Positions 1-64,000 of a stretch of DNA of 64,000 nucleotides are shown piece after piece. This DNA comes from Candidatus Omnitrophota bacterium (lineage in GTDB: Bacteria > Omnitrophota > Gorgyraeia > Duberdicusellales > 4484-171). Positions within the stretch are counted from its first letter, which is position 1, and every line of letters starts with the position of its first letter. Under the pieces are notes generated by a model, which was not told the origin of the DNA, searched no databases, and was given only the letters and a program-made list of their open reading frames with translations. The stretch lies in contig JAAEQW010000341.1 of the NCBI GenBank assembly GCA_024231025.1, forward strand, positions 54,155-118,154, given 5' to 3'. The translations under genes and the position numbers were made by a program.

Positions 1-37
1 TTGAAGATATTTTTGAAAATTGAAGACTTTTTGAACA
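1..37. repeat. 37-bp direct repeat, copy 1 (identical to 8453..8489); candidate island boundary
   Basis: Exact identity of TTGAAGATATTTTTGAAAATTGAAGACTTTTTGAACA at 1..37 and 8453..8489; the repeat may extend left of the window edge. Confidence 0.8.
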
Positions 38-223
38 CCTTAATATAACAATATACTGAAATCCAAAATTCGTCCGTGTCAATAATTAAGTATTGTGTCC
101 CCGGAATTTGCAGAGCTTGAATGGCGCAAGAAACAAAAAGTAACGCTTAAGCTTTCAGGGAAAAAAATTATCATTGAGGATTGGAAAAGATAAATAGCAA
201 AACTTTTGTTACGCAATACGCTT

Positions 224-1129
224 TTATCTTTTGCATTTAGGATTAAACGATGGACGATATTGAGACTCTCTTGCCGAGCTATGTTTTGGCCTATTGCCAG
301 CACTTCCCTGTGACTCTAGATTTATAGGAAACGACGTTACCAACAATTCTGTAAAACGTGATCGCTTGTTTGGATCTCCGGCGATTAAACTAGGTCTTTC
401 TATTTCTGTCTTAAAGAAAACTCCATCATACTGTTGTTTTATCAAAGGATGAGCAGCGTTGCTAACCATCACTTTTGCTCCTCTTCTCGCTAATTTTTCT
501 GCCAATTTCGCCAACCTCAACTCATCAGAATGTTGGAAAAGCACAGAATTATACTCAGCAAAACCATTATTTATGTGCGTTGTTATGTAGGGGGGGTCAA
601 AATAAATAAAATCTGTCCTTCGTCTTGAGTCCTTAACAGCTTCTTCAAAATCACAACACTTGAGCTTGGCTCTTTTCAAAAGGCGACTCGCTTTTAATAA
701 TTGATCTGCATCAAATACTCGACTATTCTCTGATGAGCTTCTCCCTATAGGAACATTGAACTTACCACTCTTATTCACTCTGTACAAGCCATTCCAGCAT
801 GTTTTATTAATGTAAATAAAATAAGCTGCTTTTTTTATACGGTCTCTTTCTGTGTTAAACTTTTCTCTAATTAAGTAATATGTGTCTTTGTCACCTTTTA
901 TACGCTTAAGAATTTTTATAATTGATGGGCAGTTATTTTTTACCTGACGATAACAATTGATTAGATCTGGATTCATATCTGCTAGAATCGCTGCTTTAGG
1001 TTCTAAAAGAAAAAAAAGGGCTCCGCTACCCAAAAATGGCTCATAGTAGGTACTAAATGTTGGAATATTATTCCTTATTCTGGGGATGAGCCACCTTTTT
1101 CCGCCTGCCCATTTTAAAAATGGATTCAT
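224..1129 (-). CDS. Dam-family (D12 class) N6-adenine DNA methyltransferase
   Basis: N-terminal FLKWAGGK motif, FxGxG-like AdoMet loop (EPFLGSGALFF), catalytic DPPY (FIYFDPPYITTH); last gene of a co-directional 5-gene operon. Confidence 0.85.
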   Translation of the reverse strand: MNPFLKWAGGKRWLIPRIRNNIPTFSTYYEPFLGSGALFFLLEPKAAILADMNPDLINCYRQVKNNCPSIIKILKRIKGDKDTYYLIREKFNTERDRIKKAAYFIYINKTCWNGLYRVNKSGKFNVPIGRSSSENSRVFDADQLLKASRLLKRAKLKCCDFEEAVKDSRRRTDFIYFDPPYITTHINNGFAEYNSVLFQHSDELRLAKLAEKLARRGAKVMVSNAAHPLIKQQYDGVFFKTEIERPSLIAGDPNKRSRFTELLVTSFPINLESQGSAGNRPKHSSARESQYRPSFNPKCKR

Positions 1130-1133
1130 ATAG

Positions 1134-2018
1134 TTACAATCCTATGCTTAGTTTCTGCCTAACCTTAAAATCTTTCACTAAAGCTTCCGACTGAATAGAT
1201 GAAATCATATCAGACAATTGAGCGAAGGCTTCTGCCGATATCAATCTACGAAGTCTTGCCCGTTCGATGTCATTCGCTTTTGACAATAGACCTTTAAAAC
1301 AATTATATAAATAAATAAAACTCTCATCAGTAGATTCAGATTCTTCGGGGCCAAGCTTTTTATACAACTTAAAGTTATTTTTCGTTGTTAAAGATAGGCA
1401 CATATTCGAAAAAGATCTCGTTTCTATCATTTGGACAGAGCTTCTGAAAATATCCCTATTATCTCTATCTAAATCTTTGAATAAATGTATCAATTTGTCT
1501 TGCAACTCTCTAAAGTATTTTATAACTTCTTCAAATTTTTGCAAATGTTTTGACTTGTCTAAAGACTTACCTAAGCGACCATGCGAGTATTTTGTTTTAA
1601 GACTTAGTAAATATTCAGTAAAGTTTTTCCCGCTAAACTTACGAGCATTTTCATAAATTTCTATCAGCTCTCTATCCGACAACTTACCTCTAACTTCTTG
1701 TTTAGGGTCTATAAAAGGTAGCATTTCTATCAAAGAACTAACCCTTTTTAATTCGCCAACATCGCGCATCATGTCATCTTTTTTGCCCCATATTTGTCGT
1801 ATTTTATAAGCTCGAAAAATAGTAGGCCTTTTTATCAATCCTTTTGTTTCTTTTTGGATTTTCCACCCCATAGAGTGAGGCTTCTTCACCCCCAACTCCT
1901 TAAGGCAGTTCCCTATTTCCCATAGAGCTTCCAGCCTTAACTTCACTTCAGTGTGAGAGTCTCTATACAAATTGTTTAGATCGGTAATTGAATTAATTAT
2001 TTTACTTAAAATAGCCAT
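1134..2018 (-). CDS. hypothetical protein (294 aa), no recognisable motif; possible nuclease/effector partner of the adjacent MTase
   Basis: Long ORF, 4-nt spacing to Dam gene and 14-nt to GHKL gene; function unknown. Confidence 0.5.
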   Translation of the reverse strand: MAILSKIINSITDLNNLYRDSHTEVKLRLEALWEIGNCLKELGVKKPHSMGWKIQKETKGLIKRPTIFRAYKIRQIWGKKDDMMRDVGELKRVSSLIEMLPFIDPKQEVRGKLSDRELIEIYENARKFSGKNFTEYLLSLKTKYSHGRLGKSLDKSKHLQKFEEVIKYFRELQDKLIHLFKDLDRDNRDIFRSSVQMIETRSFSNMCLSLTTKNNFKLYKKLGPEESESTDESFIYLYNCFKGLLSKANDIERARLRRLISAEAFAQLSDMISSIQSEALVKDFKVRQKLSIGL

Positions 2019-2032
2019 TTTTTGCCGTTCTT

Positions 2033-3706
2033 CTATCCTATATCCATTTCCTCACCGAGAAGAGTTCCCACTAACACATTCTCTACTTTCAGGCTCAAAT
2101 TTACCACATTGTCTGCCACCTCTGAAACTGAAGGGACTCTGCCTCTTTTCTCAAATAGCCTGTGCACACAATAGGGGCTAATAATTTGAGAAACGTAACT
2201 TAAAAGCCTTACATCAAACTTAACACGTCCAGTTTTATTTACATTTCGTGAAATAAAATCGGGATGCTGAGTATTGACAATAAGCGAATTTCCTAAGTCA
2301 ATAACTCTATCTTCACCTGCATGGTTTTGAAATTCAATTTTAGGTCCAGGAGAAGTGATAACTTTTTCATTTGAAGATCCTGAAGTAGAAGAAGCTTGTC
2401 CCGCACCGGAACCACCACTTGTATTCGAATCACCAGGACCGCTCTGTCCCGCATCAGAAATGGAACCACCAGAACCTGTACCATTCGCCCCTTCACCACC
2501 GCCACCTGGTACATCTTCTCCACCAAAAGGCACATCACCATCTTGAGAATTAGGCTTTTCATTGTAAGTTCCTGGTTCACCAGAAGGAACTAGTTGCTCA
2601 AACTCTAATTTGAACTTCTGAAGTATCTGCGATAGGCAATCAGACATAATTTTGCTTATTTTTTTAAATGATTCTTGCGTTTTCTTGTTCATAGCATCGT
2701 CAATCAAAATCTTGAGATCTGTCTGCACTTCACGTAATATTTCATAAAGTTTTTCTCTATTAACAGAATCTTTCAAATCATCTCGCGTTAAATTTGGTGA
2801 ACAAACGTTATTGATCTCTATAGATCCCACCACAAACGGATTCGTCCAAACATAACTAATATCGCCATGCAATCGTAGATAGTTCTTAAAGCTTTTTAAG
2901 TCAGATATACTTTGAATGCGACGTCTTTTGTTCGTTAGTACCGGCAAACGATTCTCCTGGGCTTTATCAAGAACTTTTAAATCCACCTCGACAGAAATTC
3001 CCGATTCATCATTATCAAAATTCACCGAACGCTTTAATTCTGGTCCGACAAGTTTGCTGTAATCAAAATATTTACATTCGTAATGCTTCTTACCTTTTTC
3101 ATTAATAAAGATTCTTATCCTTTTAGCACGTAACACATCATCAAAATGATGCTCAATCTCTCCTGCAAGCGCAATAGCAAAACTACTTTTCTTAAAAACA
3201 TGTGGATCAAAACGAGAAATTGTAACACGCGTTCCACAATCAGTTAATTCATTTTTACTGTTTTCATAACAATGCACATCCTTTCTTTCATCAACTGTAC
3301 GATCAATTTTTATCACGGCTTCTTTGCACCCTTTTTTCCTACTTATAAACACGGCATCTTTAGCGAAGGCCCTAAAAGCATGGACCCCAAACCCAAACTG
3401 ACCATTAGCCCAAGCAACTGCCTTTTTCCTCGAACGCCCCACACTGGAAAGCAATTCGCACAATTCATCAGGTGCCATACCAGCGCAATTGTCGGTAAAA
3501 CTGACTGTTTTCTTGTCGGCATCTATGTGTATTTCGATGCGTGGAACCATTCGCTTACTTTGAAACTCCGGCATAGAGGCGGCATCTATAGAATTATCTA
3601 TATACTCCATAGCTGCTCGATAAAAGTCCTTATACGTTCCTGAAATCTGATTAATTAATTCATTTTGATCCCTAATTTGCAAACGTGTCTTCGCTATAGT
3701 TTTCAT
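2033..3706 (-). CDS. GHKL (Bergerat-fold) ATPase, MORC/MutL-like, with long Gly/Ser/Asp-rich linker and C-terminal domain
   Basis: N-box EYIDNSIDA, G1 box FTDNCAGM, G2 box GQFGFG within first ~110 aa; low-complexity GGGEGANGTGSGGS... linker; 4-nt overlap with upstream gene. Confidence 0.7.
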   Translation of the reverse strand: MKTIAKTRLQIRDQNELINQISGTYKDFYRAAMEYIDNSIDAASMPEFQSKRMVPRIEIHIDADKKTVSFTDNCAGMAPDELCELLSSVGRSRKKAVAWANGQFGFGVHAFRAFAKDAVFISRKKGCKEAVIKIDRTVDERKDVHCYENSKNELTDCGTRVTISRFDPHVFKKSSFAIALAGEIEHHFDDVLRAKRIRIFINEKGKKHYECKYFDYSKLVGPELKRSVNFDNDESGISVEVDLKVLDKAQENRLPVLTNKRRRIQSISDLKSFKNYLRLHGDISYVWTNPFVVGSIEINNVCSPNLTRDDLKDSVNREKLYEILREVQTDLKILIDDAMNKKTQESFKKISKIMSDCLSQILQKFKLEFEQLVPSGEPGTYNEKPNSQDGDVPFGGEDVPGGGGEGANGTGSGGSISDAGQSGPGDSNTSGGSGAGQASSTSGSSNEKVITSPGPKIEFQNHAGEDRVIDLGNSLIVNTQHPDFISRNVNKTGRVKFDVRLLSYVSQIISPYCVHRLFEKRGRVPSVSEVADNVVNLSLKVENVLVGTLLGEEMDIG

Positions 3707-5061
3707 ATTTTACATCCTCCTTTTATTATTCGATAACGAGTTTGGCTACCCTCGCCTTCCCTAATCACTTCACCTGTAGCCATCAATAGCTTAATCAATA
3801 CATAGGCTCTGCCAGGATTTAAGCGCGCATGTGTTGCTAGCTCGCGCGTCTGTAGACTACCGAATTCAGTTAGTACATCACGTATACAGTCTAGATCTTG
3901 CATTCTCTTAATGCAAGCGATTCTAGATCTATGTTCTATCCATGGTCTAACAGATTCAATGAAAGTAGGAGAAGCAGGTATATTTAATTCCTTTCTAAAG
4001 CTATCAATTGACCCCCAACACCTTCTAATGCTAGCTTCCAGATAACGCCATTTCCGATTAGACTGCAACACTGCAGTATTTGGATTATACCCAATTTCAT
4101 CCTTGATCTTTAGGTATGCTTTAATAATGTCTCTTTTTTTTCGAGATAAAAGTAATAACTCAATATCTTCATTTTTTATTTGATGTACAATTAGCAATCT
4201 TTTTACGTAATTTGAAGATACATTATTTGCCTTAGCCACTTTAGACAATGCTTTCAAGCGATAAAAGTCTTTAAGCAATTTTTGTTTGGATATGTATGGA
4301 TATTCATTCCCTCTATATTTGAACAATTTATATTTTGTACCTTTAACGAGAATCTGACGAATTCTTTGTCTGCTCAACTTTACGATTTTTCCAACATATT
4401 CTAAAGTCCCTCCTTCATTATAAAGATCAAAGCATTTTTTATAAAAAGTAATCCTGTCTGGAGAAAGAGCACTCCCTGCCGCTTCATTGATAATTCGTAA
4501 AGTGCCCGGATATTTAATTCTTAGGTTGCTTATCGCTACACCAGGTTTGCTAGATCCTTTTATTTTTTTATCTATCTCGGATTTCCAACCTATGGGCAAT
4601 CTCATGTTAAGGGACAAATCAATCTTAACCAATAAATTAGATATTTCCAACAATGTTCTCGTGCCGCTATTTTTTTCGCTTGCGATTAACTCTTCAGAAA
4701 GACACACCAAATCGAATAAAAAACTAGACCCTAATTTTTCTAGGATATTTCTTGCGCGCGCCGATAGTGGAATATCCAACAAAGGAATACACAAAACATA
4801 TGTTAAATACTCCAAACGCTCCTTTTTTTCTTGGTTTGTCAATCCATTCCCCTCTAAAGCAAAATTCCGTTGATTCAGTTTGAAATAATTGAAATAATCT
4901 ATTATTTCATTCACAGTTTTTACGCCTAAATTTGGTATAGATAATAACTCTCGCCTACTCAGCCTCATGCACTGAGTTTCAGTTTCAAAACCCTGTTCTC
5001 TTAAAGCATTTTTAGCCCTTACCGACAAGGACATTCTGCGCAGTTTTTTCTTTTTCCTCAT
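3703..5061 (-). CDS. multi-HTH DNA-binding protein with two RNAP alpha-CTD-like helix-hairpin-helix modules and a sigma70 region-4-like HTH
   Basis: Two segments resembling RpoA CTD (LSVRAKNALREQGFETETQCMRLSRRELLSIPNLGVKTVNEI and LSARARNILEKLGSSFLFDLVCLSEELIASEKNSGTRTLLEI), VGKIVKLSRQRIRQIL sigma r4.2-like HTH, C-terminal wHTH-like segment. Confidence 0.5.
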   Translation of the reverse strand: MRKKKKLRRMSLSVRAKNALREQGFETETQCMRLSRRELLSIPNLGVKTVNEIIDYFNYFKLNQRNFALEGNGLTNQEKKERLEYLTYVLCIPLLDIPLSARARNILEKLGSSFLFDLVCLSEELIASEKNSGTRTLLEISNLLVKIDLSLNMRLPIGWKSEIDKKIKGSSKPGVAISNLRIKYPGTLRIINEAAGSALSPDRITFYKKCFDLYNEGGTLEYVGKIVKLSRQRIRQILVKGTKYKLFKYRGNEYPYISKQKLLKDFYRLKALSKVAKANNVSSNYVKRLLIVHQIKNEDIELLLLSRKKRDIIKAYLKIKDEIGYNPNTAVLQSNRKWRYLEASIRRCWGSIDSFRKELNIPASPTFIESVRPWIEHRSRIACIKRMQDLDCIRDVLTEFGSLQTRELATHARLNPGRAYVLIKLLMATGEVIREGEGSQTRYRIIKGGCKI

Positions 5062-5279
5062 AATTTAAATTTCTTATGCTTTGGGAAACGAAATCTAGCT
5101 TTAGCCTCACGAATTTTCGAATCAATAGCAGAAAATATCTTCACTATGTCAGATTGAGAATATTCATAAACACTTCTGTTAGAGCAATTTCCCAAAATTT
5201 TAAGCTTTTTTAATACTTCATTTGTTCTCTTTTCTGCCAATTTTCTAAAGCGTTCAGCCTTTTCACTATTTTTATCCAT
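5058..5279 (-). CDS. small 73-aa protein, paralog of 11033..11254; first gene of the operon, possible regulator
   Basis: ~40% identity to the 73-aa ORF at 11033..11254 (shared ERF+++A.KR.N...L.IL.NCS.R..Y.FS....K.F.AID...AK..F); 4-nt overlap with downstream gene. Confidence 0.5.
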   Translation of the reverse strand: MDKNSEKAERFRKLAEKRTNEVLKKLKILGNCSNRSVYEYSQSDIVKIFSAIDSKIREAKARFRFPKHKKFKL

Positions 5280-5559
5280 AACATCTCCTTGATAAATAAC
5301 ATGTTTTTTTAGTAAATAAATGGCTTATTTACTAAATAATACCATTATTCTCTAAAAAAGTCAAGTAAGCCGCTATAATTGCGAAAATGCTAGGATGTCC
5401 CTCCCTCGGCAAGCGCAGTCGTCCGGCTTCATCTGCCAGGGGCAGATTCCGCAGCGTTCTTTGTGCGCTTGCCTCACCCTCCGATATAAGGTAGCCAATC
5501 CTAAACGCCCACCGCGGCCAGAAGAATATTTTCCGGATTAAAAACGAAATTTTTCGATA

Positions 5560-5946
5560 CATTAAAAGCCCGACGAAGGTGGGTGGCTAAGGCAGGCTAA
5601 AGAACCTTACGAATTCACCAACCAAGGTGGTTTTGCAGGCTCTTAGCGCAGGTGCTGTAGTGCCCTAGCACGAAAGCCCGAGCACAGAGACTGCTTGAAT
5701 AAGCGAGCGCCAAGCGAGTGGCCAAGCGAAGCCCCCGGCCCCAGCCGGGGCGAGCGGATCTTTCGCCACCCACCTAGCCCCGCCCTAGCGGGGCGGCACA
5801 GGTATCAGATTAAAGGTTTTGCTTTCTGCATTGGCGAATGGTATTCGGAATCACAATAGTGAAGAAATAATTCGAATCTAACCTGAATGGGGAGCCAAAG
5901 TCTTCTTTTCGAAATTCGTCCCGCCCAAAAGGCGGGACTTTTTCTT
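5560..5946 (+). ncRNA. candidate structured RNA of unknown class (GC-rich, multi-hairpin, ends in a terminator)
   Basis: Local GC ~60-70% versus ~35% background; long-range pairing GGTGGGTGG (5583)/CCACCCACC (5771); hairpins GCCCCGC-CUA-GCGGGGC and CCCCGGC-CCCA-GCCGGGG; no convincing ORF; 3' terminator hairpin. Confidence 0.25.
5917..5946 (+). terminator. rho-independent terminator (GTCCCGCC-caaaag-GGCGGGAC then TTTTTCTTTTT)
   Basis: 8-bp GC stem plus T-run read directly from sequence. Confidence 0.6.
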
Positions 5947-6301
5947 TTTCCCCAGCGCGCGCGGAATCCGAATAAAATAGATTCATTTGGATTGATTTTG
6001 TTGAATAGATGATCGATTGAAAGAATTTTTTTGCCAGAAGATTTCTTTGGATTCCACGGGAAGAAAAAAGGGATTTTCGGACGAGGTCAAGGGTTTGTGA
6101 CCGGAGGCTACTGCCGTAGGAAATGCCGAGAACATTCCAAATTTATATTATTCAGACAGCGACGGCCTATGCGGCCGCCATTCCGATAAATGCCTACGTC
6201 ATTTATCGGCTAAATACCCCACCCTTTAAGGTAGCCCAACGATATCTTGAAGTTCCCCGTAGATTTTAAAATTAACTCTATCTAAAAAATAACCCCTAAC
6301 A

Positions 6302-7150
6302 TTACTGCTTTGCTAAACCCACTAACCCATCAAAATCAATTATTTTATCGGAACCACCAAAAACATCTTTAGCCAATTCTTTTAACCCCAAATCGTTACT
6401 AACCAAATAATCCAAATCTGTTAAATAAATAAGGTAATATTGATCGTAATGGTCGCCTTCCCTTACTCCCCTCCCTAAAACAACATATCTATAAAATAAA
6501 GCCATAAAAACTCTAGAGCTAGTAGAAAAATAAGGATAACGCCTGGGGGTATCAGTAATTTTATTTGTTTTCTCATCAGAAACAGATTTTCCTGCTCTTA
6601 AAAATAAGTATCGAATTAAATCTCTTCTCATATTCATTATTGTTTTATCATTGTAGAATTCATCAAAACTCATCTTGGGAACTGTTATTTTCTCATCTTT
6701 GAATTTATTAAAAATGCGCTTTTGAGTTGCTTTGTATTTTTTATAATTATCTTCCTTTTCCTGCTTAACGAGATTCAATATTTCTTCTATATTCTTTGGT
6801 TTTCGACCATTCGCTAAGGCTCCAAAAATGCTTTTAGCATACTCCGTTTCTTTAGAACCCAAAAAGATACTTTCATTTTCAAGTAGACCAAGGTCATGCC
6901 TAATTATTCTACTCCAATAATTAAAAATCCTATAATCTACCATACTTAGTAATATTTTGGAATACCTAATGAGTAAAGGTTTCCGCCGGGTGGAATAAAT
7001 ACCTAAAAGTTCAGCCAGTACTTCGGGGGTAGGATAAAACGAAAAGTATTTTCGTCTGAATGCAGAAATTATGAGTTTCTTGTCTTCCTGAATCGGATGT
7101 TTATCATAATTATCAAAAAAGTTGTTGTCGACCGTAATCTTTATTCCCAT
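6302..7150 (-). CDS. hypothetical protein (282 aa)
   Basis: Long ORF in island A; no recognisable motif. Confidence 0.5.
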   Translation of the reverse strand: MGIKITVDNNFFDNYDKHPIQEDKKLIISAFRRKYFSFYPTPEVLAELLGIYSTRRKPLLIRYSKILLSMVDYRIFNYWSRIIRHDLGLLENESIFLGSKETEYAKSIFGALANGRKPKNIEEILNLVKQEKEDNYKKYKATQKRIFNKFKDEKITVPKMSFDEFYNDKTIMNMRRDLIRYLFLRAGKSVSDEKTNKITDTPRRYPYFSTSSRVFMALFYRYVVLGRGVREGDHYDQYYLIYLTDLDYLVSNDLGLKELAKDVFGGSDKIIDFDGLVGLAKQ

Positions 7151-7220
7151 ATACTATTCGCAAAAACCTCATGTTTCTTTAAATATTCCGATGATTACGT
7201 CGTGCCTTGCACCTAATCCG

Positions 7221-7886
7221 TTATTTTATCCCCAATTCTAGCACACCATACGGTGAGGACGTTATATTGCTAAAATTAACTGCATCATTTTCGAAACTCA
7301 CGTGTTTTGTTCGCAACCAACAGTCGCCAATCTTATATTCTATATCAAGGCTTAAAGCATAAGGCAATTTAGGAAAAGTATTTTGGAAATCCTTTTTGGG
7401 CATAAAAACAACATAAGCAGACTTAGCGCTTCTTTTTTCTATGGTAACGCCATTAAAAACGTCTGGGGTGATATTCGCGCTCTGCTTGGATATGATTTGC
7501 AACTTATCGGCTTCTCGTCTCGCATAAAACTTACCAATTTCTTTATCGTTAGCATGAATCGTTATCCTCATATCTTCTATGATACCACCGATTGCATTAT
7601 TATTAACTATGGATAACTTCGTATTCACAATGGGAAGCATGAAAGACTGACCCTTTGTTGTAAATGCAGAAGTCGCTAAAAAGATAGCCCTACCTATATT
7701 TATTCTTGGATAAAAAGGAGTAAGGAAAGAAAACCATAGAGTTGAAATTAACGCAACCAAACTTACAAAAACTTCAATTCTTATCTTTTGGGCAACCAAC
7801 AAATAGATCATCCAAGCTATCAACAAAAGCAATAGAATAGTTTTAAGATTAAAAATATAAATTCTTGCAAATGAAATGCAATTCAT
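7221..7886 (-). CDS. hypothetical membrane protein (2 N-terminal TM helices)
   Basis: Hydrophobic stretches ILLLLLIAWMIYLLVA and FVSLVALISTLWFSFL; follows an XRE regulator gene. Confidence 0.5.
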   Translation of the reverse strand: MNCISFARIYIFNLKTILLLLLIAWMIYLLVAQKIRIEVFVSLVALISTLWFSFLTPFYPRINIGRAIFLATSAFTTKGQSFMLPIVNTKLSIVNNNAIGGIIEDMRITIHANDKEIGKFYARREADKLQIISKQSANITPDVFNGVTIEKRSAKSAYVVFMPKKDFQNTFPKLPYALSLDIEYKIGDCWLRTKHVSFENDAVNFSNITSSPYGVLELGIK

Positions 7887-7937
7887 AATTTCCCCCTTCT
7901 TTCTTACTCAAAAGATTTTATCAACGGCTTACTAATT

Positions 7938-8147
7938 TTAAATTCGTTTCGTTCCTCGCCCCGTTAATTTGTCTATACTAACCCCCAAAGCATCTGCCAA
8001 CTTAATAACCGTCTCAATCTTAGGATTTTTAATTCCACCTCGTTCAATTTTTATAATGGTATTATAAGAAATTTCTGATTCTACAGCGAGCTTTTCTTGA
8101 GACCATCCTTTTTGCTTGCGAAGTTTGACTAAATTCTTCAGATACAT
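7938..8147 (-). CDS. XRE-family (Cro/cI-type) HTH transcriptional regulator
   Basis: LRKQKGWSQEKLAVESEISYNTIIKIERG...IETVIKLADALGVSIDKL is the canonical HTH_3 pattern. Confidence 0.75.
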   Translation of the reverse strand: MYLKNLVKLRKQKGWSQEKLAVESEISYNTIIKIERGGIKNPKIETVIKLADALGVSIDKLTGRGTKRI

Positions 8148-8452
8148 ATTGTTTGACTCCTTGGTAGTATTGTGATACAGTATTGCAATACTATATTGGA
8201 TTACCCCGTATTGCTTTATTCTGAGCTATTTTAACTCGTTTCTTAATAAAATCAAGGAGATATATGTATAACTTCAATTTCTACCGCCAAAGCATAAAAT
8301 TGGGAGCAATAATTGCTTTGATTATATTGGTGATACAGATAATTTCCCTTGCGAGATAACGGGAGGGGGCAAGCCCCTCCCCTACAAAACAAAATAATAA
8401 TCAATGGATCGGGCGTAAAAAAATCCCCCATCCTTTTGGATGGGGGCGATTC

Positions 8453-8489
8453 TTGAAGATATTTTTGAAAATTGAAGACTTTTTGAACA
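8453..8489. repeat. 37-bp direct repeat, copy 2 (identical to 1..37)
   Basis: Exact match to window start; preceded by GC hairpins at 8361..8385 and 8424..8446. Confidence 0.8.
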
Positions 8490-8590
8490 TTTGAGCATTT
8501 GAGCATTGGACCGCATTGCCCCATTGGATTTTCCAATGTTCTAATGATCCAATGTTCCAATGCTCTAGCCATTTTTTTCGATGAAAAAAT

Positions 8591-8607
8591 TGGCTCCCCG
8601 GGTAGGG
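8591..8607. repeat. 17-nt duplicate of the tRNA-Asn 3' end (candidate att site of integrated island B)
   Basis: TGGCTCCCCGGGTAGGG here is identical to 20812..20828 (reverse complement of the last 17 nt of the tRNA including CCA); lies ~150 bp from the serine recombinase gene end. Confidence 0.65.
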
Positions 8608-8720
8608 GCAGAAATTACCTTAATAAAAACAATGGGAATATTTCTGCACTTCCTCGGGCAGTAGCCCTCGGTCGCTCAACAGCTGCCTTCGGCAGAGTTC
8701 GAGACCAAACGGGGACATAT

Positions 8721-8762
8721 AAAATAAAAATCCCCCGCAAAATGCGGGGGATATTTTATTCA
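8721..8762 (-). terminator. rho-independent terminator downstream of serine recombinase gene (probably bidirectional)
   Basis: CCCCCGC-aaaat-GCGGGGG stem flanked by A/T runs on both sides. Confidence 0.6.
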
Positions 8763-10369
8763 TGGCTCCCCGAAGAAACTTCAGGAACAATATCTCCCCG
8801 GAGCACCTGAGTAATATCGCTTCTAAACCTTTTAGACACTATACCAACTTGAACCTTGTCATTTCCTATCTTGATGTGTTGTAAAATCCAATTCAGAATA
8901 AACCTTTTCTGATAAAGTTTAAGGTGATCTTTAAATATCTCATCGAAAGAGCCAAGTAACCGCTTAACATCACCCTCCTCTAAAGACTGTACCTTTACGG
9001 CATTGATCTCACGATTAAGATGATCTATATTATCCATCATCTTTCTACGCCTATCATCCAATTCAGATAGCTTTTGCTCCACGAATGTCCTGCCTTTATC
9101 GATATTCATAAGATTATCCATAACTTTCTTGGCTTTAGCATTCACACTTTCAAGCTCAACGGCAAACACGCGTTTTTGCTCTTTAAGGCTGGGCAGTTGC
9201 CTGCTGAATTTCTCGTTTAGCTTTTCAGTAATCTTATGGAGCATAAGAGGAGTAGAGACGGCTGATTGCGTAAGGCGTTGAACGGCTAATTCGAGTTCCC
9301 GCTCCGGAACCTTAAATTTACACTCATCATTTGTACAGTAATAATAATAGTAAACTTTTCCGCTCTTGCCGTGCCCATTTCTTCCTTCCATTCTTGCACC
9401 ACATTGATGACAGCAAAGCACACCATTAAATATATACGTGTGTTTTGTAGGCTTTGCGCCATTATTCCGATGTTTGTAATTTTCTTTCAAGAGTTGTTGG
9501 GTTTTTTGGAACTTGCTCTCGTCGATAATAGCCGGCCAAACAGCCTTGCAAGTTGAATATCTCATTTTTTCCGGCAAAGATTCTTGTTTTTCAGCTTTAC
9601 GTTTTTTATTGATCTCTTTCATCCCAATATACGCCTTGTTGCTTAAAATCTTCAATATTGAACTATAGCAAAATTTCTTTGCCGGATGATATCTGTCACG
9701 ACGGGAGGTGTACTCTTTTGATAAGTAACCTTTTTTATTTGCTATTATAGCAGTTCTGACAACTGAACCGTTTTCAAGATAGGTATCAAATAGGAAACTT
9801 ACAACTTTAGCCTCCTTTTTATTAGGGATGAGATAACCTTTTTTGTTTTTATCTTCATCATATCCCAACAAAGGAACACCGCCATTAAATAACCCTCGTT
9901 GAGCTCGCGCATAAAGCCCTGAGATTGTTCGCTCGGAACATTGCTCTCGTTCAAATTGGTTTAATGCTCCCATTATCGTAAGGAAACATTTGCCCTGCGA
10001 CGTTGTTGTGTCAAACTGTTCCTTCAGGCAAACAAAATCTACTTTATTTTTATTGAAATAATCAACCATATCCAAAAGATCCCTTGTTGAACGGCTTATC
10101 CTCGACAAAGCAACGCACAGAACAGCATTGATCTTACCATCCTGTATGTCAGACATCATTCTAAGATACTCTGGGCGATTTGTATTCTTAGCAGAAATAC
10201 CTCGATCTACGTATGTGTCTACAATCACCCATTTCTGTTTAGTTGAGCTTGATTTCATCCTGACGTAATCTCGAAGCATCTGTTCTTGATTCTTGAGAGA
10301 CCCTTCTTCCAATTTCGCCTGCTTCTCAGTACTCACGCGTTGATAAAGGCTACATCTTTTTATTTCCAT
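8756..10369 (-). CDS. large serine recombinase (serine integrase type)
   Basis: N-terminal resolvase catalytic domain (YQRVSTEKQ with catalytic Ser, VALSRISR), recombinase domain, Cys-rich zinc-ribbon region (CCHQCGARMEGRNGH...YYYYYC) and C-terminal coiled coil; 537 aa. Confidence 0.85.
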   Translation of the reverse strand: MEIKRCSLYQRVSTEKQAKLEEGSLKNQEQMLRDYVRMKSSSTKQKWVIVDTYVDRGISAKNTNRPEYLRMMSDIQDGKINAVLCVALSRISRSTRDLLDMVDYFNKNKVDFVCLKEQFDTTTSQGKCFLTIMGALNQFEREQCSERTISGLYARAQRGLFNGGVPLLGYDEDKNKKGYLIPNKKEAKVVSFLFDTYLENGSVVRTAIIANKKGYLSKEYTSRRDRYHPAKKFCYSSILKILSNKAYIGMKEINKKRKAEKQESLPEKMRYSTCKAVWPAIIDESKFQKTQQLLKENYKHRNNGAKPTKHTYIFNGVLCCHQCGARMEGRNGHGKSGKVYYYYYCTNDECKFKVPERELELAVQRLTQSAVSTPLMLHKITEKLNEKFSRQLPSLKEQKRVFAVELESVNAKAKKVMDNLMNIDKGRTFVEQKLSELDDRRRKMMDNIDHLNREINAVKVQSLEEGDVKRLLGSFDEIFKDHLKLYQKRFILNWILQHIKIGNDKVQVGIVSKRFRSDITQVLRGDIVPEVSSGSHE

Positions 10370-10381
10370 TTATGCCTCCTC

Positions 10382-10747
10382 TCATTTTCTGTACCTTTTC
10401 ATCTGCTGGGTAAGATCTACAATTATCCAGCCATCATTTAAACGCGTAGCTTTGTACCTCCCTATAGCAAATCCTGCTTCTATTGCTTGATTGACAAGAT
10501 CGCAGTTGTTAATTATTAGAGCGGAATCATCCATGCTATTCAAAAAGTAAACATCAGGATCATCTATCCACCCTTGTTTTTGAAAAGGAAAGACGCAAAT
10601 ACGACTATGTTCTTTTTGAAAGATAACTTTAGCCATATCAAACTCTCTAGAAACCCATCTCCCGCATCCTTTGCTCAAATAAAGATTCCCTGCATTCCTG
10701 TAACTGCAATAATACATATTGTTTCGTTCAATAATTGTCTCTATCAT
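10382..10747 (-). CDS. hypothetical protein (121 aa), co-transcribed with serine integrase
   Basis: ORF 12 nt upstream of the integrase gene; no motif recognised. Confidence 0.45.
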   Translation of the reverse strand: MIETIIERNNMYYCSYRNAGNLYLSKGCGRWVSREFDMAKVIFQKEHSRICVFPFQKQGWIDDPDVYFLNSMDDSALIINNCDLVNQAIEAGFAIGRYKATRLNDGWIIVDLTQQMKRYRK

Positions 10748-11032
10748 TTTTATGCTCCTTATGATTTTGTGTTATAAATAGAAATATCCCGTCAGCTATC
10801 AAATGGACTATTTCATCTTCATTTGGATCTGTTACCATTGCTGGATCATTACGTAGCATAAAGGCCTCCTCGTTTTCTTGCCTCTATATTGCTAGTTTCC
10901 CATACCAATAACAGACTAAAAAGCATCTGCTATCAGCAATCCAGCAAAACGATTATTCTTTCACTTCGGTATTTATGTCATGACTGACGGCAGGAAATAC
11001 CTTACTCGCTCGAATATCGCTGGCGATTATTA

Positions 11033-11254
11033 TTAAAGCTCTACTTTTTTAAACATCGTGGTTGCGAAGCTGTTTTTTGCGCTCTGAAGAGCTGCATCAA
11101 TCGCCCCGAACATTTTTTCAACTTGCTCTACTGAAAAGGCGTACGACTTGCGCTCCGAACAATTTGCCAGGATTTCTAATTGCTCGATTATTCTGTTCGA
11201 TCTTTTCGTTGCTATCCGCTTGAACCTTTCTTGTGGTGTTTCGCTCATCGACAA
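11033..11254 (-). CDS. small 73-aa protein, paralog of 5058..5279
   Basis: See 5058..5279; heads the integrase operon. Confidence 0.5.
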   Translation of the reverse strand: MSMSETPQERFKRIATKRSNRIIEQLEILANCSERKSYAFSVEQVEKMFGAIDAALQSAKNSFATTMFKKVEL

Positions 11255-11395
11255 TCTCCTTCCGTTAATATAACGCTAATACTCAAGATATGCTCTATAT
11301 CTCATCTGCAATGATTATATCGTATATATATAATCATGTCAAGATTATTTTTATAACTTCAGGATAGCCTGAGATTGCTCTAGATTGAGGATTTA

Positions 11396-11475
11396 TTAGC
11401 AAAAAAGGTAAAATCCTTTACTCGGTTAAAAACCACCCTACATTTGAATGTAGACGAATTAGACAGCTATTCTGT
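11396..11475. repeat. ~75-nt repeated intergenic element, copy a (hairpin GGTAAA-n4-TTTACC plus CTACATT-TGA-AATGTAG palindrome)
   Basis: Shares AAAAGGTAAAATyCTTTACy...CTACATTT.AAT..AGACGAATTAGA.AGCTA.TC with copies at 12205..12280 and 18655..18715. Confidence 0.6.
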
Positions 11476-11541
11476 TATTCTTTTACGATCACACCCCTCT
11501 TTATCATTTATCTTAAAGCCATGCTGTGATAAAATGACATC

Positions 11542-12186
11542 ATGATTGATTATAACTGGATCTTCAGTGCATTGGTCCAATCCTTAGCCGCAATGATTGG
11601 GGTAATAGGCATGTTTGCGGTATATAGATTGCAAACACAAGAAAAAATAATCGAGAAGAAATTTGAAAAGTTTCGTATATTCTTAGAAGAAAATACAGGA
11701 ACGAAGATAGATAATCCTACGGAAGAAAGAATTATTGAAAAAGCCAAAGGTGTTAGACAGAAATACCAAAAAATCATTAACGATTCCCCAAATAACCTTA
11801 ATGTTATGAAAAATACACAAGGATTCACCGATAGTGCAATGGAACAAGCATCAAGCATAGCCGATGTGGGGATAGAAATATTTAAAAAACATACCATAGA
11901 TATTGATAACTTTAATGCATCTATAGAGCAACATAAAAATAAAAATAAAGATATATCTAAACAAGCTTTAGATATAGTAGGTCAACTAGTTTTTCTGTTT
12001 GGTTTAAGCGTGTTAGTGCTTATATTTAGTAAAGTACTTACTGTGACAAATACTGAGTTGTTTGAACCGGGAACAATGACAGTAGTATACGGAGGGCTTG
12101 TTGTTCTAACTATAGTCTCTATTTATCTTGTCATTTTGTTGCGTACTATATATGTTTTCTGCAACACCTGTTTTTCTGTTAAGTAA
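11542..12186 (+). CDS. hypothetical membrane protein (214 aa)
   Basis: N-terminal TM (IFSALVQSLAAMIGVIGMFAVY) and two C-terminal TM segments; flanked by repeat copies a and b. Confidence 0.5.
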   Translation: MIDYNWIFSALVQSLAAMIGVIGMFAVYRLQTQEKIIEKKFEKFRIFLEENTGTKIDNPTEERIIEKAKGVRQKYQKIINDSPNNLNVMKNTQGFTDSAMEQASSIADVGIEIFKKHTIDIDNFNASIEQHKNKNKDISKQALDIVGQLVFLFGLSVLVLIFSKVLTVTNTELFEPGTMTVVYGGLVVLTIVSIYLVILLRTIYVFCNTCFSVK

Positions 12187-12204
12187 CTGATTTTAAAATA
12201 GACT

Positions 12205-12280
12205 TAAAAGGTAAAATTCTTTACCCTATCAAAAGCTACTCTACATTTAAATACAGACGAATTAGAAAGCTACTCCTATC
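12205..12280. repeat. repeated intergenic element, copy b
   Basis: See 11396..11475. Confidence 0.6.
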
Positions 12281-13053
12281 TTCTTTTGTGCTTTGAGGAA
12301 TAATCGCTTTGAGACAATGGGCGGGTGTGTTCCTTGGACATGAAAATTACCAAAGCTGGTTTCACCATAATACATCTTATTTCTTAAAACATACTTTAAA
12401 GATTGAATCTGAAATTGTTTACCTCGTTTAGTGGTTGCTCGTAACTTATTAAGCTTACGAACAATGGTTGTATATTTATGTCCCTTAACTAGCCACCTAA
12501 ATATTCTGACTACGTTCTTAGCTTCAGTTGGTTTAATCTCGAGCTTCTTGCCAACCTTAACATAACCAAAAGGTATCGGTCCAGACCCACGTTCACCGTT
12601 CTTAGCGTTATTAATTCTCCCGTCTTTAAGGCGGGCAGTAATAACGTCCTTTTCTAATTCAGCAAAAACATCAGCAATACGCTTAAAAGCTTTCTGTAAA
12701 GGGTCATCTAGATTATATTCTGGGTCTACTACAGAATTAATCTCGATGTCATGTTTCTTGAATTGTGTCTCAAGCCAAAGAGATACAGTCAACTCGCGAC
12801 TCAACCTATCTTGTTTGTAAACAATGACATTATCAATAAGACCATCTTCGCAATCCTTTAATAGTCGCAACAAACCCGGCCTTTCTTTTATCGCACCACT
12901 AATACCCTTATCTTCATAAAATCTGTTAAGCTCCAGATTCTTATCCTTACAATATGCCTCAATCTTATCTCTCTGGATTTCTAATCCTTCGCCGTTTTCG
13001 ACTTGATTAGCAGTTGATACTCTGAGATACCCTACATTATATCTAGATTGCAT
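12262..13053 (-). CDS. serine recombinase (resolvase/invertase-type catalytic domain plus recombinase domain, 263 aa)
   Basis: GYLRVSTANQ catalytic motif, VYKQDRLSRE; shorter than the 537-aa integrase (no zinc ribbon or coiled coil). Confidence 0.8.
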   Translation of the reverse strand: MQSRYNVGYLRVSTANQVENGEGLEIQRDKIEAYCKDKNLELNRFYEDKGISGAIKERPGLLRLLKDCEDGLIDNVIVYKQDRLSRELTVSLWLETQFKKHDIEINSVVDPEYNLDDPLQKAFKRIADVFAELEKDVITARLKDGRINNAKNGERGSGPIPFGYVKVGKKLEIKPTEAKNVVRIFRWLVKGHKYTTIVRKLNKLRATTKRGKQFQIQSLKYVLRNKMYYGETSFGNFHVQGTHPPIVSKRLFLKAQKKIGVAF

Positions 13054-13221
13054 AAGAATTACCCTCCCAATACAATAGATAAACCATCGAGGAATTAAAA
13101 TGTCAAGTTTCGTGTTGAAATAGTTGCCTAAGGCAGATCAGAAACAGTGTCAGGGAGAGTGCATATTGCAAGATGGGTAATGATTTATGGCTGGAAAAGT
13201 TAAAGATTTTTAAAAAAATGT

Positions 13222-14406
13222 TTAGTTCTTGCCGATAACGTATTTTTTAAAATAGTTCTTAGTACCTCCGAAGTACGTTTTAACCCTAGCAATACCAAAA
13301 AAATCATAATATCGCTTAGTAGTGGATCCATCCTGTGCTATGTCTCGTTTTTTAGCATATCGTGCATAAAATGGCTTGTCTTTTGGAGATAGAACGACAT
13401 CAATGCATGCGCTTGGTCGTATCGCCCGTCTAAGAAGCGTTCTTAGGTGATAGTCGGCTTCTGGCAAAGAATACCCCACAAAAACAACCCTATCCGCTGT
13501 GGCTAATTCTGCGTAAGCATTATACCATACTGTCCTTATATGAATATTATCAAAATTCTTTTCAAAGGTCGGCGTAATAATATACGGTTGCAAGACGTGT
13601 TTGTTCTTTTTTCTTCTTACTGTGTGCCCTAGACAATGCTTACAAAAACTATCTTGCACGTACAGTTTTCGCCCCTCATTTGCCCCTAACCCTGTATACA
13701 TCCTGTTACAGTTGGGACAAAAAAGCCAATTAATGGAGCCATGTAGTTTAAGAATTTTTATTCTGTTTTTTTCCTCTTGATTAACAGGCGGAATGGCTAT
13801 CCCGTCACAATCTTCCTTTAGTCGCAAAATGCAACAACAAAAATCTGTGCTGATTTGTTGCTTTTTGTTTTTTGTTTTCTTGGTAATTTTATACACAGAG
13901 TCTTCTAGCAAAGAGTCCCAATTCAAAGATATTACGCTGAGCCTATTTCCTCTTGACCGTTTTTTTATCGTCTCTTTAACAAAATGACTTGCTAAAGAAT
14001 CATAAAATTTATCACCGGTAGTTTCTGAACGTAAAGAAGCTTCATGGAATACAGTTAAAATAAGCCGTTTCAAATCGTCTCTAATACTGTCTAACTCTTT
14101 CCAAGAATAATCAAAACAATTACGTCGTTGCGCTATGGTTTGATCTAGCAATGTAAATAAGTCTTCTAGACTAGGTAGGGCGTTGGGATAAAATATCTGA
14201 TCAATAAATTCTCTGAGCTCTTTTCTCCGAACAAGACTTTCGCCATACAATATATCAAACTTTTGGGAAAAAACTTTAGTTAAAATGAGTCGCTGCAAGG
14301 GAAACCCCGCACCATACGAGAATCCTGCTCCGAATACATAAACTGTCTTGGTAGGTAGGGCTGTTCTCACTTCAGTTTGAAATGTTGGTTTAGCACCTTG
14401 GCCCAT
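13222..14406 (-). CDS. SIR2_2-family sirtuin-like protein (defence-type SIR2)
   Basis: N-terminal Gly-rich NAD loop VYVFGAGFSYGAGFP, LHGS motif (KLHGSINW), zinc ribbon CPNCN...CKHC, Rossmann strand VVFVGYSLPEADYHL. Confidence 0.7.
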   Translation of the reverse strand: MGQGAKPTFQTEVRTALPTKTVYVFGAGFSYGAGFPLQRLILTKVFSQKFDILYGESLVRRKELREFIDQIFYPNALPSLEDLFTLLDQTIAQRRNCFDYSWKELDSIRDDLKRLILTVFHEASLRSETTGDKFYDSLASHFVKETIKKRSRGNRLSVISLNWDSLLEDSVYKITKKTKNKKQQISTDFCCCILRLKEDCDGIAIPPVNQEEKNRIKILKLHGSINWLFCPNCNRMYTGLGANEGRKLYVQDSFCKHCLGHTVRRKKNKHVLQPYIITPTFEKNFDNIHIRTVWYNAYAELATADRVVFVGYSLPEADYHLRTLLRRAIRPSACIDVVLSPKDKPFYARYAKKRDIAQDGSTTKRYYDFFGIARVKTYFGGTKNYFKKYVIGKN

Positions 14407-15788
14407 ACAATACAGTGTCGAACACCGTCTGGCCCAAGAACTTTTTCTAGAGTGCCTTTAGTTTTATTAAGATTTCTAACAATTTCTTTTATGGTCGGCG
14501 TGTTATGATACTCCCGTTTCTTGCACCACATATAATGTGTCACAGTCTTGTTTTTTGTCTCGGTAGCCGGGTATGGCTTGCCTTTTGCAGAATGCTTCAT
14601 TTCTCCATATTCTTTAAATTCACTTTCCGGATTATTTTTTATAATATCCTTACACATTTTACAACTACAAACCGTTTTATAATATCCTGTGATTGTTTTT
14701 GAACCCCCCACAGCACGAAGGGCACGAAGGGCATCGCGGAAAAGAAGTCGCGTGTGTAGTTGTGGAAAATAAAATTTTGCCGCAGGAAAGCCTCCACCCA
14801 CAGGAACAACTCCACGATATTCACCGTATTCTAAACTATGTGCGACCCCTACTAGATTTGGCGTTATCCCGCTTTTGCCTAAAGCCACGGAAAAAAATCC
14901 CCCGTACAGATTTGCTACTGGAGCAATTTGCCCTAGCCTATTAATTAAATTAATTAAGGCTTCTAGCTTTATGGCCGAAGCATCTTGTTCATACAAATCG
15001 TCTACCCACAATAAGAAAATGTCCGGCTTAACTTTTGCATATTCTTCTACGAGCATATCAATTTTTTCATTATCTATTAAGATATCCTGAGATATAACAA
15101 TTTGGCTTGCCAAAGGTTTCTTTTTTGCCTTTAAAATTTTCTTAGAAATTTTAGAACACATTACATTTACCTGCAACCACTTTTTAAATTCACTTTCGAA
15201 TAAGTAAAAATATGGTGCTACAATAGTTGTCGGAGAAAACATATCCGACACTTTTAGCCCGATATATCTGTAATACTTTGCAGCATCGGATCCTTCCAAT
15301 TCCCTAGAAACGGTTTCCAGCTGAAAGTTAATAACTCTCTGACAAAACCCCCGTGTTACTGACGAATCTTTAAAATCTTTGGGAATAAGTGGTCGTTTTT
15401 TATTAAGTATGCTCGTTTCTACAGGCTCACCGAAGGCATCTATTAATTTTTTAATTGATTTCTTTATTTGCCCTTTTGATTTTTCAGATTGAGACTCTAT
15501 AAGGCTCAAATCATGCTGAAAGGCATGCGTTTGAGGGTCTATTATATACGGCTTATTTTTTGCCTTTGTGGAAATAAACATAGCTATCGCGCTTGTCATA
15601 TATGCCATAATGTTTGCATTCACAATAAGCTGATCATAGGTGGCCAAAAGACTGCCTAGCAAAAACTTCTGATCAGCGGCTGTTCCAAACCGTACTAAAT
15701 GAAATCCTGCTATTGGCTTCATGCTTCCTGAACGTCTTGTTTGTTTTTTTGGATATACTTTTTTATCCATGTTTTTCCTACTCGCCAA
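14367..15788 (-). CDS. hypothetical protein with weak tRNA-guanine transglycosylase (Tgt/DpdA)-like features
   Basis: C-terminal CSCKMCK...H (CxCxxC..H) zinc motif as in TGT; LYGGFFSVALG and LVGVAHS resemble the Tgt GGLAVGE and LMGVGKP segments; weak, by eye only. The 40-nt overlap with the SIR2 gene suggests the true start or stop may differ. Confidence 0.35.
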   Translation of the reverse strand: MASRKNMDKKVYPKKQTRRSGSMKPIAGFHLVRFGTAADQKFLLGSLLATYDQLIVNANIMAYMTSAIAMFISTKAKNKPYIIDPQTHAFQHDLSLIESQSEKSKGQIKKSIKKLIDAFGEPVETSILNKKRPLIPKDFKDSSVTRGFCQRVINFQLETVSRELEGSDAAKYYRYIGLKVSDMFSPTTIVAPYFYLFESEFKKWLQVNVMCSKISKKILKAKKKPLASQIVISQDILIDNEKIDMLVEEYAKVKPDIFLLWVDDLYEQDASAIKLEALINLINRLGQIAPVANLYGGFFSVALGKSGITPNLVGVAHSLEYGEYRGVVPVGGGFPAAKFYFPQLHTRLLFRDALRALRAVGGSKTITGYYKTVCSCKMCKDIIKNNPESEFKEYGEMKHSAKGKPYPATETKNKTVTHYMWCKKREYHNTPTIKEIVRNLNKTKGTLEKVLGPDGVRHCIVWAKVLNQHFKLK

Positions 15789-16138
15789 ATTTCTCTAGAG
15801 CGTGGTGCTGATATAACCTCTTCAAATGGCCACCGTCCGTCCTCGCGATAAAACTTAAGACCAACTCCTGCTGATTTGAGGGCTCTCCTCATTTCTTGCG
15901 TAATTTTGCGCTTGGGCATACACACGTAAGAAAAGTCTGCTCCTAATTTATGGTCGTATGATTGTCGTATCGCTCTGCGCCAATTGAAAAGCTTAAACTC
16001 TATGGCAACAACTGTATTATTTTCAATATAAACTAGATCCGCAAACCTCCCCAACACAGGAACCTCACGGCACACATCCATTGAGAAATGTTGCGTCAAT
16101 CGTTTATAAGCACTATCCACAAGGGTTCGTTCACACAT
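15719..16138 (-). CDS. small PD-(D/E)xK-fold nuclease-like protein
   Basis: GRFADLVYIEN...VVAIEFKL gives a D...ExK motif in a beta-strand context; 139 aa; the overlap with the upstream ORF suggests an internal start. Confidence 0.5.
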   Translation of the reverse strand: MCERTLVDSAYKRLTQHFSMDVCREVPVLGRFADLVYIENNTVVAIEFKLFNWRRAIRQSYDHKLGADFSYVCMPKRKITQEMRRALKSAGVGLKFYREDGRWPFEEVISAPRSREIWRVGKTWIKKYIQKNKQDVQEA

Positions 16139-16724
16139 TGCGCTTCTTAAAAATCCTTTCCGCTATTTTGGAGTTTGTTGCCATTTTAGGATATTTTGTA
16201 TAAACATATCTCAACAGAGCATACAAAGAGATCTCTAAGCAACGACATTTAAAAGTATGAACACCCTCCCATTGCTCTGCTGTTAAATTTCCCAAATTGC
16301 CATCTTTAACAAAATTTAAACCATTGTTCGTTAAAGAAAATTCAACTGCGTTATTGCGCTCGTTATCAGAACCACCTGCTATTCCTGAACTCACCTGCCA
16401 ATATTCATACTCACACATATCTTCTTCTGCCTCCTTGTCCGAACACGAAGGCCGCGGATTTACAAAGCCAAGGTTAACTAAAAACTCTAGGTCTGCGTAG
16501 ATTTGATCCGCAAAAGGTCCATAGTCATACGGCTGGAAGTCAGGAAAAGCAGAGTCCGGAATGGCTTTTTCCAAATTGAACTTAGCACGGATTTCTTTCT
16601 GAAACAAGAAAACCATTTTTACCATACGAATGCGTGTTCGTATCGGTTCGTTCTTTTGCCCCTTATATCCTTTGGCATAAAGCAATAGCATTATAATATC
16701 TTTTGTGCTTGTTATTTTCGCCAT
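16131..16724 (-). CDS. hypothetical protein (197 aa), first gene of the SIR2 operon
   Basis: ORF overlapping the downstream gene by 8 nt; no motif recognised. Confidence 0.45.
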   Translation of the reverse strand: MAKITSTKDIIMLLLYAKGYKGQKNEPIRTRIRMVKMVFLFQKEIRAKFNLEKAIPDSAFPDFQPYDYGPFADQIYADLEFLVNLGFVNPRPSCSDKEAEEDMCEYEYWQVSSGIAGGSDNERNNAVEFSLTNNGLNFVKDGNLGNLTAEQWEGVHTFKCRCLEISLYALLRYVYTKYPKMATNSKIAERIFKKRNV

Positions 16725-16891
16725 GTTTCCCTTTGCATGTTCTTGCCTCTATTTTTATTATAAATCCGTTTCCGGCATAATCAAGAACTTCTTGGCCCGG
16801 CATTTTCGCTGTTTTTGATCTCCACACTACACCTTATATAACAAAGGGTTTGTTTTATTGACACCTGTTTCATTCTTACTATAATAAAGCC

Positions 16892-17701
16892 ATGAAAGAA
16901 ATCGATACTTATTTATTCCACTACGCAGAAAAACAATATGACACCCAAACTGCTTTACTAAGAGACATAAACACAAAGATAGCCAATGTGCTTGTTGCTA
17001 TAGGTTTTTTGTTAACCCTCACTGCCTATCTGGCTAATGCTATATTTAAATTACAATTAGAGCCATGGTTGCTCTTACCACTCTTAACCCCCTCGATCCT
17101 GGGTGCATATAGCTTCTTAAGGGCTCTAGGCAGAGTTATACATTTTTTGAGGCTCCAAGAATATAAGCTACCGTCTATGGAGGCAGACATTCAAAAGGCA
17201 ATCATAGATCTGCAAAAGAAAAACAAAGATGAAACAAACGAAAGTGATATTCTTCAGGATCTTACCCAAAATTATATTACAGCTTTTAATGATAACATGA
17301 CTTCGGGATCAGAAAGGCACAAGCTTTTCAAGATTCTCGTCAACTATATTCGTAACGGGATTATATCAATTATTATATCTTTTGTGGTTTTATTTTTTAT
17401 AAAAACACCCACCTGTCTATTGACCGGTAAAGAAAAAAGGGAGGAAGTAAAAATGATAAGGAACATGGACCAGGAAAAAGAAGAAGAGCAAAAACAAGAC
17501 AATGAGCCTAACAACGAAAAAAATAATAGTGCCCAGCCTCAGGAACCGTCACAGGAACCTGAAAAAACTCAACAACCGTCTGTTCTCGGCAATCCAACGC
17601 TAGTGACAGCGTCTGATCATTCTACAGATTCTGAAACGGTGAGTTCTGACGATAATAAATCAGAAAGCAAGCCAGAAAACGAATCAGAAAAACAGGAATA
17701 A
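16892..17701 (+). CDS. hypothetical membrane protein with acidic low-complexity C-terminus
   Basis: TM segments (VLVAIGFLLTLTAYLANAIF; IISIIISFVVLFFI); C-terminal E/Q/N/S-rich tail. Confidence 0.5.
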   Translation: MKEIDTYLFHYAEKQYDTQTALLRDINTKIANVLVAIGFLLTLTAYLANAIFKLQLEPWLLLPLLTPSILGAYSFLRALGRVIHFLRLQEYKLPSMEADIQKAIIDLQKKNKDETNESDILQDLTQNYITAFNDNMTSGSERHKLFKILVNYIRNGIISIIISFVVLFFIKTPTCLLTGKEKREEVKMIRNMDQEKEEEQKQDNEPNNEKNNSAQPQEPSQEPEKTQQPSVLGNPTLVTASDHSTDSETVSSDDNKSESKPENESEKQE

Positions 17702-17826
17702 AGGCATATGTCTGAGCGCAATAAGACGTATTAACTACTCCTGCCACGGGTTAAAATTCAGCTATCAAAGTAATGGTACAAGTATCCATAAACCCATTAC
17801 CCTGATGTTCCGTATTTACAAAATAC

Positions 17827-18000
17827 TTATACAGATCCTCTCAAAAGCAAGTCAAACACGCAAATAACTGTTACAATTATTGTAATAATCGCGAGAAGTT
17901 TCACAACGATGCCTTCTTTTCGGTCTCCCGACCTTGTCAAAAACGAAATCATTCTCGTAGTCACATAAAACCCTATCATCATCCCGATTGATGGTATCAT
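17827..18000 (-). CDS. unannotated small hydrophobic protein (57 aa), possible type I toxin or holin-like peptide
   Basis: ATG at 18000 preceded by AGGAGG 6 nt upstream; translation MIPSIGMMIGFYVTTRMISFLTRSGDRKEGIVVKLLAIITIIVTVICVFDLLLRGSV; not in the ORF track (<60 aa). Confidence 0.4.
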   Translation of the reverse strand: MIPSIGMMIGFYVTTRMISFLTRSGDRKEGIVVKLLAIITIIVTVICVFDLLLRGSV

Positions 18001-18027
18001 CTACAACCTCCTTTTGTGTGATTCATG

Positions 18028-18444
18028 CTAATTCTGCCATGCGGTTAGTTTCCCGTCTTCAAAATAATAATAACTACCGTTATAAACTACTTGTTCAAAA
18101 ACACCATAAGACGTAACAGTCCTGTTAATTTCAGGATAAGACCACAACCCCATGACTACCTTTAGATCCGATTTGGACATCCCGATCCATACCTGGCCTT
18201 CGCAAACTCTAATTTTTGTCTGTTCATCTGCAAATAATTCTGGGTGCTTCGCTACATACACTTCTCTGCGATATTGATAAATACTGACTTTATCACCTGT
18301 AATGGGTCCTGTATAACTAACAAGTCCACACCCTATGCAAAATAATGTAGCTACAAAAATCAATATTATTGAAACTTTCTTCTCCATAATTCCTCCTTCC
18401 GCCCTCCCCAAAAAAAGGGGGGAGCGCATTTCTACTACCGACAA
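18028..18444 (-). CDS. probable lipoprotein/secreted protein (true start probably MEKKVSII... near 18384)
   Basis: Signal-like IILIFVATLFCIGCG; a GC hairpin at 18401..18428 lies upstream of the likely start. Confidence 0.5.
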   Translation of the reverse strand: MSVVEMRSPLFLGRAEGGIMEKKVSIILIFVATLFCIGCGLVSYTGPITGDKVSIYQYRREVYVAKHPELFADEQTKIRVCEGQVWIGMSKSDLKVVMGLWSYPEINRTVTSYGVFEQVVYNGSYYYFEDGKLTAWQN

Positions 18445-18654
18445 CCGTTAAGTAAATCCGATAGAGCTGCATTCTCCCCGTAATTACAGGAACCAACAAC
18501 TCCACCACACTTAACGGTTAACAGGGCCAAACCCTGTCTTATGGCAAAATTAAATTACACCTAATTATATGAACACTTAAAGTTTATCACCCTCCTTACT
18601 ATCAGACAAGCTAAAAACTATTTGAGCCTACATTACCCCTAGATTGGGTTTTTA

Positions 18655-18715
18655 CAGATTTAAAAGGTAAAATTGTTTACCTACCTATTAAAGTCGCTAC
18701 ATCGATAAACTAAAG
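18655..18715. repeat. repeated intergenic element, copy c (partial)
   Basis: AAAAGGTAAAATTGTTTACC...CTACAT shared with copies a and b. Confidence 0.5.
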
Positions 18716-18741
18716 CCATTCTGCCTTATTCGGTATTACTT

Positions 18742-19920
18742 TTAGTAACATTCTCCCCAAGTTTTACCTATCTTACAAGAAACGGTAAATTTCATACCTT
18801 TAATTTCTATCTCCATGATCTCTTTAATTCTTTGCAAGCTCTTATCAATTTCAAGATCGGGAACTATAACAAGTGCTGAATCATGAACTGTAGCGCTTAT
18901 CTTGAAACCTTCACTATGAAGTTTAACTAGGGAGAATTTAAGAATATCTGCAGCAGTGCCCTGAATGCAATGGTTAACAGCCCGCCTTTCAGCTTTCTTA
19001 CGATCAGTTATGTTGGAAGCATTTATATCAAGAAGAAATCTCTTACGCCCATAATAAGTTTCAGTAAAACCTGTAGAGCGTGCTTTCTTAATTGTTTCTG
19101 ACTTAAAACTTTCTATCTCAGGTATTTTAGATTTATATACGTCCATTAATTCTTGGGCTTCGCTTATTGATATATGTAGGTTTCTGGCTAGACCATTGGC
19201 TTCTTGTCCATACGCCAATCCGAAATTAAGCGTCTTGCCTAGCTTACGTTCTTTATCAGTAACGGAATCATACAGAACCCCCTTCATGTCAGCAACAACT
19301 TTCCTATGTAAATCCAACCCTTTAGCCCAACACTCCTTGAAATACACATCATCAGAGAGAGCGCTAAGTATTCTCAGTTCAAAGCTATTATAATCTGCTA
19401 TGATGAACGAATGACCACCATCTGCGCATATGATACCTCTAGCCACTTCAGGGATACTTTGGAAACTATAGCTTTTTGTGTATAATCGTCCTGACATGCA
19501 TGTATCTATGTACCTACAGAATATCTTACCTTTAGCTTTATCAGTAGCTTTATGAATTGCCTTCAGAGAGCTTAAGAGTTTCTCTAGGTTGCGGTAGGTT
19601 GCAATTTTATCGGTAAGGGGGTTATTGACGCCTTTAAGCACTCTCCGAGAAGTGCTGTACCGGCCTGTTCTCGTCCTCTTAGGATTAACCCCTAAAACCT
19701 TGAATAGAATATCGGCAACATCCCTTGAACTATTGAAGTTAACCTCACCTTGAATACCGAGTATTTGCTTGAGTTCTTGTTCAATTCCGTTCTTCTCTTG
19801 CAAGGTTTTCTGGATTAATTTATCAAGTTTAGGAAAATCTACGTTTAGACCGCGTTGTTCCATCGCTTGCTTAACGTTAATCATGTCGTGCTCTAGGTTT
19901 TCTATAATTTTACTATGCAT
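18742..19920 (-). CDS. stand-alone family-A (Pol I-like) DNA polymerase domain, no exonuclease domains
   Basis: Motif A IIADYNSFELRILSALSDD, motif B RKLGKTLNFGLAYGQ, motif C TVHDSALV, plus RRAVNHCIQGTAADILK; 392 aa covers the thumb/palm/fingers only. Confidence 0.8.
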   Translation of the reverse strand: MHSKIIENLEHDMINVKQAMEQRGLNVDFPKLDKLIQKTLQEKNGIEQELKQILGIQGEVNFNSSRDVADILFKVLGVNPKRTRTGRYSTSRRVLKGVNNPLTDKIATYRNLEKLLSSLKAIHKATDKAKGKIFCRYIDTCMSGRLYTKSYSFQSIPEVARGIICADGGHSFIIADYNSFELRILSALSDDVYFKECWAKGLDLHRKVVADMKGVLYDSVTDKERKLGKTLNFGLAYGQEANGLARNLHISISEAQELMDVYKSKIPEIESFKSETIKKARSTGFTETYYGRKRFLLDINASNITDRKKAERRAVNHCIQGTAADILKFSLVKLHSEGFKISATVHDSALVIVPDLEIDKSLQRIKEIMEIEIKGMKFTVSCKIGKTWGECY

Positions 19921-20015
19921 TTTCGTAATGGTTTAATGTGTTGGGGACCCCCTACCCCCAACATCAATATATAAACCATCGCATTTTCTGCGTGTCAATA
20001 AAACATTTGAAATAG

Positions 20016-20480
20016 TTACGGCCTAACCTTTGAGTTTATAATATAAAACTCTTGTGCGACTAGATCTTTTGTGCCGATTTTCTTTATCAGGTAATACGAA
20101 GCTCCCCCTAACGGGTTATATCCTTCAACTAACGAAGTACCTCCGAAAAACTTTTTTGCTTTATTGTTGATTATCTCTGCATGCTTGGGATCGATTCGAT
20201 CGATAAGAGCGTGAATATGTATTCCGGCTGACGATGTACTGTGCCTTTCATAAAACACAAGACACCGAACAAAACTATCAAAGTATATTTCGTCATTCTT
20301 ATTGAGATATTTTATGAACCGCTTAAACTCTTTCTTGGCTGTCTCGTAAGAGACAAACTTTCTAAAATTAGCGTTGAAAAACAATGTCCACTCATAATCT
20401 CCCAACAAATACCGCCTATACGCCTCTAGAATTATCTGCCTCTTGTTCCATGCAAGGTTATCTTCGAGTTTAATCTTCAC
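20016..20480 (-). CDS. small HUH-endonuclease Rep-like protein
   Basis: HUH motif GIHIHALIDRI and downstream YY motif (GGASYYLIKKIG) typical of rolling-circle Rep or relaxase catalytic core; 154 aa. Confidence 0.5.
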   Translation of the reverse strand: MKIKLEDNLAWNKRQIILEAYRRYLLGDYEWTLFFNANFRKFVSYETAKKEFKRFIKYLNKNDEIYFDSFVRCLVFYERHSTSSAGIHIHALIDRIDPKHAEIINNKAKKFFGGTSLVEGYNPLGGASYYLIKKIGTKDLVAQEFYIINSKVRP

Positions 20481-20757
20481 AATTTACCTCCTGTCTTTAG
20501 ACAATAAAAAAGGGATACCAGAGTGCAAACTAAGGTATCCCTTATGATTAATAAAACCGATTTTTGATGATTGGCTACTTGGGAATTCGCCATCTTTTCG
20601 CCTCTCATTAATTATACTTGTCAGTGTTGCCACTAGGCATAAATAAAAAAAGGCAGCCGCGTTTTCTTGCGACTGCCTTTTAATTTTCCTCTGAAATTTC
20701 TACTTTTATACGCCTTTTTGCGTTAATAACAATGGCGTTGTGATTCTTTCTGCCCCT

Positions 20758-20803
20758 ACAAAAAGAAACGGGAAGCGTTAGCCATAATACTAAACGCTTC
20801 CCG
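20758..20803 (-). terminator. rho-independent terminator just downstream of the tRNA gene
   Basis: On the minus strand CGGGAAGCGTT-loop-AACGCTTCCCG followed by TTTCTTTTTGT. Confidence 0.55.
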
Positions 20804-20811
20804 ATATTATT

Positions 20812-21232
20812 CTGGCTCCCCGGGTAGGGCTCGAACCTACGACCTATTGGTTACAGTTACCCTCTAAGTTTCCTTAAAGACTGGACTATATCATTACCGT
20901 CCCGCCATGGGCGGGATACGGTATCAGGCGCTTCGACCCCGAAATTTCGGGGGCTACTCCCTCGCGGGATAGTCTCTGCACGTTCTCCGAATAATCGGAG
21001 CTTCGCTCAGGATTGCCATATTCTTACGAACTTAGGTTTCCCTGAATTCACCTGATTCTTCACTCTACAGTTTCCTGTAGAGGCTGCCATGCACCGAGAT
21101 CCTTCGACTCAGTCGACCTAAGGTCTCCTTCACTCAGGATCAATTCGGCTATATAATTTTTCTGCCGTTTTTGGCCTGAAAAATTATAGTCTCATTGACA
21201 GCCAACCGCTCTACCAATTGAGCTACCGGGGA
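20812..21232 (-). tRNA. tRNA-Asn(GUU) interrupted by a 345-nt group I intron in the anticodon loop (exons 21198..21232 and 20812..20852); CCA encoded
   Basis: 5' exon UCCCCGGUAGCUCAAUUGGUAGAGCGGUUGGCUGU and 3' exon UAACCAAUAGGUCGUAGGUUCGAGCCCUACCCGGGGAGCCA fold as a standard cloverleaf (U8, A14, G18G19, TTCGAGC T-loop; anticodon loop CU-GUU-AA). The splice follows U35 and the intron ends with G. Confidence 0.75.
20853..21197 (-). ncRNA. group I self-splicing intron within the tRNA
   Basis: Intron contains R-like element GUGCAGAGACUAUCC (plus 20965..20980 as reverse complement) and S-like element GAUAUAGUCC (plus 20882..20891), which can form P7 GACUA/UAGUC. Candidate IGS GCAG pairs with exon end CUGU (U.G at the splice site). 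No intron ORF. Confidence 0.65.
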
Positions 21233-21319
21233 ATCACCAAATCTTAAGAGAACGAAAAGTCTTTAAATTATAACCTATTTGCATTTTATCGTCAAGTAAA
21301 GCGCAAACTTGAAAAATAT

Positions 21320-21730
21320 CTATTTCTTTTTTATATTAGCCAAAACCCACTCGAATATTCTTTTAGTAGATTTTGCTACATCGTGGGCTTCTTTTTCGTG
21401 AATACTACGGCAGTCATATTGGATGGCGTTCTTTTTGGCAATAATCCTTTTCAGAGCAACGCTTTTTTCTTTGTCACCAGGTAAAGATACAGTCGCCATA
21501 AGGTCGCAAACATCTTTATGGTCTTGAGAGATGGACCTTGTGCCTAATCTATAGACGCAGATAGCATCAGCTGAAGAAATAACGCATTGTATGGCTAATG
21601 TTCCTACGGCATTGTAGTTCTTATGGTTCAAGGCAGAAATCATTTCTTCGTAATTATCTTCGGCCTTTTTAAGATATTGGTATGATGCCGCGGGATCTTC
21701 TTGTCTGGTTCTTATATTCTTTGGTCCCAT
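21320..21730 (-). CDS. HEPN-domain protein (toxin of a HEPN/MNT pair)
   Basis: R-x5-H motif (RSISQDH) in a helical context; 136 aa; directly downstream of the MNT gene. Confidence 0.6.
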   Translation of the reverse strand: MGPKNIRTRQEDPAASYQYLKKAEDNYEEMISALNHKNYNAVGTLAIQCVISSADAICVYRLGTRSISQDHKDVCDLMATVSLPGDKEKSVALKRIIAKKNAIQYDCRSIHEKEAHDVAKSTKRIFEWVLANIKKK

Positions 21731-21733
21731 ATG

Positions 21734-22363
21734 TTATATCCAGTCCAAAGGATCTTCTCCGTAAATCACCGAGTAAGATTTTATAAGTGACGCAACAGGA
21801 GAAAGCCTCTTTTTTAAACGGTTAATAAATTCTTTTTTGGTTTTGATATAGGGATCAAGGCGTACCTGAAAATATTCATCAAAATCATAAGATATTTTTT
21901 CAATAAAAATTTCTTCTATGAGGGGCAAGTCTTTTATGTTATTTGCAACAATAGCTATATCAACATCGCTTTTTTCGGTGGCTTGCTTTGTGTGTCGGCT
22001 CCCATAAAACATAACTGAAGCTAGTTTGTTGGAAATTTTATGTTTTCGAATAGCCGCAGTTATGAAGCTTATAGCATCTTTTAAAAAAGAATCTTCTTTA
22101 CGAAAGGCAGGCATTAGTATTGTTTTTACTAATCGACTTTTGACGTTTAATCGGTATAGATGAAGTTTTCCTTTTATTTCGCGGTTAAGAATACTATACT
22201 CATATAGCTCTTTAAGCGCAGCGTGAGTTGCAGGAGGGCTAAGCTTAATTGCTCTAGAGATTTCCCGACCGCAGGCCATAAAATCTTCGCGATAAAAAGT
22301 AAAGAATCGCACGATTTTAACTTTAGCGTTTGTATTAAGAATGTTATCTAGTGATTTCTCCAT
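21734..22363 (-). CDS. minimal nucleotidyltransferase (MNT) with N-terminal wHTH (antitoxin-like)
   Basis: FYGSRHTKQATEKSDVDIAIV gives the GS...D.D polymerase-beta-like NTase motif. Confidence 0.6.
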   Translation of the reverse strand: MEKSLDNILNTNAKVKIVRFFTFYREDFMACGREISRAIKLSPPATHAALKELYEYSILNREIKGKLHLYRLNVKSRLVKTILMPAFRKEDSFLKDAISFITAAIRKHKISNKLASVMFYGSRHTKQATEKSDVDIAIVANNIKDLPLIEEIFIEKISYDFDEYFQVRLDPYIKTKKEFINRLKKRLSPVASLIKSYSVIYGEDPLDWI

Positions 22364-22445
22364 AATTTGTAATTGTTAAGTAAACCTTACACGTGTTAAG
22401 TATACTTTACAATCAAAAATTTGTCAAATAGTAAATCAAACTTCC

Positions 22446-23279
22446 CTAATACAAATCAAGAATTTCTCTTTTCTCGGTTCTGAACTCAAATCGATCGATG
22501 ACGCCTTCTTCATATGCTTGTTTCAGTTCTCGCAGCGCCCTAAAGATAGTATACTTCTCCTTTTTATGCTTTTTCTTGCCGCTAGTATAAGACTTAGCGA
22601 ATAACTCTCTTTTCTTTGCTCTGAGTTCAAAACGATCTATCGCTCCCTGATCATTTAATTTTTTTAATTTTTTAAGTTGATTAAAAATATACGGACTCAG
22701 ATAGACTGTTTCTTTCTTTTTTCCATCCATCTCCAAAATTTGACGCTTCTTGGATCTGAATTCAAAACGATCTATCGCTTCTTGCTTGCGCAACTTTTGA
22801 AACTTTGCGATGTCATCAAGAGGATCGTGCTTATTCTTTCTGTGATGCTCCTTCTTTTCTTCAAAATCATCAAGATGATCACGATCTCTTAACTCACCTA
22901 CATTAAAAACCGCACTATACTGGCTGAAATCAACTAAAATTAGAGTAGCTTTGGCAAATTCCATTGTATCTTTGATTTCCATTTTGCTTATGCCTAAGCT
23001 CTTTTCCTTACCAACGATAAGACCAAAAATCGTAGAAAATAGCGATTGTGACGAACTAACCATAAAATGCGCTTTATCGCCATACTCACCAAGATATTCT
23101 ATCCGATGATTACCTAGGGTCATCGAGCTGCCCTTATCTAAGGTAACATATGATTGTTGATACTCTCGTTGATAAGTGTATCCGCTAAAAGGCACGGCAA
23201 CTAATAATAGAAAAACCATTAATCGTTTCATTATCTCCTCCCTTTTGTTATTTGAATTATTATCCATGTATCCGATCAT
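22446..23279 (-). CDS. secreted/membrane-anchored protein with three SHOCT-like C-terminal repeats (likely start MKRLMVFLL at 23231)
   Basis: Signal peptide MKRLMVFLLLVAVPFSG; repeats AIDRFEFRSKKRQIL / AIDRFELRAKKRELF / VIDRFEFRTEKREIL match the SHOCT consensus. Confidence 0.6.
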   Translation of the reverse strand: MIGYMDNNSNNKREEIMKRLMVFLLLVAVPFSGYTYQREYQQSYVTLDKGSSMTLGNHRIEYLGEYGDKAHFMVSSSQSLFSTIFGLIVGKEKSLGISKMEIKDTMEFAKATLILVDFSQYSAVFNVGELRDRDHLDDFEEKKEHHRKNKHDPLDDIAKFQKLRKQEAIDRFEFRSKKRQILEMDGKKKETVYLSPYIFNQLKKLKKLNDQGAIDRFELRAKKRELFAKSYTSGKKKHKKEKYTIFRALRELKQAYEEGVIDRFEFRTEKREILDLY

Positions 23280-23385
23280 TAGACGCAGATGATGTCTAAA
23301 AAGACTACATAATGGACGATTCTCATTTTATCCAAAAAAGATAATAAGTAAAGTAGACTTTTCTTTCATCTCCTGCGTCTAATGG

Positions 23386-23907
23386 TTGAAGGTGGCAAAT
23401 TTAAGATGGGGATTATTATTGACAAATATACTTAAAAAGGAGAGCTCAGTGAAAAAGGTAGCTTTAGCATTAATGTTTTTGGTAATCGCAAGTCCGCTTT
23501 ACGCCAGTGATTGGGATAAATTCGGTAAAGTTGCCGCCGGATTAGAAGGGTTACGCCTTCTCAGCAGAGGCAGAATTGATGTATTTGGCGCTATTGCCGG
23601 CGTCAATGGCAATAGCCGCAAAGAAAAGAACAGCAGCAGCAATTACAATGGTTATTACACTGATTACACCAATTACACTTATAACAGCCGCCGTCACCAT
23701 CGCAAATGCTGCAAAAAAATATGGGTACCACAATATTCCTGGCGCAAAAAGTATGTTCCCCGCCATATTGAATATACACATTATGGCAAAGTAATAACTG
23801 GTGGCCACTATGTTAAATATCGAGTTGAAACCGGAGGGTATTGGAAAACCACATGCAAGAAGAAAAAGTCATCTTTATCGCGTCGAAGAAGGTACCGTCG
23901 TCATTAA
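23386..23907 (+). CDS. hypothetical secreted basic Tyr/Asn-rich protein
   Basis: Internal signal peptide VKKVALALMFLVIASPLYAS; C-terminal K/R-rich tail. Confidence 0.45.
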   Translation: MKVANLRWGLLLTNILKKESSVKKVALALMFLVIASPLYASDWDKFGKVAAGLEGLRLLSRGRIDVFGAIAGVNGNSRKEKNSSSNYNGYYTDYTNYTYNSRRHHRKCCKKIWVPQYSWRKKYVPRHIEYTHYGKVITGGHYVKYRVETGGYWKTTCKKKKSSLSRRRRYRRH

Positions 23908-23911
23908 GAAA

Positions 23912-24289
23912 TTAAAACGGGTATTTGTCTTTGTAGTGGCTGTGGTTTAGCCATGGATCAAGTGCATCGTCGATAACTACATACGGGTAATCTGTTGTAA
24001 GAATTACTGGACGCACGGGCATTTTTACCCACGCCCCATCATCAAATACAACATATACCTTTGCTTTGAGATCCCAGTATATCTCTAAATCATGGTAATA
24101 GTGATATACACGCTTTGCGTTGTCCTCACAAGCCTTAGCTTGCTTTAAACCATCTTGTGCAGTAGAAGAGGCTATGGGATTACATCCAGATAAAACAATA
24201 ATCATCATAATAAGAACAACTACCTTACACATAAATACCTCCTTATATCGAATTACCAAGAAACCCGCCTGCCGGCGGGCAAGATACAA
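23912..24289 (-). CDS. hypothetical lipoprotein
   Basis: MCKVVVLIMMIIVLSGC lipobox (LSGC). Confidence 0.5.
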   Translation of the reverse strand: MYLARRQAGFLVIRYKEVFMCKVVVLIMMIIVLSGCNPIASSTAQDGLKQAKACEDNAKRVYHYYHDLEIYWDLKAKVYVVFDDGAWVKMPVRPVILTTDYPYVVIDDALDPWLNHSHYKDKYPF

Positions 24290-24321
24290 ATTACAAGATA
24301 CAAATCACAAACAAATACGAA
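24284..24321. repeat. ~38-nt direct repeat ACAAGATACAAATTACAAGATACAAATCACAAACAAAT (copy 1; copy 2 at 25153..25190) flanking recR
   Basis: Near-identical copies on either side of recR; short tandem AATATCGAAATTC repeats (24335..24385) and the palindrome CCTGCCTGCCGGCAGGCAGG (24459..24478) lie nearby. Confidence 0.7.
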
Positions 24322-24543
24322 ATCCAAATATCGAAATTCGAAACAATATCGAAATTCGGAACAATATCGAAATTCTAATGATAAAAATTATAAACCCGAA
24401 CAGATCATCTTGTTTTGAAAATTAGAGTTTTGGTCATTCGAATTTGTTTCGTTTTTCGCCTGCCTGCCGGCAGGCAGGGATTTCGTGCTTCGGATTTTAT
24501 AAATGTTGCATTTTGATATTTGGTTATTATGTAACATATTCAA

Positions 24544-25140
24544 CTAAACTTGTTTTCTGTCTAAAAGTGCCTGACCAAGAGTTGCCGAATCAATATACTC
24601 AATTTGAGTACCTAAGGGAATACCGATTGCAATACGATAAATCTTAATCTTAAACGGTGATATCTTCTCAATTAAATATTGAGCGGTTAATTCTCCGTCG
24701 TTATCGGGATCAGTTGATATCACAACCTCTTTTATTTGCCCCTTTTGCAAGCGGTTAAGCAACTTACCAACGCTTAAATCCTCTATATTCATACCATCAA
24801 GCGGCGAAAGAGAACCAAGCAGGCAGTAGTAAAGCCCCCGATAGTGAGAAGTTTTCTCGATTGCCATAATGTCTTTCGGTTCTTCAACAATACAAATTTC
24901 CTGGGCATTTCTCTTTGGATCTGAACATATACTGCAAACATCATCGGTCGTAAAATTATTGCAAAGCTTACAGGGTCTTATTGACTTATGCATGTCTGCA
25001 ATATTTTTGGCCAAATTTTCTACATCGGTGGGTCGCATTTTTAAAAGGTAAAAAGCCATACGCTCTGCGGAACGCTTGCCAATCCCCGGAAAACGAGAAA
25101 AATTATCTACTAAGTCATTGAAAATTTTAGGAAATGCCAT
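24544..25140 (-). CDS. recR: recombination protein RecR
   Basis: HhH motif FSRFPGIGKRSAERMAFYLL, C4 zinc finger CKLCNNFTTDDVCSICSD, Toprim region with DPDNDGE. Confidence 0.9.
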   Translation of the reverse strand: MAFPKIFNDLVDNFSRFPGIGKRSAERMAFYLLKMRPTDVENLAKNIADMHKSIRPCKLCNNFTTDDVCSICSDPKRNAQEICIVEEPKDIMAIEKTSHYRGLYYCLLGSLSPLDGMNIEDLSVGKLLNRLQKGQIKEVVISTDPDNDGELTAQYLIEKISPFKIKIYRIAIGIPLGTQIEYIDSATLGQALLDRKQV

Positions 25141-25152
25141 ATCTTTTAAGAA

Positions 25153-25190
25153 TTACAAGATACAAATTACAAGATACAAATCACAAACAA
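25153..25190. repeat. direct repeat copy 2 (see 24284..24321)
   Basis: Sequence identity read directly. Confidence 0.7.
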
Positions 25191-25300
25191 ATCCCAATAT
25201 CCAATACTCAATAATCAAACAGTTTGGTTATTTGAATTTGGTGATTGATTATTATTTGGTTATTGCATCTTATATCTTGGTTATTGATTACTCGTGTCTA

Positions 25301-26971
25301 TTAATCGTCTGTGTGGAGCTGGCCGCCAAAAGCATCTAGGATATTATTTATAAAATCATCAGGGCTGCCTGAAGCTTGCACACCACCATCAACTTTCACC
25401 TCTTCTTCATCATCCTGCAACTGAAGGTTAAAATCAACTGGCGCGATATCTTCCAAAGCAAATTTGATTTTTACATCTCTGCCTAAAAATTCAGTAATAA
25501 AATTCTCTACAAAGCTGCGATTTTTCTCTTTCTCGACAATCTCCTTATGAAAATAATCTTTTTCACCAAAAGCAACCTTAACAAAATTTCCCTGCGATGA
25601 AAAAGGCTGAGCGAATGAAAGGTGTGAGGCAATTGCTGCCCTTATCTTATGCATTTGAGAAAGAATGCTCTCCCACTTAGTCTTAATCTCAGGCAGTATT
25701 GAATTATCTTCTTTGGCCAGCGGTTTATCAATTGTTCTCACGTCAACTGCGGCTGCCTCTTCTAAATCAAGATTATCCAGCTCTAGCTCAAACTCATCGC
25801 CTAATTCAACGCTTAACCTTTCCTCGCTAATTTCAGGTTTTACTTTTGGTTTAGCTGGCTTAACCGGCATTACCATGTCCTCGCTAGGTATCGCAAATTT
25901 TATAAAAGCAAGCTCTAAAGGGACTCTCACGGTATTGAGCCTGCGAGAAAGTTCTTTTGCTTCAATAAGTAAATCAATTACTTTTAGAATTTCGGCAATG
26001 GTAATGTTTCTTGATGTTTTAAGAAAAAACTCTTTACTATTTGGTGAAACTTCTACTAGATTGTTAAAGTTTTTTTCGCTGATTTTCGCAAGAAGCAGAT
26101 TGCGCAAGCTTTCAATTAAACCGTTAAAGAACACTCCTAAATCTTTTCCATCTTTAATTAAGTTATCGATAAAACCTAACAAAAATGATAGATCTCTATT
26201 AACCAAAGCTTCAACTGCCTGATTAAGACTTACTTCGTTCATGATCCCCAAAAAACCAAGAAGATCATCAACTGCCGCCTTCTGGGCAACAACCGGTGCA
26301 ATCTGATCAAGAAGCGACTCAGCATCACGAATGCTTCCTGCCGCCGCACGGGCAACAACGTATATTAAATTTTCATCTACCTTTAAGTTCTCAACTTTAA
26401 TTATCTTGTGCAATTTCTCAACTATCTTTTCAATCGTAAGTAAACTAAATTGAAATTTCTGACAGCGAGAAAGAATTGTTGGAATAATTTTTTGAGGATG
26501 AGTAGTCGCAAAGATAAACTTTACATGCTCAGGCGGCTCCTCCAACGTTTTAAGTAACGCATTGAAAGCCTCTTGAGTGAGCATGTGTACTTCATCAATA
26601 ATATATATTTTATAGTGGGCGTGTGCCGGTGAAAGCTTTGCTGCCTCTCTTAATGCGCGTATTTCATCAATCCCACGGTTTGAAGCACCATCAATCTCAA
26701 TAACATCTAAAGACACTCCTTTAGTGATATCCACACAGCTAACGCATTGACCACACGGTTTGGTTGTTGGTCCTTTATCGCAATTAAGTGATTTAGCTAA
26801 AATCCTGGCTAAAGATGTTTTACCCACCCCTCTGGGGCCGGTAAAAAGATAGGCATGGTGCACGCGCTTACTCTCAATGGCCTTTTTAAGCGTAGCTACC
26901 ACGTTTTCCTGACCTATAACTTCATCAAAAATCTGGGGCCGATATTGTAGTGCAAAAGCTTTATAACTCAT
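25301..26971 (-). CDS. dnaX: DNA polymerase III subunit gamma/tau
   Basis: AAA+ Walker A GPRGVGKTS, zinc module CDKGPTTKPCGQCVSC, sensor motifs; 556 aa. Confidence 0.9.
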   Translation of the reverse strand: MSYKAFALQYRPQIFDEVIGQENVVATLKKAIESKRVHHAYLFTGPRGVGKTSLARILAKSLNCDKGPTTKPCGQCVSCVDITKGVSLDVIEIDGASNRGIDEIRALREAAKLSPAHAHYKIYIIDEVHMLTQEAFNALLKTLEEPPEHVKFIFATTHPQKIIPTILSRCQKFQFSLLTIEKIVEKLHKIIKVENLKVDENLIYVVARAAAGSIRDAESLLDQIAPVVAQKAAVDDLLGFLGIMNEVSLNQAVEALVNRDLSFLLGFIDNLIKDGKDLGVFFNGLIESLRNLLLAKISEKNFNNLVEVSPNSKEFFLKTSRNITIAEILKVIDLLIEAKELSRRLNTVRVPLELAFIKFAIPSEDMVMPVKPAKPKVKPEISEERLSVELGDEFELELDNLDLEEAAAVDVRTIDKPLAKEDNSILPEIKTKWESILSQMHKIRAAIASHLSFAQPFSSQGNFVKVAFGEKDYFHKEIVEKEKNRSFVENFITEFLGRDVKIKFALEDIAPVDFNLQLQDDEEEVKVDGGVQASGSPDDFINNILDAFGGQLHTDD

Positions 26972-27002
26972 AAGGAATTGTTAGTATAATCCTATATTGC
27001 TT

Positions 27003-28634
27003 TTAAGTCAAATTATTTGAGTTGCGGGCATTTTCAACCATATATTGAACAATTTCAAGCTCATCGACATCAAACCAAGTAGCATGACAACGCGAGCAAG
27101 TATCAACTTCCACATGATAAGCGAAAGTATAAAAATGACGCACCATCACCTCGCCGCATTTAGGGCATAGCAGCTCGTGTTTCATTCTAACCGATGAAGC
27201 ATGAAGCTTCTTTCCTGCCTCTTGAATTAATTTAGCCTTACGAATAACTTCCTGCGGAAACCCTTGCTCCTCTCTGGTAACGATACGGGCCATCTTATCA
27301 TCGCTAACAAACATTCCATGACAAATAGTGCATTGTAAGGTTGGAACTCCTTCATATAAAACCTTACTTAAAGATTGCGCACAGCGCGGACAAGTATTAG
27401 TGCCAGTGGGCGCCTTTTGCTTTAGCTTATCAACTAAATTTTTATCATCCGATAAAAGCATGGTTTTGTCCGTTCCTTCCGGCCTTATAAAACTATCAAA
27501 ACGAAGGGTCCCCATCGTTAGCATTTCATGTATCGGAAATGGTCCACTCCATTTTCCCCCATCAGCCACAAACCACTTAGGCTCTCGCACTTTCGCAACT
27601 CTTATGTCAGTATAACGCTTCCTTTTGGTCCCTTCATTTTTTTTCAAAGCAGAAAAATCACTATGACCCATATCTAAAAGAGTGCCAATGCGACGCATCA
27701 CTGGCGGATGGGTTGAAAACATATTTGAAAGTGCACCTTCTTCTTCGTCTAATTTACTAAAATTTGGATTAATAATAAAAAGGCTCTCTAAAGAATCATA
27801 GCCCATACCACCAGCCCGCCACCCGATGCTTATTCTGCGCAGAGCTTGCGCCAAGCTTAAAGGGTCACGCACAAGCCTTGTTGCAACCGCATCAGCGCGA
27901 TACTCACATTGACGTGAAATAAACATGCCGATCAGTTTGCTCACCGAATAAAGAGCTGATGCAACCCCATAGAGCACTGCCATATAAATTATTGCTCCCC
28001 CGCGACTACCTCGACCAGCGCCTCGCATACCCTTTGCAAGAGCGTACCGAATAGATCCATAAATACTGAACAAAGAAACAGCAACTGTTTTAATTAACGT
28101 ATCTTGGGTTACGATATGTGCCGCTTCATGCGCTATAACCGCTTCGAGTTGCGCTCTAGTTAAGCGGGACAAAAGCCCTTCAGTTACACCAATAACAGAA
28201 TTACCTGAAAAATCAGCAATTGAAAAGGCATTCATTCCGTAAACCGGAATAACAACGCAGCCAATTTGCCGGCCCCCCGTTGCAACACTTACTTCGTCTA
28301 TAACATTACGCAAAATTTTATGGTATTTATCTTCTTTGTCGATATTCTGAGCTTTAAGTGTTTTAATTATTCGCGGTAAGTTTGCGTGCGTTGAATAAAA
28401 CCAATGGAACATTCCCACAACAAGCGAAATACTGAAAATATAAAATAAAACTTTAGGGGAAAGAGTAAAAAGCTGTACGGTGCTTACAGCTTTTTTTATC
28501 CGCAAAAGAACCATTCCCCTGGCAACAATAGTTAAAATCCACGCACTAAAAAAATAGAATAAAACCAGAAAGATAAACAAAAAGAAGATTTGTTTGGTTT
28601 TACGTTCTTCAATATCGATAAATGAGAAAGACAT
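27003..28634 (-). CDS. M48-family (HtpX-like) zinc metalloprotease with C-terminal zinc-ribbon domains
   Basis: HEAAHIV (HExxH) after N-terminal TM helices; C-terminal CxxC...CxxC pairs (CPRCAQ...CTICHG; CPKCGE...CSRCHA). Confidence 0.75.
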   Translation of the reverse strand: MSFSFIDIEERKTKQIFFLFIFLVLFYFFSAWILTIVARGMVLLRIKKAVSTVQLFTLSPKVLFYIFSISLVVGMFHWFYSTHANLPRIIKTLKAQNIDKEDKYHKILRNVIDEVSVATGGRQIGCVVIPVYGMNAFSIADFSGNSVIGVTEGLLSRLTRAQLEAVIAHEAAHIVTQDTLIKTVAVSLFSIYGSIRYALAKGMRGAGRGSRGGAIIYMAVLYGVASALYSVSKLIGMFISRQCEYRADAVATRLVRDPLSLAQALRRISIGWRAGGMGYDSLESLFIINPNFSKLDEEEGALSNMFSTHPPVMRRIGTLLDMGHSDFSALKKNEGTKRKRYTDIRVAKVREPKWFVADGGKWSGPFPIHEMLTMGTLRFDSFIRPEGTDKTMLLSDDKNLVDKLKQKAPTGTNTCPRCAQSLSKVLYEGVPTLQCTICHGMFVSDDKMARIVTREEQGFPQEVIRKAKLIQEAGKKLHASSVRMKHELLCPKCGEVMVRHFYTFAYHVEVDTCSRCHATWFDVDELEIVQYMVENARNSNNLT

Positions 28635-28649
28635 TATTTAAACCTTCGG

Positions 28650-28795
28650 TTTAAAGACTATAGACCACAGACCATAGACAGCAGACTATATTTTATTTGG
28701 TAAAGAGCCCTTGGTCGATCCGGTCCCGCCTTTGGCGGGAGGTCTTTTGTCTTTGGTCTTTTGTCTTTGGTCTTTGATTCCCTGTCTTTGGTTTT
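28650..28795. terminator. long imperfect inverted repeat (GACCACAGACCATAGACAGCAGAC ... GTCTTTTGTCTTTGGTCTTTG) enclosing the hairpin GGTCCCGCC-tttg-GCGGGAGG; probable terminator of lemA
   Basis: Read directly; lies between the lemA stop and the M48 protease start. Confidence 0.45.
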
Positions 28796-29343
28796 TAAAA
28801 CTGCACTTTAGGAGCTTCTTTTTGAGACTGGTCCTCTATTTCGAAAAACTCACCCTTCGTAAAATTAAACGTGCCTGCAATAATATTTGAAGGAAATACT
28901 TCAATCTGGGTATTGAAACGCATATTTTCGTCGTTATAGTGTTGACGGGCAAAAGATATCTTATTTTCAGTAGTTGTGAGCTCCTCTTGCAAAGAAAGCA
29001 TTTGAGAATCTGCCTTAAGATTAGGATAACTTTCAACAACTGCAAATAAAGATTTTAACGTACCTGATAAAAAGTTCTCTGCTTCGCCCTTGCCCTTAAC
29101 GCCTTGGGCGGATTGCGCCATATTTCTTGCTTGAATAACCTTCTCTAAGGTCTCTCGTTCATGAGTCATATAGCCTTTGGCAACTTCAACCAGGTTTGGT
29201 ATCAAATCATGACGACGTTTTAGTTGCACATCAATTTGTGCCCAAGCATTTTTTACCCTCTGGCGAAGACCAATTAACTTATTATAGATCCCAATCGGTA
29301 TAGCAAGCAAACACACCAAAATAATAATAAATAATATACCCAT
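28795..29343 (-). CDS. lemA: LemA-family membrane protein
   Basis: N-terminal TM plus the conserved KNAWAQIDVQLKRRHDLIPNLVE LemA signature. Confidence 0.8.
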   Translation of the reverse strand: MGILFIIILVCLLAIPIGIYNKLIGLRQRVKNAWAQIDVQLKRRHDLIPNLVEVAKGYMTHERETLEKVIQARNMAQSAQGVKGKGEAENFLSGTLKSLFAVVESYPNLKADSQMLSLQEELTTTENKISFARQHYNDENMRFNTQIEVFPSNIIAGTFNFTKGEFFEIEDQSQKEAPKVQF

Positions 29344-29426
29344 TACTACCTCCCTTCATATAGTCATAAGCAATAAGGCTCAAAATACAAAAAATTTTAC
29401 GACTCAAAACCTATATCTTATGACTC

Positions 29427-30386
29427 TTACTTAAACAAAATAATCAAAAATATCAAATACCCTAAAAAGAAAATGGCCCCTTCGCGTCGGCCTATTCCGT
29501 GTCTTGTTTTCATAAACACAAAAGCAACTACGCTAAAAAGCAATAGCACCAGAAGCTCAAAACGCAAAATTGATGCATCAATGTGAATCGGCCTTATGCA
29601 GGCTACCACTCCTAAAACCAAAAGAATATTAAAAATGTTGCTGCCAACAACATTACCCACACTTATACTGCTCATCTTTTTTTGTGCGGCAACAAGAGAA
29701 GCTGCCAATTCCGGCAAAGATGTACCTATGGCAAAAACAGTAATACCAATAACCCATGGGCTTACGCCAAAATATTTTGCAAGATTCGCCCCACCGCGCA
29801 CCATTAGGTCTGCACCTAAAACTACCCCCAACAATGAAAGGAAAGAAATAAAAAACGCCACCCTAATGGTATTAGACTTTTTGAAAATGGCTCTAAATTC
29901 AAACCCTTCGATTTCAGAAGGATCAAAAAATTCCTTAGCACCTTTGTAAGATGTAATTAAAAATGCAAAGAAACAAGCAAGAAGAATTAGTCCATCGCTG
30001 CGGCTCAGCACTAAATCAAAACTTAATACAAAAAGCAACAACACGGCCGCGATCATAATTGGCAATTCACGCCGAAGGGCATCTTTGTTCACTTTTAGCG
30101 GACTAATCAAAGCGCACACACCAAGGATTAGTCCAATATTTGCAATGTTACTGCCAATAATATTACCCAACGCAATACCCTCACGATTGTGTATTGCTGC
30201 CATAATACCAACACCGCCTTCCGGCGCACTCGTACCGAAAGCCACAATAACTAAACCGATAAATAGTGGTGATAATTTAAGAAGGTAGGAAAGCCTTACC
30301 GAACTTTGAATAAACCAATCGGAGCTATAAATAAGAACAAGCAGCCCCGTACCGAAAATAATAGCATTTATGATTAACGGACTCAT
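29427..30386 (-). CDS. Ca2+/cation antiporter (CaCA, YrbG-like)
   Basis: Two alpha-repeat motifs GNIIGSNIANIGLILG and GNVVGSNIFNILLVLG; ~10 TM segments. Confidence 0.8.
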   Translation of the reverse strand: MSPLIINAIIFGTGLLVLIYSSDWFIQSSVRLSYLLKLSPLFIGLVIVAFGTSAPEGGVGIMAAIHNREGIALGNIIGSNIANIGLILGVCALISPLKVNKDALRRELPIMIAAVLLLFVLSFDLVLSRSDGLILLACFFAFLITSYKGAKEFFDPSEIEGFEFRAIFKKSNTIRVAFFISFLSLLGVVLGADLMVRGGANLAKYFGVSPWVIGITVFAIGTSLPELAASLVAAQKKMSSISVGNVVGSNIFNILLVLGVVACIRPIHIDASILRFELLVLLLFSVVAFVFMKTRHGIGRREGAIFFLGYLIFLIILFK

Positions 30387-30959
30387 TTAACTCCATGTAC
30401 AGGCAAGCTCAAAATAACCTGTACCATCAGCTAAAGATTTAACAAGTTTAACATCTGGATTTTTACCGCCAGTAAGCTCTAGGGCCACCTTGCAAAAACT
30501 AAACGTAGCAACCTCAATAAGCCGATGTTGTTTTTCAAAACCACAAAATCTAAGCATAATGTTTTTGTGCCCAAGATTGGTAACGGCAACCTCACCGAAA
30601 CTGAAATACTTTTCAAACATCGAAGCGGCACGCTTAATTATAAACTCCGGACTACCCAACTTAATGAATATACTGTAAACACCTCTGAGTTCTTTTTTAG
30701 TGCAATCTGCAGAAAGACGCATAAGTATCGACTCATCGCCACTACCTAGCTCCGACACTATTGCCGCTAAAAGGTGCATGTAAGTGTCAAATGATACCCA
30801 GGTAGTAACTGGTATAAACTTGGAACTCAGTATTCTTTGGTCTTCTTCGCTTACGGCATTTAAAATCTTACTGAAACCCGCATCACCGAAATTTTCTTTT
30901 ACCCAACCTATTGATAGATTAATTCTTACTGCTTTTATTTGCATATTACTTCTCCACAA
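30387..30959 (-). CDS. hypothetical protein (190 aa) co-transcribed with a response regulator; possible sensory/ligand-binding partner
   Basis: ORF with 14-nt overlap with the upstream response-regulator gene; no motif recognised. Confidence 0.45.
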   Translation of the reverse strand: MWRSNMQIKAVRINLSIGWVKENFGDAGFSKILNAVSEEDQRILSSKFIPVTTWVSFDTYMHLLAAIVSELGSGDESILMRLSADCTKKELRGVYSIFIKLGSPEFIIKRAASMFEKYFSFGEVAVTNLGHKNIMLRFCGFEKQHRLIEVATFSFCKVALELTGGKNPDVKLVKSLADGTGYFELACTWS

Positions 30960-31335
30960 ATAATCCCTTAGCTGTCAAAATTGCCTTAGCTTTAGAAAGA
31001 AACACCTCCATGTTCAAGGGCTTCGGGATGTAATCTACTGCGCCAACTTCTTTTGCCTCTTTCGACACAAAACCAGAATCGTAAGCAGTTACAATTATCG
31101 TATCCGGAAGCTCCTTTGTTTTCTTAACTCTTCTCATCACATCCAACCCATTACATTGCGGCATTTTCAAATCCATTATAACTAAATCAAAGTCATTGTT
31201 TCTAATTGCGTCTATGGCCTGGCGCCCATCTTGAGCAGTTTCAATATCAGCAAAGAATTTTCGCTCTAAACTACCTTTGAAATATGCCAACACCTCTTGC
31301 TCATCCTCAACTATAAGTATCTTTGCCTTATCCAT
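30946..31335 (-). CDS. stand-alone response regulator receiver (CheY-like)
   Basis: KILIVEDE ... DLVIMDLKMP ... the conserved D, D, K positions of a REC domain; 129 aa. Confidence 0.8.
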   Translation of the reverse strand: MDKAKILIVEDEQEVLAYFKGSLERKFFADIETAQDGRQAIDAIRNNDFDLVIMDLKMPQCNGLDVMRRVKKTKELPDTIIVTAYDSGFVSKEAKEVGAVDYIPKPLNMEVFLSKAKAILTAKGLFVEK

Positions 31336-31405
31336 TCTTCCTCCCGGAATTTAATTCTTATCATGGTACCATTTTATCCCCTAAAATGGTGTTTTCAAGA
31401 TAATT

Positions 31406-31840
31406 TCAATTTTCCTCATTTTTAAAATGCACCAATGGGCCGTCTCCTCCGTTTAACCTCATCGTCATAGATTGATCAATCCAAAAAACTCTTCTATCAA
31501 AAGTTGAGAGCGCATATATCTGAAAACCATTATCTGTTAAGCGATAATCATAAAAATAAGTTTCGCTAATGAAATCACTGGATTGTTGTACGATATCTAA
31601 AATTTTTGGAAACTCATCGCATTCTTTTTGAAATTTATTGCACAACACTGCTAAAATTTGAACTTGTGCAACCGCAAGGCTCTCTTCTGTGTCCATATCC
31701 ACTTCGTTAATATATGTGATATGTGCATCCTGCGCCAAGATATTGATGGAAATAAAGAACGCCGCAATGAGAACACTGATTTTTTTCATACTACAATCAT
31801 ATCGCCGAATAGTCTGCTTTACAATAGGAAAGTACCGCAT
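31406..31840 (-). CDS. hypothetical secreted protein (likely start MKKISVLIAAFF)
   Basis: Signal peptide KKISVLIAAFFISINILAQD. Confidence 0.45.
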   Translation of the reverse strand: MRYFPIVKQTIRRYDCSMKKISVLIAAFFISINILAQDAHITYINEVDMDTEESLAVAQVQILAVLCNKFQKECDEFPKILDIVQQSSDFISETYFYDYRLTDNGFQIYALSTFDRRVFWIDQSMTMRLNGGDGPLVHFKNEEN

Positions 31841-31932
31841 CAGAAAGATTCTGCCTGGCTAGATTAAGACAACTTACTATTACACTTGCCATTTTTACCC
31901 GATATGATAGCATATGATGGAATAAATAAGAT

Positions 31933-33339
31933 ATGAATATTCTAATTATCGGCGCCGGAACCGTTGGCTTTAGTTTAGCCCAACGGCTACTGCGCTTAAA
32001 TCACCACATTACCGTTATTGAGCAAAAAGAGTCCCTGTGTGATGAAATCAGCGCTAAGCTTGATGTATTCACGATAACCGGACATGGTGCCGATCCGTCA
32101 CTGCTCATAAAAGCTGACATTGCAACGATGGATATGGTAATTGCAGTAACTCCCAGCGATGAGATTAATCTACTTGTTTGCAATTTTGCCATGCAGAATA
32201 ACGTGCCTAGAAGAATCGCCCGAATCAAATCAGACATTTATACCGCCAATAGCTCCTGTATTGATTTAAATAAACTGGGCGTAACAAGTGTTATTGAACC
32301 AGAAAAAGAAGTTGTTGAGAAAATTCTCCAATACATAGAGTTACCAGGAGTAACTGAGGTTGCTAATTTTCAGTCAAACAACATTCTACTGCGAGGATAT
32401 CGAGTCACCAAAGACATGCCGATTGTTAATAAAACTTTACTCCAAATAAAAAACATGGTAGAAACCTCCCCAATGCTAATTGTTGCTATTGTCCGTAATG
32501 GAATGAGCCTCCATCCCCATGGAAACCAAAAACTTCTCATCGACGATGAGATCATTGCAATCATGCCTCGAGAATCATTTAAGTCTTTCTGTAATCTTGT
32601 TAATAAAAAAATTACCAAACTAAAAAAAATCATAGTTTCCGGCGATTCCTTAACTGCCATTCACCTTATTGAAGCATTAAGACCGCTAACCGATAGAATT
32701 TTGCTTGTTGACCCCGACATAGAACACGGTCACTTTGCTGCATCACGCCTTAATAAAATTGACATCCTTCACGGAGACTGCACTGATGCTAATGTCTTAC
32801 AAGAAATCGGCATTGAACATGCCGATTGCTTTATTGCTGCCGGCGAAGACTTCGAAGATAATATCATGTCTTGCTTGCTAGCAAAGAATGCCGGAGCAAG
32901 CATGGTAATCGCTATTCGAAACGACGATAAATACATTAAACTGTTTAGCACCTTAGGTATCGACCACATAGTAAACCCTCAAGACATTACATCAAATATG
33001 ATTGTCGAAAAAATTCAAATGGTACATATTGGTTCTTACTTAAAATTGAAAACAGCAGATATTGAAGTGCAACGTCTAAAGGCAGGCAAAATGTGTCCGA
33101 TAGCCGGAAAAGCGCTCAACACTCTTGATAAATTCATTAAAAAATCGATTATTATCGGGGCTATCGTCAGAGGAAACCAGATAATTATACCTTGGGGTCA
33201 AACAATAATCGAAGAAAACGATGAAGTAATAGTGCTTTGCAAAAAAGAGCAAATCGATTGGGTTATAAAATGGTTTGCTCCTAACCTAGGTGCCAAAATC
33301 GCATCAAAAGTAGAAAAATTCACAAAAAATAATCAGTGA
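31933..33339 (+). CDS. trkA: Trk potassium uptake protein TrkA (two RCK/NAD-binding modules)
   Basis: MNILIIGAGTVGFSLA Rossmann motif, repeated at IIVSGDSLTAIHL; 468 aa; 4-nt overlap with trkH. Confidence 0.85.
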   Translation: MNILIIGAGTVGFSLAQRLLRLNHHITVIEQKESLCDEISAKLDVFTITGHGADPSLLIKADIATMDMVIAVTPSDEINLLVCNFAMQNNVPRRIARIKSDIYTANSSCIDLNKLGVTSVIEPEKEVVEKILQYIELPGVTEVANFQSNNILLRGYRVTKDMPIVNKTLLQIKNMVETSPMLIVAIVRNGMSLHPHGNQKLLIDDEIIAIMPRESFKSFCNLVNKKITKLKKIIVSGDSLTAIHLIEALRPLTDRILLVDPDIEHGHFAASRLNKIDILHGDCTDANVLQEIGIEHADCFIAAGEDFEDNIMSCLLAKNAGASMVIAIRNDDKYIKLFSTLGIDHIVNPQDITSNMIVEKIQMVHIGSYLKLKTADIEVQRLKAGKMCPIAGKALNTLDKFIKKSIIIGAIVRGNQIIIPWGQTIIEENDEVIVLCKKEQIDWVIKWFAPNLGAKIASKVEKFTKNNQ

Positions 33340-34940
33340 ACAAAAAATTCATTATATTTTCGGTTGGCAAACTTTTAGAGATTCTTGCCTTTATTCTTAT
33401 AATTCCAGCTGCTATTACACTTTTTGAAATTAAGCAGAAGCACTTGCTTGTTGCCATTTTAGACTATCGGCTGGTTGGTTTTATTATCGCAATAATAAGT
33501 TCGTTCGTCACCGGAAACATTTTAAAGACATTTGGCAGTAGCGAATTAAGCGATTCCGGCATAAAAGAAGGTTTTGCGATCGTCACCTTTAGTTGGCTTT
33601 CTTTAACCTTTTTTGGGGCCATACCGCTGATGTCATATTTTCTTCATCAATCCGCAAACATATCAATAATTACTTTTCTTAGCGCTTTTACAGATTCTTA
33701 CTTTGAGATAATGAGCGGTTTTACAACAACCGGAGCCACAGTAATAAGTAATGTCGAAATTTTGCCTTCGGGAATACTTTTTTGGCGAAGCCTTACTCAT
33801 TGGCTTGGCGGCATGGGTATAATCACACTGGCCTTGGCAATATTGCCCGCCTTTGGAATTGCAAGCTATCAAATGTTTAAGGGTGAAGTTCCCGGCCCTA
33901 CTGCCGAACGGCTTAAGCCCCGCCTGGCCCAGACAGCAAAGATTCTCTGGAGCACTTATGCAATGTTAACCTTGCTTGAGGTAATTTTCCTACGAATCGG
34001 CGGTATGACAACGTTTGATGCTCTCTGTCATTCTTTCGGCACTATGGCCACCGGAGGATTCTCTACAAAAAATGCATCAATTGCCGCATACAACAGCCCC
34101 TTTATAGAATGGGTAATTATAGTTTTTATGTTTTTAGCCGGAATGAATTTTATTATCCACTATCGGATACTATTCTTTCGTAAGTTTGATATTTTACAAA
34201 ATAATCGTGAATTTCATTTTTATTTCTTTATTATCCTAATTGCAATTTTAGCCAGCGTAACAGTTCTTGCCGTTAAAGGAGTAAATTCAAAAAGCCAAAT
34301 TGCCCAAAGCTTTCGAAATCAACCATTAACCGAAAAAGCTATTGATAAAAAAATTACAAATGAAGATGCGAGAATCGAGTCTTTCTCTGATAAACTACGC
34401 CACAGCGCCTTTGCGGTAGTTTCAATCACCACCACTACCGGATATTGTTCGGCTGATTCTGACGTTTGGCCGAATTTTATCCGTTATTTACTAGTTATTC
34501 TGATGTTCTTTGGAGGATGCGCGGGATCAACCGGAGGCGGAATAAAAATGATTAGAATCATGGTAATTATTAAATCTGCTTTCCGTGAGATAAAAGCACT
34601 TATTCAGCCTCGCATAGTTTTACCTCTGAAAATTGCCAAAAAAACTTTAGCAGAAAAACAAGTACAAAATATTCTAGGGTTTACTATGCTTTTTTTGGCT
34701 TTTTTTACAGTCTGTTCACTTGCAATGAGTCTATTTATTGAAGATTTTACCACTTCTTTCACTTCCGTGGCCGCAACGATGTGTAATATTGGACCTGGTT
34801 TATCAGGCATTGGCGCAACAGAAAATTATGCGTGGATACCTTTAGGCGGCAAATGGATTCTTGTTCTTTGTATGCTTTTAGGCCGGCTCGAGATCTACAC
34901 TGTCTTAATCGCTTTCGCTCCTATCTCCTGGAAAAAATAA
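33336..34940 (+). CDS. trkH: Trk/Ktr potassium transporter membrane subunit TrkH
   Basis: Multiple TM helices, selectivity-filter-like TTTGAT / GGMGIITLAL / TTTGYCS / GSTGGGIK motifs. Confidence 0.85.
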   Translation: MNKKFIIFSVGKLLEILAFILIIPAAITLFEIKQKHLLVAILDYRLVGFIIAIISSFVTGNILKTFGSSELSDSGIKEGFAIVTFSWLSLTFFGAIPLMSYFLHQSANISIITFLSAFTDSYFEIMSGFTTTGATVISNVEILPSGILFWRSLTHWLGGMGIITLALAILPAFGIASYQMFKGEVPGPTAERLKPRLAQTAKILWSTYAMLTLLEVIFLRIGGMTTFDALCHSFGTMATGGFSTKNASIAAYNSPFIEWVIIVFMFLAGMNFIIHYRILFFRKFDILQNNREFHFYFFIILIAILASVTVLAVKGVNSKSQIAQSFRNQPLTEKAIDKKITNEDARIESFSDKLRHSAFAVVSITTTTGYCSADSDVWPNFIRYLLVILMFFGGCAGSTGGGIKMIRIMVIIKSAFREIKALIQPRIVLPLKIAKKTLAEKQVQNILGFTMLFLAFFTVCSLAMSLFIEDFTTSFTSVAATMCNIGPGLSGIGATENYAWIPLGGKWILVLCMLLGRLEIYTVLIAFAPISWKK

Positions 34941-35007
34941 TACAAAAACATCAAAAAAAGGGGAGGCATTTCTGTCTCCCCTCTTATAAACATAGTTGAA
35001 CTAGTGA

Positions 35008-36519
35008 TTAATCTTCGTGACGGCGTTCGCTTCCACGTCGCTCATCTGCCTCTCTTTGTGCTTGACGTCTTTCTCCTCTTCGTCTCTCAATTTGAGCACG
35101 GATATCATAAGCTTTGTCCTCAGAGATCTTAAAAGTTACAATAATGAGAACAGCAATCGTCGAAGTAACAACGGGGATACCAACGTCACAGATTCGCATC
35201 CAGAATAAAGCACTGACTGATTGGTTTAATTCCAATGCAACATCAAAACCTACCATGTTAATTAAGAAACCGGAGATAAGCGATGAAAGGGCTACCCCCA
35301 GCTTAACCATCCACCAATAAACAGCACTAAATGTGCCTTCGCGACGTTCTCCAGTTTTTAACTCGTCAAGATCACAAACATCAGCAACCATAGAATTCAT
35401 AAGCACAAAAAGAGATCCTAACCCAAAAGCTATAAAAGGAGCGCTAATTAATAACAGATAAGGGTTATTGGGATTATAGGCAATCCATTTTAAGGCATAG
35501 CCAAAGATCGAAATAGGGATTGTAATAAAAAAAGTCTTTCTTTTGCCTATATGTGTTGCTAGCCATGAAGTTAAAAATATTACTCCCACGCTACATAATG
35601 CACTAAATGAACCATACCAACCCAGCAACTTACCGCCTTGTGAATAAGCCTCGCCCATAGAGCCAGCCCCTTGGAAAATGTAGTAGAAAACAATATAGGC
35701 AGTGAAGGCAGATGCAAGCATAAACCCGCCAAAAATCAACAATGTAGCACCGCAAAGCTTTACAAAAGGCAAACACTGAAATGATGTAGCTACACCACTA
35801 AAAAACTTTTTTGTGACATTTTTAGCACCGCTAGTATCTGGTTTTGGTAAATCAGTAAAAAACTCTTTACTAAAAATAGCAGGAAGTACGCCTCCAATTA
35901 TAAGGCAAGCACCGATAACAATAGCAATAACTCGCACTCCATGCACCCCATCAGTAAACCAGGCTTTATTATGCATAATCATCCAGGTCCAAGGTGCGAT
36001 AAACCAAGGTAACTGACCAGCAAAACTGCTGACTGCCTGCAGACGTGTCCGTTCATGGTAATCCGGCGTCATCTCGTAGCCTAAAGCGATCCAGGGAATA
36101 GAAAATACTGTGAAGGCCAAGAAAAATAAAAGCTGAAAGAACAAAAAATAACCAACGTAAAACATTTCGCTTCTGCCCTTATACAATTGGAACATAAGAG
36201 CAAACAAAATACCGCCTAAAATAGCACCGACAAGTATTAACGGTCTGCGTCGACCCCAACGTGTTCTAAGATTATCTGAAAAGTATCCAGTGATAGGATC
36301 GGATATAGCATCAACAATACGCGGAAGAAAGCCAATAAAGCCGACTATCGCCGGATTTACGCCCAAGCCAAGGTTTAAAATCATAACCATTTGCCCAATA
36401 AAAGCTGCCTGGGCAGTATTAGCAAATGATCCCATACTGTAGGCTGTTTTTTGGAAGATGGAAACGCGGTCTTCACGTTTCGTAACGTGGTGATGCGGCT
36501 TACTAGCTACTTGCTCCAT
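35008..36519 (-). CDS. MFS transporter of the GPH (glycoside-pentoside-hexuronide:cation symporter) family
   Basis: GPH signature DAISDPITGYFSDNLRTRWGRRRP; 12 TM; charged Arg/Glu-rich C-terminal tail. Confidence 0.75.
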   Translation of the reverse strand: MEQVASKPHHHVTKREDRVSIFQKTAYSMGSFANTAQAAFIGQMVMILNLGLGVNPAIVGFIGFLPRIVDAISDPITGYFSDNLRTRWGRRRPLILVGAILGGILFALMFQLYKGRSEMFYVGYFLFFQLLFFLAFTVFSIPWIALGYEMTPDYHERTRLQAVSSFAGQLPWFIAPWTWMIMHNKAWFTDGVHGVRVIAIVIGACLIIGGVLPAIFSKEFFTDLPKPDTSGAKNVTKKFFSGVATSFQCLPFVKLCGATLLIFGGFMLASAFTAYIVFYYIFQGAGSMGEAYSQGGKLLGWYGSFSALCSVGVIFLTSWLATHIGKRKTFFITIPISIFGYALKWIAYNPNNPYLLLISAPFIAFGLGSLFVLMNSMVADVCDLDELKTGERREGTFSAVYWWMVKLGVALSSLISGFLINMVGFDVALELNQSVSALFWMRICDVGIPVVTSTIAVLIIVTFKISEDKAYDIRAQIERRRGERRQAQREADERRGSERRHED

Positions 36520-36586
36520 TGATTTCCTCCTAATAATCCCAAAAAAATTAAAATAAACCCCGATTTATAAGGCTATATTATAACAA

Positions 36587-36943
36587 ATGGCAATGCAAAT
36601 GACAACTAGTTTCAGTTGTCCTGCTGTCTGTGGTTACAGGGTTGATTATTTTCGGGGATTCTCTATAATGAAGGAAAATAATGTAAAAAATCAATATGAT
36701 CACGTTGAATTAGATCAATACATTGTAATGCCTAACCATATTCATGGCATAATAAATATTGTAAGGGCGGCAGATCTGCCGCCCCTACAAAATAATGATA
36801 ATCGATCGAAAATGATATTATCCAAAATAATCCATGGCATTAAATCTACCTTCTCCTTTCTTTATCAGGATAGGCGATTTTCGCCTATCCTGATATTATC
36901 TTTGGAAACTGGATTCCCAGCATTCAAAAAGTTTGCTTTTTAG
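36587..36943 (+). pseudogene. RAYT (TnpA_REP, IS200-like HUH transposase) fragment: middle part only, with embedded GC palindrome
   Basis: VELDQYIVMPNHIHGIINI (HUH motif) ... LSKIIHGIKSTF; palindrome AGGGCGGCAGATCTGCCGCCCCT at 36764..36786 inside the reading frame; N-terminal part is not RAYT-like. Confidence 0.5.
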
Positions 36944-37009
36944 GTAAAAACGTGCTAAATTTACATAAAAGACCTATAAAATATAAAAATTTGGACTTTC
37001 GCATATTAA

Positions 37010-37453
37010 TTGTTATGTTTAAAAACAAGGAAAGAAATGATTAAAAAATATTTAATTTTACTTATTTCAATTTTATTTATTGGTTGCTCTTTAGCGCAAG
37101 ATAATATAATCGATACAGAAGAAAAATGGAAAACTATCGTAAAAACAGAAAATTCGGGAAAATTCATTCTTATAGGAACCTTTCAAGATCGTAGCCAACT
37201 TAAACCTGGGGGGTTACGTGCATATTCTTCAGGAGTTTTGCACATTGGATCAGAAAAAATACCTATCCCATATTCTGACAATTATAAAAGTATGAACCTA
37301 GAACAATATAACAATAAAACTGTTAGAATGGAAGCTACTGTTCAGATTTTAGAAGAAAATGGGGACCCTTATCCAGAATTGAATCCCGTATCTTTTGAAA
37401 TGTTTAAAAATAGCATTAATAATATTAAAAAAATTGAGGAAATGAAAAATTGA
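37010..37453 (+). CDS. hypothetical lipoprotein
   Basis: MIKKYLILLISILFIGCS lipobox. Confidence 0.5.
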   Translation: MLCLKTRKEMIKKYLILLISILFIGCSLAQDNIIDTEEKWKTIVKTENSGKFILIGTFQDRSQLKPGGLRAYSSGVLHIGSEKIPIPYSDNYKSMNLEQYNNKTVRMEATVQILEENGDPYPELNPVSFEMFKNSINNIKKIEEMKN

Positions 37454-37506
37454 AAACATAACAACGCACTCCAGCTGACCAAAACCTGCGGTTTCGGCAG
37501 CTGAGT

Positions 37507-37960
37507 TTGAATGTTATACCCAACCAACAAATGCAACAATTTAAAACCAGAAGATCTACCCGATTAAAAAATTATGATTATTCCCTGAATGGTTATTATT
37601 TCATCACGATATGTACACATGAACACGCAAATATATTTGGTGAAATAATAAATAATGAAGTATCCGTAGGGGCCGATGGCTGTCGGCCCTCTATAGATGT
37701 AAAATTAAATGAATTTGGTTTAATTGTTGATGACGAATTAAAAAATTCTGAAATTATTCGAAACGAAATAAAATTAAACACATAATCATGCCTAATCATA
37801 TTCACGCAATTGTTATAATTCAAAATAATATCATAAAGGGCCGACAGCCATCGGCCCCTACAGATAAAATTAATCAAAATCAATCAATCTCAAGAACCTA
37901 TTTGGCAACGTAATTACCATGACCATATTATTCGAACAAAACATCATTAAACAAAATACG
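37507..37960 (+). pseudogene. RAYT (REP-associated tyrosine transposase) gene, frameshifted, with two embedded inverted GC palindromes
   Basis: N-terminus RRSTRLKNYDYSLNGYYFITICTHEHANIFGEI (TnpA_REP signature); in another frame IMPNHIHAIVI (HUH) and C-terminal WQRNYHDHIIR. Perfect 25-bp inverted repeat GTAGGGGCCGATGGCTGTCGGCCCT at 37666..37690 and its reverse complement at 37837..37861. Confidence 0.6.
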
Positions 37961-37994
37961 TGAATATATAGCCAGTAATCCCACAAATTAGCAA

Positions 37995-38279
37995 TTGGAC
38001 GCAAATAATATTAAAAATTATTCTGTAACCATATACGCAAAAAATAGGGAAAATATATTTGGTGAAATAAAAAATACAAAATATGTAGGGGATGGGCTTG
38101 CCCCATCCCGTATAGAATATCCTTACATAAAATTATCAATAGTCGGAACAATAATCAATAACCAATGGAATTACAAAACTACCCCCCCCTTACAACCACT
38201 TAATCAGCTCAGACAATTTCTGCTTTTCTTTAGGTTCAACTGGTTTGGCAGGATATCCAAGAGCAATAACGCTAACTAA
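37995..38279 (+). pseudogene. RAYT N-terminal fragment (third degenerate copy) with embedded GC palindrome
   Basis: NRENIFGEIKNTKYVGDGLAPS parallels ANIFGEIINNEVSVGADGCRPS of copy 2; palindrome GTAGGGGATGGGCTTGCCCCATCCCG at 38086..38110. Confidence 0.4.
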
Positions 38280-38681
38280 GCGCTCATCGCCCTCAGCTTG
38301 CGCAAAGGATGCAACTTCAGTGGAATAATCTTTCTTGTCACCGGCTATCCAGCAAGTTCCAATATCAAGGGCAGTAGCTGCAAGTAAAATATTCTCCGTT
38401 GCAGCCGAACAATCTTCAATATAATATTTAGTATCAACAGATAGCACCACTATCGCAGCGCTAGCACCAATCATAAACGCGCCATTAGGTGAAACCAGCT
38501 TGGCCAGCTGCTGAATCCGTTCTTTACCGGTAACAACCACAAACCGCCATGGCTGAACGTTGCGTGCAGTCGCGGCCAACCGCCCAGCATTTATAATTTT
38601 TTCAATACTCTCACGCGATATTTCTTTTTCACTATATTCACGCACTGAAGTCCTCTTGCTTATAACATCAAAAAAATCCAT
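38190..38681 (-). CDS. nitroreductase-family flavoprotein
   Basis: ISKRTSVREY ... ARNVQPWRFVVV and the C-terminal conserved core of the nitroreductase fold; 163 aa. Confidence 0.75.
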   Translation of the reverse strand: MDFFDVISKRTSVREYSEKEISRESIEKIINAGRLAATARNVQPWRFVVVTGKERIQQLAKLVSPNGAFMIGASAAIVVLSVDTKYYIEDCSAATENILLAATALDIGTCWIAGDKKDYSTEVASFAQAEGDERLVSVIALGYPAKPVEPKEKQKLSELIKWL

Positions 38682-38689
38682 ATTACTCC

Positions 38690-39163
38690 TTATCTTTTGA
38701 ATTCAACAATTATCACTCTTTCAACCGTTGACCCAGCCTTTAAACATTGCCCGATCGTCTCACGAGCAATAATGGCGGCACGATTTTTAGGAAAATGATA
38801 AACACCAGTAGAAATACAAGGAAAAGCAATTGATTTTAGCTTGTATTCATTTGCAGTGTGCATACAATTGCGATAGCATGCGCAAAGTAAGGCATCTTCG
38901 TCTTTCTCACCACCGTGCCAAACCGGACCAGGGGTATGAATCACATACTTAGCTTTTAAATTGTATCCTTTGGTAATTTTGGCCTCTCCGGTTTTACAAC
39001 CACCAAGACTGCGACATTCGACAAGCAATTGGGAACCGGCAGCACGATGAATAGCTCCATCGACTCCGCCTCCACCTAAAAGAGAAGTGTTGGCAGCATT
39101 AACAATGGCATCAACTTCGCAATCAACAATATTTCCAGTAATAACCTCTATTCTACTATCCAA
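38690..39163 (-). CDS. Macro-domain protein (O-acetyl-ADP-ribose deacetylase, YmdB/MacroD-like)
   Basis: VDAIVNAANTSLLGGGGVDGAIHRAAG is the Macro-domain ADP-ribose-binding signature. Confidence 0.8.
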   Translation of the reverse strand: MDSRIEVITGNIVDCEVDAIVNAANTSLLGGGGVDGAIHRAAGSQLLVECRSLGGCKTGEAKITKGYNLKAKYVIHTPGPVWHGGEKDEDALLCACYRNCMHTANEYKLKSIAFPCISTGVYHFPKNRAAIIARETIGQCLKAGSTVERVIIVEFKR

Positions 39164-39168
39164 TGGTC

Positions 39169-39603
39169 CTATTCCTTAGAATATTTATCAAGAATTCTCT
39201 TAATGTCCTCTAAAGGGTTTCCCTTCCTGACGTATTCATCTGCTCCTAATGCCTTAACAAAAAAATCTTCTATTTCAGGATAACCAGTAAGTATCACTGT
39301 CTTTATTGCCATCTCGTGTTCTTTCACGTATTTAACCACTTCTAAACCAGTTAATCCTGGCATATCCTGATCCAAAAACGCTAAGTCATAATCATTCTTT
39401 TTTATCTTTTTTAAAGCTAATTGGCCATCATAAACAACATCCACATCATGCCCCCTTTTACTCAACAGAGCTTCTAATGCTCCCGCTGCATCTTTGCGAT
39501 CGTCTGCAACAATAATTTTCATAACGCTATTCCCCTTCTTGTATTTTATTATCCGTTTATTTTCGATACCACGACTTCCATCCGAGCGCACGAACAAAAC
39601 CAT
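39169..39603 (-). CDS. stand-alone response regulator receiver domain (likely start MKIIVADD near 39522)
   Basis: MKIIVADDRKD ... DLAFLDQDMPGLTGLEV ... REC-domain pattern. Confidence 0.75.
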   Translation of the reverse strand: MVLFVRSDGSRGIENKRIIKYKKGNSVMKIIVADDRKDAAGALEALLSKRGHDVDVVYDGQLALKKIKKNDYDLAFLDQDMPGLTGLEVVKYVKEHEMAIKTVILTGYPEIEDFFVKALGADEYVRKGNPLEDIKRILDKYSKE

Positions 39604-39973
39604 AATATAATTTGGCTGATCTAAAATTATTTTTCTTTAAAATGCTATAAAATTCCTGATCCACCTCTTTACGCTTAACAATTGCCCGCAATTCCTTGGT
39701 AAACTGATAAAAAACATCATGAACTAAAGAGGCATGATAAGTCTTGCTTACCCCCGTTTCTGCATTTAATACTGCTTCTGGCGTACCCAAGCACACATCA
39801 AACACCTTTCCTTTAGGACTGCACCCATCCCAACAATATCCCCCTTTGTAGGTGCCATTGATCGTCACTGTTCCGTCTTCCTCCAACTTCATCCACTCAT
39901 TCTCAAACTTTCTGCCCGTAATCGCCGACTTATGAACAAAGTCTTCATTTATTCGATATAAATACACCCCCAT
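39557..39973 (-). CDS. hypothetical protein (138 aa)
   Basis: ORF; Cys-containing GGYCWDGCSPKG segment; no confident family call. Confidence 0.4.
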   Translation of the reverse strand: MGVYLYRINEDFVHKSAITGRKFENEWMKLEEDGTVTINGTYKGGYCWDGCSPKGKVFDVCLGTPEAVLNAETGVSKTYHASLVHDVFYQFTKELRAIVKRKEVDQEFYSILKKNNFRSAKLYYGFVRALGWKSWYRK

Positions 39974-40008
39974 ATCCTTCTCCTTTTATAATACTGCTAC
40001 CTTATTTT

Positions 40009-40551
40009 TTATAAAACACAATAAAAAATTTCTGACTCATACGGCGGAGGATATCCACCTTCGCCTTTACCATCATTGTCGCAATCTAAAAATTGACCAC
40101 CAGTGCCTTTAAGGGTTCCCCCCAAATGCAATTTATGCGGACCTTCATTGGCCCAACCATTAGATTGCCAGGTAATATGGCTACCCGACACTTGCATGGT
40201 TCCTGGATCTTGATAAGAATCGCGCCAGAATCCATCCTGACCGCGCCTCAATACTCTAAAATTATGACCCCAATTAATGGAACTTTGATCAACATTCTTG
40301 TTAAAGTTAATATCAATCTTCATAGCTGATACATTACCAACAACCACATAATTAAAACTGGAATTTATAACTTGAAACGACACATTAAGCTTTGTTGCCC
40401 CTTTAATTAACGGTGCTTTAGGTTTACCATAACCAATTGCTGGCTGATTCATCTGCTTACTTTGCCAAGTTGGCGGTTCCGCCTGCAAAATTATGCCAAC
40501 AAATAAAAAACTAATTAAAATCAAAACCACTCTCAAACGCTTCTCTTTCAT
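40009..40551 (-). CDS. hypothetical secreted protein
   Basis: Signal peptide MKEKRLRVVLILISFLFVGIILQA. Confidence 0.5.
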   Translation of the reverse strand: MKEKRLRVVLILISFLFVGIILQAEPPTWQSKQMNQPAIGYGKPKAPLIKGATKLNVSFQVINSSFNYVVVGNVSAMKIDINFNKNVDQSSINWGHNFRVLRRGQDGFWRDSYQDPGTMQVSGSHITWQSNGWANEGPHKLHLGGTLKGTGGQFLDCDNDGKGEGGYPPPYESEIFYCVL

Positions 40552-40741
40552 ACCTCCTCCTTCTCTCTATTCAATTATAACACCTACCGCATCGGTTCAT
40601 TTTACCATAACAATAAAGCGTATGTCTAAAAAAATATCACCCCCAAATTACTGGATTATTTCAGGTTGATTTGATAAAAAAGAACCGATTTGCTGTTGGC
40701 TCTATATTTGGTATAATGTTCTGACATTTTATGAGGCTAAT

Positions 40742-41776
40742 ATGAGCAATAAAACCCTAAAAATCACCATTGGAAGTATTAACGTTTCTATTGAAACCAA
40801 CAATCAAAGATACTTTGACTATTTAAGCTGGTATTTCAAAGGCTCACCCGCATCGATTGATACTCCAACTCCAGTTGATATCAAGATTAATTGGGTAAAA
40901 AAATTAAAATCTAAAAATCTTGCTCTGAGAATTGGAAGTAACACCTACCAAGATAAAAACGCGTTAGAAATAACTAGGAAAATTGCTAAAAAAGAAAAAG
41001 TGTTATTCAACGCTGTTTTAGAAAAAAACAAACTCATCTTGAATATTAATGTTAAACGAAAACGTGAAGACATCTTGCGCTATAGATTTGCTCCTGAAAA
41101 AATAAACAGCCTCTTCTTTGAATTAACTTTCCCCTTTCTTTACTATCCAGCATTTTGGTATGCTCAATATTTCCTAAACCAGCACCTCCTTCATGCTTCG
41201 GCTGTCGAATGTAATGGCAAAGGAATTATCATATGCGGACTGGAAGGAATCGGCAAAACCAGCTTGGGCCTTGGATTGCTAGATGATAATGCGAAATTCT
41301 TATCCGACAATCTTGTTTTTTATGATGAAAATGATATTTACTCTTGCTATGAGTGCGTGCGCCTTAATAAGAATACCGAAACCGTTCCTTGGCAAAATAA
41401 ATTTAAAAAGATAAATCGCGGCAAAAATTTAAAAGACTTTTATTTACCAACTGAAAATTTTAATATTAAAAAAACAAAACCAACAATTTTTCTATTCCCT
41501 TACTTTAGTAAGCAATATGAAACCAAAGAAATTGATGCCAAATGGGCTGCCAACTACGCTATACTGCTAAGTCATTTGCCATCGGAGCTGAACAATTACA
41601 GCCAATTTCGTAACTCATACAATCTTTTTGATTTAAATTCAAATTTACCCCTCAATGCACAAGTAACATTAGAAAAACTACTCGCTAAAACCAGGAACTT
41701 TATGGTAGGGATGCCAAAACAAGACGGTTTAGAAAAAAATATCACCCGAGTAAAGGAACTGATATCTCATGTTTGA
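40742..41776 (+). CDS. HPr-kinase C-terminal-domain-like (HprK-related) P-loop protein
   Basis: LHASAVECNGKGIIICGLEGIGKTSLGLGLLDD matches the HprK_C Walker-A region. Confidence 0.55.
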   Translation: MSNKTLKITIGSINVSIETNNQRYFDYLSWYFKGSPASIDTPTPVDIKINWVKKLKSKNLALRIGSNTYQDKNALEITRKIAKKEKVLFNAVLEKNKLILNINVKRKREDILRYRFAPEKINSLFFELTFPFLYYPAFWYAQYFLNQHLLHASAVECNGKGIIICGLEGIGKTSLGLGLLDDNAKFLSDNLVFYDENDIYSCYECVRLNKNTETVPWQNKFKKINRGKNLKDFYLPTENFNIKKTKPTIFLFPYFSKQYETKEIDAKWAANYAILLSHLPSELNNYSQFRNSYNLFDLNSNLPLNAQVTLEKLLAKTRNFMVGMPKQDGLEKNITRVKELISHV

Positions 41777-42863
41777 TAAAATAACCCCTATTGATTCAAA
41801 ATGGAAACGTTACTTATTTTCTTATGCTTCTATTGGGCGTAAAGATATTGGGTTTTACTCTAATTTCGGTCATGGCGATAGTGGTGACGATGCATTTTTG
41901 TATCAAGCTCAAGATTTGTTAGACACTAAAATATTACCAATGTCGAAACGTTGCTACACTTTTAATCCGCACCGATTAAAAGCTTTCCTTCTTGGCGGAG
42001 CTAGTTTATTTCATTGGCAAGCCCCATACATCCCGAGGCGATTATTAAAAAAGAAGAAATGGCCGTTTCCGGTAATCTTATATTCTGCCGGTATAAATTG
42101 CGACTATGGCGCATCTTTTTCCCAAGAAAGCTTAGATAAAATACATTCACTTTGTTCTTTAGCTGATTACATTACTGTTAGGGACTTATTAACAAAAGAA
42201 TTCATAGCAAATTTAGGATTTCCTAATGCTGAGATATTACCTGATTTAGAGCTAATGGTAAGACCAAAAAAAACAACCCCAATCAAAACAAAAGATCACA
42301 AAACCGTAGGCATTACATTAACACCTCATTCTGCCTTTAACGAAGAAACATTCAAAAAAATAGAAGATCTATTTGTTGATTTTACTAATTGGCTTACTGA
42401 TAATAAGTATACTGTGCTATTTATACCTTTTGACAGTTTAGATTCTGAGTCTACGCGTGAGAAAAAATTGCTGGATAGTATTTTAAAACGCATCAAGAGC
42501 CCGATTAACGCGTCATCGGCCAATGCAGATCTTTCACCAGAAGAAATACTAAACTTAATACAAACTCGGTGTGACTTTATGGTGTCAATGCGTTTACACA
42601 GTGCAGTTTTTGCGGTAAATGCTAACGTTCCTTTCTTTTGCTTATCTTACAATATGATGCATAAAGGATTTTTACAAGAAATCTCACTTAATGAATTGGA
42701 ATTACCATTAAGCCATGTTTCATCAACGCAAAAGCTTCAAGATAAATTTCAATTCATAGTTAAAAATTCATTGCAGATCAAACGACAAATGACCTCACAA
42801 AAAATCAGACTTTGCAATGAAATCACCAAACAAAACGAGATAATAAAAAATCTCCTCAAATAA
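41769..42863 (+). CDS. polysaccharide pyruvyl transferase family protein
   Basis: MVSMRLHSAVFAVNANVPFFCLSYNMMHKG resembles the pyruvyl-transferase RLH...A...G.P...Y..K signature; 8-nt overlap with upstream gene. Confidence 0.5.
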   Translation: MFDKITPIDSKWKRYLFSYASIGRKDIGFYSNFGHGDSGDDAFLYQAQDLLDTKILPMSKRCYTFNPHRLKAFLLGGASLFHWQAPYIPRRLLKKKKWPFPVILYSAGINCDYGASFSQESLDKIHSLCSLADYITVRDLLTKEFIANLGFPNAEILPDLELMVRPKKTTPIKTKDHKTVGITLTPHSAFNEETFKKIEDLFVDFTNWLTDNKYTVLFIPFDSLDSESTREKKLLDSILKRIKSPINASSANADLSPEEILNLIQTRCDFMVSMRLHSAVFAVNANVPFFCLSYNMMHKGFLQEISLNELELPLSHVSSTQKLQDKFQFIVKNSLQIKRQMTSQKIRLCNEITKQNEIIKNLLK

Positions 42864-42926
42864 CCAGCCTCCCCTGCCTTATTTTCATTATTAGACAATT
42901 AATTGCGTATTGGCTAATTTTTACCC

Positions 42927-43006
42927 ATGTACACCGCGTAGGTGTACATAATTTTGTGAGTTATTTCAAAGGAAACCCGTGTACACCGCGTAGGTGTACA
43001 CGGGTT
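42927..43006. terminator. two tandem palindromic hairpins (GTACACC-gcgta-GGTGTAC at 42927..42947; 15-bp stem AAACCCGTGTACACC/GGTGTACACGGGTTT at 42972..43006); bidirectional terminator between convergent genes
   Basis: Perfect palindromes read directly. Confidence 0.6.
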
Positions 43007-43012
43007 TATGGA

Positions 43013-43636
43013 TTATTTAGGGGTTGTAGTGGGTTCGGTATTAGCCTCTGCAGCCGACAAAGCACCGGATGCGTCGATTTCTCCGTCAAAGTCGCTGTCT
43101 TTTTCATAACGGACGGCAATACCATTTTCGTAAAAATGAACTATGTCAAAAATACCATCAAAGTTGCTATCGATACCGGATCGAGAAATACGGTTATTTT
43201 CGAAATTACTTCTTAGGTATAATTTACCGTTGTTGGCATAAAGCTCGCCAAAAATAAGTGTTTTATCTTTGGTATACATAAAAGCGTTTTGATATTCTTC
43301 TTTTTTAGCTCCGCTTACCGACAACGTCGCCTGCTTAAGTACTTCTTCACCGGCAATCTTGATTATCTCCCCTTTATCGTAAGTTGCTTCTGTTGTTTTC
43401 CCATCAAGAAGCGTAATCATCTTATCTAATGAACCATCATCGTTCCAATGCAAAGAAATGGTATAGTTGCCTTTTTCATCATACTGAATTTTTTCCACGT
43501 TGCCCTTGGCCTCGACCTTTGATTTTCCCTTGGGTTTGTCTTTAGGCTTGTCTTTGGAACCGCATGAAATAAAAGTTAAAAAATAAACAGCCACCACCAA
43601 AACAATTGCTACACTTTTAATTTTACCTGTTTTCAT
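43013..43636 (-). CDS. hypothetical lipoprotein, immediately downstream of (likely co-transcribed with) the giant gene
   Basis: MKTGKIKSVAIVLVVAVYFLTFISCG lipobox; 28-nt gap to the giant ORF. Confidence 0.55.
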   Translation of the reverse strand: MKTGKIKSVAIVLVVAVYFLTFISCGSKDKPKDKPKGKSKVEAKGNVEKIQYDEKGNYTISLHWNDDGSLDKMITLLDGKTTEATYDKGEIIKIAGEEVLKQATLSVSGAKKEEYQNAFMYTKDKTLIFGELYANNGKLYLRSNFENNRISRSGIDSNFDGIFDIVHFYENGIAVRYEKDSDFDGEIDASGALSAAEANTEPTTTPK

Positions 43637-43664
43637 AAATACAACTCCTCTTTAAATAGAACCT

Positions 43665-46600
43665 CTACTTTTCACTATCCTTCTTAATCGAATCATAAAC
43701 ATCTTCATCGATAGTACCAGATTTTCCGTCTCCACTCAATGGATGGTAGAAAAATATTGATGGCGGAGCAACCGGTGCCCCAATTTGAGGCATAGTTTGT
43801 GAAAGCGGCGGCAACTGTACCGCCGGCACTGTTGGCAATGTCGCTGGAGCATCCATTACAACATCTGGCACAACTTCCAAAGCAGCCGGCACTGGTGTTT
43901 GTATCAATGGAATATCGATCATAATTTCGGGTTTAACATCTAAATTTACAGGAGGCATCGGTGGAATGATCGGTATGATTTCCACTTCAGGAACAACTGC
44001 AGGAGGTGTTAACTTATCCCTAAGCATATCGATTAAGCTTGGCTTAGATGGTTTTGCTTTTCTCTCTTTCTCTAACTCTTTTTCAAGCGGCGGTAGAATG
44101 ATTTGATTTGCACTCTTGATTTCTGCTAAAGCAGCAACTTCTCGACTGGCAATTAGCTCATCATCAAGATAATCTTTAGCAGCCGCTGCTTTTTCTATCT
44201 GATTATCATCGAAAAGCTTACGACTAGCAGAATCAATATCCTGCCAAGAAAAATCAGCGTTAACGCCTTTCACCAATAGAGCCGGGCTATAATTGCGTAA
44301 CTGCAATCTTGCCCCTTTAGCGGCCCAAAGATCATTAATTCTCATGTTACCGCTTGCTGCCAAAACAGCAACGATACCTCCATAGGATATAACAAAATCG
44401 GCGATGAAGTCATCAAACACTTCTTCAACCCAAATATCGCCAAAGGCTCTAATGTTAAATTTGTAACTACCTGCAATAATTCGATTATTCTGCGAACCAA
44501 CGCCTCCATTAATCGCGCTGAGATTGATCACATTACCAATTAAATTTATCCCCAAAGGATTACCGTTAATCAACGAACCATCAATAATCATATTAACATC
44601 ACCGATTTCTGATCGGATCTGGTTGATAATCATATCTCCGTTAACCTCATTTAAATTAATTCCTAAATAAGCTTGCGCGTCGACAACGCCGGTTGTGTTT
44701 AAATCTAAGTAGTTAGCAGTCTGCCCTATTTGACCGGTATTCGCGATCAAATTAACATGGTTAGAATTAATGTTGCTTGTTTGCGTATTGTCGGCATCGA
44801 AAATTGACCATGATGCATCCAAGTTAGTTGTGCCAAGTAAAGTGTTGATCGTGCCAAGATTAATGTTTCCGGCTAAAGTTTTAACGCTCACATCACCTTG
44901 ATCGGCAGTAACCACTCCGGCATTAAAATCACCATCGGTAACAAGTAGATTTATATTACCGGTAATCGTGCGCAAATTGCCTACGTTCATTTCACCGATT
45001 GTTTCGTTTAAGAACATGTCACCATAGGAATAAGCATTAATTAATCCTTTGGTAGCATTCGATGAATCAAAATCAAAATAATTATCACTACTTCCAATTT
45101 GCCCATTGGTTGCGGTTAAGTTGATATTGATTGCGTTAATGTTGCTACTATCGCTATTGAGTAAATCATTTATGCTATTGTAAGCAGTAATTGTAGTTGT
45201 GCCTTGTGTTGAGTTGATCAGACCAACATTTACATCCGCATTTTCACCGATCAAATTAACATTTCCGTTAAGTGATGTAATTGTGTCAACATTCATGTCG
45301 CCGTCAACCTCGCGAATGTATGCATTCTGGCTGACTTGCGCGCTTAATAATCCACCTAGAGTATCGACATCTAAATAATTGCCCTCTGCTCCTACATTAT
45401 CGCTGGCAATTAAGCTTATGTTGAAAGCATTAATGTTAGAGACATCACTATTGAGGCTGTCGACAATCGAGCCAAAAGCAGATAACACAACATCATCACT
45501 TGCAAAAATATGATCCACAAGCAAGTCATTTAATGACGTAATGTATACATTCTCAGAAGAGTTAACGCTTAGCCCATGACTTCCCCACAATTCAATTTCT
45601 AAAGGATTAGAAATAGATCCAATCGAAGCAACAACGCTAGTAAAAAACAAATCCCTTGCCCTAATGTCTACCGTTGCATCATTGGCATGATCAAAAATAC
45701 TTCCAACCGATGATAAATAAACATCGCCGCCTGTTGACTCAATATAGCCGATATCCATGTTGTCAATTGCTTCATTAATGTGAATATCTCCCGGTGCGTT
45801 AGCATTAACTAAACAACCAACATCAAAGAAATCATCAAAAGTACCAATCACTCCGTTTTGAGCATTCAGGTTGACTACTCCGGCAACAGCATTTGCGCCA
45901 CTGCCTGCGCTATTATCAAAAATTGAACCAAGAGCATCAATAATTGCCTGACCATTAGTCACAAAAATATTGTTAATATACGCATCACCATCAGGTGCAA
46001 AAACTTCTGCATCGCCGTCTTCAGTAACTTTAATGTCATCAACTTTTAAATTTCCAGCAGTTTCAAGCAAGTAGACACCGTTTTCGGCAGCAGTGTGGAC
46101 TTCGCCTAAAGATAAGGTATCAATTTCAAGGAAATTATCTTTTAGCCCAACTGTTCCTTTCTGAGAATCGTTAGCTTGTACCGTTACAAAAGATAAGTAC
46201 TGACCGGTAATACCTGCTGCTTCGTCCGCATCACCATCTAAAATTGAAGCGTAAGCATCAAGGCTTACATCGCCCAGTAGAGTATAAATTCCTCCACCAA
46301 GAGAATGAACAACAATATCAAGATTACTTTGTAAATTAATATTGCCTCCGGCAATTAAGCTTCCGGTATGAAGATTATGTTGTGGACTAGCAACAAAGAT
46401 ATCTCCACCAACATCGCCACTTAACAATCCTGTAGCATCAAGCCCAACATCTAAAAACTGCCCTGCGCCTGACCCACCAACATCGCCTGGGGCCTTTAAG
46501 TAAAGACTCTCGGCTCTTACATCTAGGCCGCCGGTTTGTAGCGCATCAAAAATTGAATTTGAGGAATCAAGGCTAATGTGTTTTACAGCATATAAACTAT

Positions 46601-49600
46601 CAACTAAGATGTCTCCCGTGTTTTCCTTAATAAAAATACTATCGCCTGCGCGAGCAGTCAGCTCACCGCTAAGATCAATTAACAGCTCATCACCTAGCCC
46701 AGTGCCAACGCTATTATCAGCTGCCTCTAAGATTGTATCACCGCTAATTAAGCTAACGCCGCTTAAAGCCTGGCTAATACCTTTGGCTACTTTAATTCTG
46801 GTGTCTGCAGTACCAGCATCAATCATTCCAAGTTTTAGAGAGCCTTCGCTGCCAAGATAGATATTATTGTTATTAGATGAAGCGCTAACTACTCCTCTAG
46901 CTTCAATGTCAACATCATCACGTAACTGGATAGTTATTGACTCTGAACTCTGACTAAGAATATCCTTGCGCTCTGCAGCCATCAAGATAAGAATCTTATC
47001 TAAAATTGCTTTCTCTTCTGGAACGCTTTCGTCCAATTCCGACCAAGGCTTTTGTCTAAGCTCAGCAATAGTTATTGTTACCGCGTCTAAATCTTTACCA
47101 ATCATGCCATTAGCAAGTAAGCCAACATCTGTACCGATAACATTTGGATCTTCGATGCGCACTTCAGTGTCTGAAGTTTCCTTTAAAATACCAACACCAA
47201 GTGAATTTTCGAGCTGATCCTTGGTCCATGAATAACCATCAGTTAACCTGTTCCAATCATCTGAGCCTTCGGCAATATCATAAGTCCATCCAGCATCATA
47301 AATATCACCTTGACTACCATAAGTTAAGTGAAGCGCGTGATACTCTGCGGTTCTCTTATCTTCTAAATCGGTCATCTGCACTTGAGTCCAGCTCATATCA
47401 GTATAATGAGTGACTTCAGCATCAGTTAACTCAACCCTAAAACTTGCTTTATAAACGGAAGGATCATCTTGTGCGTTACGGTATCTCCAGTAAGTAGTGT
47501 ACTGGCGCTCTCTTAGCCTTTCGTAAGCATCAACCGTACGCTGCGCGCTATCGCGAGCTTTGGTGCTATCGTCATCATCACGCAATTCCATCTCTTCCCA
47601 AAGATTAAGCAATGCGGCTTTGGTTCTTTCATCAACCGTTTCAACGCTATTATTATCAATAATCGCAGCCGGTGCATCAATTGCAACATTTCCACCTAAA
47701 GACTCAGCTTTAATCAAGTAGAGATCACCACTTATCTCCTGAATATACATATCCCCAGCTGAGGTAGCATGCAATCCACCATTCTCCGATGAAGCACTGT
47801 CGACACGCGCTACATTTAAAGCTGATCCAACGTCGCCATGGCTAGACACAATACCAACCTTGTTGCCTTTAATAAGGTGGCCCGCTCCGCTACCAACAAT
47901 ATCGGTATCCGCTGAAACTAACACATCACCTGTCGTAGTAATTGAAGAATAACGCAAGTCACCCGAAGGAGCATGAACGCGAATATCCCCACTGGCTGAC
48001 AAAGCTTGGAGTTGACCATTATTAACAAAACTAATATTGACTGGTGCCTCAATTATTCCATGCTCTAAATCCTCTATAACACCAATGCCGGTTTGTGCAT
48101 TCAAATTGACTGCATCTGCAGTTATACCTGCATACTCATCTAAACCTTGAGTAATATTTGCACCAGTTGTGATGTTAATCGCTCCGGAGCTATTTTTAAT
48201 TGGACCATCAACAATAACTCCAGCATTAGAGGTAACATTAATTAAACCGCTAGTGTAACCCATAAAATTAATATTAATTGGATTAGAAGCCTTGATGTTA
48301 AAATTATGCAAAATTGTTTCAGTTGCATAACGCTTGTAATTTTCATGATCCTTAATGTAAAGTACCGCCATTACGTCCATATGCCATCCACTATTCCAAT
48401 ACCAAGGAGTCTTGGTTAAATAGTATGAGCGATCGTACCAGAATGTTTCATTGTGACCGGGCGCAACCCGCAAGGTATCTGCGCCAATTGGAGTTGTCGG
48501 TTGACGCGTAGTAGCAGTAACCCCTCCCCAATGATAGTCAGTTCCGGCATTAATACCAAAAACACGATGACGATATCTGGTTTGCCATTCGGTCCAAGTT
48601 GCTCGATCACGCAACGTCCAAGAATAGTACTGATTTGCTCTTGGATTATATTGAGTAGCTTTAGAGCCCCAAGCTGTAATAATGCCATTATCCAAATCTA
48701 AAATGCCTGTGGCATTATTGTTAGTAAACTCTATGATGTTCCCGTTAATTCGTTTAATTAAAGTAATCAACGGATCACCGGAAATTGATTTTTTAGCTAA
48801 ATCAGTAATTTTAACCGTTCCCTCAATACCGTTACCCGTGTTAAGCGAACGTAACCTTATGCCATAGTTTGATGGATTAGTAATATTAATCCGACCGTAA
48901 CCATCCATAATTTTTAGCTCACCAACAGCAGTATTCATAATGTTACCAAAAAGCTCCATATACCCACCCATGATCTCACCAACGCCTAATTCAAAACACT
49001 GATTTTGCGCGTCAAAGAAAAGCGGTATATTAGCCATATCTTCGGTTCCGGCTTTTTTATAAGTAGCAAGCGGAACCTCATAAAGAGCATTAGTGCCTGG
49101 AGTCCATGTGCTTAAAAAGTTCTGCGCCGCAGCGATTGCAGCCGGTGTAATGTGAAGCATCTTATCCTGAACACCGCTTTGAATGATGCCATTAATGTTA
49201 AGGTATTCACCGGCAATAAAAACCATATTTCCGGCAATTACCGATGGCTCACTAGCAAAATCGGTGTTAATCAAAGTTGCTGGAAGACCCCAATGGGTTA
49301 CATCATAACCACCATTATAGGCTGAATTAATAATCGCATCCCAATGAGTCTTAATATCTCCGGCGATATTCTTAAATCCATCGCTATAGCCAATAAACAC
49401 ATTACGTCCAGCCTTAATGCGAATAATATCGGCAATAATGTCTACACCTTGTTTCACCTGAACACTACCATAGCGGCTATTAATATTAATCTCTCCATTT
49501 AAATTGCGAATATCACCATCAACAAAAATGTCCGGCGCGCGCATACCATAAGGAGCTGCACGAGTGTTCAAAACAGAAATCAGCGGTGTTGAGTCGGAAG

Positions 49601-52600
49601 AAGTTTCAATGTAGCCAAAATTAGCGACTCCACCCATATTGCGTTTGTTAATGTCATTATTCGTCTTGACTTTCGCATTGTTATAAAAAATGTCTCCACC
49701 TTGTTCATCAGGAATTGTCATCTTATTTGTACGCAAACAATTCATGCTCTCGTTTTTAATTTCGATTAAAGTATCACCAGGGGCAATCAACTGACCCGCC
49801 AAAGATGACGTTAAAGAATTAGTTTTGATGTAGATATTACTTGATTTTGCGGTAATTTCTTGATCAACCTTCATTACGCCAATATTTGCGCTGCCGCCAA
49901 GATCAGAAAGCTGTGCTTCCAGCATTGATTTTTCAGCTCGATACTTTGCCAATAGGCCTCTTAAGTCATCAGTATCATTAGTATCTGGAATCAATTGCGA
50001 CTCCAAATCAATAATCTCGGCGTTAAGCTCAATGATACGAGTATTGATGTTCGAAATAGATGTGGCATAAACTCCAATCAATGTTGTATTTTCATCAATA
50101 TCACTTTGCAATAGAACATTGTCATCAGTAAAATCCTTGTTTTGATCAGTTAAAGTTTTATTTTCATCTTGCAAGTCAACAATTTCATCATTGATCTCCT
50201 TGATCCTAGCCTTATCGTCTTTAGGGTCAAGGCCCGCTAATTCGGTTTGCAAGCCACTTATTGTTTGGTCGTTAGTGGAAATTGTTGTTTTATTAGTGTT
50301 GATTGTATTCTTATTGGCAGTAATTGTGTTATTCTTAGTTGTGTTATCATTTGTTAAATTAGTCTTCTTTGTTGTCTCATCGTCCCTTTGACTCTCTTTG
50401 TTAGTCTTTTCGGTTTCTAAACCGCTAATTTGATTAGCCACATCACCATTAGCATAGTTGCTAGGGGTGCCACTATCAACCTGATCTTTAATCGCATTAA
50501 TCAAAGCATCTAAGGTATCGATGCGTCCTTGAATATCATTAGGTAGGTTCTCGCTGTTTAGTGTAACTGAGATTCCATCGCTAGTGTTAGTTTCATCAAC
50601 TGTGCCATCATTGTTAATGTAAAGCTTTTTGACGTTTTCAATACCGACTTCAACTTTACCATCAATATTAATTGACGTTTTTGATATATCAGTTGAAGAA
50701 CCAGCCTTAATGTCTAACGACACATCTCCTCCGCCAACAAGATTACTAAAGAATGATCCGATTGCGGCTAAAACTTCACGATAAAGATCTTTTCCTACAC
50801 CATAACCTTTTACACTAGTGCTTCCTCTCTCGGTAAATAAACGAATATGACCAACACTTCTAAGGTCAGCACCGGAACCAATGTTAATGCTAGCTGCCTG
50901 ATCAACGCGTGCGTCAGCATCAGGTTTAGTCTCAACCGGAAACGCGGTTTTATTCCAGAGATCAGTATTGGCAAAAACATCAAAATCATTAACTGCGCCA
51001 TTATAATTTTGCCCAGTCATAAGGTTAATATCACCTTTACTCAAGATTAATGTGCCCGCTCCGATGCTAATCGCATTTCTAACAATCGTAGTTGATACAG
51101 AAGCACCTTGCGCCGCACCTGCCGCACCATAAGTTTTGACATTAACATTAGTTGAGATCGCAGCTTTTGTGCGCAGGGAGATATCAACATCGCCGATGCT
51201 TTCAAGACTTGAACCGCTACCAATACTAATTGTAGAATTATTCTTAGGATTATTAATGATTGATACCGCTTTTGCAATTGCAACCGCTCCTCCACAATCA
51301 AGTTTAACTTTATCGTACATGTCTGAGTAGTTAAATGCGCTTAATCTAATTGTTCCTGGATTAGATGGATCACCGAGCACTCTAATTATACTGTTATCAC
51401 CAATTGTGATATTAGTATCACCAAACACAGTTGATCCACTTTGCGCGGCAGCCCCACCAACAAATCCGCCAGCACCAGAATTGATGTTATATCCAATATT
51501 ATTTTTAAACATGTAGTTAGACGCGTCCATCTTAAAATCTAAAGATGTGATATTAGCATCTGCACCGAGGGTAGCATTAACGTCACTCGAGACATAATTA
51601 TTTGCCCAAGCACCACTCAAATTCAAAACTGCGGCACTTACGCTGTCGGCTTTAGAATTAAAGTTGGTTGAATGGCTAGCGTTAACTTTAACTTGCTTCA
51701 TGGTGTTACCGATGACATTACTACCAACCTTCGCTTCGGTATTAGCAATTGTCTGTGTTGCACTATCTGCAGCCTTTAGACCAACATTAATCACGCCACC
51801 AGAACCGGACTGGGCCTGTGCGTAATTCAAATCACTACCAATAGCCACAACTTCAAGGTCTCCTCCGATAAAAGTAACTGTATCGGCGACTGTTGCTTTA
51901 ATTGTGTTGTTAGAATTAGCCCGAGTCTTGTTGACACCAACAGCAATAATTCCTCCGTTCTTACCAGAAACATAAGCTTTCTGACTAGTAGTTGAATTGG
52001 CCGCAACTTTAGTTTTTCCTGAAACACCAATGTTAGTGCTTCCGCCAATCTGACTGCTAACTCTTGCTGTATTGTCAGCTAAACTTTCAGTACCTACTCC
52101 GCCTAAAAGCAAACCGCCGGATGCAGCCTTTGTTGTTGCATACGCCGCGTAGCTTTGTCCCGACTGTAATTTTTGCTCGGCAGTAACTGATAAGTTAGCA
52201 GCATTAATAAAGCTATTTGCTCCTGTGTAGGCAGTTACAATTGAGCTTATTCTAGCCTCGGCTAAAGAAATACCGACTGAACCAAGAATTGAAATCGCCA
52301 GTGCACCGCTTGATACATATGCGCGCGGATCAGTTGTTGCTAAAACTACGATATCATTAGCAGTTAAAATGTTTGCGTTATTACCAATGTAAGCTGAAAC
52401 TGTTGACGAAATAAGTGCCTCGCTGTCTGAACCTGATCCGGAAATTATTCCCGCGGCTCCGGCAGTTGTTTTAACAGTTGCAGTCTCGGTTGCATCGGCT
52501 CTTATATTCAAGCCGTTAACAGCTTTGCCGACGTCACGGCCAATGCGTGAATTATTTTCAACGCTAGCCTGTGTTTGACCATCAATGTTAACTTTTGCTA

Positions 52601-55600
52601 CTGACGCACCAACACCAATAGCACCTACCGCACAACCAACGCTTTCTACAACAACACTGCGATCAGTAAACGCGTGGACATTAATTGTATTAGCATTCTT
52701 TATGTTAGTGTATTGCCCAACTGTTGCCAGAGTCTTTGCGCTGTCATTAACAACTGCAACTGCAGCACCAGCACCGATGAATCCTCCGCCTCCGGCAAAA
52801 GCCTTGGCATTAACGGTTTCATCAGTATCGGCAATAACATCTACGTTACCAATAGCATCAACCGTTGAATACTCACCGACTGACGCGCCGGTACTTTGAT
52901 TAATACCAATTACACTGATTCCGGCACCGACACCCGCGCCCAAACCAACCGCAACCGCACCGGTTAAAGTTTTAGCGTTAACTGTATCTTGCGCCTTAAC
53001 TTCTACTTTTCCACCGGTTGTAATAGTTGTTTGATCACCAATTGACGCACTGGTTGCACTCAAGACGGCAGCTGAGGTATTATTCATATCACCGGCAACA
53101 CCAACGTTGGATGTCTTATCCTCGATAATTCCTTTTGCTTTTTGGTGACGGCTATCCGATGAATCCATCATCGCATTATTATCACGCGATGTATCTTTAT
53201 CAGCATAACTTGCTGTCTTACCATCACCAATACCCTCCTGAGTATCAGCATCTAGCGCACCACCAATAGTAATTACACTGATTGCCCCCCCAACACCAAC
53301 TGCCAAACCCGCACCGCCGGCAATTGTGTAAGAATCAACGATCTTAGTTGAAGCTGCGTTAACGGTTAGGTTTCCTCCGGCATGCAGTTTTACCTCATCG
53401 CCAACCGAAGCTACAGCTGAACTTCTAATAATATTTACATCGGTTGCAACACCGGCTCCGGCTGCAAGGCCTCCACCAACACCACCGGCAGAACTGCCGA
53501 TATTAGCGCTGTCACTTGCTTGAACGTTTACGTGTTGATTGCTTGCGGAAGATTTTTGATTAATTTTAGCATTAGTGCCAATAAAAGCCTGCGTAATTGA
53601 TTTAATAAGATTAACGCTAACTGCACCGGCAACTCCCGCCGCTCCGCCCAATGCACCAGAAACTATAAACTTTGTAATGTTAGCAACCGATACCGCCTTA
53701 ACTTCGGTAGTGCCTAGGGCATCAGTTTCGGCTTCATCGGCGATCGACGCCTGCGTTGTGCCTGTTACCTTAGTTACGTTTACAGTACCTGCTGCACCAA
53801 CCGCTAAACCAACACCAGCTGAACCAGCGGTGCTATTTACGCTAGTTGTATCAGACGCACGCACTCCTATTCCACCGGCATCAATGACTGCCTTGCCAAT
53901 TGCGGCAATTGTATCTTTAATAACATCAATGATTACAATTGTTCCGGAAACAGAAAATCCACCCGCAGCAACACCTACGGCGATTGATTTAATAATTGAG
54001 CTAGATACACTTTCAACATCAACATTATTATTGGCGTTAATGATTGATTCTCCAATCGAAGCTTCAACGGACTTCGCGATAACTACCGTATCAATAGCGG
54101 CACCGCCGGAAACGAATCCACCGGTTATCGATTCGGTATTCCCATCAACAACAGTTGCATCGTTTGCTTTAATCTTAACATTTTGATCACCAACACCATC
54201 TTTACCTGCAGAATTGATTGTTACGCTATTGCCAACAGTTGCTTTAGTCTCAGTTGCAACAACCGTTGTTTGAATTGACGCATTTACTCCGGCTAAAGCT
54301 GCCCCGCCAATACCTATCGTATCAACATCAATATTCTGAGAAGAATGGGCAACAACATTTAACCCCTTAACTGTACCAGGAATGTAAGTGCCTGCTCTGC
54401 CCAATGCATTGACTTGTGCATTGTCATCGATGTGTGCGTGAGTCTTATTTACAATAGTATTTACATTTAAGGTTCCACCAACTCCAACGCCCAGCCCAAC
54501 ACTTGCGCCTCCACTGACCGCGTTAAGGTCAACTTCGTCACTTGCAACCACAACAACATTACCTTCTGATTCAATATCCGCATCGCCAATACCAGCATCG
54601 GTCTCATTATCTAAAACATTAACCGAAATTACTCCGCCTAAGCCTCCGCCAAGACCAGCCGCTAAACAAACTGCGAAAGTATTAAAGTCCTCGTAAGAAT
54701 TAGCAAGCACACCAATCGTATGAAGTGCCCCGATATTAGCTCCGCTAGCAATATAAGCTAATGTCTTTTTAGCAACAACATTGGTTGAGCTGGAAATTCC
54801 AACCCCGCCCCCGACCGCAACCGCTCCGGCACCAATCTTTGTATCTATCTTTGAATCACTATCGGCAGAAACTATGACTGACTGATTCGATTTTCCGGTT
54901 GTTGTATTCTGATTAATGTCTGCATCATCAATATGGGCTAAAGTTTGCGATGTATCAACGACAACTGCGATCGCTCCGCTATTAGCCGCACCAGGTCCGG
55001 CAACAGCCAAACACCCAGCACCAGTTACCAACTCTTCATCCTCGATAGCATTGACGGACAATACCCCATCAACATCAACTATCGCGCCATCATCAATGAA
55101 CGCTTCAACTTTATTCGTTACAACATTAACGCCAACTGAAGCACCAAATCCACCACCCATACCGCCGGCTAAACTACCAACAAATAGCTGCGACTTAGTA
55201 TTGTCGCGAGCCTGAACGGTTAAATCATTTCCCGCCTTAACTTTTGCGCCGACACCAATAAACGCCTGAACTGGCGCATCTGAATTTTGAGCATTGATAT
55301 CATCGGTAATTTTGTAGCGATCCTGCTGTGCAGTATTTTGATTAGTCATATCTGTTGATGCTTGGTACTCATTGCCAACACCTTTTTGTTCTTCAGACAC
55401 ATCGTACTGTGACCATTCATCAGTCGTTGCGATGTTGTCATTTAAACTACCCTTTGCATCTGCATTCAATGGTCCGCCAACTACTGCAACACTAACGGCC
55501 CCGGCTAAACCCGCGCCAGCACCGATACCTGCGGTACCAACGTAAGACTCTAATTGTTTATTTGATGCGGCATCAACTAGTATGTCACCGGTCGCGTCAA

Positions 55601-58600
55601 CGAAACTATTTGACCCAATTTTCGCTGTAACAGAATTTCGAATTACATTTACATTTAAAGCAGCGCCGGCTCCAACCGCCAATGCACCACCAACCGAACC
55701 AACGATCGAAGCAATCGTTGCGGTATCGCTGGCAGTAACTTTTACATCAGTACCGGCAATGTTCTGATTAATTTTAGTATTGTTGCCAATTTCAGCCTGA
55801 GTTGTTGATTTTAAAACATTAACATTAATTGAACCGGACACACCAGCGGCACCCGCAAGACCGGCACCAATTGAACTACTGGTAATTCCAGCCTCTGAAA
55901 TTGCTGATACATGAGTTGTACCTGCCGCGTCAGTTTGAGCATAATCACCAATGTAAGCACGAGTTGTATTGGCAATAGTATTAACGCCAATTGAACCAGA
56001 CACCCCGGCAAAAACACTGGCGCAAAATGATGCAGTAAGCAGCAAGACGTCCATTTCATCATAAGCGGCAACCATGATGTCGCGTCCGGCCATTAAATTT
56101 GCACGGCCCGCAACACCAGCTGAAGTATCGGCAACGCCAACATTAACTCCGATTGCTCCACCTACACCAGCATAAAGTCCACCGGCAATATTACCAACAA
56201 GTGAATTCATCCGTTCGCTCGATTGAGCTTTAATTATAATATCTTCTTTAGCATTAACTGTTGAATGTACTGGAACACCTGATTTTAAATCACGACCAAT
56301 ACGCGCATGTGTATTTTTAACTAAAACTACCGGCGTAATCCCTACTCCAACACCCGCTCCGGCAATACCAATCGCGATTGATCCATTTGCACCATAAATT
56401 CTAGTATGATCGGCTGCCATCAGCATTACACTCTGGTTAGCTGCAGCGGCACTGTTGTTACTATTAATCGCGACATTATTGCCAACAAGGGCATTAGTAT
56501 TATTAACGACTGTAGTTAAAGCACCGGATCCGCCAACGCCAGCGACCCCGGAACCAGAAATACCAACGATCCCGTTAATAACAGTTTCATTGGAAAGTGC
56601 GGTAATTGAAAGACCTTTAATTGTAGTTTTATCCTTGCGATTGCGCAAAGGTGTAAGTTCTGAGGCGTTAAAACTTTCAGCGATTGAATCCCAGGCATTA
56701 CCCGGATCATCTTTGCTGCTTTCGCCAAACTTACCGCTCCATTCATCATCGCCAGGCTTATAACCGGCATCATTGGCACCCGTAAGAGTGCCGACGTTAG
56801 CTAAGTAACCCGCCGCATGACCGCGAGCGTTAACAATTGAATTATCAGCAATCTCTGCGCTTGTATTTTTAACGATTGTATTAATATCAAGCGTTCCACC
56901 AACTGACGCGGTTGCCGAAATTCTCCCCGATCCCGCAACATTAGTCATAAATGTGTCATCTTCGGCTTCTAAAGCAACATTACCCTCGGAATCTACAGTC
57001 GCCCCTTCCTTTATATAGGCGTGGGTATTATTTACCATGGTATTTAAAACCAAAACCCCGCCTACCGCGGCGGCACCTGCACCTTGAAGACTCAACCCTC
57101 CACTGGTTATAATCTGATTATCATGAGCGCCAATAATGACATCGTCATTAGTGTAGACTTTCGCATCTTTACTAATATTTGCGTAAGTGCTATCAACAAC
57201 CGCATTGATTACTGCGGTTCCACCAACACCGGCAGCGCCCCCAGCACTTGCAGCCCCACCAACTGAAGCAATCATCAAATCATTATCTGCATCGACGACC
57301 AAAGAATCACCACGATCACTTTCTTTATTGATTTCGGTACGCTCGCCAACCTCTGCCAAAGTATTTAGGATAATTACATTCAAAGCTAATGAACCCATTA
57401 CCCCGGCAGTTCCTGCTCCACCGGCAGCAACGGTTGCAATAACATGATCTTGATCCGATGTGGCAATAACTTGCGCGTCGCCTTTGACATTAACTTCTGA
57501 GTCAGGCCCAATAACCGCGCGAGTATCACGATTAATAATGTTTAGCGCCATTGCACCACCTACTGCGGCCGCGCCTGCACCTTGAAGCGATCCTGAAACA
57601 ACAGTTGCGAATGTTTTGTCGTGTGCTTCAACTGATAGGTCTCCTCCAACATTAAACGTATTACCTCCGCCGATAAAAGCAGATGTATTACCCAAAGTAT
57701 CGGGACTTCCTGCACCTGATGATGTTTGGAAAAACTCTGAAACAGTAATTTGGCTGTTTTCGTCAACGAAATCTGAAACAGTATGTTCAATGCCTTCAGT
57801 GTCAATGAATGTTCTATTACCTTCTTCTCCGAGTTGGCCATCGGTTTTTGATTTTGCGCTATCGCTATCTAATTGTGAATTAGGGGTATTGGTCTTGTTG
57901 CCATCTTCATCCTTACTTGCCAGGGCATCATTTGCATCGGCATTATCCATTGCCTGGCCAATTGCAACTACCGCAACTGCTCCGCCTACTGCAGCAGTTC
58001 CCGCGCCGCCTCCGGCAATACCTAAAGAATGAACCGCGTTGTCACTCTCACCATAAATATCTACATCTCCACCAGCATCAGCTAATACACCTGACCCAGT
58101 ATTTGCGCTTGTCTTATTTAAAATTATTGTGATGTCCGCGGCCCCGCCGATTGCTGCAGTCGATGACGCAGCAACGCTGCCCATCGCACTCAATGTGTTA
58201 ACCTTATCAATAGCTTGAATTTTTATATCCTGACCAGTGATATTATCGCTTTCTCTAAATCCAGCACTCTGGTTAACTTTAGTTCCGCTGTCAATGCGGG
58301 CGATAGTATCGGCCTTAATTACTTTTACACCTAATGATCCAGCCACTGCGGCATTACCACCAACTGATACGCCGGCAGCAAATTGATCAATATCTTCTTG
58401 TGACTGAGCTTTTACTCTGGTTTCACCTTTTGCATCAGTTGTGTTATTAGTTCCAATTTGAGCTCTAGTTTCGTTAACCATTACAGCAACAGAAGCGGCC
58501 CCGCCAACTGCGGCGGTCTGTCCACCGGCGATAACCGCATCAAGCGTTAAAATTTCACTTTCGTTTACTGCGTCTAAAGTTAGATCGCCGCTATCAGCAA

Positions 58601-61600
58601 GAAGTGTCGCGTTATTTTTAGTGTAAGTCTTGGTATTAGAATTAACTACTGCAATTGATGCCGCACCCTGCACACCAACTTGACCACCACCAATACCAAC
58701 GACTAATGAATCAAGATTTTCTGAAGATTGACTGCGTAAATTAATATCTTTGAGCGCTTTAACAATTGAATTTTCACCAATAAAGCTTTCGGTATTCTTA
58801 ACGACTACGGTTGTTGTTGCCGCGCCACCAACTCCAGCGGTCTTCCCAATTGAAATTTGCCCAATGAAATCATTGGCATCGGTGTAATCATAAGCACCAA
58901 CTGCAACTGATTGATTTGCTCCGGCGCCAGTTAAGTCTTCATTAATTCGCGCATTATCACCAATGTACCCTTTGGTTGTATTTACAATAACATTGGCAGC
59001 TAATGCTCCAGCTACTGCAGCATTACCGCTAGCAGCACCAGCAGCTATAAAGTTTTCAATATCTTCAGTAGAAAATGCCTGAACTGACAAACCTCTTTGA
59101 CCTTCGGTGTACTTTTCTTGTAAATGAAGTTTGCCTAAATCTAAACTTATATCTGTACCATCAGGAAGCGCAAGTTTATCAGCACTTAGAAGATAGTCTT
59201 CCATTTCACCGGTCCAGATAGCACGCTCATCACCTAACCCGCGAGCTGTAACTTGTGCTCCGTTACCTATATATGCCTTAGTGTTTTTGACAATAGTATT
59301 AATTGCCATTGAACCACCAACACCCGCTTCTTTACCAAAAGCTCCGGCACCGGCAATGATGTTAAGATCAGTTTCACTTAACGCATTAACATCAATATTA
59401 CCATCAGCAAAAACTTGCGCATTATCGTCAATAAATGCATGGGTAATATCAGTATTAACCTTAATTGAACCAGCCCCCGCAACTCCTGCAGATTTACCAG
59501 CAGCAGCACCGACGACAACACTAACACCCTCTTCCTTAGTATGAGCGCGCACCTTTACATCCCCTGCCTTATTATTTGAATCAGCGGTAGATTTTACCTG
59601 AGCGCCCTTACCAATAATCGCGCGTACAATCTTTGTAAATACGCCAACATCAGCTGCGGCACCAACTCCCGCGCCATCTTTACTGGCAGCTGCTCCACCA
59701 CTTACAGCAACGACGATCGTGTCATCATCAGCTTCGACGTTAACTGACTGACCATCACCTTGATAAAGAAGATCCTGATTTATCAAAGCATTGCCACCGA
59801 TTTTAGCTTCAGTAACCGTAGTAATCACATTTGTATTTAGCGATCCTGCAACACCAGCTTTTCCGCCGTAAGCGCCTCCGGCAGCAATAGATACTATTAG
59901 CTCATCACCTTGGGCATTTACATTAATTGCTTTTTTAGCATTAACCTGGGCTGATTCACCAATGGCGGCTGTTGTAATATTTGAGATAACATTAGCATTT
60001 ATTGATCCGCCAACGCCGGCTTTTCCACCAACTGATCCAGCAAACGCAACATTCACTAAATCTGTATCAGCCTGTGCTTTTAAATCTACGTCGTCTCCCG
60101 CCTTCACCTTCGCATTATCACCAATTTTTGCTTCAGTTATTGCAGTTGAAACCAATATGTCTAATACGCCGGTAACTGATGTACCCTCTTGACTTCCACC
60201 GCCTGATCCACCACCTGAGCCGCCGCCTGATCCACCAGTCGAACCACCGCCAGTTGATCCACTTTCACCTTCTGAACCACCCTTGAGCGATCCCCATGAA
60301 AGACCAGCAGCAAGACCAATACTTGTCAGTAATTTTTTACTCAACGCATCAATATCAACATTATCATCAACCGTAACTTTAGCCCGATCATCTATGCGCG
60401 CCGATATTATATCGGTATTCACAATATCAGCGGTAGATACACCAACACTTACCTTATTAGATACTGCAGCCGCAGCTGCAAATGTTGCGGCATCTGTATC
60501 AGCGCTGGAAGAAACCTTAAGTTCTTTAGCGTTAACCGTTGCATCTTCACCAACGAAACTTTCAAAAATATTCTCAAAGACATTAATCGCAAACGAACCG
60601 CTGATTGCGGTTTCGGCCTGACTCTTTGATGCTGCTGCCGTACCTGATACAGCTTCAGTATAATAGTTGTGTGACCTTAAATAGTTAAGCGGATTAAGCG
60701 CCTCTAGCCACTCAGCGAATGTTGTTTTTGTGTTTGACGCTCCTGGATCAGCTTGAGCTGTTGCTTGAGGTGTAAGTCCTGGATCTTCACCCATTACAAT
60801 CTTCTTAGCAGATTCCAGAAAATCAAAATCTTTCCAGATAATCGTGCCATAGATAAGTGGATCAACCCTTAAGCTCTTCGATGCAATACTAACTACCCCC
60901 GCAACATCAATGAAGGAAAAATTTCCTGCATAAGCTCTAATCCGATTAAGCGCGTGCAGTATCGCAAAAGCAGCACCTACCCCAACCTTTGCTTCATCAC
61001 CGGAGACTGATGTTGTTGCCCATGCTTTAGATGAGATTTTACTCATATCTTGAGCGTTTATCGTAACGTTATTAGCATTTGTTATCCTGCCGTAATCTCC
61101 AACTCCAGCTTCAGTCTTATTAATTGCGTTAGTAACTGCGAGCGATCCTGCGATACCGATTTTATTAGATTTAGCTGCAGCTATACCTTCGGAAGTAAGA
61201 GTTGATATAAAGTCATCATGCAGGTTATGGGTTGAAGTTGCGTTCAATTCAACATCTGCTCCACCAGCATCAATCGATGAACCAGTTGCAACAAGGCGCG
61301 TCTTACCATTGACTTCTTCATAGTCGCCCATTATTGCAAGGGTGTCATTGGTCATATTAGTAATTGCAACGCCAACACCAATCGCTGTTCCTCCGGCTTC
61401 CTTTTTTTCTTCCGGGGTTGGTTTGCCATTTATAGTTTGTTCAAGTTTCTGATCAATCTGGGCCCAGATAACTTTGTGCGGCCCGACAATTGCTGATCCT
61501 GAACCAAGAGTCTTTGCGTTATTGTTAGCGGTAGCTTTAACACTTACTGGACCGCCGCTTACAACTTCTACATCTTTACCAATTTGAGCAATTGTATCAT

Positions 61601-63908
61601 TGTCGATCACATTAACACCAATTGCTCCAGCAAACGCAATGCTCCCCTTTCCTGACTTACCAGTATTACCTTTTTGATCAGCTAAAACTGATGTACTCTT
61701 TGCTTTAGATGTATCACCTTCACCGCTAATTACTTCGTCTTCAGTTTGACCAGACTTTTCAGCATACTTATCAGCGCTGGCACCACGCGCAGTTGCAACT
61801 GCCATGATTGTATTTTTAGATAGAGATTTGGCTTTTACATCCAGCTTTCCATCAGTTTTTAGATCACGTAATAATGCAGCCTTTGTAGTTGACACATCTA
61901 CACCAACCGCAACAACCGCTCCTGCAGCAACCTTACCGCCTGCAGCCCTACCACCAACTGATGTATTATTTGTAATCTCACTATCTGCGGTAATTGACAC
62001 ATTACCACGGGAAACCAGCTGACGGTCTAACTGTGTAGTGTAAGTTGCGTCAGGTTTTTCAACGATCGCTTCAGTATTATTTACTGCAACTAATACTGCA
62101 ACCGCGGCATCAAGTGCCGCATCGGTATCAGTACCTTTAGCTGCTGCGGCACCCGCCGTTGCAGCTGTAGTTGAGAAATAAAGTGAATCTGCGTCAACAT
62201 TAATGTTATCTGAATTTAAAATTTTTGCGTCTTTTGTAATCACAGCTTTAGCGGTATTAATTGTTGTATTGACTGCAACTGATGCACCAATACCAATCTT
62301 AAAGTTACTTGAATCACTCTGAGCTTCAGCTGCATCTTTATCGGCAACGCTAGTTTCATTAGTAAGTGACGGATTACTCTCATCAGTTGTGGGAGCCGGT
62401 GTTTCGGCAACTTTAAGTTTATCAATCTTAGTTATTGCTGAAGCTGTAGCATTACTGACAACATTGTTGCTAGCTTTGGCTCCTACATCACCGGTAGCAC
62501 TTACTTTTCCTGCCATAATTGCCTGATTATCACTCATCGCAACATTAACTGCTAATCCTCCAGCAATACCTATCTTTAATGCGCTTGCACCAGCAATTGC
62601 GCTGGCTGAGAAATCATTACTATTGTCTAAAACAGTGAGTGGAGCCCCTAAAAGATCGGTGGTTTCCTTTATATATTCTTTCATGCCCGCATCAACTAAA
62701 ACATCTCCACCGGCATTAATTACTGACTTACCAATCTCGGCTTTATTACTATTAATTACAGTATTTACCGCAACACCAACACCGATTCCGGTACCAGCTT
62801 GAACTGCGCTTCCATCACCACGAGCCTTTCCATCCTGGTTAGCACGAGTCTGCACTGTAACATCACCTGCTATGGCATCAACCACAAGACCGTCATTAAT
62901 CTTTGCAAGATTATCTGATAAGCTTACATTAACACCGGCACCAGCAGCAACACTTACCTGACCTTCATGAGTCTTTGCCTCTTCCGGCTTAACTGTTTTT
63001 TGTGCTGTTTTAGTAGTCTTGCCCTTACCAAAGGTTGACCACTTATCAACTAATCCATTGAAATCCTTAACCTTTCCGCCTTGTTTTTGATTGATTGGTC
63101 GCGTACCAGCGGCAGTTGCAACAGATGAAGCTTGTGCATCAGTCTGGCTATCAGATCTAACAAATACATCTCCTCCGCTAGTATTAACACTGCGGGCTAA
63201 AGTTGCCTTAGATGAATCAAGGGCAACGTTGACACCCATTGAAACACCAACCGCAGCTCCGGAACCCTTAGCATCACTACTAGCATCACTGATTGTTTGA
63301 GATGTATGATCAGATACAACTTTCACATCACCATCCATCGCCGATGTAGTTACCGCTCCGGTTCCTAAATAACTTTCAGTTTCATTTAAATATACTCCAA
63401 CTGCAATCGCAGCATCAATCGCAACACCAACATCTTGCTCGCCCGAGCCAGTTCCAGTACCGGTTCCAGTTCCACTACCTGTTCCACTGGTATTTGGATC
63501 TGGTTCTGGAGGCGGCGTTTGCCCGGTATCTCCTGAAGCTAGAGTTGATCCCGGTTTTTTGATTGGTTGCGGCTCATTAGTTCCAGCAAATGCTTTGACT
63601 TTTGAAATATGACGACTACTTGCTTTTAAATCGAATCCGCCTGCCTTTTCTATAACTACACCATCTTCAATGTGTGCTTTGTTAGTATTAACTCCTACAC
63701 CAACCGCAACCCCCGCACCAACACCAACGTGAAAATTTTTCTTAGGAGTCGTTGGAGCATTAGGGTCAGCTGGATCCTGTGCTGGCGGATTTTCTTCTTC
63801 CTGTTTATCTTCTTCTTCTTGTTGCTGCTGCTCTTCGCTTTGATCTAATGCATTAGCATCATCTACATTGTTCGCTTTTTTATTTGCTTTTTTCGCATCT
63901 TTAGCCAC
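43665..63908 (-). CDS. giant (6747 aa) repeat-rich, probably beta-helical surface/adhesin-like protein
   Basis: Uninterrupted 20,244-nt ORF. There are hundreds of degenerate repeats of the form (A)GVGGSxAxNxIxNxTxAxIGxxAxVxA. Low-complexity GSG/GTG/GGS runs are present. C-terminal third has a coiled-coil segment (QTISGLQTELAGL...) and a Pro-rich tail; N-terminus K/E/Q-rich with no obvious signal peptide. Confidence 0.85.
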   Translation of the reverse strand: MAKDAKKANKKANNVDDANALDQSEEQQQQEEEDKQEEENPPAQDPADPNAPTTPKKNFHVGVGAGVAVGVGVNTNKAHIEDGVVIEKAGGFDLKASSRHISKVKAFAGTNEPQPIKKPGSTLASGDTGQTPPPEPDPNTSGTGSGTGTGTGTGSGEQDVGVAIDAAIAVGVYLNETESYLGTGAVTTSAMDGDVKVVSDHTSQTISDASSDAKGSGAAVGVSMGVNVALDSSKATLARSVNTSGGDVFVRSDSQTDAQASSVATAAGTRPINQKQGGKVKDFNGLVDKWSTFGKGKTTKTAQKTVKPEEAKTHEGQVSVAAGAGVNVSLSDNLAKINDGLVVDAIAGDVTVQTRANQDGKARGDGSAVQAGTGIGVGVAVNTVINSNKAEIGKSVINAGGDVLVDAGMKEYIKETTDLLGAPLTVLDNSNDFSASAIAGASALKIGIAGGLAVNVAMSDNQAIMAGKVSATGDVGAKASNNVVSNATASAITKIDKLKVAETPAPTTDESNPSLTNETSVADKDAAEAQSDSSNFKIGIGASVAVNTTINTAKAVITKDAKILNSDNINVDADSLYFSTTAATAGAAAAKGTDTDAALDAAVAVLVAVNNTEAIVEKPDATYTTQLDRQLVSRGNVSITADSEITNNTSVGGRAAGGKVAAGAVVAVGVDVSTTKAALLRDLKTDGKLDVKAKSLSKNTIMAVATARGASADKYAEKSGQTEDEVISGEGDTSKAKSTSVLADQKGNTGKSGKGSIAFAGAIGVNVIDNDTIAQIGKDVEVVSGGPVSVKATANNNAKTLGSGSAIVGPHKVIWAQIDQKLEQTINGKPTPEEKKEAGGTAIGVGVAITNMTNDTLAIMGDYEEVNGKTRLVATGSSIDAGGADVELNATSTHNLHDDFISTLTSEGIAAAKSNKIGIAGSLAVTNAINKTEAGVGDYGRITNANNVTINAQDMSKISSKAWATTSVSGDEAKVGVGAAFAILHALNRIRAYAGNFSFIDVAGVVSIASKSLRVDPLIYGTIIWKDFDFLESAKKIVMGEDPGLTPQATAQADPGASNTKTTFAEWLEALNPLNYLRSHNYYTEAVSGTAAASKSQAETAISGSFAINVFENIFESFVGEDATVNAKELKVSSSADTDAATFAAAAAVSNKVSVGVSTADIVNTDIISARIDDRAKVTVDDNVDIDALSKKLLTSIGLAAGLSWGSLKGGSEGESGSTGGGSTGGSGGGSGGGSGGGSQEGTSVTGVLDILVSTAITEAKIGDNAKVKAGDDVDLKAQADTDLVNVAFAGSVGGKAGVGGSINANVISNITTAAIGESAQVNAKKAINVNAQGDELIVSIAAGGAYGGKAGVAGSLNTNVITTVTEAKIGGNALINQDLLYQGDGQSVNVEADDDTIVVAVSGGAAASKDGAGVGAAADVGVFTKIVRAIIGKGAQVKSTADSNNKAGDVKVRAHTKEEGVSVVVGAAAGKSAGVAGAGSIKVNTDITHAFIDDNAQVFADGNIDVNALSETDLNIIAGAGAFGKEAGVGGSMAINTIVKNTKAYIGNGAQVTARGLGDERAIWTGEMEDYLLSADKLALPDGTDISLDLGKLHLQEKYTEGQRGLSVQAFSTEDIENFIAAGAASGNAAVAGALAANVIVNTTKGYIGDNARINEDLTGAGANQSVAVGAYDYTDANDFIGQISIGKTAGVGGAATTTVVVKNTESFIGENSIVKALKDINLRSQSSENLDSLVVGIGGGQVGVQGAASIAVVNSNTKTYTKNNATLLADSGDLTLDAVNESEILTLDAVIAGGQTAAVGGAASVAVMVNETRAQIGTNNTTDAKGETRVKAQSQEDIDQFAAGVSVGGNAAVAGSLGVKVIKADTIARIDSGTKVNQSAGFRESDNITGQDIKIQAIDKVNTLSAMGSVAASSTAAIGGAADITIILNKTSANTGSGVLADAGGDVDIYGESDNAVHSLGIAGGGAGTAAVGGAVAVVAIGQAMDNADANDALASKDEDGNKTNTPNSQLDSDSAKSKTDGQLGEEGNRTFIDTEGIEHTVSDFVDENSQITVSEFFQTSSGAGSPDTLGNTSAFIGGGNTFNVGGDLSVEAHDKTFATVVSGSLQGAGAAAVGGAMALNIINRDTRAVIGPDSEVNVKGDAQVIATSDQDHVIATVAAGGAGTAGVMGSLALNVIILNTLAEVGERTEINKESDRGDSLVVDADNDLMIASVGGAASAGGAAGVGGTAVINAVVDSTYANISKDAKVYTNDDVIIGAHDNQIITSGGLSLQGAGAAAVGGVLVLNTMVNNTHAYIKEGATVDSEGNVALEAEDDTFMTNVAGSGRISATASVGGTLDINTIVKNTSAEIADNSIVNARGHAAGYLANVGTLTGANDAGYKPGDDEWSGKFGESSKDDPGNAWDSIAESFNASELTPLRNRKDKTTIKGLSITALSNETVINGIVGISGSGVAGVGGSGALTTVVNNTNALVGNNVAINSNNSAAAANQSVMLMAADHTRIYGANGSIAIGIAGAGVGVGITPVVLVKNTHARIGRDLKSGVPVHSTVNAKEDIIIKAQSSERMNSLVGNIAGGLYAGVGGAIGVNVGVADTSAGVAGRANLMAGRDIMVAAYDEMDVLLLTASFCASVFAGVSGSIGVNTIANTTRAYIGDYAQTDAAGTTHVSAISEAGITSSSIGAGLAGAAGVSGSINVNVLKSTTQAEIGNNTKINQNIAGTDVKVTASDTATIASIVGSVGGALAVGAGAALNVNVIRNSVTAKIGSNSFVDATGDILVDAASNKQLESYVGTAGIGAGAGLAGAVSVAVVGGPLNADAKGSLNDNIATTDEWSQYDVSEEQKGVGNEYQASTDMTNQNTAQQDRYKITDDINAQNSDAPVQAFIGVGAKVKAGNDLTVQARDNTKSQLFVGSLAGGMGGGFGASVGVNVVTNKVEAFIDDGAIVDVDGVLSVNAIEDEELVTGAGCLAVAGPGAANSGAIAVVVDTSQTLAHIDDADINQNTTTGKSNQSVIVSADSDSKIDTKIGAGAVAVGGGVGISSSTNVVAKKTLAYIASGANIGALHTIGVLANSYEDFNTFAVCLAAGLGGGLGGVISVNVLDNETDAGIGDADIESEGNVVVVASDEVDLNAVSGGASVGLGVGVGGTLNVNTIVNKTHAHIDDNAQVNALGRAGTYIPGTVKGLNVVAHSSQNIDVDTIGIGGAALAGVNASIQTTVVATETKATVGNSVTINSAGKDGVGDQNVKIKANDATVVDGNTESITGGFVSGGAAIDTVVIAKSVEASIGESIINANNNVDVESVSSSIIKSIAVGVAAGGFSVSGTIVIIDVIKDTIAAIGKAVIDAGGIGVRASDTTSVNSTAGSAGVGLAVGAAGTVNVTKVTGTTQASIADEAETDALGTTEVKAVSVANITKFIVSGALGGAAGVAGAVSVNLIKSITQAFIGTNAKINQKSSASNQHVNVQASDSANIGSSAGGVGGGLAAGAGVATDVNIIRSSAVASVGDEVKLHAGGNLTVNAASTKIVDSYTIAGGAGLAVGVGGAISVITIGGALDADTQEGIGDGKTASYADKDTSRDNNAMMDSSDSRHQKAKGIIEDKTSNVGVAGDMNNTSAAVLSATSASIGDQTTITTGGKVEVKAQDTVNAKTLTGAVAVGLGAGVGAGISVIGINQSTGASVGEYSTVDAIGNVDVIADTDETVNAKAFAGGGGFIGAGAAVAVVNDSAKTLATVGQYTNIKNANTINVHAFTDRSVVVESVGCAVGAIGVGASVAKVNIDGQTQASVENNSRIGRDVGKAVNGLNIRADATETATVKTTAGAAGIISGSGSDSEALISSTVSAYIGNNANILTANDIVVLATTDPRAYVSSGALAISILGSVGISLAEARISSIVTAYTGANSFINAANLSVTAEQKLQSGQSYAAYATTKAASGGLLLGGVGTESLADNTARVSSQIGGSTNIGVSGKTKVAANSTTSQKAYVSGKNGGIIAVGVNKTRANSNNTIKATVADTVTFIGGDLEVVAIGSDLNYAQAQSGSGGVINVGLKAADSATQTIANTEAKVGSNVIGNTMKQVKVNASHSTNFNSKADSVSAAVLNLSGAWANNYVSSDVNATLGADANITSLDFKMDASNYMFKNNIGYNINSGAGGFVGGAAAQSGSTVFGDTNITIGDNSIIRVLGDPSNPGTIRLSAFNYSDMYDKVKLDCGGAVAIAKAVSIINNPKNNSTISIGSGSSLESIGDVDISLRTKAAISTNVNVKTYGAAGAAQGASVSTTIVRNAISIGAGTLILSKGDINLMTGQNYNGAVNDFDVFANTDLWNKTAFPVETKPDADARVDQAASINIGSGADLRSVGHIRLFTERGSTSVKGYGVGKDLYREVLAAIGSFFSNLVGGGDVSLDIKAGSSTDISKTSINIDGKVEVGIENVKKLYINNDGTVDETNTSDGISVTLNSENLPNDIQGRIDTLDALINAIKDQVDSGTPSNYANGDVANQISGLETEKTNKESQRDDETTKKTNLTNDNTTKNNTITANKNTINTNKTTISTNDQTISGLQTELAGLDPKDDKARIKEINDEIVDLQDENKTLTDQNKDFTDDNVLLQSDIDENTTLIGVYATSISNINTRIIELNAEIIDLESQLIPDTNDTDDLRGLLAKYRAEKSMLEAQLSDLGGSANIGVMKVDQEITAKSSNIYIKTNSLTSSLAGQLIAPGDTLIEIKNESMNCLRTNKMTIPDEQGGDIFYNNAKVKTNNDINKRNMGGVANFGYIETSSDSTPLISVLNTRAAPYGMRAPDIFVDGDIRNLNGEININSRYGSVQVKQGVDIIADIIRIKAGRNVFIGYSDGFKNIAGDIKTHWDAIINSAYNGGYDVTHWGLPATLINTDFASEPSVIAGNMVFIAGEYLNINGIIQSGVQDKMLHITPAAIAAAQNFLSTWTPGTNALYEVPLATYKKAGTEDMANIPLFFDAQNQCFELGVGEIMGGYMELFGNIMNTAVGELKIMDGYGRINITNPSNYGIRLRSLNTGNGIEGTVKITDLAKKSISGDPLITLIKRINGNIIEFTNNNATGILDLDNGIITAWGSKATQYNPRANQYYSWTLRDRATWTEWQTRYRHRVFGINAGTDYHWGGVTATTRQPTTPIGADTLRVAPGHNETFWYDRSYYLTKTPWYWNSGWHMDVMAVLYIKDHENYKRYATETILHNFNIKASNPININFMGYTSGLINVTSNAGVIVDGPIKNSSGAINITTGANITQGLDEYAGITADAVNLNAQTGIGVIEDLEHGIIEAPVNISFVNNGQLQALSASGDIRVHAPSGDLRYSSITTTGDVLVSADTDIVGSGAGHLIKGNKVGIVSSHGDVGSALNVARVDSASSENGGLHATSAGDMYIQEISGDLYLIKAESLGGNVAIDAPAAIIDNNSVETVDERTKAALLNLWEEMELRDDDDSTKARDSAQRTVDAYERLRERQYTTYWRYRNAQDDPSVYKASFRVELTDAEVTHYTDMSWTQVQMTDLEDKRTAEYHALHLTYGSQGDIYDAGWTYDIAEGSDDWNRLTDGYSWTKDQLENSLGVGILKETSDTEVRIEDPNVIGTDVGLLANGMIGKDLDAVTITIAELRQKPWSELDESVPEEKAILDKILILMAAERKDILSQSSESITIQLRDDVDIEARGVVSASSNNNNIYLGSEGSLKLGMIDAGTADTRIKVAKGISQALSGVSLISGDTILEAADNSVGTGLGDELLIDLSGELTARAGDSIFIKENTGDILVDSLYAVKHISLDSSNSIFDALQTGGLDVRAESLYLKAPGDVGGSGAGQFLDVGLDATGLLSGDVGGDIFVASPQHNLHTGSLIAGGNINLQSNLDIVVHSLGGGIYTLLGDVSLDAYASILDGDADEAAGITGQYLSFVTVQANDSQKGTVGLKDNFLEIDTLSLGEVHTAAENGVYLLETAGNLKVDDIKVTEDGDAEVFAPDGDAYINNIFVTNGQAIIDALGSIFDNSAGSGANAVAGVVNLNAQNGVIGTFDDFFDVGCLVNANAPGDIHINEAIDNMDIGYIESTGGDVYLSSVGSIFDHANDATVDIRARDLFFTSVVASIGSISNPLEIELWGSHGLSVNSSENVYITSLNDLLVDHIFASDDVVLSAFGSIVDSLNSDVSNINAFNISLIASDNVGAEGNYLDVDTLGGLLSAQVSQNAYIREVDGDMNVDTITSLNGNVNLIGENADVNVGLINSTQGTTTITAYNSINDLLNSDSSNINAININLTATNGQIGSSDNYFDFDSSNATKGLINAYSYGDMFLNETIGEMNVGNLRTITGNINLLVTDGDFNAGVVTADQGDVSVKTLAGNINLGTINTLLGTTNLDASWSIFDADNTQTSNINSNHVNLIANTGQIGQTANYLDLNTTGVVDAQAYLGINLNEVNGDMIINQIRSEIGDVNMIIDGSLINGNPLGINLIGNVINLSAINGGVGSQNNRIIAGSYKFNIRAFGDIWVEEVFDDFIADFVISYGGIVAVLAASGNMRINDLWAAKGARLQLRNYSPALLVKGVNADFSWQDIDSASRKLFDDNQIEKAAAAKDYLDDELIASREVAALAEIKSANQIILPPLEKELEKERKAKPSKPSLIDMLRDKLTPPAVVPEVEIIPIIPPMPPVNLDVKPEIMIDIPLIQTPVPAALEVVPDVVMDAPATLPTVPAVQLPPLSQTMPQIGAPVAPPSIFFYHPLSGDGKSGTIDEDVYDSIKKDSEK

Positions 63909-64000
63909 TTTTAATGTAACTTTAGCACCAGCATGTGTTTTGTGTGTTGAGTTATTCTCTGAATGAACCTTAATTGCATCTTCACTCTCAACACTTTGCG

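What the first reader, a model, noticed from the sequence alone, without database searches (positions are those of the whole stretch)
1..8489. Second island delimited by an exact 37-bp direct repeat (1..37 and 8453..8489), in tandem with the tRNA-integrated element
The 37-bp repeat is not tRNA-derived and brackets ~8.4 kb. That stretch contains the GHKL/Dam operon, a GC-rich ncRNA-like segment, an XRE regulator and unknown genes, but no recombinase of its own within the window. Either the recombinase lies left of the window, or the element is mobilised in trans by the adjacent serine integrase. Between the right-hand repeat and the tRNA-derived att there are short tandem motifs (ATTTGAGC x2; CCAATGTTC/CCAATGCTC x3) that could be recombinase or RDF binding sites. 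The repeat starts exactly at the window edge and may be longer.
Basis: seen in the sequence. Interest (0 to 1): 0.5.

Follow-up and report, generated by a model that had tools for sequence, protein, structure and literature searches.

The report
Repeat-flanked mosaic of integrase-borne cassettes
The 37-base repeat is real, but the 8.4 kb it brackets is a patchwork of two cargo modules from serine-integrase elements stacked behind an intron-split tRNA-Asn gene. The repeat is probably the cut-off tip of a longer repeated attachment block, not the two ends of one self-contained island.

Summary
TTGAAGATATTTTTGAAAATTGAAGACTTTTTGAACA occurs exactly twice, at 1-37 and 8453-8489, where chance predicts none. 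The left copy is cut by the window edge, so 37 bp is a minimum length.

The window comes from a Candidatus Omnitrophota MAG chromosome. Its tRNA-Asn(GUU) is split by a group I intron, which is why ARAGORN finds no tRNA. In this phylum that tRNA is a hot spot for large-serine-recombinase (LSR) elements.

Downstream of it, copies of the tRNA 3' end (GGGGAGCC), each followed by a trailer and a hairpin, mark module borders at 20814, 8764 and 8592 (direct) and at 5889 (inverted).

The bracketed stretch therefore holds two modules:
- an XRE module
- a conserved 73aa/alphaCTD/GHKL/294aa/Dam cassette

They are separated by an inverted att-like block and a conserved structured RNA that Rfam does not contain. 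No recombinase lies inside.

The right 37-mer sits in an att-type block, and its reverse complement resembles the tRNA-Asn trailer. My best reading (about 0.45) is that the repeat belongs to a repeated att block of an LSR accretion array and continues left of the window. A discrete island mobilised in trans remains possible (about 0.25).

The parts
1..37 (+). Left copy of the 37-mer, cut by the window edge
8453..8489 (+). Right copy of the 37-mer. On the minus strand it reads as a trailer-like sequence (AAAGTCTTCAATTTTCAAAA) directly upstream of a terminator
224..1129 (-). D12-class Dam DNA adenine methyltransferase, last gene of the cassette
   Evidence: Pfam 5e-55; PADLOC MTase_II
1134..2018 (-). 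294-aa protein with no family match. It is conserved after the GHKL gene in all cassette relatives
2033..3706 (-). GHKL (HATPase_c_3) ATPase. It is 100% identical to the NCBI protein GY858_09460 from a Candidatus Omnitrophica MAG
3703..5061 (-). Protein with two RNA-polymerase alpha-CTD-like repeats and a sigma-70 region-4-like helix-turn-helix
5058..5279 (-). 73-aa first gene of the cassette, conserved in L068 and L070-L072
5558..5806 (+). It belongs to a family of at least 12 members and has no Rfam match
5860..5897 (+). Block d: a pseudo T-arm plus GGGGAGCCA, a tRNA-Asn 3' end copy inverted relative to the real tRNA
5918..5938 (+). Terminator hairpin (T1) after block d
5960..6060 (+). AT-rich array of about 100 nt, conserved in L032 (two copies), L016 and L008
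6099..6129 (+). Motif X, inverted partner of 8643-8673 (81% complementary). This is the longest inverted repeat in 1-8800
6302..7150 (-). 282-aa cargo protein (GY858_09475). Its relatives lie in defence-island contexts
7221..7886 (-). 221-aa protein with no family match
7938..8147 (-). XRE-type HTH regulator, 70% identical to the XRE gene beside the serine recombinase in L032
8264..8359 (+). 31-aa hydrophobic ORF with an AGGAG ribosome-binding site (type I toxin-like; not tested)
   Evidence: read
8425..8446 (-). Intrinsic terminator on the minus strand, directly after the right 37-mer. Its CAAAAG loop is the same as in T1
8490..8590 (.). Array of short tandem motifs (TTTGAGCA x2, CCAATGYTC x3) plus an AT hairpin, between the 37-mer and block c
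8591..8613 (-). Block c: a tRNA-Asn 3' fragment that matches the tRNA at 20 of 23 positions
8643..8772 (-). Block b: GGGGAGCCA overlapping the recombinase stop codon, then a terminator (8730-8752) and motif X
8756..10369 (-). Large serine recombinase, 537 aa, with Resolvase, Recombinase and Zn-ribbon domains. It resembles CcrB and XisF
20813..21232 (-). tRNA-Asn(GUU) split by a 344-nt group I intron: 5' exon 21232-21198, 3' exon 20853-20813

Best explanation
Proposal. The 37-mer is a piece of a repeated attachment block, not the private att core of one island.

Shown:
- The window is an Omnitrophota chromosome.
- Elements with large serine recombinases (LSRs) have piled up downstream of an intron-split tRNA-Asn.
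- Module borders are marked by copies of the tRNA 3' end (GGGGAGCC), each followed by a short trailer and a hairpin.
- The stretch between the two 37-mers holds two such modules. They are separated by an inverted block and a conserved structured RNA.

Inferred:
- The right 37-mer is the trailer part of one such block (block c, with about 100 nt of short repeats inserted).
- The left 37-mer is the start of another copy of that block.
- The identity continues left of the window. Related elements carry long, perfectly identical repeats at the same kind of junction, and assemblies break there.

How it would work (inferred). Recombination between repeated blocks, by the LSR or by homologous recombination, inverts, duplicates or loops out modules. 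The two direct copies here would release an 8,452-bp circle. That circle would carry an attP-like block and the RNA but no recombinase.
For: Source and hot spot:
- The source is an Omnitrophota MAG.
- tRNA-Asn follows recR in relatives. An LSR gene lies tail-to-tail with it in L021, L050, L017, L002, L032, L006, L027 and L068.

Blocks and modules in the window:
- Four GGGGAGCC copies, each with a trailer and a hairpin.
- The inverted pair 6099-6129 / 8643-8673 frames the XRE module.
- Block d is homologous to blocks in L032, L016 and L008.
- The GHKL cassette is a separate unit found in many contexts. In L068 it sits next to an LSR at tRNA-Asn.

The 37-mer itself:
- Its reverse complement matches the block d trailer, AAAGTCTTC..TTTTCRAAA, with 1 of 5000 shuffles as good.
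- Both are followed by a terminator with a CAAAAG loop.

Long identical repeats in relatives:
- 219 bp at 100% identity in L032.
- At least 64 bp in L087, which ends inside the repeat.
- L085 and L090 are bounded by inverted copies.

A repeat that begins exactly at window base 1 is far more likely if it is longer than 37 bp (inference).
Against: - The left flank cannot be read, so the extension of the repeat is not shown.
- The similarity of the 37-mer to the trailer is short. Three unrelated places in the window score as high, so it counts only because of its position.
- The long repeats in relatives are inverted, whereas this pair is direct.
- No relative carries the 37-mer.
- No GGGGAGCC copy precedes the left 37-mer.
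Confidence: 0.45

Rival explanations
1. Bases 38-8489 form a discrete, non-autonomous island whose attL and attR share the 37-bp core. A recombinase encoded elsewhere excises it: the neighbouring serine integrase, or an enzyme left of the window. The window or contig may start where a circle junction or tandem copy re-enters the unit.
For: - The direct repeat is exact, with none expected by chance.
- It lies in an att-type context 100 nt from a tRNA-end copy and 270 nt from the integrase gene.
- The unit carries an attP-like block plus the RNA that accompanies LSRs elsewhere.
- SCC-type arrays show that cassettes lacking a recombinase can be moved by a neighbour's serine recombinase (established knowledge; the LSR resembles CcrB).
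Against: - Serine integrases use a 2-bp crossover within sites of about 40-50 bp, and do not generate 37-bp repeats (established knowledge).
- The 37-mer has no GGGGAGCC core in common with the sites that flank the integrase element.
- The unit is a mosaic of two modules.
- No tyrosine recombinase is present.
- GC content does not differ from the rest of the window.
- No empty site is available.
Confidence: 0.25
2. Assembly effect. The genome has only one copy of the 37-mer region. The copy at base 1 is a contig-end overlap or a wrong turn of the assembler in a repeat-rich, polymorphic region.
For: - The repeat starts at base 1 of the window.
- The source contig is 119,650 nt, so a 64-kb tile may well start at a contig end.
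- Contigs of related elements end inside their repeats: L087, L085 and L090.
- L082 and L087 show alternative joins at a repeat.
Against: - 37 nt does not match the k-1 overlap of commonly used assembler settings (my knowledge).
- The same contig reads through the second copy without breaking.
- Whether window base 1 is contig base 1 is unknown.
Confidence: 0.12
3. A duplicated piece of intergenic regulatory or terminator-proximal sequence, unrelated to mobility. It would be like the other exact 37-bp repeat that sits upstream of recR and of the next gene.
For: - A second exact 37-bp direct repeat (24280-24316 and 25156-25192), also made of two tandem units, brackets the housekeeping gene recR.
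- Intergenic regions here are rich in AT-rich tandem motifs.
- The right 37-mer is immediately followed by a minus-strand terminator, so it could be the 3' part of a small transcript.
Against: - No promoter-like site was found at or next to the 37-mer.
- The 18-nt unit is not dispersed.
- The repeat coincides with module borders in a mobile-element array.
Confidence: 0.1

Closest known systems
SCCmec-type composite islands (Ccr large serine recombinases; tandem cassettes at the 3' end of rlmH/orfX)
   Same: - Large serine recombinase (closest NCBIfam model CcrB at 3e-50, below that model's cut-off).
- One chromosomal hot spot.
- Cassettes stacked in tandem, some without a recombinase.
- A short repeated core at each border (here GGGGAGCC).
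- Defence and methylase cargo.
   Different: - The target is a tRNA-Asn 3' end, not rlmH.
- One border block is inverted.
- The 37-mer is not the shared core.
- A conserved structured RNA lies next to the block.
- The host phylum is Omnitrophota.
- Excision was not tested.
CIME/ICE accretion and tandem genomic islands at tRNA genes (tyrosine integrases)
   Same: An att-flanked segment without recombination genes lies next to an element that has them. The idea of mobilisation by the neighbour is the same.
   Different: In those arrays all att copies share the same core, and a tyrosine integrase acts on it. Here the 37-mer occurs only twice, differs from the tRNA-end repeats, and no tyrosine recombinase was found.
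Serine-recombinase DNA inversion systems (Hin/Gin type) and recombinase-flanking inverted repeats
   Same: Related loci have perfectly identical inverted repeats around a segment that contains the serine recombinase (L032, L087). Both orientations were assembled (L082 and L087). The window has a degenerate inverted pair around the XRE module.
   Different: - The enzymes here are large serine recombinases, not small invertases.
- The repeats are 64 to 219 bp or longer and include a tRNA end and a terminator.
- The apparent inversion could be an assembler artefact.
- The 37-mer pair is direct, not inverted.
IS110 bridge RNA / IS1111 seekRNA (element-end non-coding RNAs that work with a recombinase)
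   Same: A conserved structured RNA is encoded at an element end next to the recombination site. Its variable 3' part contains target-like sequence.
   Different: This is a conceptual analogy only. The recombinase class is different (serine, not DEDD), there is no sequence or Rfam similarity, no pairing to target or donor was demonstrated, and an LSR is not always nearby.

Membership tests
Genomic island bounded by att direct repeats (integrase-type, autonomous or CIME-like) | Direct repeats at both ends | tested here: met
   Exact 37-mer at 1-37 and 8453-8489. The left copy is censored by the window edge.
Genomic island bounded by att direct repeats (integrase-type, autonomous or CIME-like) | A recombinase inside the element, or a helper element that uses the same att core | tested here: not met
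   No recombinase in 38-8452. The neighbouring element is bounded by GGGGAGCC copies, not by the 37-mer. No third 37-mer copy exists.
Genomic island bounded by att direct repeats (integrase-type, autonomous or CIME-like) | An empty site with a single repeat copy in related genomes or reads | not testable with these tools
   The 37-mer is absent from the viral, genome and metagenome collections and from all fetched loci. The closest RecR relative is only 72% identical. No reads are available.
Genomic island bounded by att direct repeats (integrase-type, autonomous or CIME-like) | One coherent unit between the repeats | tested here: not met
   Two modules are separated by an inverted att-like block and an RNA. 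The modules occur separately elsewhere. There is no GC contrast apart from the RNA.
Large-serine-recombinase integrative element / SCC-like array | Recombinase with a catalytic-serine resolvase domain, a recombinase domain and a zinc ribbon | tested here: met
   8756-10369: PF00239, PF07508 and PF13408, with the YQRVST motif. It lies outside the bracket.
Large-serine-recombinase integrative element / SCC-like array | A short shared core at the junctions, repeated at each cassette border | tested here: met
   GGGGAGCC at 20814, 8764, 8592 and 5889. This holds for the array, not for the 37-mer.
Large-serine-recombinase integrative element / SCC-like array | The 37-mer junctions resemble the recombinase's att sites | tested here: inconclusive
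   The reverse complement of the 37-mer matches the block d trailer (SW 24, 1 of 5000 shuffles), but three unrelated places in the window score at least 24. There is no GGGGAGCC at the left copy.
Large-serine-recombinase integrative element / SCC-like array | Excision or integration activity at these sites | not testable with these tools
   Needs reads, PCR or a recombination assay.
Contig-end or assembly repeat | The repeat copy lies at the physical end of the assembled sequence | not testable with these tools
   The source contig (119,650 nt) could not be retrieved. The locus tags give orientation only.
Known RNA family (Rfam 15) for the GC-rich segment | A match to a curated covariance model | tested here: not met
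   No match at the gathering score or at E up to 10 over 5558-5806 or over its L082 homologue.

The most novel reading that the evidence does not exclude
The conserved structured RNA (5558-5806) runs on through a target-like tRNA-Asn end to a terminator. It may work together with the large serine recombinases of these elements, for example by helping to choose or regulate the recombination site. The repeated att blocks, including the 37-mer copies, would then be the sites at which recombinase-less defence cassettes such as the GHKL/Dam unit are exchanged, inverted or excised.
Probability: 0.08. Interest if true: 0.85.

Novelty: new variant of a known kind. Interest (0 to 1): 0.38.

Why it matters
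The repeat-bounded 'island' on its own is ordinary: accessory DNA stacked at a tRNA hot spot.

What the follow-up adds:
- In Omnitrophota, an uncultured phylum, an intron-split tRNA-Asn is a recurrent landing site for serine-integrase elements carrying defence-type cargo.
- The borders of these elements are composite blocks: tRNA end, trailer, terminator and an AT-rich array.
- An undescribed, covariation-supported RNA family sits at these borders.

If the repeated blocks are the places where modules are exchanged, this would be an SCC-like cassette system in a very different lineage. If the RNA takes part in recombination, that would be new for serine recombinases.

Tried and rejected
Searches that found nothing:
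- Exact 37-mer in the viral, genome and metagenome collections.
- Retrieving the source contig by exact protein look-up of Dam, the integrase and GHKL, so the left flank could not be read.
- The 37-mer, its flanks (1-200, 8361-8620) and the 18-nt unit in 65 recR loci and in the window.
- Rfam, for the GC-rich segment and for 8400-8800. Only sub-threshold terminator-like hits came back.
- Literature searches for an RNA linked to serine recombinases and for tRNA-Asn introns in bacteria.

Ideas tested and dropped:
- A hidden recombinase among the unknown proteins (Pfam, PADLOC, NCBIfam).
- A degraded integrase gene under the GC-rich segment (tblastn).
- Terminal inverted repeats at the ends of the bracketed stretch.
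- A promoter at the 37-mer.
- The 13-bp inverted match GTAGGGGCAGAAA (8600-8612 and 20745-20757) as P/P' half-sites of the integrase. I could not derive a consistent central dinucleotide, so I left this open.
- Similarity between the AT-rich array next to the 37-mer and the arrays of relatives. It is not significant as sequence and is only a positional analogy.
- Relatives of the 282-aa cargo protein. They gave defence-island contexts but no 37-mer.

One PHROGs call failed because I gave wrong coordinates for the small ORF.
Full report
OBSERVATION

The sequence TTGAAGATATTTTTGAAAATTGAAGACTTTTTGAACA stands at 1-37 and at 8453-8489 on the + strand. With up to three mismatches allowed these are the only two matches in the window, against none in 100 shuffles. 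To the right the copies diverge at once. To the left the first copy is cut by the window edge, so 37 bp is a lower bound.

The 37-mer consists of two tandem units of about 18 nt (TTGAAGAnnTTTTTGAA). That unit is not dispersed in the window. All ORFs of 65 aa or more in 1-8489 were scanned, and none is a recombinase.

WHERE THE WINDOW COMES FROM

The window carries recR, dnaX, trkA/trkH and other housekeeping genes. The closest RecR relatives (at most 72% identical) are nearly all Candidatus Omnitrophota MAGs. The GHKL protein and the 282-aa protein are identical to NCBI proteins GY858_09460 and GY858_09475 of a Candidatus Omnitrophica MAG, on a contig of 119,650 nt. That contig could not be retrieved. 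I therefore cannot say whether window base 1 is also the contig end.

THE tRNA AND THE INTEGRASE HOT SPOT

ARAGORN finds no tRNA in the window. Rfam does find a group I intron at 20862-21106 on the minus strand (101 bits). Reading the flanks gives a tRNA-Asn(GUU) with these parts:
- 5' exon 21232-21198
- intron of 344 nt
- 3' exon 20853-20813

The spliced sequence is called tRNA-Asn(gtt) by ARAGORN.

In relatives this tRNA follows recR directly, with or without the intron. In L021, L050, L017, L002, L032, L006 and L027 a large serine recombinase (LSR) gene lies tail-to-tail right after it. L068 has the same arrangement. tRNA-Asn is therefore a recurrent landing site for LSR elements in this lineage.

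MAP OF THE LEFT 21 KB

Copies of the tRNA 3' end (GGGGAGCC) occur at four places:
- a: 20814, the tRNA itself
- b: 8764, overlapping the stop codon of the LSR gene 8756-10369
- c: 8592, matching the tRNA at 20 of 23 positions
- d: 5889, inverted

Each is followed by a short AT-rich trailer and a hairpin.

Block d continues with a terminator (5918-5938), an AT-rich array of about 100 nt and a motif X. It is homologous to blocks in L032 (two copies, a 219-bp inverted repeat at 100% identity), L016 and L008. Motif X (6099-6129) has an inverted partner at 8643-8673 inside block b. This pair is the longest inverted repeat in 1-8800.

Read from the tRNA on the minus strand, the order is:
1. tRNA (a)
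2. a 12-kb element with SIR2-like, PolA-like and LSR genes
3. block b
4. block c
5. an AT hairpin and short tandem motifs
6. the right 37-mer and a terminator (8446-8425)
7. a small hydrophobic ORF
8. XRE, the 221-aa gene and the 282-aa gene
9. inverted block d
10. a structured RNA
11. the cassette: 73-aa, alphaCTD, GHKL, 294-aa and Dam genes
12. 190 nt of spacer
13. the left 37-mer

WHAT LIES BETWEEN THE 37-MERS

The stretch is not one unit.

The XRE module has the same layout as in L032 and L008: a tRNA or tRNA fragment, with or without an LSR, then XRE, cargo genes and an inverted d-type block. The XRE protein is 70% identical to that of L032.

The cassette (73-aa, alphaCTD, GHKL and 294-aa genes, with Dam or another methylase) is a separate, widespread unit. 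At least 147 relatives were found, lying next to restriction-modification systems, Thoeris, Mrr and similar genes. In L068 it sits directly beside an LSR at an intron-split tRNA-Asn.

It is a member of a conserved RNA family:
- at least 12 homologues in metagenomes and MAGs
- a consensus structure of 36 pairs with 94.9% of cells paired
- 9 pairs with changes on both sides
- 0 of 500 shuffles as good, and slid controls at 45.6% paired or less
- invariant G-U pairs that place it on the + strand
- no Rfam match

Its neighbours elsewhere are LSRs and defence cargo, such as a Gabija-like pair in L087 and type I restriction-modification in L088.

WHAT THE 37-MER IS

On the minus strand the right copy reads TGTTCAAAAAGTCTTCAATTTTCAAAAATATCTTCAA and is followed directly by an intrinsic terminator. 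Its core matches the trailer after GGGGAGCCA in block d (AAAGTCTTC..TTTTCGAAA). The local alignment scores 24, against 11.5 +/- 2.1 in shuffles, with 1 of 5000 as high. A weaker match exists to the tRNA-Asn trailer of L011. Both terminators have a CAAAAG loop.

Three unrelated places in the window score as high, so this similarity counts only because of its position.

I read block c plus the motifs plus the 37-mer plus the terminator as a d-type block with about 100 nt of short repeats inserted between the tRNA end and the trailer.

No relative contains the 37-mer. A second exact 37-bp direct repeat, also built of two tandem units, brackets recR. Such repeats alone therefore do not identify islands in this genome.

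THE WINDOW EDGE

A repeat that begins exactly at base 1 is very unlikely if the repeat is truly 37 bp and the cut is arbitrary. It is expected in either of two cases: the repeat is longer and the cut falls inside it, or the window starts at a contig end created by the repeat.

Related elements show both phenomena:
- repeats of 219 bp (L032) and at least 64 bp (L087) at 100% identity, at the junction next to the block
- contigs that end inside such repeats (L087, L085, L090)
- alternative joins at the repeat in L082 versus L087

The alternative joins may be real inversion or a wrong turn of the assembler.

MECHANISM

Best reading (0.45). The 37-mer copies are parts of two att-type blocks in an accretion array of LSR elements, and the identity continues to the left. 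Recombination between repeated blocks shuffles modules. The direct pair would release an 8,452-bp circle with an attP-like block and the RNA but no recombinase.

What is shown:
- the array and the blocks
- the mosaic content of the bracketed stretch
- the absence of a recombinase inside it
- the behaviour of relatives

What is inferred:
- the extension of the repeat
- the block identity of the 37-mer
- any recombination at it

Rivals:
- A discrete island with a 37-bp core, moved in trans (0.25).
- An assembly effect (0.12).
- A duplicated regulatory or terminator-proximal sequence (0.10).

Against trans-mobilisation by the neighbouring LSR: serine integrases act on sites of about 40-50 bp with a 2-bp crossover and do not create 37-bp repeats (established knowledge). 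The 37-mer also lacks the GGGGAGCC core.

COMPARISON AND NOVELTY

The closest known analogue is the SCCmec-type composite island: an LSR of the Ccr type, one hot spot, and stacked cassettes, some without a recombinase. CIME/ICE accretion is the analogue for tyrosine integrases. The defining feature of both, the same core at every border, is met here by GGGGAGCC and not by the 37-mer.

The case is a new variant of a known kind. The repeat-bounded 'island' itself is ordinary. The structured RNA at the element borders and the composite att blocks are the parts worth following.

Noticed in passing
window 20813-21232 (-): tRNA-Asn(GUU) interrupted in the anticodon loop by a 344-nt group I intron, which makes it invisible to ARAGORN. 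The same intron position recurs in many Omnitrophota relatives (for example L001, L016, L017, L020 and L023). L011 (10692-11168) and L068 (169-480) have an HNH endonuclease ORF inside the intron. My literature search found no report of tRNA-Asn introns in bacteria.
   Followed up: partly
window 5558-5806 (+), running on to the terminator at 5918-5945: Undescribed structured RNA family with at least 12 members in JGI metagenomes and MAGs. It has 36 pairs, 9 with compensatory changes, hairpin insertions of variable length, and no Rfam hit. A target-like end follows (the tRNA-Asn 3' end in the window, L008 and L091), then a terminator and an AT-rich array. It is often within 3 kb of a large serine recombinase.
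   Followed up: partly
L082 10051-14212 versus L087 9046-14887; L032 4650-4868 / 7933-8151; L085 and L090 contig ends: Perfectly identical inverted repeats flank segments that contain the serine recombinase. The Gabija-like segment (OLD/UvrD with the LSR) appears in both orientations next to the RNA block in two contigs that are otherwise 100% identical. This is either real inversion or an assembler wrong turn at the repeat.
   Followed up: partly
window 24280-24316 and 25156-25192: A second exact 37-bp direct repeat (51 nt at 88%), made of two tandem CAAGATACAAATYA units. One copy is just upstream of recR and the other just upstream of the next gene (23912-24289). It looks like a duplicated upstream region.
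   Followed up: partly
window 21300-24543: In relatives tRNA-Asn follows recR within about 100 nt. Here 3.2 kb lies between them, carrying a HEPN/nucleotidyltransferase pair (21320-22363) and three unknown genes.
   Followed up: no
window 224-5279 (-); L066-L072: Conserved cassette of a 71-73-aa protein, a protein with two RNA-polymerase alpha-CTD repeats, a GHKL ATPase and a 294-295-aa unknown, with Dam or another methylase. At least 147 relatives were found, next to restriction-modification systems, Thoeris and Mrr. PADLOC has no matching system, so this is a candidate methylation-linked defence or epigenetic system.
   Followed up: partly
window 8264-8359 (+): 31-aa hydrophobic ORF (MYNFNFYRQSIKLGAIIALIILVIQIISLAR) with an AGGAG ribosome-binding site. 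It converges on a minus-strand terminator, a layout like that of type I toxin-antitoxin loci.
   Followed up: no
window 8756-8772 (-): The stop codon of the serine recombinase lies inside a copy of the tRNA-Asn 3' end (CGGGGAGCCATGA). In L068 and L032 the recombinase ORF runs antisense into the tRNA gene itself.
   Followed up: partly
window 11403-13053: An 82-nt direct repeat (11403-11484 and 12206-12287, 79%) flanks an ORF (11542-12186). It abuts a truncated second serine recombinase of 263 aa (12262-13053).
   Followed up: no
window 13222-19920: Cargo of the 12-kb integrase element includes a SIR2_2-domain protein (13222-14406) and a short family-A DNA polymerase of 392 aa (18742-19920).
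   Followed up: no
window 43665-63908 (-): A single ORF of 6,747 aa with internal Gly/Ala-rich repeats and raised GC content.
   Followed up: no

Follow-up and report, generated by a model that had tools for sequence, protein, structure and literature searches.

The window analysed here, 64 kb of DNA from a metagenome-assembled genome labelled Candidatus Omnitrophica bacterium, has a mean GC content of 39% (0.39, sd 0.058), and between positions 224 and 10747 the minus strand carries all open reading frames (ORFs) of 120 aa or more, except two that are nested within minus-strand genes. The gap at 5280-6301 (1,022 nt, 46.4% GC), which lies within this stretch, surpasses every other intergenic region of the window in both length and GC content. 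It is bordered on the left by a 73-aa ORF (5058-5279, minus strand) and on the right by a 282-aa ORF (6302-7150, minus strand) that encodes a PIN-like protein. The operon to its left, read on the minus strand, comprises the 73-aa protein, a 452-aa protein in which two RNA-polymerase alpha-CTD-like domains are combined with a sigma-70 region-4 helix-turn-helix (100% identical to NCBI protein GY858_09465), a 557-aa GHKL ATPase (HATPase_c_3), a 294-aa protein and a D12 adenine methyltransferase. To the right follow the 282-aa gene (100% identical to GY858_09475), a 221-aa gene, an HTH_3 gene and, beyond a non-coding interval of 608 nt, the gene for a large serine recombinase. A 537-aa ORF of the window is also 100% identical to an NCBI protein, on the same contig. 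The 282-aa protein has the PIN fold that marks PIN-domain RNases, with D8, D13, E47, D233, D236, D247 and D253 invariant in 15 homologues, and matches no Pfam PIN model.

The related loci compared here are those that encode a homologue of the 452-aa protein, of the 282-aa protein or of the recombinase. The core formed by the small-protein, alphaCTD, GHKL and ~295-aa genes is complete in L001-L005 and in L131/L132, lacks the small gene in L006, and is followed at its 3' end by the D12 methyltransferase in three of the related loci. In every related locus the two modules that flank the gap are found apart and beside differing neighbours, which leads us to regard the gap as a junction between modules.

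Composition of the gap and its flanks

A first-pass annotation of this DNA had described the whole gap as a 1-kb ORF-free segment of 60-70% GC and proposed it as a large structured non-coding RNA (ncRNA). GC content of that order is confined to ~5577-5800. The highest 150-nt maximum anywhere in the 64 kb (0.69) falls within 5577-5880, and GC content is 58% over 5395-5800, 53% over 5395-5560 and 41.5% over 5800-6300. The sole other non-coding GC peak of at least 0.55 in the window is a group I intron confirmed by Rfam, and comparable non-coding peaks occur about once per 30 kb of the window. The gap is a composite of a promoter/operator, a GC-rich block, a linker with a terminator and a right-hand 350 nt, and not a single 1-kb RNA.

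The absence of genes from the gap was borne out. Mechanical listing yields six ORFs of 50-76 aa, all shorter than 80 aa, and none of them is credible. The period-3 power ratio is 1.06 over the gap and 0.79 over the core domain described below, compared with 6.6-19.5 (median 13) in giant-ORF windows and the 557-aa ORF and 2.9-5.1 in the two flanking ORFs; GC content is flat over the three codon phases, and stop codons interrupt every frame. Six-frame translation of the gap gave no Pfam match even at E <= 1, and the gap ORFs matched no family in Pfam, PADLOC or NCBIfam. The 76-aa ORF, which had been singled out as odd in composition and probably non-coding, has neither a PADLOC nor an NCBIfam match and overlaps the operon promoter. 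A 21-nt direct repeat (5476-5496 / 6216-6236) was also seen in the gap; we rejected it as a meaningful feature because ~0.7 exact 10-mer seeds are expected by our own estimate, which places it at chance level.

The left end of the gap, at 5285-5375 on the minus strand, carries a sigma-70 promoter and a palindromic operator of the downstream operon, recognised by consensus scan and by conservation. The promoter consists of a -35 box TTGACT (5364-5359), a 17-nt spacer and an extended -10 box TG-n-TATTAT (5341-5336), with a scan score of 10/12, and is overlapped by an AT-rich 15-nt palindrome (5305-5319 / 5325-5339) whose arms are 93% complementary. The layout ACTTGAC...TGGTA...TAAATA...TATTTAC recurs in L003 and L131, ahead of the small gene's orthologue, and has been kept even though the alphaCTD proteins of these loci share only 43-53% identity. 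By its hexamers, its spacing and its conservation in orthologous loci, the promoter at 5364-5336 has the marks of a sigma-70 promoter, and 5285-5375 is regulatory DNA of the operon and no part of a large RNA. Immediately beside it, on the plus strand, a TATAAT at 5374-5379 that was picked out by eye, with a poor -35 box TCTAAA, might represent the -10 box of a divergent promoter. A consensus promoter scan of the gap found no convincing plus-strand promoter and did not report this TATAAT.

At the opposite end, a second structured block had been proposed, and of this proposal the stem survives: a perfect 10-bp hairpin CCGATAAATG/CATTTATCGG is present at 6183-6192 / 6200-6209 (assigned to no strand), with no U-tract after it on either strand. 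The sequence around it does not bear out the remainder, as 5950-6300 is no more stable than its shuffles on either strand (z -0.5 and -1.2). The same part of the gap contains the left arm (6077-6155, assigned to no strand) of an ~80-nt inverted repeat whose partner lies at 8619-8696. The arms are 70% identical over 80 nt (E = 6e-7), and a 28-nt core pattern of the repeat gave 2 matches against 0 expected. Enclosed between them is a 2.6-kb cassette of the 282-aa PIN-like, 221-aa and HTH genes with a 470-nt non-coding stretch; since the two arms have no RNA fold in common, the repeat looks like a DNA-level feature that flanks this cassette. The large serine recombinase gene lies 60 nt past the right arm. 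Its closest relative, in L137, shares 81% amino-acid identity, but its DNA resembles that of the window no further than the gene's 3' end (8763), after which L137 has ispH; the recombinase element therefore extends to the right, and the gap lies outside it. No target-site duplication was seen on sequence inspection.

A predicted folded core and a plus-strand terminator

The GC-rich block opens with a 5' hairpin block (5395-5475, plus strand), in which a perfect 10-bp stem (5408-5417 / 5464-5473) surrounds a 7-bp hairpin (5432-5448) and which is no more stable than its shuffles (z -0.9). Within ~5400-5435, 16 positions of an 18-nt stretch agree with the sequence that precedes the L131 promoter on its upstream side. 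Further along, at 5577-5775 on the plus strand, the sequence is predicted to fold into a core domain with a four-way junction, in which an 11-bp closing helix (5577-5587 / 5765-5775) holds three branches. The long-range helix noticed in the first-pass annotation is thus present, at 5578-5586 / 5766-5774, some 5 nt from where it had been placed, and extends to 11 bp. Two of the 7-bp GC stems with short loops that had been noticed with it were also recovered, both on the plus strand and both with 4-nt loops: the hairpin CCCCGGC/GCCGGGG (5734-5751) within the core, and the hairpin GCCCCGC-CCUA-GCGGGGC (5777-5794) directly 3' of the core domain. The core further contains 2.5 tandem copies of a 12-nt AAGCGAG unit (5701-5729), as detected by TRF.

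On the plus strand, the core (5570-5800) has a minimum free energy (MFE) of -107 kcal/mol, with z between -4.3 (200 shuffles) and -4.6. Its MFE structure accounts for 2.1% of the ensemble (probability 0.021), a value in the top 3% of shuffles, and its ensemble diversity is 20 against 52 +/- 18 in shuffles. Adenine makes up 44% of its unpaired bases. The minus strand reaches only z -1.8 with a diffuse ensemble. As a positive control for folding we used the group I intron of the window (20862-21106, minus strand; RF00028, 101 bits), whose sense strand gives z -4.95, a diversity of 20.7 against 54.5 and 48% A among unpaired bases, and whose antisense strand is likewise diffuse. The single-sequence profiles of the core and of this ribozyme are therefore nearly identical (z ~-5, low diversity, A-rich loops, GC peak), although the intron has a family match and an adjacent split coding sequence and the candidate has neither.

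Because the bounds of the core (5577-5798) had been chosen to fit the closing helix, we carried out two control scans. Sliding 231-nt windows over the plus strand of the whole window gave a mean z of -0.44 (sd 1.5), and ~2% of them reach -4.3; those inside the gap reach only ~-2, as they cut the closing helix. The second scan took all 64 segments of 120-300 nt that are bounded by a perfect closing helix of at least 9 bp and folded them on both strands (128 in all). These helix-closed segments have a mean z of -2.35 (sd 2.5), and the plus strand of the core, at z -5.63, ranks 14/128 and approximately sixth among independent helix-closed loci; those ranked above it are mostly long intergenic palindromes that score highly on both strands. 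The fold of the core is unusual, but it is not unique. What makes the core distinctive is the combination of the top GC peak, strand asymmetry, A-rich loops, lack of coding signal and a terminator.

This terminator follows the core after a weakly structured, AT-rich linker of ~120 nt (5800-5917, plus strand). The intrinsic terminator that had been proposed for the plus strand was found at 5918-5946, where a GC-rich stem-loop (5918-5938; 8 bp, 7 of them G-C, with a 5-nt loop) leads into the T-rich tail TTTTTCTTTT, the stem-loop and U-tract arrangement of a rho-independent terminator. The tail that the minus strand would offer is GAAUUUCG, so the signal is restricted to the plus strand. Sites with 7 G-C pairs number four in 1-20000, this one included. 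On the plus strand there is no credible gene for more than 5 kb upstream of the terminator, and no ORF after 5946; given the empty stretch upstream, the simplest use for the terminator would be to end a non-coding plus-strand transcript.

Known RNA families and related loci

To place the candidate, we ran the 4,227 models of Rfam 15 over the window at the gathering threshold and over 5100-6500 at E <= 10. At the gathering threshold the only match in the whole window was the group I intron (20862-21106), with nothing in the gap; at E <= 10 the best score in 5100-6500 was 27 bits against a threshold of 50 and concerned the terminator hairpin only. Near-matches at that site merely reflect the shape of a terminator. 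The earlier failure to match RNase P, tmRNA, SRP, 6S or group II RNAs was confirmed at the same E <= 10, where OLE likewise had no match, and by these searches the candidate belongs to no known family. ARAGORN detected no tRNA and no tmRNA in the window. Coding, tRNA, tmRNA and integron attC readings were all rejected, on period-3, Pfam, ARAGORN and sequence inspection.

The categories that had been put forward as plausible, namely GOLLD, ROOL, HEARO/omega RNA and retron msr-msd, fell away. None matched in Rfam at E <= 10, and the check for a nearby reverse transcriptase (RT), TnpB or IscB-like ORF was negative: none of the 19 larger ORFs examined from 224 to 20480 carries an RT (RVT), TnpB or IscB (RuvC/OrfB) Pfam domain, a result that excludes a retron or an omega RNA in its defining gene context. 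Like GOLLD (RF01998), ROOL (RF03087) and HEARO (RF02033), the core is a GC-rich, multi-helix, non-coding element among mobile and defence genes, but it differs in matching none of their models at E <= 10, in its size of ~230 nt and in having no adjacent IscB or TnpB. GOLLD and ROOL are roughly 500-800 nt long. With retron msr-msd it shares a defence context and a structured domain whose ends are paired through a long-range inverted repeat; a retron, however, has an RT gene downstream, and the gap has none on either strand and nothing next on the plus strand. The RNA antitoxins of type III toxin-antitoxin systems (ToxI) resemble the candidate as small RNA genes with a terminator beside an RNase gene. 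ToxI-type antitoxins consist of tandem ~36-nt repeats (~34-36 nt) upstream of the toxin and on its strand, and type III toxins have a ToxN/AbiQ fold, not a PIN fold. Here the unit is 12 nt, and its mere 2.5 copies in TRF make no ToxI-like array; the neighbour is PIN-fold and the orientation convergent. A riboswitch, T-box or other leader can be excluded because no plus-strand ORF follows the terminator, which itself stands 120 nt from the closing helix.

In its general appearance the gap comes closest to the candidates of the GC-IGR surveys from the Breaker laboratory (PMC11109978, PMC6429828), with which it shares a long, GC-rich, ORF-free intergenic region (IGR), a multi-stem fold and a terminator. 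Long GC-rich IGRs in AT-rich genomes are an established enrichment criterion for structured ncRNAs (PMC11109978), although most GC-rich 'unknown IGRs' of that survey became known ORFs, low-ranking candidates or unnamed candidates (PMC11109978). Survey candidates are ranked on number of homologues and covariation, whereas the gap has a single representative, so that by GC-IGR conventions it would file as 'unnamed' or 'low-ranking' (PMC11109978).

Searches for relatives returned none. When the whole gap and the core were compared by BLASTN with phage and plasmid collections, the sole match was a chance one of 31 nt at the terminator, and five exact patterns had no match in viral contigs, where a protein-based scan for the 282-aa family likewise found no relatives. 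The pattern GGTGGGTGGC-N150-180-GCCACCCACC had at least 119 chance matches among genome contigs, in high-GC genomes, none of them homologous by nhmmer; it was a poor choice of pattern. A 20-mer gave three chance matches among metagenome contigs, in contigs of 60% GC. Across the related loci, nhmmer and BLAST produced no alignable block, with the promoter/operator alone shared, and a single-sequence covariance model of the core (R1) recovered only itself from the window and 16 related loci. Relatives of the operon have an upstream gap of 315-380 nt that is unrelated to the block, except for the promoter and a possible 18-nt similarity in L131. We also predicted RNA targets by duplex energy against 45 translation-initiation regions; no neighbouring gene came near the top, and the prediction was uninformative.

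A partial parallel comes from the surroundings of the 282-aa family. In L138, which holds the closest 282-aa homologue (56% identity), a bidirectional terminator comes after the gene, and beyond it lies a 186-nt, 69% GC, ORF-free block. As in the window, this block is convergent with the gene, and its antisense-to-gene strand folds somewhat better than the other (z -2.9 vs -1.9). As a homologue of the core it was rejected: the Smith-Waterman alignment of the two does no better than chance (z 0.44, a score reached by 33% of shuffles) and there is no covariance-model match. The motif AGCGAG-N5-AGCGAGTG occurs in both the core and the L138 block. In L009 and L010 a piece of ~60% GC lies downstream of the 282-aa homologue; it is unstructured (z ~0), falls partly within a called gene in L010, and sits exactly where the two contigs diverge. 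No GC-rich piece lies downstream of the homologue in L007. Across these four loci, the recurrence of a GC-rich block downstream of the 282-aa family amounts to a hint and not to a finding.

Competing explanations of the gap

We consider the likeliest explanation to be that the gap holds an orphan, stand-alone plus-strand gene for a structured ncRNA, with a core of ~230 nt, a transcript of at most ~560 nt and a fold predicted from a single sequence, and we put its probability a little below one half (about 0.45). The reading is plausible because the core folds in a strand-specific manner equal to that of the intron, its unpaired bases are A-rich, coding signal is lacking, and the terminator would otherwise be without purpose. 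Of the large RNA originally proposed, the plus-strand core (5577-5798) with its terminator thus remains plausible, while the 1-kb extent does not, since ~95 nt at the left end belong to the promoter/operator and ~350 nt at the right end show no significant structure. Transcription would start at a weak promoter placed back-to-back with the operon promoter (TATAAT, 5374-5379), or nearer the core. The transcript would then pass through the GC-rich core, with its predicted 11-bp-closed four-way junction and 3' hairpin, and would end at the intrinsic terminator whose signal stands at 5918-5946, giving an RNA of ~370-560 nt that would converge on the 3' end of the PIN-like RNase gene. Speculatively, the compact, well-defined fold and the A-rich loops suggest an RNA that acts through its shape, perhaps by binding protein or as a scaffold rather than by antisense pairing. 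Several results weigh against the ncRNA reading: the block is a single sequence for which the searches of phages, plasmids, viral contigs and patterns in genome and metagenome contigs gave no homologue and hence no covariation; its bounds were fitted to the helix, and it ranks only 14/128; the promoter scan of the plus strand gave nothing convincing; relatives of the two flanking gene sets have no alignable counterpart; and most GC-rich 'unknown IGRs' of the earlier survey did not become named RNAs (PMC11109978).

The main rival, to which we assign a distinctly smaller though still appreciable chance, is that the block is non-functional junction DNA, a GC-richer foreign remnant caught between separately acquired defence modules, with vestigial hairpins and terminator. 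It would fit the separate occurrence of the flanking modules beside different neighbours in every related locus, the lack of any homologue of the block in the collections searched, the placement of the unstructured L009/L010 piece (z ~0) at the point of contig divergence, and the rank of the core, whose z lies within the top ~10% of helix-closed domains and is not unique. Against such a remnant, the strand-specific folding and A-rich loops mirror those of a real ribozyme in the same window, the block has none of the period-3 signal or protein similarity that a recently decayed gene fragment should retain, and a strong terminator, specific to the plus strand, stands intact 120 nt downstream.

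A role at the level of DNA seems to us unlikely. The gap would then supply sites for recombination or protein binding, such as the termini of a 2.6-kb cassette able to invert or move, or regulatory sequences upstream of the operon. The 80-nt inverted repeat (6077-6155 / 8619-8696) whose arms share no RNA fold, its position around the PIN-like/221-aa/HTH cassette and the serine recombinase gene 60 nt past the right arm all lend themselves to this explanation, as do the 2.5 tandem 12-nt AAGCGAG units in the core and the resemblance of ~5400-5435 to the region upstream of the L131 promoter. The repeat arm, however, lies outside the GC-rich core and past the terminator, the recombinase element extends away from the gap (its similarity to L137 ends at 8763, then ispH), and no target-site duplication was seen; a DNA site, moreover, would give no advantage in folding to one strand.

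Less likely again is that the block is a cis-acting part of a neighbouring mRNA, whether as an upstream leader of the operon, as an extended 3' UTR belonging to the 282-aa gene or as a riboswitch-type leader that has lost its ORF. There is no good minus-strand terminator between the 282-aa gene and the block, and the block adjoins the operon promoter, as this explanation would have it. Relatives share that promoter (5364-5336), however, and its position downstream of the block places the block outside the operon's 5' UTR; the fold favours the plus strand, whereas both neighbouring genes are on the minus strand, the terminator has no plus-strand ORF after it, and no riboswitch or leader family of Rfam matches. 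Least probable by far is that the gap encodes one or more small proteins or a pseudogene, as its six mechanically listed ORFs of 50-76 aa could suggest, given a period-3 ratio (1.06; core 0.79) far from that of coding DNA (6.6-19.5) or of the flanking ORFs (2.9-5.1), GC content that does not differ between codon phases, the lack of any match in Pfam, PADLOC or NCBIfam, and a 76-aa ORF that overlaps the operon promoter.

If the ncRNA reading is right, a further and decidedly long-shot conjecture would make the candidate the first representative seen of a rapidly evolving class of structured RNAs. These would be paired with PIN-fold RNases of an undescribed, insert-bearing family, in the defence islands of uncultured bacteria with AT-rich genomes; in such a 'PIN plus RNA' module the convergent RNA might serve as inhibitor, decoy or substrate of the RNase. 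The hint for such a module is the GC-rich (60-69%), ORF-free block that lies convergent downstream of the gene in the window and in L138; a GC-rich block also comes after the gene in L009/L010, but partly within a called gene.

As it stands, the gap adds a further candidate, GC-rich, intergenic and present in single copy, to those that go unnamed in large surveys, and its practical value is as a target for sensitive homology search and RNA-seq. Should the RNA prove real, Omnitrophota, to our knowledge a phylum without a cultured model organism, would gain an unclassified structured RNA where very few are known. RNAs of defence systems, among them those of retrons, the DRT ncRNAs and ToxI, have repeatedly proved central to mechanism. 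A real RNA here would be a shaped RNA gene in a defence island, with a MORC-like GHKL ATPase/methyltransferase operon on one side of it and, on the other, an HTH/PIN-like RNase cassette, both uncharacterised.

An inverted repeat around the PIN-like gene

The gene for the PIN-like 282-aa protein (6302-7150, minus strand) is enclosed by an inverted repeat of ~80 nt, the arms of which, at 6077-6155 and 8619-8696, share 70% identity (E = 6e-7). The 2.6-kb segment between the arms comprises this gene, a gene for a 221-aa product whose N-terminus is hydrophobic, an HTH_3 gene and a non-coding portion of 470 nt. Past the right arm, the gene for a large serine recombinase begins after 60 nt. The flanked segment may be a cassette able to invert or move; no target-site duplication was observed at it. 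Just downstream of the 282-aa gene homologues in three related loci, L138, L009 and L010, lie GC-rich pieces (58-69%; 1343-1528, 2700-2835 and 2480-2600, respectively), in contigs that are otherwise 33-35% GC. The L138 block lacks an ORF and stands behind a bidirectional terminator. The point at which L009 and L010 diverge falls within their GC-rich piece.

A second long non-coding stretch, 8148-8755, has strong predicted structure, with a folding z (energy relative to shuffled sequences, lower values being more structured) of -6.2 at 8396-8626. It contains a minus-strand terminator (8446-8425), an imperfect, CCAATG-rich palindrome (~8485-8565) and a bidirectional terminator (8730-8752). A small RNA encoded on the minus strand, or else a site for a recombinase, may lie within it.

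Recombinases and an element edge

Two serine recombinase genes are found on the minus strand, at 8756-10369 and 12262-13053. The first has a relative 81% identical in the related locus L137, and DNA similarity between the two stops at the 3' end of the gene, after which L137 runs into ispH. This break marks where an integrative element reaching rightward has its boundary. Adjoining the second recombinase is a minus-strand gene for a SIR2-like protein (13222-14406), an arrangement consistent with a defence island.

Structured segments elsewhere and a giant ORF

Five further intergenic segments (37666-37967, 24267-24523, 28578-28824, 42781-43126 and 36686-37031) have very low folding z on both strands, the lowest being -13.9 at 37674-37853. 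These segments consist of long palindromes or of convergent terminators, and Rfam gives no match for any of the five. On the minus strand, 20862-21106 is a group I intron (101 bits to RF00028). The gap in which it lies measures 839 nt and is close to a fragment of a family-A DNA polymerase (18742-19920) and to a Rep-like ORF (20016-20480); the adjoining 20471-20930 also has extreme predicted structure, with z down to -8. The last 20 kb of the window is filled by a single minus-strand ORF of 6,747 aa (43665-63908), with a GC content of 43-46%, above that of the remainder.

The alphaCTD/GHKL gene set

The genes at 224-5279 (minus strand) form a conserved set that recurs in nine related loci encoding homologues of the alphaCTD protein (L001-L006 and L131-L133). 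Its members encode a ~70-aa protein, a ~450-aa alphaCTD/sigma-r4 protein, a ~560-aa GHKL (HATPase_c_3) ATPase and a ~295-aa protein, often accompanied by a D12 or N4/N6 methyltransferase. The set matched no PADLOC system. It probably represents a MORC-like module of restriction/defence type that is as yet uncharacterised, and its promoter/operator is conserved.

Follow-up and report, generated by a model that had tools for sequence, protein, structure and literature searches.

Among the closest described systems are the ssrA islands of Dehalococcoides, which pair a 540-aa CcrB-like serine recombinase with a second, smaller enzyme of this type and show repeats of 20 bp (McMurdie et al., 2011; PMC3146451). 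In this genus, islands at t(m)RNA genes form tandem arrays that include remnants, and they contain a dual serine-recombinase module (PMC3146451). Among integrase-borne islands in general, 4.9% of those with a serine integrase lie at t(m)RNA genes, versus 44.5% for tyrosine integrases (Mageeney et al., 2020), and large serine recombinases (LSRs) occur in 27 of 937 tycheposons, as against tyrosine recombinases in the other 910 (Hackl et al., bioRxiv 2020.12.28.424599). A preliminary description of the locus studied here had presented a serine integrase at a tRNA gene as notable; such use is indeed uncommon, but the claim was overstated, since tRNA islands with a serine integrase have precedents in the Dehalococcoides ssrA islands and a minority of tycheposons.

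Within a stretch of 64,000 nt (the window, meaning the whole of the DNA analysed), we identified what is probably a site-specific element of ~12.05 kb, placed by its own LSR at the 3' end of a tRNA-Asn(GUU) gene. The features are as follows.

8591-8607, minus strand: distal 17-nt copy of the tRNA 3' end (sequence match)
8608-8762, minus strand: 155-bp spacer (P'-arm-like start, hairpin, ~75-nt motif)
8763-8772, minus strand: attR core CGGGGAGCCA in the LSR stop region, the best-supported distal junction
8756-10369, minus strand: LSR, 537 aa when integrated (Pfam)
10382-10747, minus strand: p121, conserved small backbone gene
11033-11254, minus strand: p73, conserved small backbone gene
11403-12287, no strand assigned: secondary insertion (82-nt direct repeat bracketing a membrane-protein gene)
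12262-13053, minus strand: small serine recombinase, 263 aa (Pfam Resolvase and Recombinase, without zinc ribbon)
13222-16724, minus strand: four-gene cassette, candidate defence cargo
13222-14406, minus strand: cassette gene 4, SIR2-like protein, 394 aa (SIR2_2, 28.9 bits)
14367-15788, minus strand: cassette gene 3, TGT-fold protein, 473/467 aa (AlphaFold)
15719-16138, minus strand: cassette gene 2, 139 aa
16131-16724, minus strand: cassette gene 1, 197 aa
16892-17701, plus strand: membrane protein, 269 aa, low-complexity tail (ORF translation)
18028-18444, minus strand: lipoprotein-like protein, 138 aa (ORF translation)
18742-19920, minus strand: mini-PolA, family A DNA polymerase, 392 aa (PF00476, 274 bits)
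20016-20480, minus strand: HUH-type Rep-like protein, 154 aa (weak PF23343 match, motifs by eye)
20680-20812, minus strand: P' arm of the element (conserved in L169, L170, L171 and L002)
20813-20822, minus strand: attL core, 10 nt, CGGGGAGCCA, shared with the LSR stop region
20813-21232, minus strand: tRNA-Asn(GUU), integration target (Rfam, ARAGORN, splice reconstruction, alignment)
21232-21198, 21197-20854 and 20853-20813, minus strand: 5' exon, group I intron and 3' exon of the tRNA gene

Compared by description, the element resembles the Dehalococcoides ssrA islands (DsiB/DsiA) in its size of ~12 kb, its position at a t(m)RNA 3' end, its variable cargo, the pairing of a ~540-aa CcrB-like LSR with a smaller serine recombinase in one module, and direct repeats that copy the 3' end of the RNA gene; Dehalococcoidia and tmRNA-targeting members also fall within its LSR clade. 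The two differ in several respects. The target here is tRNA-Asn; the LSR of the window's subclade is distal to the tRNA and co-oriented with it, whereas that of the ssrA islands is adjacent and convergent; the counterpart of the 20-bp repeat there is a core of 7-13 nt placed in the LSR stop region; the small recombinase (263 aa with a Recombinase domain) contrasts with a PinR-like protein of ~200 aa; and Rep and mini-PolA genes take the place of RecF/ParB/Mom-like genes.

The target had already been named as tRNA-Asn, an identity that our analysis upheld. At default settings, ARAGORN called no tRNA, because a group I intron of 344 nt (Rfam RF00028, 101 bits, E=4e-25) interrupts the gene between anticodon positions 35 and 36. 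With introns allowed, ARAGORN recovered the gene, misplaced the splice site and called it Thr; this identity was rejected, since under group I rules (a U at the end of the 5' exon, a G at the end of the intron) the spliced product is a 76-nt tRNA-Asn(GUU), which can be aligned with tRNA-Asn genes that lack an intron. The intron, the minus-strand orientation of the tRNA and a third copy of its terminus at 8763-8772 had been overlooked. Across related loci the tRNA-Asn gene is kept beside RecR, so that the element occupies the side that varies, 3' of the tRNA.

Two serine recombinases had been reported on the element, and both were confirmed by their Pfam domains and the catalytic motif RVST. 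The LSR scores 130 bits for Resolvase, 57 bits for Recombinase and 28 bits for Zn_ribbon_recom, the domain combination of the phage integrases Bxb1, phiC31, A118 and SPbeta; however, it is only ~25-29% identical to phage large serine integrases, which mostly target protein-coding genes, and Pfam/profile searches found no phage structural genes on the element. Its R11/V12/S13 residues are invariant across the family, and it is 100% identical to a Candidatus Omnitrophica MAG protein. Of 66 homologous LSR loci whose downstream sequence is long enough, 49 have a tRNA or tmRNA gene, convergent with the LSR, that overlaps the LSR stop or lies <=50 nt from it, and the overlaps are fixed at 42, 22 or 15 nt in a clade-specific manner. 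The hosts include Omnitrophota, Planctomycetota, Dehalococcoidia, Elusimicrobia, Thermoanaerobaculia and Bdellovibrionota, and some members target tmRNA. By sequence comparison, we show that the LSR clade spans several phyla and that its genes are located at the 3' ends of t(m)RNA genes, giving family-level support to the earlier view of an integrated mobile element at the tRNA-Asn 3' end with the LSR as its integrase. Alternatively, the two serine recombinases could be resolvases or invertases, and an absent enzyme, such as a tyrosine integrase, could have integrated the element, leaving the tRNA link unrelated to the LSR. This idea gains from the fact that tRNA 3' ends are classic tyrosine-integrase targets, for which a 17-nt repeat is of typical length, but a Pfam/profile search found no gene for a tyrosine recombinase between the repeats, and chance tRNA adjacency would lie far below 1%. 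We consider it extremely improbable, and the base-precise association of the LSR clade with t(m)RNA genes effectively refutes it at the level of sequence.

The element had been delimited by a 17-nt tRNA-derived direct repeat, and the repeat itself is genuine. The 17-mer TGGCTCCCCGGGTAGGG is present exactly twice in the window, at 8591-8607 as described and at 20813-20829, one base off from the 20812-20828 given before; no chance occurrence is expected in the window, even with 2 mismatches. Read as its reverse complement, the 17-mer matches the final 17 nt of the minus-strand tRNA-Asn, covering the last T-loop base, the 3' strands of the T-stem and acceptor, the discriminator and CCA, and the direct repeat grows to 23/28 nt when mismatches are permitted. 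The LSR gene does end close to the distal copy, as had been stated (~150 bp; the stop at 8756 is 148 bp away).

As the distal boundary, however, the 17-mer was not sustained. The additional copy of the tRNA terminus (TGGCTCCCCG) lies within the last LSR codons, TCG GGG AGC CAT GAA TAA, which hold the att core, and the 17-mer sits about 156 bp past it. Homology to L001, a locus whose LSR is 81% identical, breaks exactly at the core at 8763-8772 and does not continue to the 17-mer. In relatives, the core measures 7 nt (L002), 8 nt (L004) or 13 nt (L169/L163), with no longer copy anywhere in the L002 and L004 loci and no 17-mer equivalent in L002, L004 or L169/L163; the junction falls at the LSR stop likewise in L003, L163 and L164. 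The sequence after the core differs at every locus and starts with a terminator hairpin, like a tRNA trailer. Because of the break in L001 homology and the same ending in other complete elements (the junction lies at a 7-13-nt core in four), the best-supported extent of the LSR-mobilised element is ~8763-20822, or ~12.05 kb. Sequence comparison shows the same arrangement throughout the window's subclade: tRNA, cargo and LSR are co-oriented, the layout of the closest relatives, and attR repeats the tRNA terminus over 7-13 nt within the final LSR codons, with host sequence after it. Such short cores, as in phage large serine integrases, are compatible with a 2-bp crossover and little identity between attB and attP.

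It remains to be considered whether the 17-nt repeats bound an element at 8608-20812, with the 17-mer as the active attR core and CGGGGAGCCA at the LSR stop as a conserved gene feature only. The exactness and non-randomness of the repeat would suit this, and the 20-bp repeats of the Dehalococcoides ssrA islands, which are mobilised by a serine recombinase of a related type, also start in the T-loop (PMC3146451). Furthermore, a perfect 13-nt inverted repeat joins 8602-8614, overlapping the 17-mer, to 20747-20759 in the P' arm, and none of 500 shuffles reached 13. Against these points stand the L001 break, the relatives whose short core occurs at the LSR stop only, the locus-specific trailer-like sequence beyond it, and the 155-bp spacer, whose ~75-nt motif recurs inverted at 6077-6150, outside the element. 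We therefore judge the 17-mer boundary improbable. Under the favoured extent, ending at the LSR stop, the distal 17-mer is probably a displaced tRNA end, the scar of an older insertion, and the spacer, which opens with P'-arm-like sequence and a terminator hairpin TGAATAAAATATCCCCCGCATTTTGCGGGGG followed by a T-run, is probably a remnant of that older element, which would have been almost wholly deleted, in a case of tandem accretion. The 13-nt inverted repeat, which ties the 17-mer flank to the present P' arm, is not predicted by this older-scar model.

Integration would proceed by conservative serine-recombinase exchange at a dinucleotide in GGAG, formed by the acceptor end and discriminator. 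The predicted attB comprises the tRNA T-arm and acceptor, the core and the trailer (junction CCCTACCCGGGGAGCCA|TGAATAAAATATCC), and the predicted attP comprises the LSR 3' end, the core and the P' arm (junction GTTTCTTCGGGGAGCCA|GAATAATATCGGGAAGCG). The P' arm, which forms the element side of attL, is kept across elements whose LSRs are ~55% identical; it contains a conserved hairpin, GGGAAGCGTT...AACGCTTCCC, with a T-run, which supplies the restored tRNA with a new terminator. Across the reconstructed attP, the arm is in the LSR frame and encodes a 44-aa tail, QNNIGKRLVLWLTLPVSF...EISEEN*. Only the LSR frame is open there, for 43-45 codons in all four elements with co-terminal stops, and the tail motif remains in frame despite a differing reading phase at the core. 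The second codon position is the least variable, and 18% of codon changes are synonymous, versus 9-12% in control frames, a pattern that is weakly coding-like. From these alignments, we infer that in the excised circle the LSR ORF crosses attP and gains a conserved tail of ~44 aa, which integration would sever, so that the integrated and free states would encode different integrase isoforms. In Mx8 IntP and SSV1-type integrases, attP also lies inside the gene, and integration alters or splits the integrase coding sequence; those enzymes are tyrosine recombinases, whereas here a serine recombinase is involved and only a ~44-aa tail is detached. A review of the SSV-type cases is available (PMC8371274). 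No phage large serine integrase with an ORF spanning attP was reported in the literature searched.

The conserved backbone runs in the order tRNA-Asn, HUH Rep and PolA, variable defence cargo, small serine recombinase, p73 and LSR. Homologues of the small recombinase, 50-77% identical, occupy the same position in L001, L163, L164, L170 and L171. By analogy with CcrA/CcrB and DsiA/DsiB, it may work together with the LSR. For both the LSR and the small recombinase the best NCBIfam matches are CcrB and CcrA, far below the cut-offs (171 vs 900 bits). SCCmec likewise encodes two serine recombinases together and integrates at a conserved gene's 3' end, but its target is rlmH (orfX) rather than a tRNA, both Ccr proteins are large, and it has no replication module. 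The p73 protein is 39-50% identical in L161-L164 and L170, and p121 is 22-30% identical in L001, L161 and L170; profile searches gave no family matches for either, and one or the other may set directionality, as a candidate directionality factor or regulator.

The polymerase had been described as PolA-like, which the family A assignment confirms: mini-PolA consists of the polymerase domain only, without exonuclease domains (it covers Pol I model positions 484-888 only), and belongs to a tight clade of ~65 clusters with 55-76% identity. Contigs of this clade match those of LSR relatives in length, and mini-PolA shares elements with the LSR in L168/L164, L169/L163, L170 and L171. A Rep-like gene is also present, although its assignment as the HUH Rep proposed earlier comes from a PF23343 match below the cut-off (E=1.3e-3) and the motifs IHIHALI and YYLIKK read from the translation; homologues 51% (L170) and 34% (L171) identical lie in the same position. 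Together, Rep and mini-PolA may replicate the excised circle by a rolling-circle-type mechanism. Tycheposons, too, are tRNA-integrated and bring genes for their own replication along with adaptive or defence cargo, but these elements, defined in marine Prochlorococcus, have polymerases, primases and helicases as replication genes, and the preprint text consulted revealed no Rep and mini-PolA module (bioRxiv 2020.12.28.424599).

The variable middle would hold defence cargo, here the cassette with SIR2-like and TGT-fold proteins, a candidate defence system. The SIR2 assignment made earlier was supported by Pfam, and PADLOC matches in the cassette are weak (SIR2 and PDC-M19A). The AlphaFold model of the TGT-fold protein (pLDDT 93) finds tRNA-guanine transglycosylases as its best PDB matches, and the cassette carries an invariant CxCxxC...H. 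In Scalindua and an actinobacterial MAG, the cassette is kept beside other defence genes. The 269-aa membrane protein and the 138-aa lipoprotein-like protein had no Pfam matches.

Finally, the island could be a fossil, integrated by the LSR mechanism and now immobile, with recombinases decaying or kept for another role. Its composition is fully ameliorated to that of the host (GC is flat at ~37%, without compositional signal), and the secondary insertion, whose repeat copies at 11403-11484 and 12206-12287 are 79% identical and flank a 214-aa membrane-protein gene (11542-12186, plus strand), splits the small-recombinase, p73 and LSR module, which L163 and L164 have in one uninterrupted piece. 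Searches did not recover an excised form: one metagenome scan, swamped by an unrelated coding motif, gave no empty site or circular junction, and no window-type attP turned up in two scans of viral contigs. One relative, the viral contig L175, looks unintegrated, which speaks for the favoured reading of LSR-driven integration: it has an LSR end and 13 nt of antisense tRNA-Asn terminus, followed by non-tRNA DNA. Neither recombinase ORF of the island is truncated, and their catalytic motifs are preserved; the two att junctions are likewise intact, as is the P' arm with its complete, open tail-coding sequence, and all backbone genes are present. We regard immobility as unlikely. The LSR clade to which this element belongs is widespread and barely described, and in it serine integrases take tRNA genes as their targets, a role that tyrosine integrases usually fill.

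The window had been described as carrying an island at the 3' end of a tRNA-Asn gene, bounded by a 17-nt repeat of the tRNA terminus. An exact duplicate of this 17-mer (TGGCTCCCCGGGTAGGG) is indeed present, with two copies in the window against a chance expectation of none. The distal copy lies where it had been placed (8591-8607); the copy in the tRNA gene, which is the reverse complement of the minus-strand tRNA 3' end, lies at 20813-20829, one base off the first assignment. The element and its target comprise the following features.

Features of the element and its target in the window
20813-21232 (-), tRNA-Asn gene
20854-21197 (-), group I intron within the tRNA-Asn gene, 344 nt
20680-20812 (-), element DNA directly after the tRNA CCA (P' arm)
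13222-16724 (-), four-gene cargo cassette (~195, 145, 460, and 400 aa)
12262-13053 (-), second, smaller serine recombinase (small SR), 263 aa
8756-10369 (-), large serine recombinase (LSR), 537 aa
8763-8772, short copy of the tRNA end in the last LSR codons (core)

Run with default settings on the entire window, ARAGORN reported zero tRNAs because a group I intron splits the gene. The intron was recognized by Rfam (RF00028, 21106..20862, 101 bits vs a gathering score of 50, E=4e-25), and ARAGORN with introns allowed found the gene (c[20813,21232]) but with a misplaced splice site and hence a Thr anticodon. We applied the group I splice rules, by which the 5' exon ends in U and the intron ends in G; the intron then falls between anticodon positions 35 and 36, and splicing yields a canonical tRNA-Asn(GUU) of 76 nt that aligns with the intron-less tRNA-Asn genes of relatives. 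The covariance-model match and the splice sites that restore a canonical tRNA together identify a group I intron, and the target is a tRNA-Asn, as first proposed. Introns at the same position were observed in the tRNA-Asn genes of two more Omnitrophota (L033, 11600-11896, and L016, 1880-2473; 221 and 518 nt); such intron-split genes are overlooked or typed as Thr by default tRNA finders.

Both serine recombinases of the preliminary description were confirmed. The LSR has a Resolvase catalytic domain (PF00239, 130 bits) with an RVST motif, followed by C-terminal Recombinase (PF07508, 57 bits) and Zn ribbon (PF13408, 28.2 bits vs a cut-off of 25.3) domains, and R11-V12-S13 is invariant among the 33 aligned members of its family. 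These domains identify a large serine recombinase, and from the 7-13-nt cores described below we infer an attP x attB reaction with a 2-bp staggered crossover. Exact-protein look-ups for the LSR and one flanking gene returned no record. For comparison, 33 homologues were aligned and 80 loci were fetched from species-representative genomes; most of these loci have a tRNA or tmRNA gene on the strand opposite the LSR gene, directly at its 3' end. When only loci with at least 300 nt beyond the LSR stop were counted, 49 of 66 (74%) had such a convergent t(m)RNA gene, and chance adjacency to a tRNA was put at far below 1%, which argues that this clade is one of serine integrases targeting t(m)RNA genes. 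The claim that a serine integrase had entered a tRNA gene is thus right in substance. Hosts with a t(m)RNA-adjacent LSR include Omnitrophota, Planctomycetota, Dehalococcoidia, Elusimicrobia, Thermoanaerobaculia, and Bdellovibrionota (one complete Bdellovibrio genome). The overlap of the LSR ORF with the RNA gene is of fixed length, 42 nt at many tRNA-Asn genes, 22 nt at tRNA-Met, and 15 nt at others, and convergent-type LSRs end in ...QTSI-W-L-P, of which W-L-P is read off the complement of the tRNA CCA end and acceptor strand. Where the antisense overlap of tRNA-Asn is 42 nt (L006, L011, L015, L020-L023, L028-L032, L035, and others), the LSR stop TAA complements U35-U36-A37 of the anticodon loop.

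Unlike this majority, the closest relatives of the window (L002 and L004) have tRNA-Asn, cargo, and LSR in that order and co-oriented. At the distal end they repeat only 7-8 nt of the tRNA terminus (GGAGCCA, GGGAGCCA), within the final codons of the LSR and ahead of a terminator hairpin; neither locus has a tRNA-end copy of the 17-nt class. The window holds a third copy of the terminus, TGGCTCCCC, at 8763, where CGGGGAGCCA makes up the LSR codons ...S-G-S-H. Its tRNA gene is intact (21232-20813), and displaced copies of the terminus thus lie at both 8763-8772 and 8591-8607. The window and L001 (LSRs 81% identical) are homologous at the nucleotide level through ...TCGGGGAGCCA, right after which the homology ends, and the same ending at the LSR stop was found in L003, L163, and L164. 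A fourth complete element of 17.8 kb, on one contig seen twice (L169/L163), has a shared core of 13 nt at its LSR stop, with no copy longer than that. At the other end, the sequence after the CCA is conserved (nnnTRATRTCGGGAAGCG...CGCTTCCC...TAGGG) between elements in different hosts whose LSRs are only ~55% identical, and this conservation marks it as element DNA, the P' arm. We conclude that the segment mobilized by the LSR would be about 8763-20822 (12.05 kb), with the crossover inside the shared core; GGAG is suggested as the crossover site because the cores overlap there and L164 and L003 lack CCA after GGGGAG. The predicted attP would then read ...GAAGTTTCTTCGGGGAGCCA followed by GAATAATATCGGGAAGCGTT..., and the predicted attB after excision ...GAGCCCTACCCGGGGAGCCA followed by TGAATAAAATATCCCCCGC....

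The first interpretation is wrong in its boundary. Were the 17-mer the distal end of the element, attB would read ...CCCTACCCGGGGAGCCA followed by ATTTTTTCATCG, and attP would read ...GGTAATTTCTGC, CCCTACCCGGGGAGCCA, and GAATAATATC in succession; this is unlikely, given that homology to L001 stops at the core (8763-8772) and that L002, L004, and L169/L163 carry the short core only. We retain a small probability for it because a perfect 13-nt inverted repeat (GTAGGGGCAGAAA, 8602-8614 with 20747-20759; 0 of 500 shuffles reach 13 nt) ties the flank of the 17-mer to the P' arm of the present element, which misfits an origin of the 17-mer in an older element; the equivalent inverted repeats in other complete elements are 7-8 nt only. 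Long tRNA-derived direct repeats, sought across the family, were absent save in L066 (12 nt) and perhaps L060 (10 nt), a frequency no higher than that of the reverse-strand control, and dyad symmetry about the core in the reconstructed attP was weak. A candidate fourth tRNA-derived copy, GGGGAGCCA (plus strand, 5889), was dropped because a 9-mer is expected ~0.5 times per window by chance. A 12-kb inversion between the 13-nt inverted repeats was considered as the source of the co-oriented layout and rejected, because inverting fails to restore the overlapping convergent geometry. In L001 (2733-2800), a 13-nt antisense tRNA-Asn terminus (TGGCTCCCCCGCG) was seen past the LSR core and terminator, just upstream of lytB; together with the core it makes a perfect inverted repeat of 10 nt (GGGGAGCCAA/TTGGCTCCCC).

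With the distal end of the present element at the LSR core, the 17-mer sits 156 bp past the junction, behind a 155-bp spacer. The spacer starts with TGAATAAAATATCC, a hairpin, and a T-run, and resembles the P' arm of the family (GAATAATATCGG and a hairpin). The simplest reading is that 17-mer and spacer are a remnant of an older element by tandem accretion: an element at the same tRNA would have been displaced by the present one and then almost wholly removed by deletion, with just its two ends surviving. Tandem islands with such remnants are known downstream of Dehalococcoides ssrA (McMurdie et al., 2011, PMC3146451). A ~75-nt motif of the spacer recurs inverted at 6077-6150 (score 63 vs 27 +/- 4 for shuffles). 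The two copies, 6077-6150 (+) and 8620-8696 (-), with the core GACCGRRGGCTACTGCCNNAGGAARTGC, flank a 2.6-kb segment that holds the genes of p282, p221, an HTH protein, and p106, and the 17-mer.

The left flank (1-8590) encodes a Dam-like methyltransferase, a C-protein-like HTH protein, and unknown proteins, with no recognizable core genes, and beyond the tRNA, RecR and DnaX form a conserved host backbone; this setting suits an integration hotspot. The tRNA-Asn/RecR synteny of the host is kept, while the 3' side of the tRNA differs in every locus compared, which lends indirect support to a sporadic occurrence of the element. Composition gave no signal, GC being flat at ~37% over the island and both flanks. 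Several other features of the flanks were observed. An ORF-free segment at 5577-5797 (+; GC 0.44 vs 0.37) has a closed multi-helix RNA fold (MFE -114 vs -95.6 +/- 5.7 kcal/mol, z = -3.2; minus strand z = -1.3) and no Rfam match at E<=1, and is a candidate for an unknown ncRNA. The gene at 3703-5061 (-) encodes a 452-aa protein with two RNA polymerase alpha C-terminal domains and a sigma-70 region 4 segment; it shares an operon-like run with the gene of a GHKL-ATPase protein and adjoins the Dam-like methyltransferase. A HEPN/nucleotidyltransferase (MNT) pair (21320-22363, -) lies 5' of the tRNA, and a homologous pair is found just past the LSR in L002 (11772-12769). Farther on, 43665-63908 (-) is one ORF of 6747 aa; a preprint that announces 176 complete genomes (bioRxiv 10.64898/2026.06.07.730766) reports, by its title, very long proteins for Omnitrophota.

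We reconstructed attP as LSR 3' end, core, and P' arm for the four complete elements, and in all four the LSR ORF lengthens by 34-55 codons across the junction; the LSR of the window, read across attP, would be 579 aa long. In the P' arms of the window, L169, L170, and L171, four close relatives, the LSR frame alone is open, for 43-45 codons; the stops of the tail lie within two codons of each other, and the other frames have 2-6 stops each. The tails align gap-free (QNNIGKRLVLWLTLPVSF..., QSDVGKRIVLRLTLPVHL..., QSDVGKRMVLSIALPFCF..., and QYDVGKRLTLWLTLPVHL...), the second codon position is the least variable (85 differences vs 115 and 124), and the synonymous share of codon changes is 18% vs 12% and 9% in the control frames. 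This four-sequence analysis is only modestly supportive; taken alone, the tails of window and L169 differ by 6 synonymous and 24 non-synonymous changes, a comparison that gives no support for selection. L002 and L004 keep a related motif (AILWLSFPIEVK, FYLWLTIPIEVK) in frame as well, despite another reading phase at the core. Given the openness of the LSR frame, the gap-free tails, and the codon pattern, integration probably cuts a conserved C-terminal tail off the integrase. We found no report in the literature of an integration-severed C-terminus for serine integrases; the known analogues in which the integrase gene spans attP are tyrosine recombinases (Mx8, SSV1-type).

The excised form and the empty site were sought in other sequence collections. 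A metagenome scan with core and P' arm (GGAGCCAGAATRATRTCGG) as the query returned 79 loci, nearly all of which contain an unrelated coding motif (...YPMGARMMSG...); L121 and L141 alone were relevant, and no empty site or attP was among them. Core and P' arm had 0 matches in scans of viral contigs, where a scan for the LSR family found 41-42% identical relatives only, all of the convergent type. On one viral contig (L175, IMG/VR; ~7560-7600), 1.7 kb of non-tRNA DNA comes after a convergent-type LSR end with 13 nt of antisense tRNA-Asn terminus (TGGCTCCCCGGGT), and this junction may be the unintegrated attP of a convergent-type relative.

The window shares a gene order with L164/L168, L163/L169, L170, L171, and partly L001: tRNA-Asn, P' arm, Rep (154-167 aa) or an AAA+ protein, a polymerase-only family A protein (mini-PolA), variable cargo, small SR, p73, short ORFs or p121, and LSR. 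The LSR and small SR pair is conserved in L001, L163, L164, L170, and L171, and across the backbone small SR is 50-77% and p73 39-50% identical. A gene for a 214-aa membrane protein, in the opposite orientation, splits the recombinase module of the window between small SR and p73, which are contiguous in relatives, and an 82-nt direct repeat (79% identical, 11403-11484 and 12206-12287) flanks this gene. The polymerase had been called PolA-like and stand-alone, which fits: it is a family A protein of 392 aa (PF00476, 274 bits vs a cut-off of 34) that matches positions 484-888 only of the Pol I model, without the 3'-5' and 5'-3' exonuclease domains. Its clade contains ~65 clusters at 55-76% identity, followed by a drop to ~35% for canonical Pol I, and the contigs of this clade have the same sizes as those of LSR relatives. 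The 154-aa Rep-like protein is a candidate HUH Rep: the motifs IHIHALI and YYLIKK are visible in its translation, its profile match is weak (PF23343, 19.4 bits, under the cut-off of 27.8), and PHROG and NCBIfam gave no match. Rep adjoins PolA in L170 and L171, where it is 51% and 34% identical to that of the window. We found no description in the literature of a replication module in which an HUH Rep is paired with a minimal family A polymerase.

The cargo is different in each element, with a Type I R-M system and a ThsB-TIR protein in L163/L169, a Type III-like R-M system in L164, and GmrSD and MmeI-like genes in L171. In the window it is the four-gene cassette, which contains the SIR2-like gene noted earlier (profile match). 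The cassette is kept next to other defence genes across phyla, in Scalindua and an actinobacterial MAG (L165, 4999-8582; L166, 4979-8612), and PADLOC reported no complete system for it. One cassette member, the 467-aa protein (p473) whose gene is paired with that of the SIR2-like protein, has an invariant CxCxxC...H, no Pfam match, and no phmmer match among PDB sequences. Its confidently modelled structure (pLDDT 93; Foldseek probability 1.0 to tRNA-guanine transglycosylases) suggests an unannotated family with a TGT-like fold, whose kinship is visible at the fold level only.

The preliminary description held a serine integrase at a tRNA to be unusual. That rarity is borne out by Mageeney et al. 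(2020), in whose survey t(m)RNA genes are used by 4.9% of serine-integrase islands (14/297) vs 44.5% for tyrosine integrases, and who called such use by serine integrases previously unreported and needing experimental proof; tRNA is never mentioned by Durrant et al. (2022). Against it stand earlier cases, namely the ~12-kb Dehalococcoides ssrA islands, in which a 540-aa CcrB-like serine recombinase adjoins the tmRNA gene (McMurdie et al., 2011, PMC3146451), and 27 of 937 tycheposons and related elements that have an LSR (bioRxiv 2020.12.28.424599). The Dehalococcoides islands also have a second, smaller serine recombinase, 20-bp repeats that start in the T-loop, and tandem arrays (PMC3146451). 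The window resembles their DsiB/DsiA pair in combining a 537-aa LSR, whose best NCBIfam match is CcrB, with a smaller 263-aa SR. It differs in layout: Dsi islands have an adjacent integrase on the opposite strand and a ~20-bp far repeat, whereas the window has a distal, co-oriented LSR and a 10-nt core; the wider LSR clade, unlike the window, shows the adjacent convergent layout of the Dsi type. Dehalococcoidia relatives of the LSR are 38-44% identical. CcrB and CcrA are the best NCBIfam matches of the two recombinases, far under the cut-offs (171 vs 900 and 96 vs 700 bits, respectively), and phage integrases are ~25-29% identical to them. Given the McMurdie and tycheposon precedents, the element therefore varies an existing kind; it differs in targeting tRNA-Asn, in a co-oriented layout whose core falls in the LSR stop region, in the attP-spanning ORF, and in a replication module that combines Rep and mini-PolA.

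Taken together, these observations allow a broader proposal, which we put forward tentatively and hold to be somewhat doubtful as a whole. An LSR clade spread over several phyla would be dedicated to t(m)RNA 3' ends, with integrase genes that span their own attP; a tail of ~44 aa would be made in the circle and lost or replaced upon integration, and could act as a state sensor that biases integration relative to excision. The elements would be a distinct class of defence carriers that replicate themselves by means of an HUH Rep and a mini-PolA lacking exonuclease domains. Genome engineering makes wide use of serine integrases, and the predicted attP/attB pairs of this family lie in highly conserved, universally present targets. 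These enzymes have been thought to avoid tRNA genes, and a large, coherent clade with 74% of sampled loci on t(m)RNA genes, in base-precise geometry, makes this question directly testable. The elements look like a recurrent vehicle of defence systems in little-studied phyla such as Omnitrophota and Planctomycetota, and the apparent splitting of the tail suggests a directionality control that would be new to the serine integrase family.

Follow-up and report, generated by a model that had tools for sequence, protein, structure and literature searches.

A mobile four-gene cassette joining a TGT-fold protein to nuclease-like and Panacea-like partners and an exchangeable SIR2 or membrane protein: a candidate conflict system

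We analyzed a 64,000-nt stretch of DNA from Candidatus Omnitrophota bacterium (the window) and found that its minus strand, at 13222-16724, carries a 3.5-kb cassette of four co-directional overlapping genes, here called A, B, C and D (Table 1). On balance, the cassette is probably an abortive-infection or toxin-antitoxin type of conflict system, mobile and self-contained, in which a fixed A-B-C core is combined with an exchangeable toxic effector. An ORF check recovered all four reading frames that had been proposed in a preliminary description of this DNA.

Table 1. Coordinates of the cassette and of the element that carries it, counted from the first nucleotide of the window.
Feature	Position	Strand	Remark
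gene A	16131-16724	-	ORF, 197 aa
gene B	15719-16138	-	ORF, 139 aa
gene C	14367-15788	-	maximal ORF from TTG, 473 aa
gene D	13222-14406	-	ORF, 394 aa
sigma-70-like promoter match TTGATT-16-TATAAT	16757-16784	-	~30 nt upstream of gene A start
direct repeat, right copy	8591-8607	.	other boundary of ~12.2-kb element, near large serine recombinase gene
direct repeat, left copy	20813-20829	.	tRNA-Thr(UGU) 3' end; one element boundary
tRNA-Thr(UGU)	20813-21232	-	group I intron interrupts gene
large serine recombinase gene	8756-10369		right repeat copy just beyond

Genes A and B share 8 nt, ATGTGTGA. The start of gene C is most likely the ATG at 15722, which gives a 451-aa protein. This ATG forms an ATGA overlap with the stop codon of gene B and has AGGAAG upstream, and the alignment with C homologues begins only at about query residue 16-24. 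Gene D may likewise start at an alternative GTG at 14370, in a GTGA overlap with the stop codon of gene C. With these revised starts, the true overlaps probably come to 8, 4 and 4 (or 40) nt, so that the overlaps themselves were borne out but the earlier range of 8-70 nt was not. They are consistent with translational coupling. The promoter-like sequence upstream of gene A is a consensus match only, and matches in this region are no more numerous than in shuffled sequence.

The 3' end of a tRNA-Thr gene is the insertion site of a ~12.2-kb element, which carries the cassette as its main cargo. The element has two serine recombinases and is bounded by the two copies of an exact 17-nt direct repeat, TGGCTCCCCGGGTAGGG. 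The repeat, the tRNA-Thr(UGU) 3' end and the large serine recombinase gene together bear out the integrated island that had been suggested.

None of the outcomes that the preliminary description had named as refuting it was observed. One of them was that homologues of these genes never co-occur; of 76 non-redundant loci in other genomes, 74 carry A, B and C together. The A-B-C loci come from >20 phyla, archaea and CPR bacteria included. Because the same genes stand together in 76 non-redundant loci, the arrangement is not a matter of chance. The order was ABCD in 30 of these loci and the circular permutation CDAB in 14. The fourth gene was a SIR2 gene in 46 of the 76. SIR2 was absent from 27, which carry a small multi-pass membrane protein, X, between A and B instead. 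X is 150-180 aa long (~170), evolves fast and has 2-3 strongly hydrophobic segments; a Pfam search with it returned generic membrane-protein noise and no family. In a neighbor-joining tree of C, the ABCD and A-X-B-C loci were interleaved, which points to repeated exchange of the effector. SIR2 is not a fixed partner of A-B-C but alternates with the membrane protein.

The distribution of the cassette is patchy, with 996 clusters (~1,000, at 50% identity) among 1.84 billion representatives. Its flanks are variable. When flanking gene types were counted by recurrence, a count made without a background set for enrichment, recombinases and restriction-modification genes recurred most, and integrases and resolvases were the commonest families. 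Neighbors in other genomes include Abi_2 with type I restriction-modification, BglII/MT-A70 with HigBA, and TIR_2/DUF87, as well as transposases, integrases, PglX and methylases; the flanks are otherwise unrelated. Several loci sit among housekeeping genes, so the association with defense islands is only moderate. No 7-deazaguanine biosynthesis gene was seen among 126 immediate flanking genes, in keeping with the earlier remark that no queuosine or 7-deazaguanine precursor gene lies nearby. Three radical SAM neighbors considered as candidates for such genes proved to be MtaB, a B12-binding radical SAM protein and an NrdG-like activase. A tblastn search with C found no copy in plasmid and phage collections.

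Two loci were set aside. Contig L039, from a metagenome bin labelled 'E. coli', had been considered as an E. coli copy of the cassette; none of 5,426 complete E. coli genomes contains a match to it, and it is thus probably mis-binned. In locus L075, one ORF fuses residues 15-352 of C with residues 54-341 of D. It was rejected as evidence of interaction, being a deletion product that has neither the zinc domain nor the GAGFS motif.

The predicted structure of C (pLDDT 93.8) has TGT and DpdA as its best structural matches. Its fold is a TGT-type (beta/alpha)8 barrel, nearer to TGT-family structures than to generic TIM barrels, and structural comparison placed it nearer to tRNA TGT and DpdA than to Cap10. 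Identity to TGT and DpdA is 9-11%. The model carries a helical insert of ~90 residues after beta-3 and a long helical extension at the C-terminus. The zinc site CxCxxC...H, reported earlier, held up well across the family: all 70 sequences have C368, C373 and H412, and 69 have C370. With hhalign, this motif aligned with C302/C304/C307 of E. coli TGT, in an alignment that covered the zinc motif and one adjoining segment only, at a probability of ~1%.

Sequence searches with C gave little else. Pfam PF01702 (TGT), at E up to 1, matched neither C of the window nor any of 54 homologues; Pfam, NCBIfam, PADLOC and PHROGs returned nothing specific; and phmmer and profile searches against PDB sequences had no match. 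The family S6PP_C was dismissed for C at 22.9 bits, below its threshold of 34.4. The active-site region also seems to depart from TGT. Placing residues by motif order and predicted secondary structure, we assigned an invariant Asp78 to the end of predicted strand beta-3. The beta-8 segment reads GVxH(G/S)LEYGE and has no Asp, with H311 in 67 and E317 in 69 of the 70 sequences. It appears from this placement that GVxH(G/S)LEYGE replaces the GxDxFD motif with the TGT nucleophile Asp, so the chemistry of C may differ, or C may only bind. The TGT-like assignment made earlier therefore stands for the fold and the zinc motif; it does not extend to a sequence match with PF01702, and the nucleophile Asp is apparently not kept. 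The predicted structure best fits a zinc-containing enzyme of the TGT superfamily that forms a new clade, related at the level of the fold only.

B, judged by its conserved residues, is a single-domain PD-(D/E)xK nuclease-like protein. E3, E47, K49, Q59 and G93 do not vary in a 35-sequence alignment, where D34 and D68 reach at least 90% conservation, so that the D..ExK residues noted before are invariant or nearly so. The core motif E...D...ExK...Q of the superfamily is present. All model matches were below threshold and fell mostly within the PD-(D/E)xK superfamily (MmcB-like, 0.0012); other weak matches were HSDR_N, NucS_C, NERD, PDDEXK_9, Hjc and PDB 1y88.

A had been left as an unknown 197-aa protein. 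Its ORF was upheld, but it need not be called unknown: it resembles winged-helix proteins such as Panacea/DUF4065 and the DarG C-terminal domain, an antitoxin-type domain. The fold, a winged helix with a helical domain, comes nearest to that of the C-terminal, toxin-binding domain of DarG, for which homology to DUF4065 has been reported. The winged helix is also similar to PadR/MarR. SocA_Panacea (PF13274) did not match A of the window, which falls below the Pfam threshold; 17 of 54 homologues matched weakly, at best with E 4.7e-4. The JGI name for A homologues is 'YwgA'. Panacea antitoxins neutralize unrelated toxins, membrane disruptors included (PMC8832971).

D scored 28.9 bits against Pfam SIR2_2 (PF13289), whose gathering threshold is 24.5. 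D is not a housekeeping CobB-type sirtuin: against the NCBIfam CobB-type model it scored 14.8 bits, where the cut-off is 243. Matches to the PADLOC SIR2 and Aga_SIR2 models were at 2.7e-9 and weaker. Across 41 family members, W163, D164, H222 and C230 are invariant, and GAGFS, N162, C233, C255 and C258 are at least 90% conserved. The SIR2_2 assignment and the motifs listed for it (GAGFS, LNWD, KLHGS and the four-Cys zinc ribbon CxxC..CxxC) were thus confirmed. No close solved relative was found, the SIR2-like chain 8w9l being a marginal match (E 0.052). With its catalytic residues intact, D is presumed to be a NAD+-consuming effector. Neither D nor X has a recognizable signal-sensing domain, which makes their route of activation guesswork.

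We infer the following working. B and C, translationally coupled, would form a nucleic-acid surveillance module, perhaps as a complex. In foreign DNA or RNA, a guanine-type base would be engaged by the TGT-like base-flipping pocket of C, which includes the invariant Asp78 at the end of beta-3 and the conserved His311/Glu317 after beta-8. This substrate would be held by the zinc subdomain, a part typical of TGTs that bind nucleic acid, and B would bind or nick it. In uninfected cells, A may bind the toxic component directly and so restrain it, in the manner of Panacea antitoxins and of the DarG C-terminal domain. Triggering of the core would lift this block, whereupon SIR2 would hydrolyze NAD+ or the membrane protein would depolarize the cell, and phage replication would stop or the cell would die. 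A more specific version is possible but doubtful. In it, C is an active nucleic-acid transglycosylase or glycosylase in immunity that flips a guanine-type base out, removes or exchanges it (maybe phage 7-deazaguanines or a tRNA base) and, with B, frees the SIR2 or membrane toxin from its Panacea-like inhibitor.

Several other explanations were weighed against this conflict-system reading. The similarity of A to Panacea and to the DarG C-terminal domain would also suit an addiction module that stabilizes its mobile element and has no part in phage defense, with A as a PanA-type antitoxin and D or the membrane protein, possibly B and C as well, as toxins. The membrane protein directly follows A in A-X-B-C loci, like a PanA-PanT pair, the cassette of the window is cargo of an integrative element, and integrases and resolvases lead among the flanking families. 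We regard this as unlikely. Simple addiction would not call for a pair like B-C, strictly conserved and rich in invariant residues, and the plasmid and phage collections hold no copy detected by tblastn of C. Many toxin-antitoxin modules also defend against phage, however, so addiction overlaps with the conflict-system reading more than it excludes it. Adjacent housekeeping genes, that is, a tRNA-modifying TGT paralogue and a protein deacylase sirtuin brought together by chance, were already disfavored and are extremely improbable. Some loci do lie among housekeeping genes and the zinc ribbon of D is as in classical sirtuins, but the cassette is patchily distributed (996 clusters among 1.84 billion representatives), the flanks vary, the cassette of the window is on a mobile element, CobB-type models are far below threshold for D, and a membrane protein replaces SIR2 in a third of the loci.

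Restriction-modification of the Dpd kind is unlikely. C would then mark host DNA with a non-canonical base, B would cut unmarked DNA, A would act as transcriptional controller and SIR2 would be accessory. It is true that C keeps the zinc subdomain of tRNA- and DNA-acting TGTs that Cap10 has lost, that B, nuclease-like by its motif, always accompanies C, and that the winged helix of A is similar to PadR/MarR. Dpd systems can draw preQ0 from housekeeping synthesis, which also counts for this explanation. Yet the flanking genes include no DpdB/ParB-like ATPase, DpdC or QueC/D/E/FolE, the radical SAM neighbors being MtaB- or NrdG-like and not QueE. B, of only ~135 aa, has no specificity domain, and the cassette is present in CPR bacteria with minimal metabolism. 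Motif comparison suggests that the TGT nucleophile and preQ-binding residues are not kept in C, and a SIR2 gene that takes turns with a membrane protein gene is a pattern typical for suicide effectors and not for restriction-modification. It is quite unlikely that C acts on a protein, with nucleic acid not its target, as Cap10 does. A precedent exists in immunity, where a TGT-fold protein has come to target proteins (10.1101/2025.04.06.647259), and C always has partner proteins. On the other hand, a QueC-like Cap9 or QatC partner is absent from the cassette and flanks, C keeps the zinc site that Cap10 lost and lies structurally nearer to tRNA TGT and DpdA, and the A-B-C core does not change between loci with SIR2 and loci with a membrane protein as fourth gene.

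The part that enzymes of the TGT and QueC folds play in immunity is a recent discovery (Cap9/Cap10 deazaguanylation, QatC, Dpd). With the cassette comes a third TGT clade, distinct in structure, which comprises ~1,000 clusters (50% identity) from bacteria, archaea and CPR lineages, with its own fixed partners, an exchangeable SIR2 or membrane effector and no adjoining deazaguanine-synthesis gene. If it is a defense system, a base-flipping tRNA-modification fold would have been turned into a sensor of foreign nucleic acid, and a Panacea-type inhibitor could gate NAD+ depletion. Should C prove active in immunity, it would be the first nucleic-acid-directed sensor or effector of the TGT superfamily, with a new trigger of NAD+ depletion. 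If C is a base-specific DNA or RNA transglycosylase with a new specificity, it would be of interest as an enzyme tool. Because the cassette is small (3.5 kb) and found in cultivable hosts, such as Moorella mulderi DSM 14980, Halanaerobium saccharolyticum and Pseudomonas cuatrocienegasensis CIP 109853, it is directly testable.

No named or candidate system in PADLOC-DB v2.0.0 (2023) matches the cassette components. At E up to 1, B and C had no match there; A matched only part of PDC-M19A and a type I S-subunit model, and D only generic SIR2, Aga_SIR2 and, weakly, PDC-M18A. The searchable literature does not describe this cassette, and the pairing of SIR2 with a TGT-fold protein, which the preliminary description did not recognize either, has no matching system in either source.

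Compared with TGT and DpdA, C has a similar barrel and zinc site CxCxxC...H, but it is accompanied by a nuclease-like protein, a Panacea-like protein and either SIR2 or a membrane protein, and the cassette has no DpdB, DpdC or preQ0 genes as in Dpd systems. In type IV CBASS, Cap10 acts with Cap9 in deazaguanylation of the CD-NTase, a TGT fold repurposed for protein targeting (10.1101/2025.04.06.647259). Cap10 has no zinc site, whereas that of C is invariant; Cap10 binds a protein N-terminus by remodelled surfaces and needs the QueC-like Cap9, and the cassette has no QueC-like gene. The BREX-related BRC systems with TGT and GNAT (Nucleic Acids Res 2026, PMC12839542) are likewise a predicted defense context for a TGT homologue, but their seven components are built around PglZ, BrxC-like and HerA proteins and share no partner with the cassette. 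The fold of A is nearest to the toxin-binding C-terminal domain of DarG, although the macrodomain and DarT of DarTG are absent. As in the membrane-toxin pairs of PanA-PanT, a small membrane protein follows A in A-X-B-C loci; PanAT has two genes and the cassette four, and the conserved, predicted enzymatic pair B-C has no PanAT counterpart. Like the SIR2 proteins of DSR1/DSR2, Thoeris ThsA, SIR2-HerA and SIR2-APAZ/pAgo, D belongs to the SIR2_2 family, keeps its NAD-binding and catalytic residues intact and lies in a mobile element. Unlike those systems, the cassette has no TIR, HerA, pAgo, SLOG or tail-tube sensor domain, and D is small and stand-alone, with a four-Cys zinc ribbon and weak PADLOC SIR2 matches. 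In the sister cassettes a membrane effector occupies the same slot, as it does in CBASS, Thoeris and Pycsar.

The cassette consists of four ORFs, A (Panacea-like), B (PD-(D/E)xK nuclease-like), C (TGT-like; TGT, tRNA-guanine transglycosylase) and D (SIR2_2), arranged head to tail on the minus strand. The four ORFs of the preliminary description are confirmed with the coordinates listed in the table, and their start sites are corrected here. It gave overlaps of 8–70 nt. The 8-nt A/B overlap (ATGTGTGA) stands, and the 70-nt B/C overlap is probably shorter: an in-frame C ATG at 15722, preceded by AGGAAG, overlaps the stop codon of B (ATGA), and alignments of C homologues begin only at about residue 16–24 of the maximal ORF. 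C is therefore probably 451 aa long and overlaps B by 4 nt. A GTG overlapping the stop codon of C (GTGA) is a possible start for D; the alternative ATG at 14406 gives a C/D overlap of 40 nt. A divergent ORF with hydrophobic segments and a low-complexity acidic/Ser-rich tail adjoins the cassette. It had no Pfam match and was not conserved beside the cassette in other loci.

Features of the cassette and its surroundings in the window
Feature	Position	Strand	Detail
A	16131-16724	minus	ORF, 197 aa
B	15719-16138	minus	ORF, 139 aa
C	14367-15788	minus	maximal ORF, 473 aa
D	13222-14406	minus	ORF, 394 aa
Promoter match for A	~30 nt upstream of A		TTGATT-16-TATAAT, consensus match only
Divergent ORF	16892-17701	plus	269 aa
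Promoter match for divergent ORF	16858-16885		TTGACA-16-TATAAT, perfect match
17-nt repeat, copy 1	8591-8607		just beyond large serine recombinase gene
17-nt repeat, copy 2	20813-20829		3' end of tRNA-Thr(UGU) gene
tRNA-Thr(UGU) gene	20813-21232	minus	split in anticodon loop by 344-nt group I intron
Group I intron match	20862-21106		Rfam RF00028, 101 bits
37-nt direct repeat	1-37, 8453-8489		exact, 8452 nt apart
Intergenic motif	11401-11484, 12204-12287, 18660-18683, 25041-25064		short inverted repeat
Giant ORF	43665-63908	minus	single ORF, 6747 aa

The preliminary description had placed the cassette inside an integrated island, and a repeat pair bears this out. The 17-nt sequence TGGCTCCCCGGGTAGGG is present twice in the window, and the two copies delimit an integrated element of ~12.2 kb. 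Alongside the 3.5-kb cassette, it carries two serine recombinases, a family-A DNA polymerase and a weak Rep-like gene.

The intron-split tRNA-Thr(UGU) gene was missed by standard ARAGORN and recovered with the ARAGORN intron option. The known group I introns of tRNAs interrupt those for Leu, fMet, Arg and Ile, and Thr(UGU) may therefore be an unusual host. The 37-nt direct repeat TTGAAGATATTTTTGAAAATTGAAGACTTTTTGAACA could stem from a tandem insertion or from another integrated element next to this one; its first copy touches the window edge and its second ends just before the 12.2-kb element. Copies of the recurring intergenic motif (T/A)AAAAGGTAAAAT.CTTTACC, two of which extend to 82 nt with 79% identity, might act as terminators or as regulatory or recombination sites of the element. 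Within the giant ORF, G+C climbs from ~0.38 to ~0.45 from roughly 52 kb on.

The C family is rare but widespread: among 1.84 billion representatives it forms 996 clusters at 50% identity (E up to 1e-3). Scanning a single genome of each species gave 75 loci, spread over Omnitrophota, Planctomycetota, Verrucomicrobiota, Bacillota, Bacteroidota, Campylobacterota, Pseudomonadota, Actinomycetota, numerous CPR lineages and three archaea; Moorella mulderi, Halanaerobium spp. and Pseudomonas cuatrocienegasensis are among the cultured hosts. Searching the ORFs of every locus with A–D showed A, B and C together in 74 of 76 non-redundant loci, so the genes do co-occur in other genomes. Of the other two loci, one was cut at a contig end and one had no B match. 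Phage and plasmid collections and complete E. coli genomes yielded no copy.

Three gene orders were observed. ABCD was found in 30 loci, and in two more if a locus that has an additional SIR2-like protein upstream and a locus on a truncated contig are counted; its circular permutation, CDAB, was found in 14. The remaining order, A-X-B-C (27 loci), is without SIR2 and carries X, a fast-evolving protein of 150–180 aa with two or three strongly hydrophobic segments, for which a family search gave no specific family. Among cultured hosts, Moorella mulderi DSM 14980 (L027) has ABCD, Halanaerobium saccharolyticum (L042) CDAB and Pseudomonas cuatrocienegasensis CIP 109853 (L066) A-X-B-C. The neighbour-joining tree of C shows CDAB as a monophyletic group. 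ABCD and A-X-B-C are intermingled in it, and this mixing points to repeated exchange of the fourth gene. In L027, an 835-aa protein (3434-5938) that ends in a SIR2-like domain (E 7e-17 to D) sits directly upstream of ABCD; it may be a distinct SIR2 defence gene of the same island. In an Aminicenantes MAG (L075), an in-frame ORF (4040-5905) fuses C residues 15–352 to D residues 54–341. It has neither the zinc subdomain of C nor the GAGFS motif of D, and probably represents either cassette decay or an error of assembly.

Neighbours at other loci included Abi_2 and a type I restriction-modification system (L001), BglII/MT-A70 with HigBA and TraG (L002), a transposase, an HNH protein and an SMC-like ATPase (L004), and TIR_2, DUF87 and a methylase (L083). 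In two loci the cassette is surrounded by housekeeping genes. The 126 immediately flanking genes matched 157 families in all, so there is no further conserved partner; the commonest were Phage_integrase (5), Resolvase (4), DNA methylases, PglX, HNH and SocA_Panacea.

No sequence model recognised C, neither the window protein nor any of 54 homologues. An AlphaFold2 model built on these homologues was confident (pLDDT 93.8, pTM 0.92), and, independently, the best 50 Foldseek matches listed were all TGT entries (E ~1e-5, probability 1.00). Among 70 sequences, archaeal ones included, D78, P79, T81, P186, Y187, G326, Y334, C368, C373, H412 and E420 are invariant, and C370 (69/70), E317 (69/70) and H311 (67/70) nearly so. 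With hhalign, the CxCxxC motif aligned to C302/C304/C307 of E. coli TGT. Judged by motif order and predicted strands, IDPQTHAFQ would correspond to TGT TDSGGFQ, which holds the general acid/base Asp, and GVxH(G/S)LEYGE, without Asp, to the GxDxFD nucleophile segment. The barrel face is highly conserved, and the chemistry of C may be altered compared with TGT. On the fold match, conserved residues, zinc motif and motif comparison, C represents a new clade within the TGT superfamily, zinc-containing and deeply diverged. The earlier TGT-like assignment thus holds for predicted fold and zinc motif, but not at the level of sequence models.

D passed the Pfam SIR2_2 threshold (28.9 bits against 24.5) and matched the PADLOC SIR2 and Aga_SIR2 models. 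CobB-type deacylase models scored far under their cut-offs, so D is the SIR2_2 protein originally proposed and not a housekeeping CobB-type sirtuin. Invariant residues in 41 family members are W163, D164, H222 (in KLHGS) and C230, and conservation is at least 90% for GAGFS, N162 and the remaining three zinc-ribbon Cys. No close relative of D was found among solved structures. For B, the D..ExK motif behind the proposed nuclease fold is conserved in a 35-sequence alignment: E3, E47, K49, Q59 and G93 are invariant, D34 and D68 at least 90% conserved. By its residues this is a PD-(D/E)xK signature, and weak matches fell mostly within that superfamily. Homologues of A carry the name 'YwgA' in JGI, and 17 of 54 weakly matched SocA_Panacea. 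Homology between DUF4065/Panacea proteins and the domain at the DarG C-terminus that binds the toxin has been reported (PMC13621843), and Panacea antitoxins neutralise unrelated toxins, membrane disruptors included (PMC8832971).

The anatomy of the cassette is directly observed; for its substrate, trigger, protein contacts and phenotype, we infer the following. The reading with most support is a self-contained conflict system, abortive-infection or toxin-antitoxin-like in kind. Its core, B and C, would sense or process nucleic acid by means of a base-flipping TGT fold, which has a zinc subdomain, and a mini-nuclease; A would be a Panacea-type inhibitor or regulator. The executioner would be D, through NAD+ depletion, or in its place X, through membrane damage. 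A pure addiction module overlaps with this reading, and a set of housekeeping genes is essentially excluded.

A restriction-modification system like Dpd, in which the TGT relative DpdA acts on DNA, is disfavoured. The fourth gene alternates, the cassette is present in CPR hosts, and C has apparently lost the TGT nucleophile motif. Among the flanking genes, DpdB, DpdC and the preQ0 genes are absent and none of the radical SAM neighbours is QueE, in agreement with the earlier remark that 7-deazaguanine precursor genes are not nearby. A protein-modification role for C like that of Cap10 is likewise disfavoured. The second TGT-fold protein of immunity, Cap10, binds a protein and no longer has a zinc site (10.1101/2025.04.06.647259), whereas C keeps the zinc site, and a QueC-like partner is absent from the cassette and its flanks.

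PADLOC-DB v2.0.0 holds no model for B or C and no system of this composition. Full-text searches that combined TGT or transglycosylase with SIR2, Panacea and defence yielded unrelated systems only, namely type IV CBASS, QatABCD, Dpd, BRC and Dag glycosylases. The cassette is a candidate defence or toxin-antitoxin system whose parts belong to known superfamilies and whose core includes a new TGT clade. Its fixed core, combined with either a SIR2 or a membrane module, matches the pattern of suicide effectors in CBASS, Thoeris and Pycsar.
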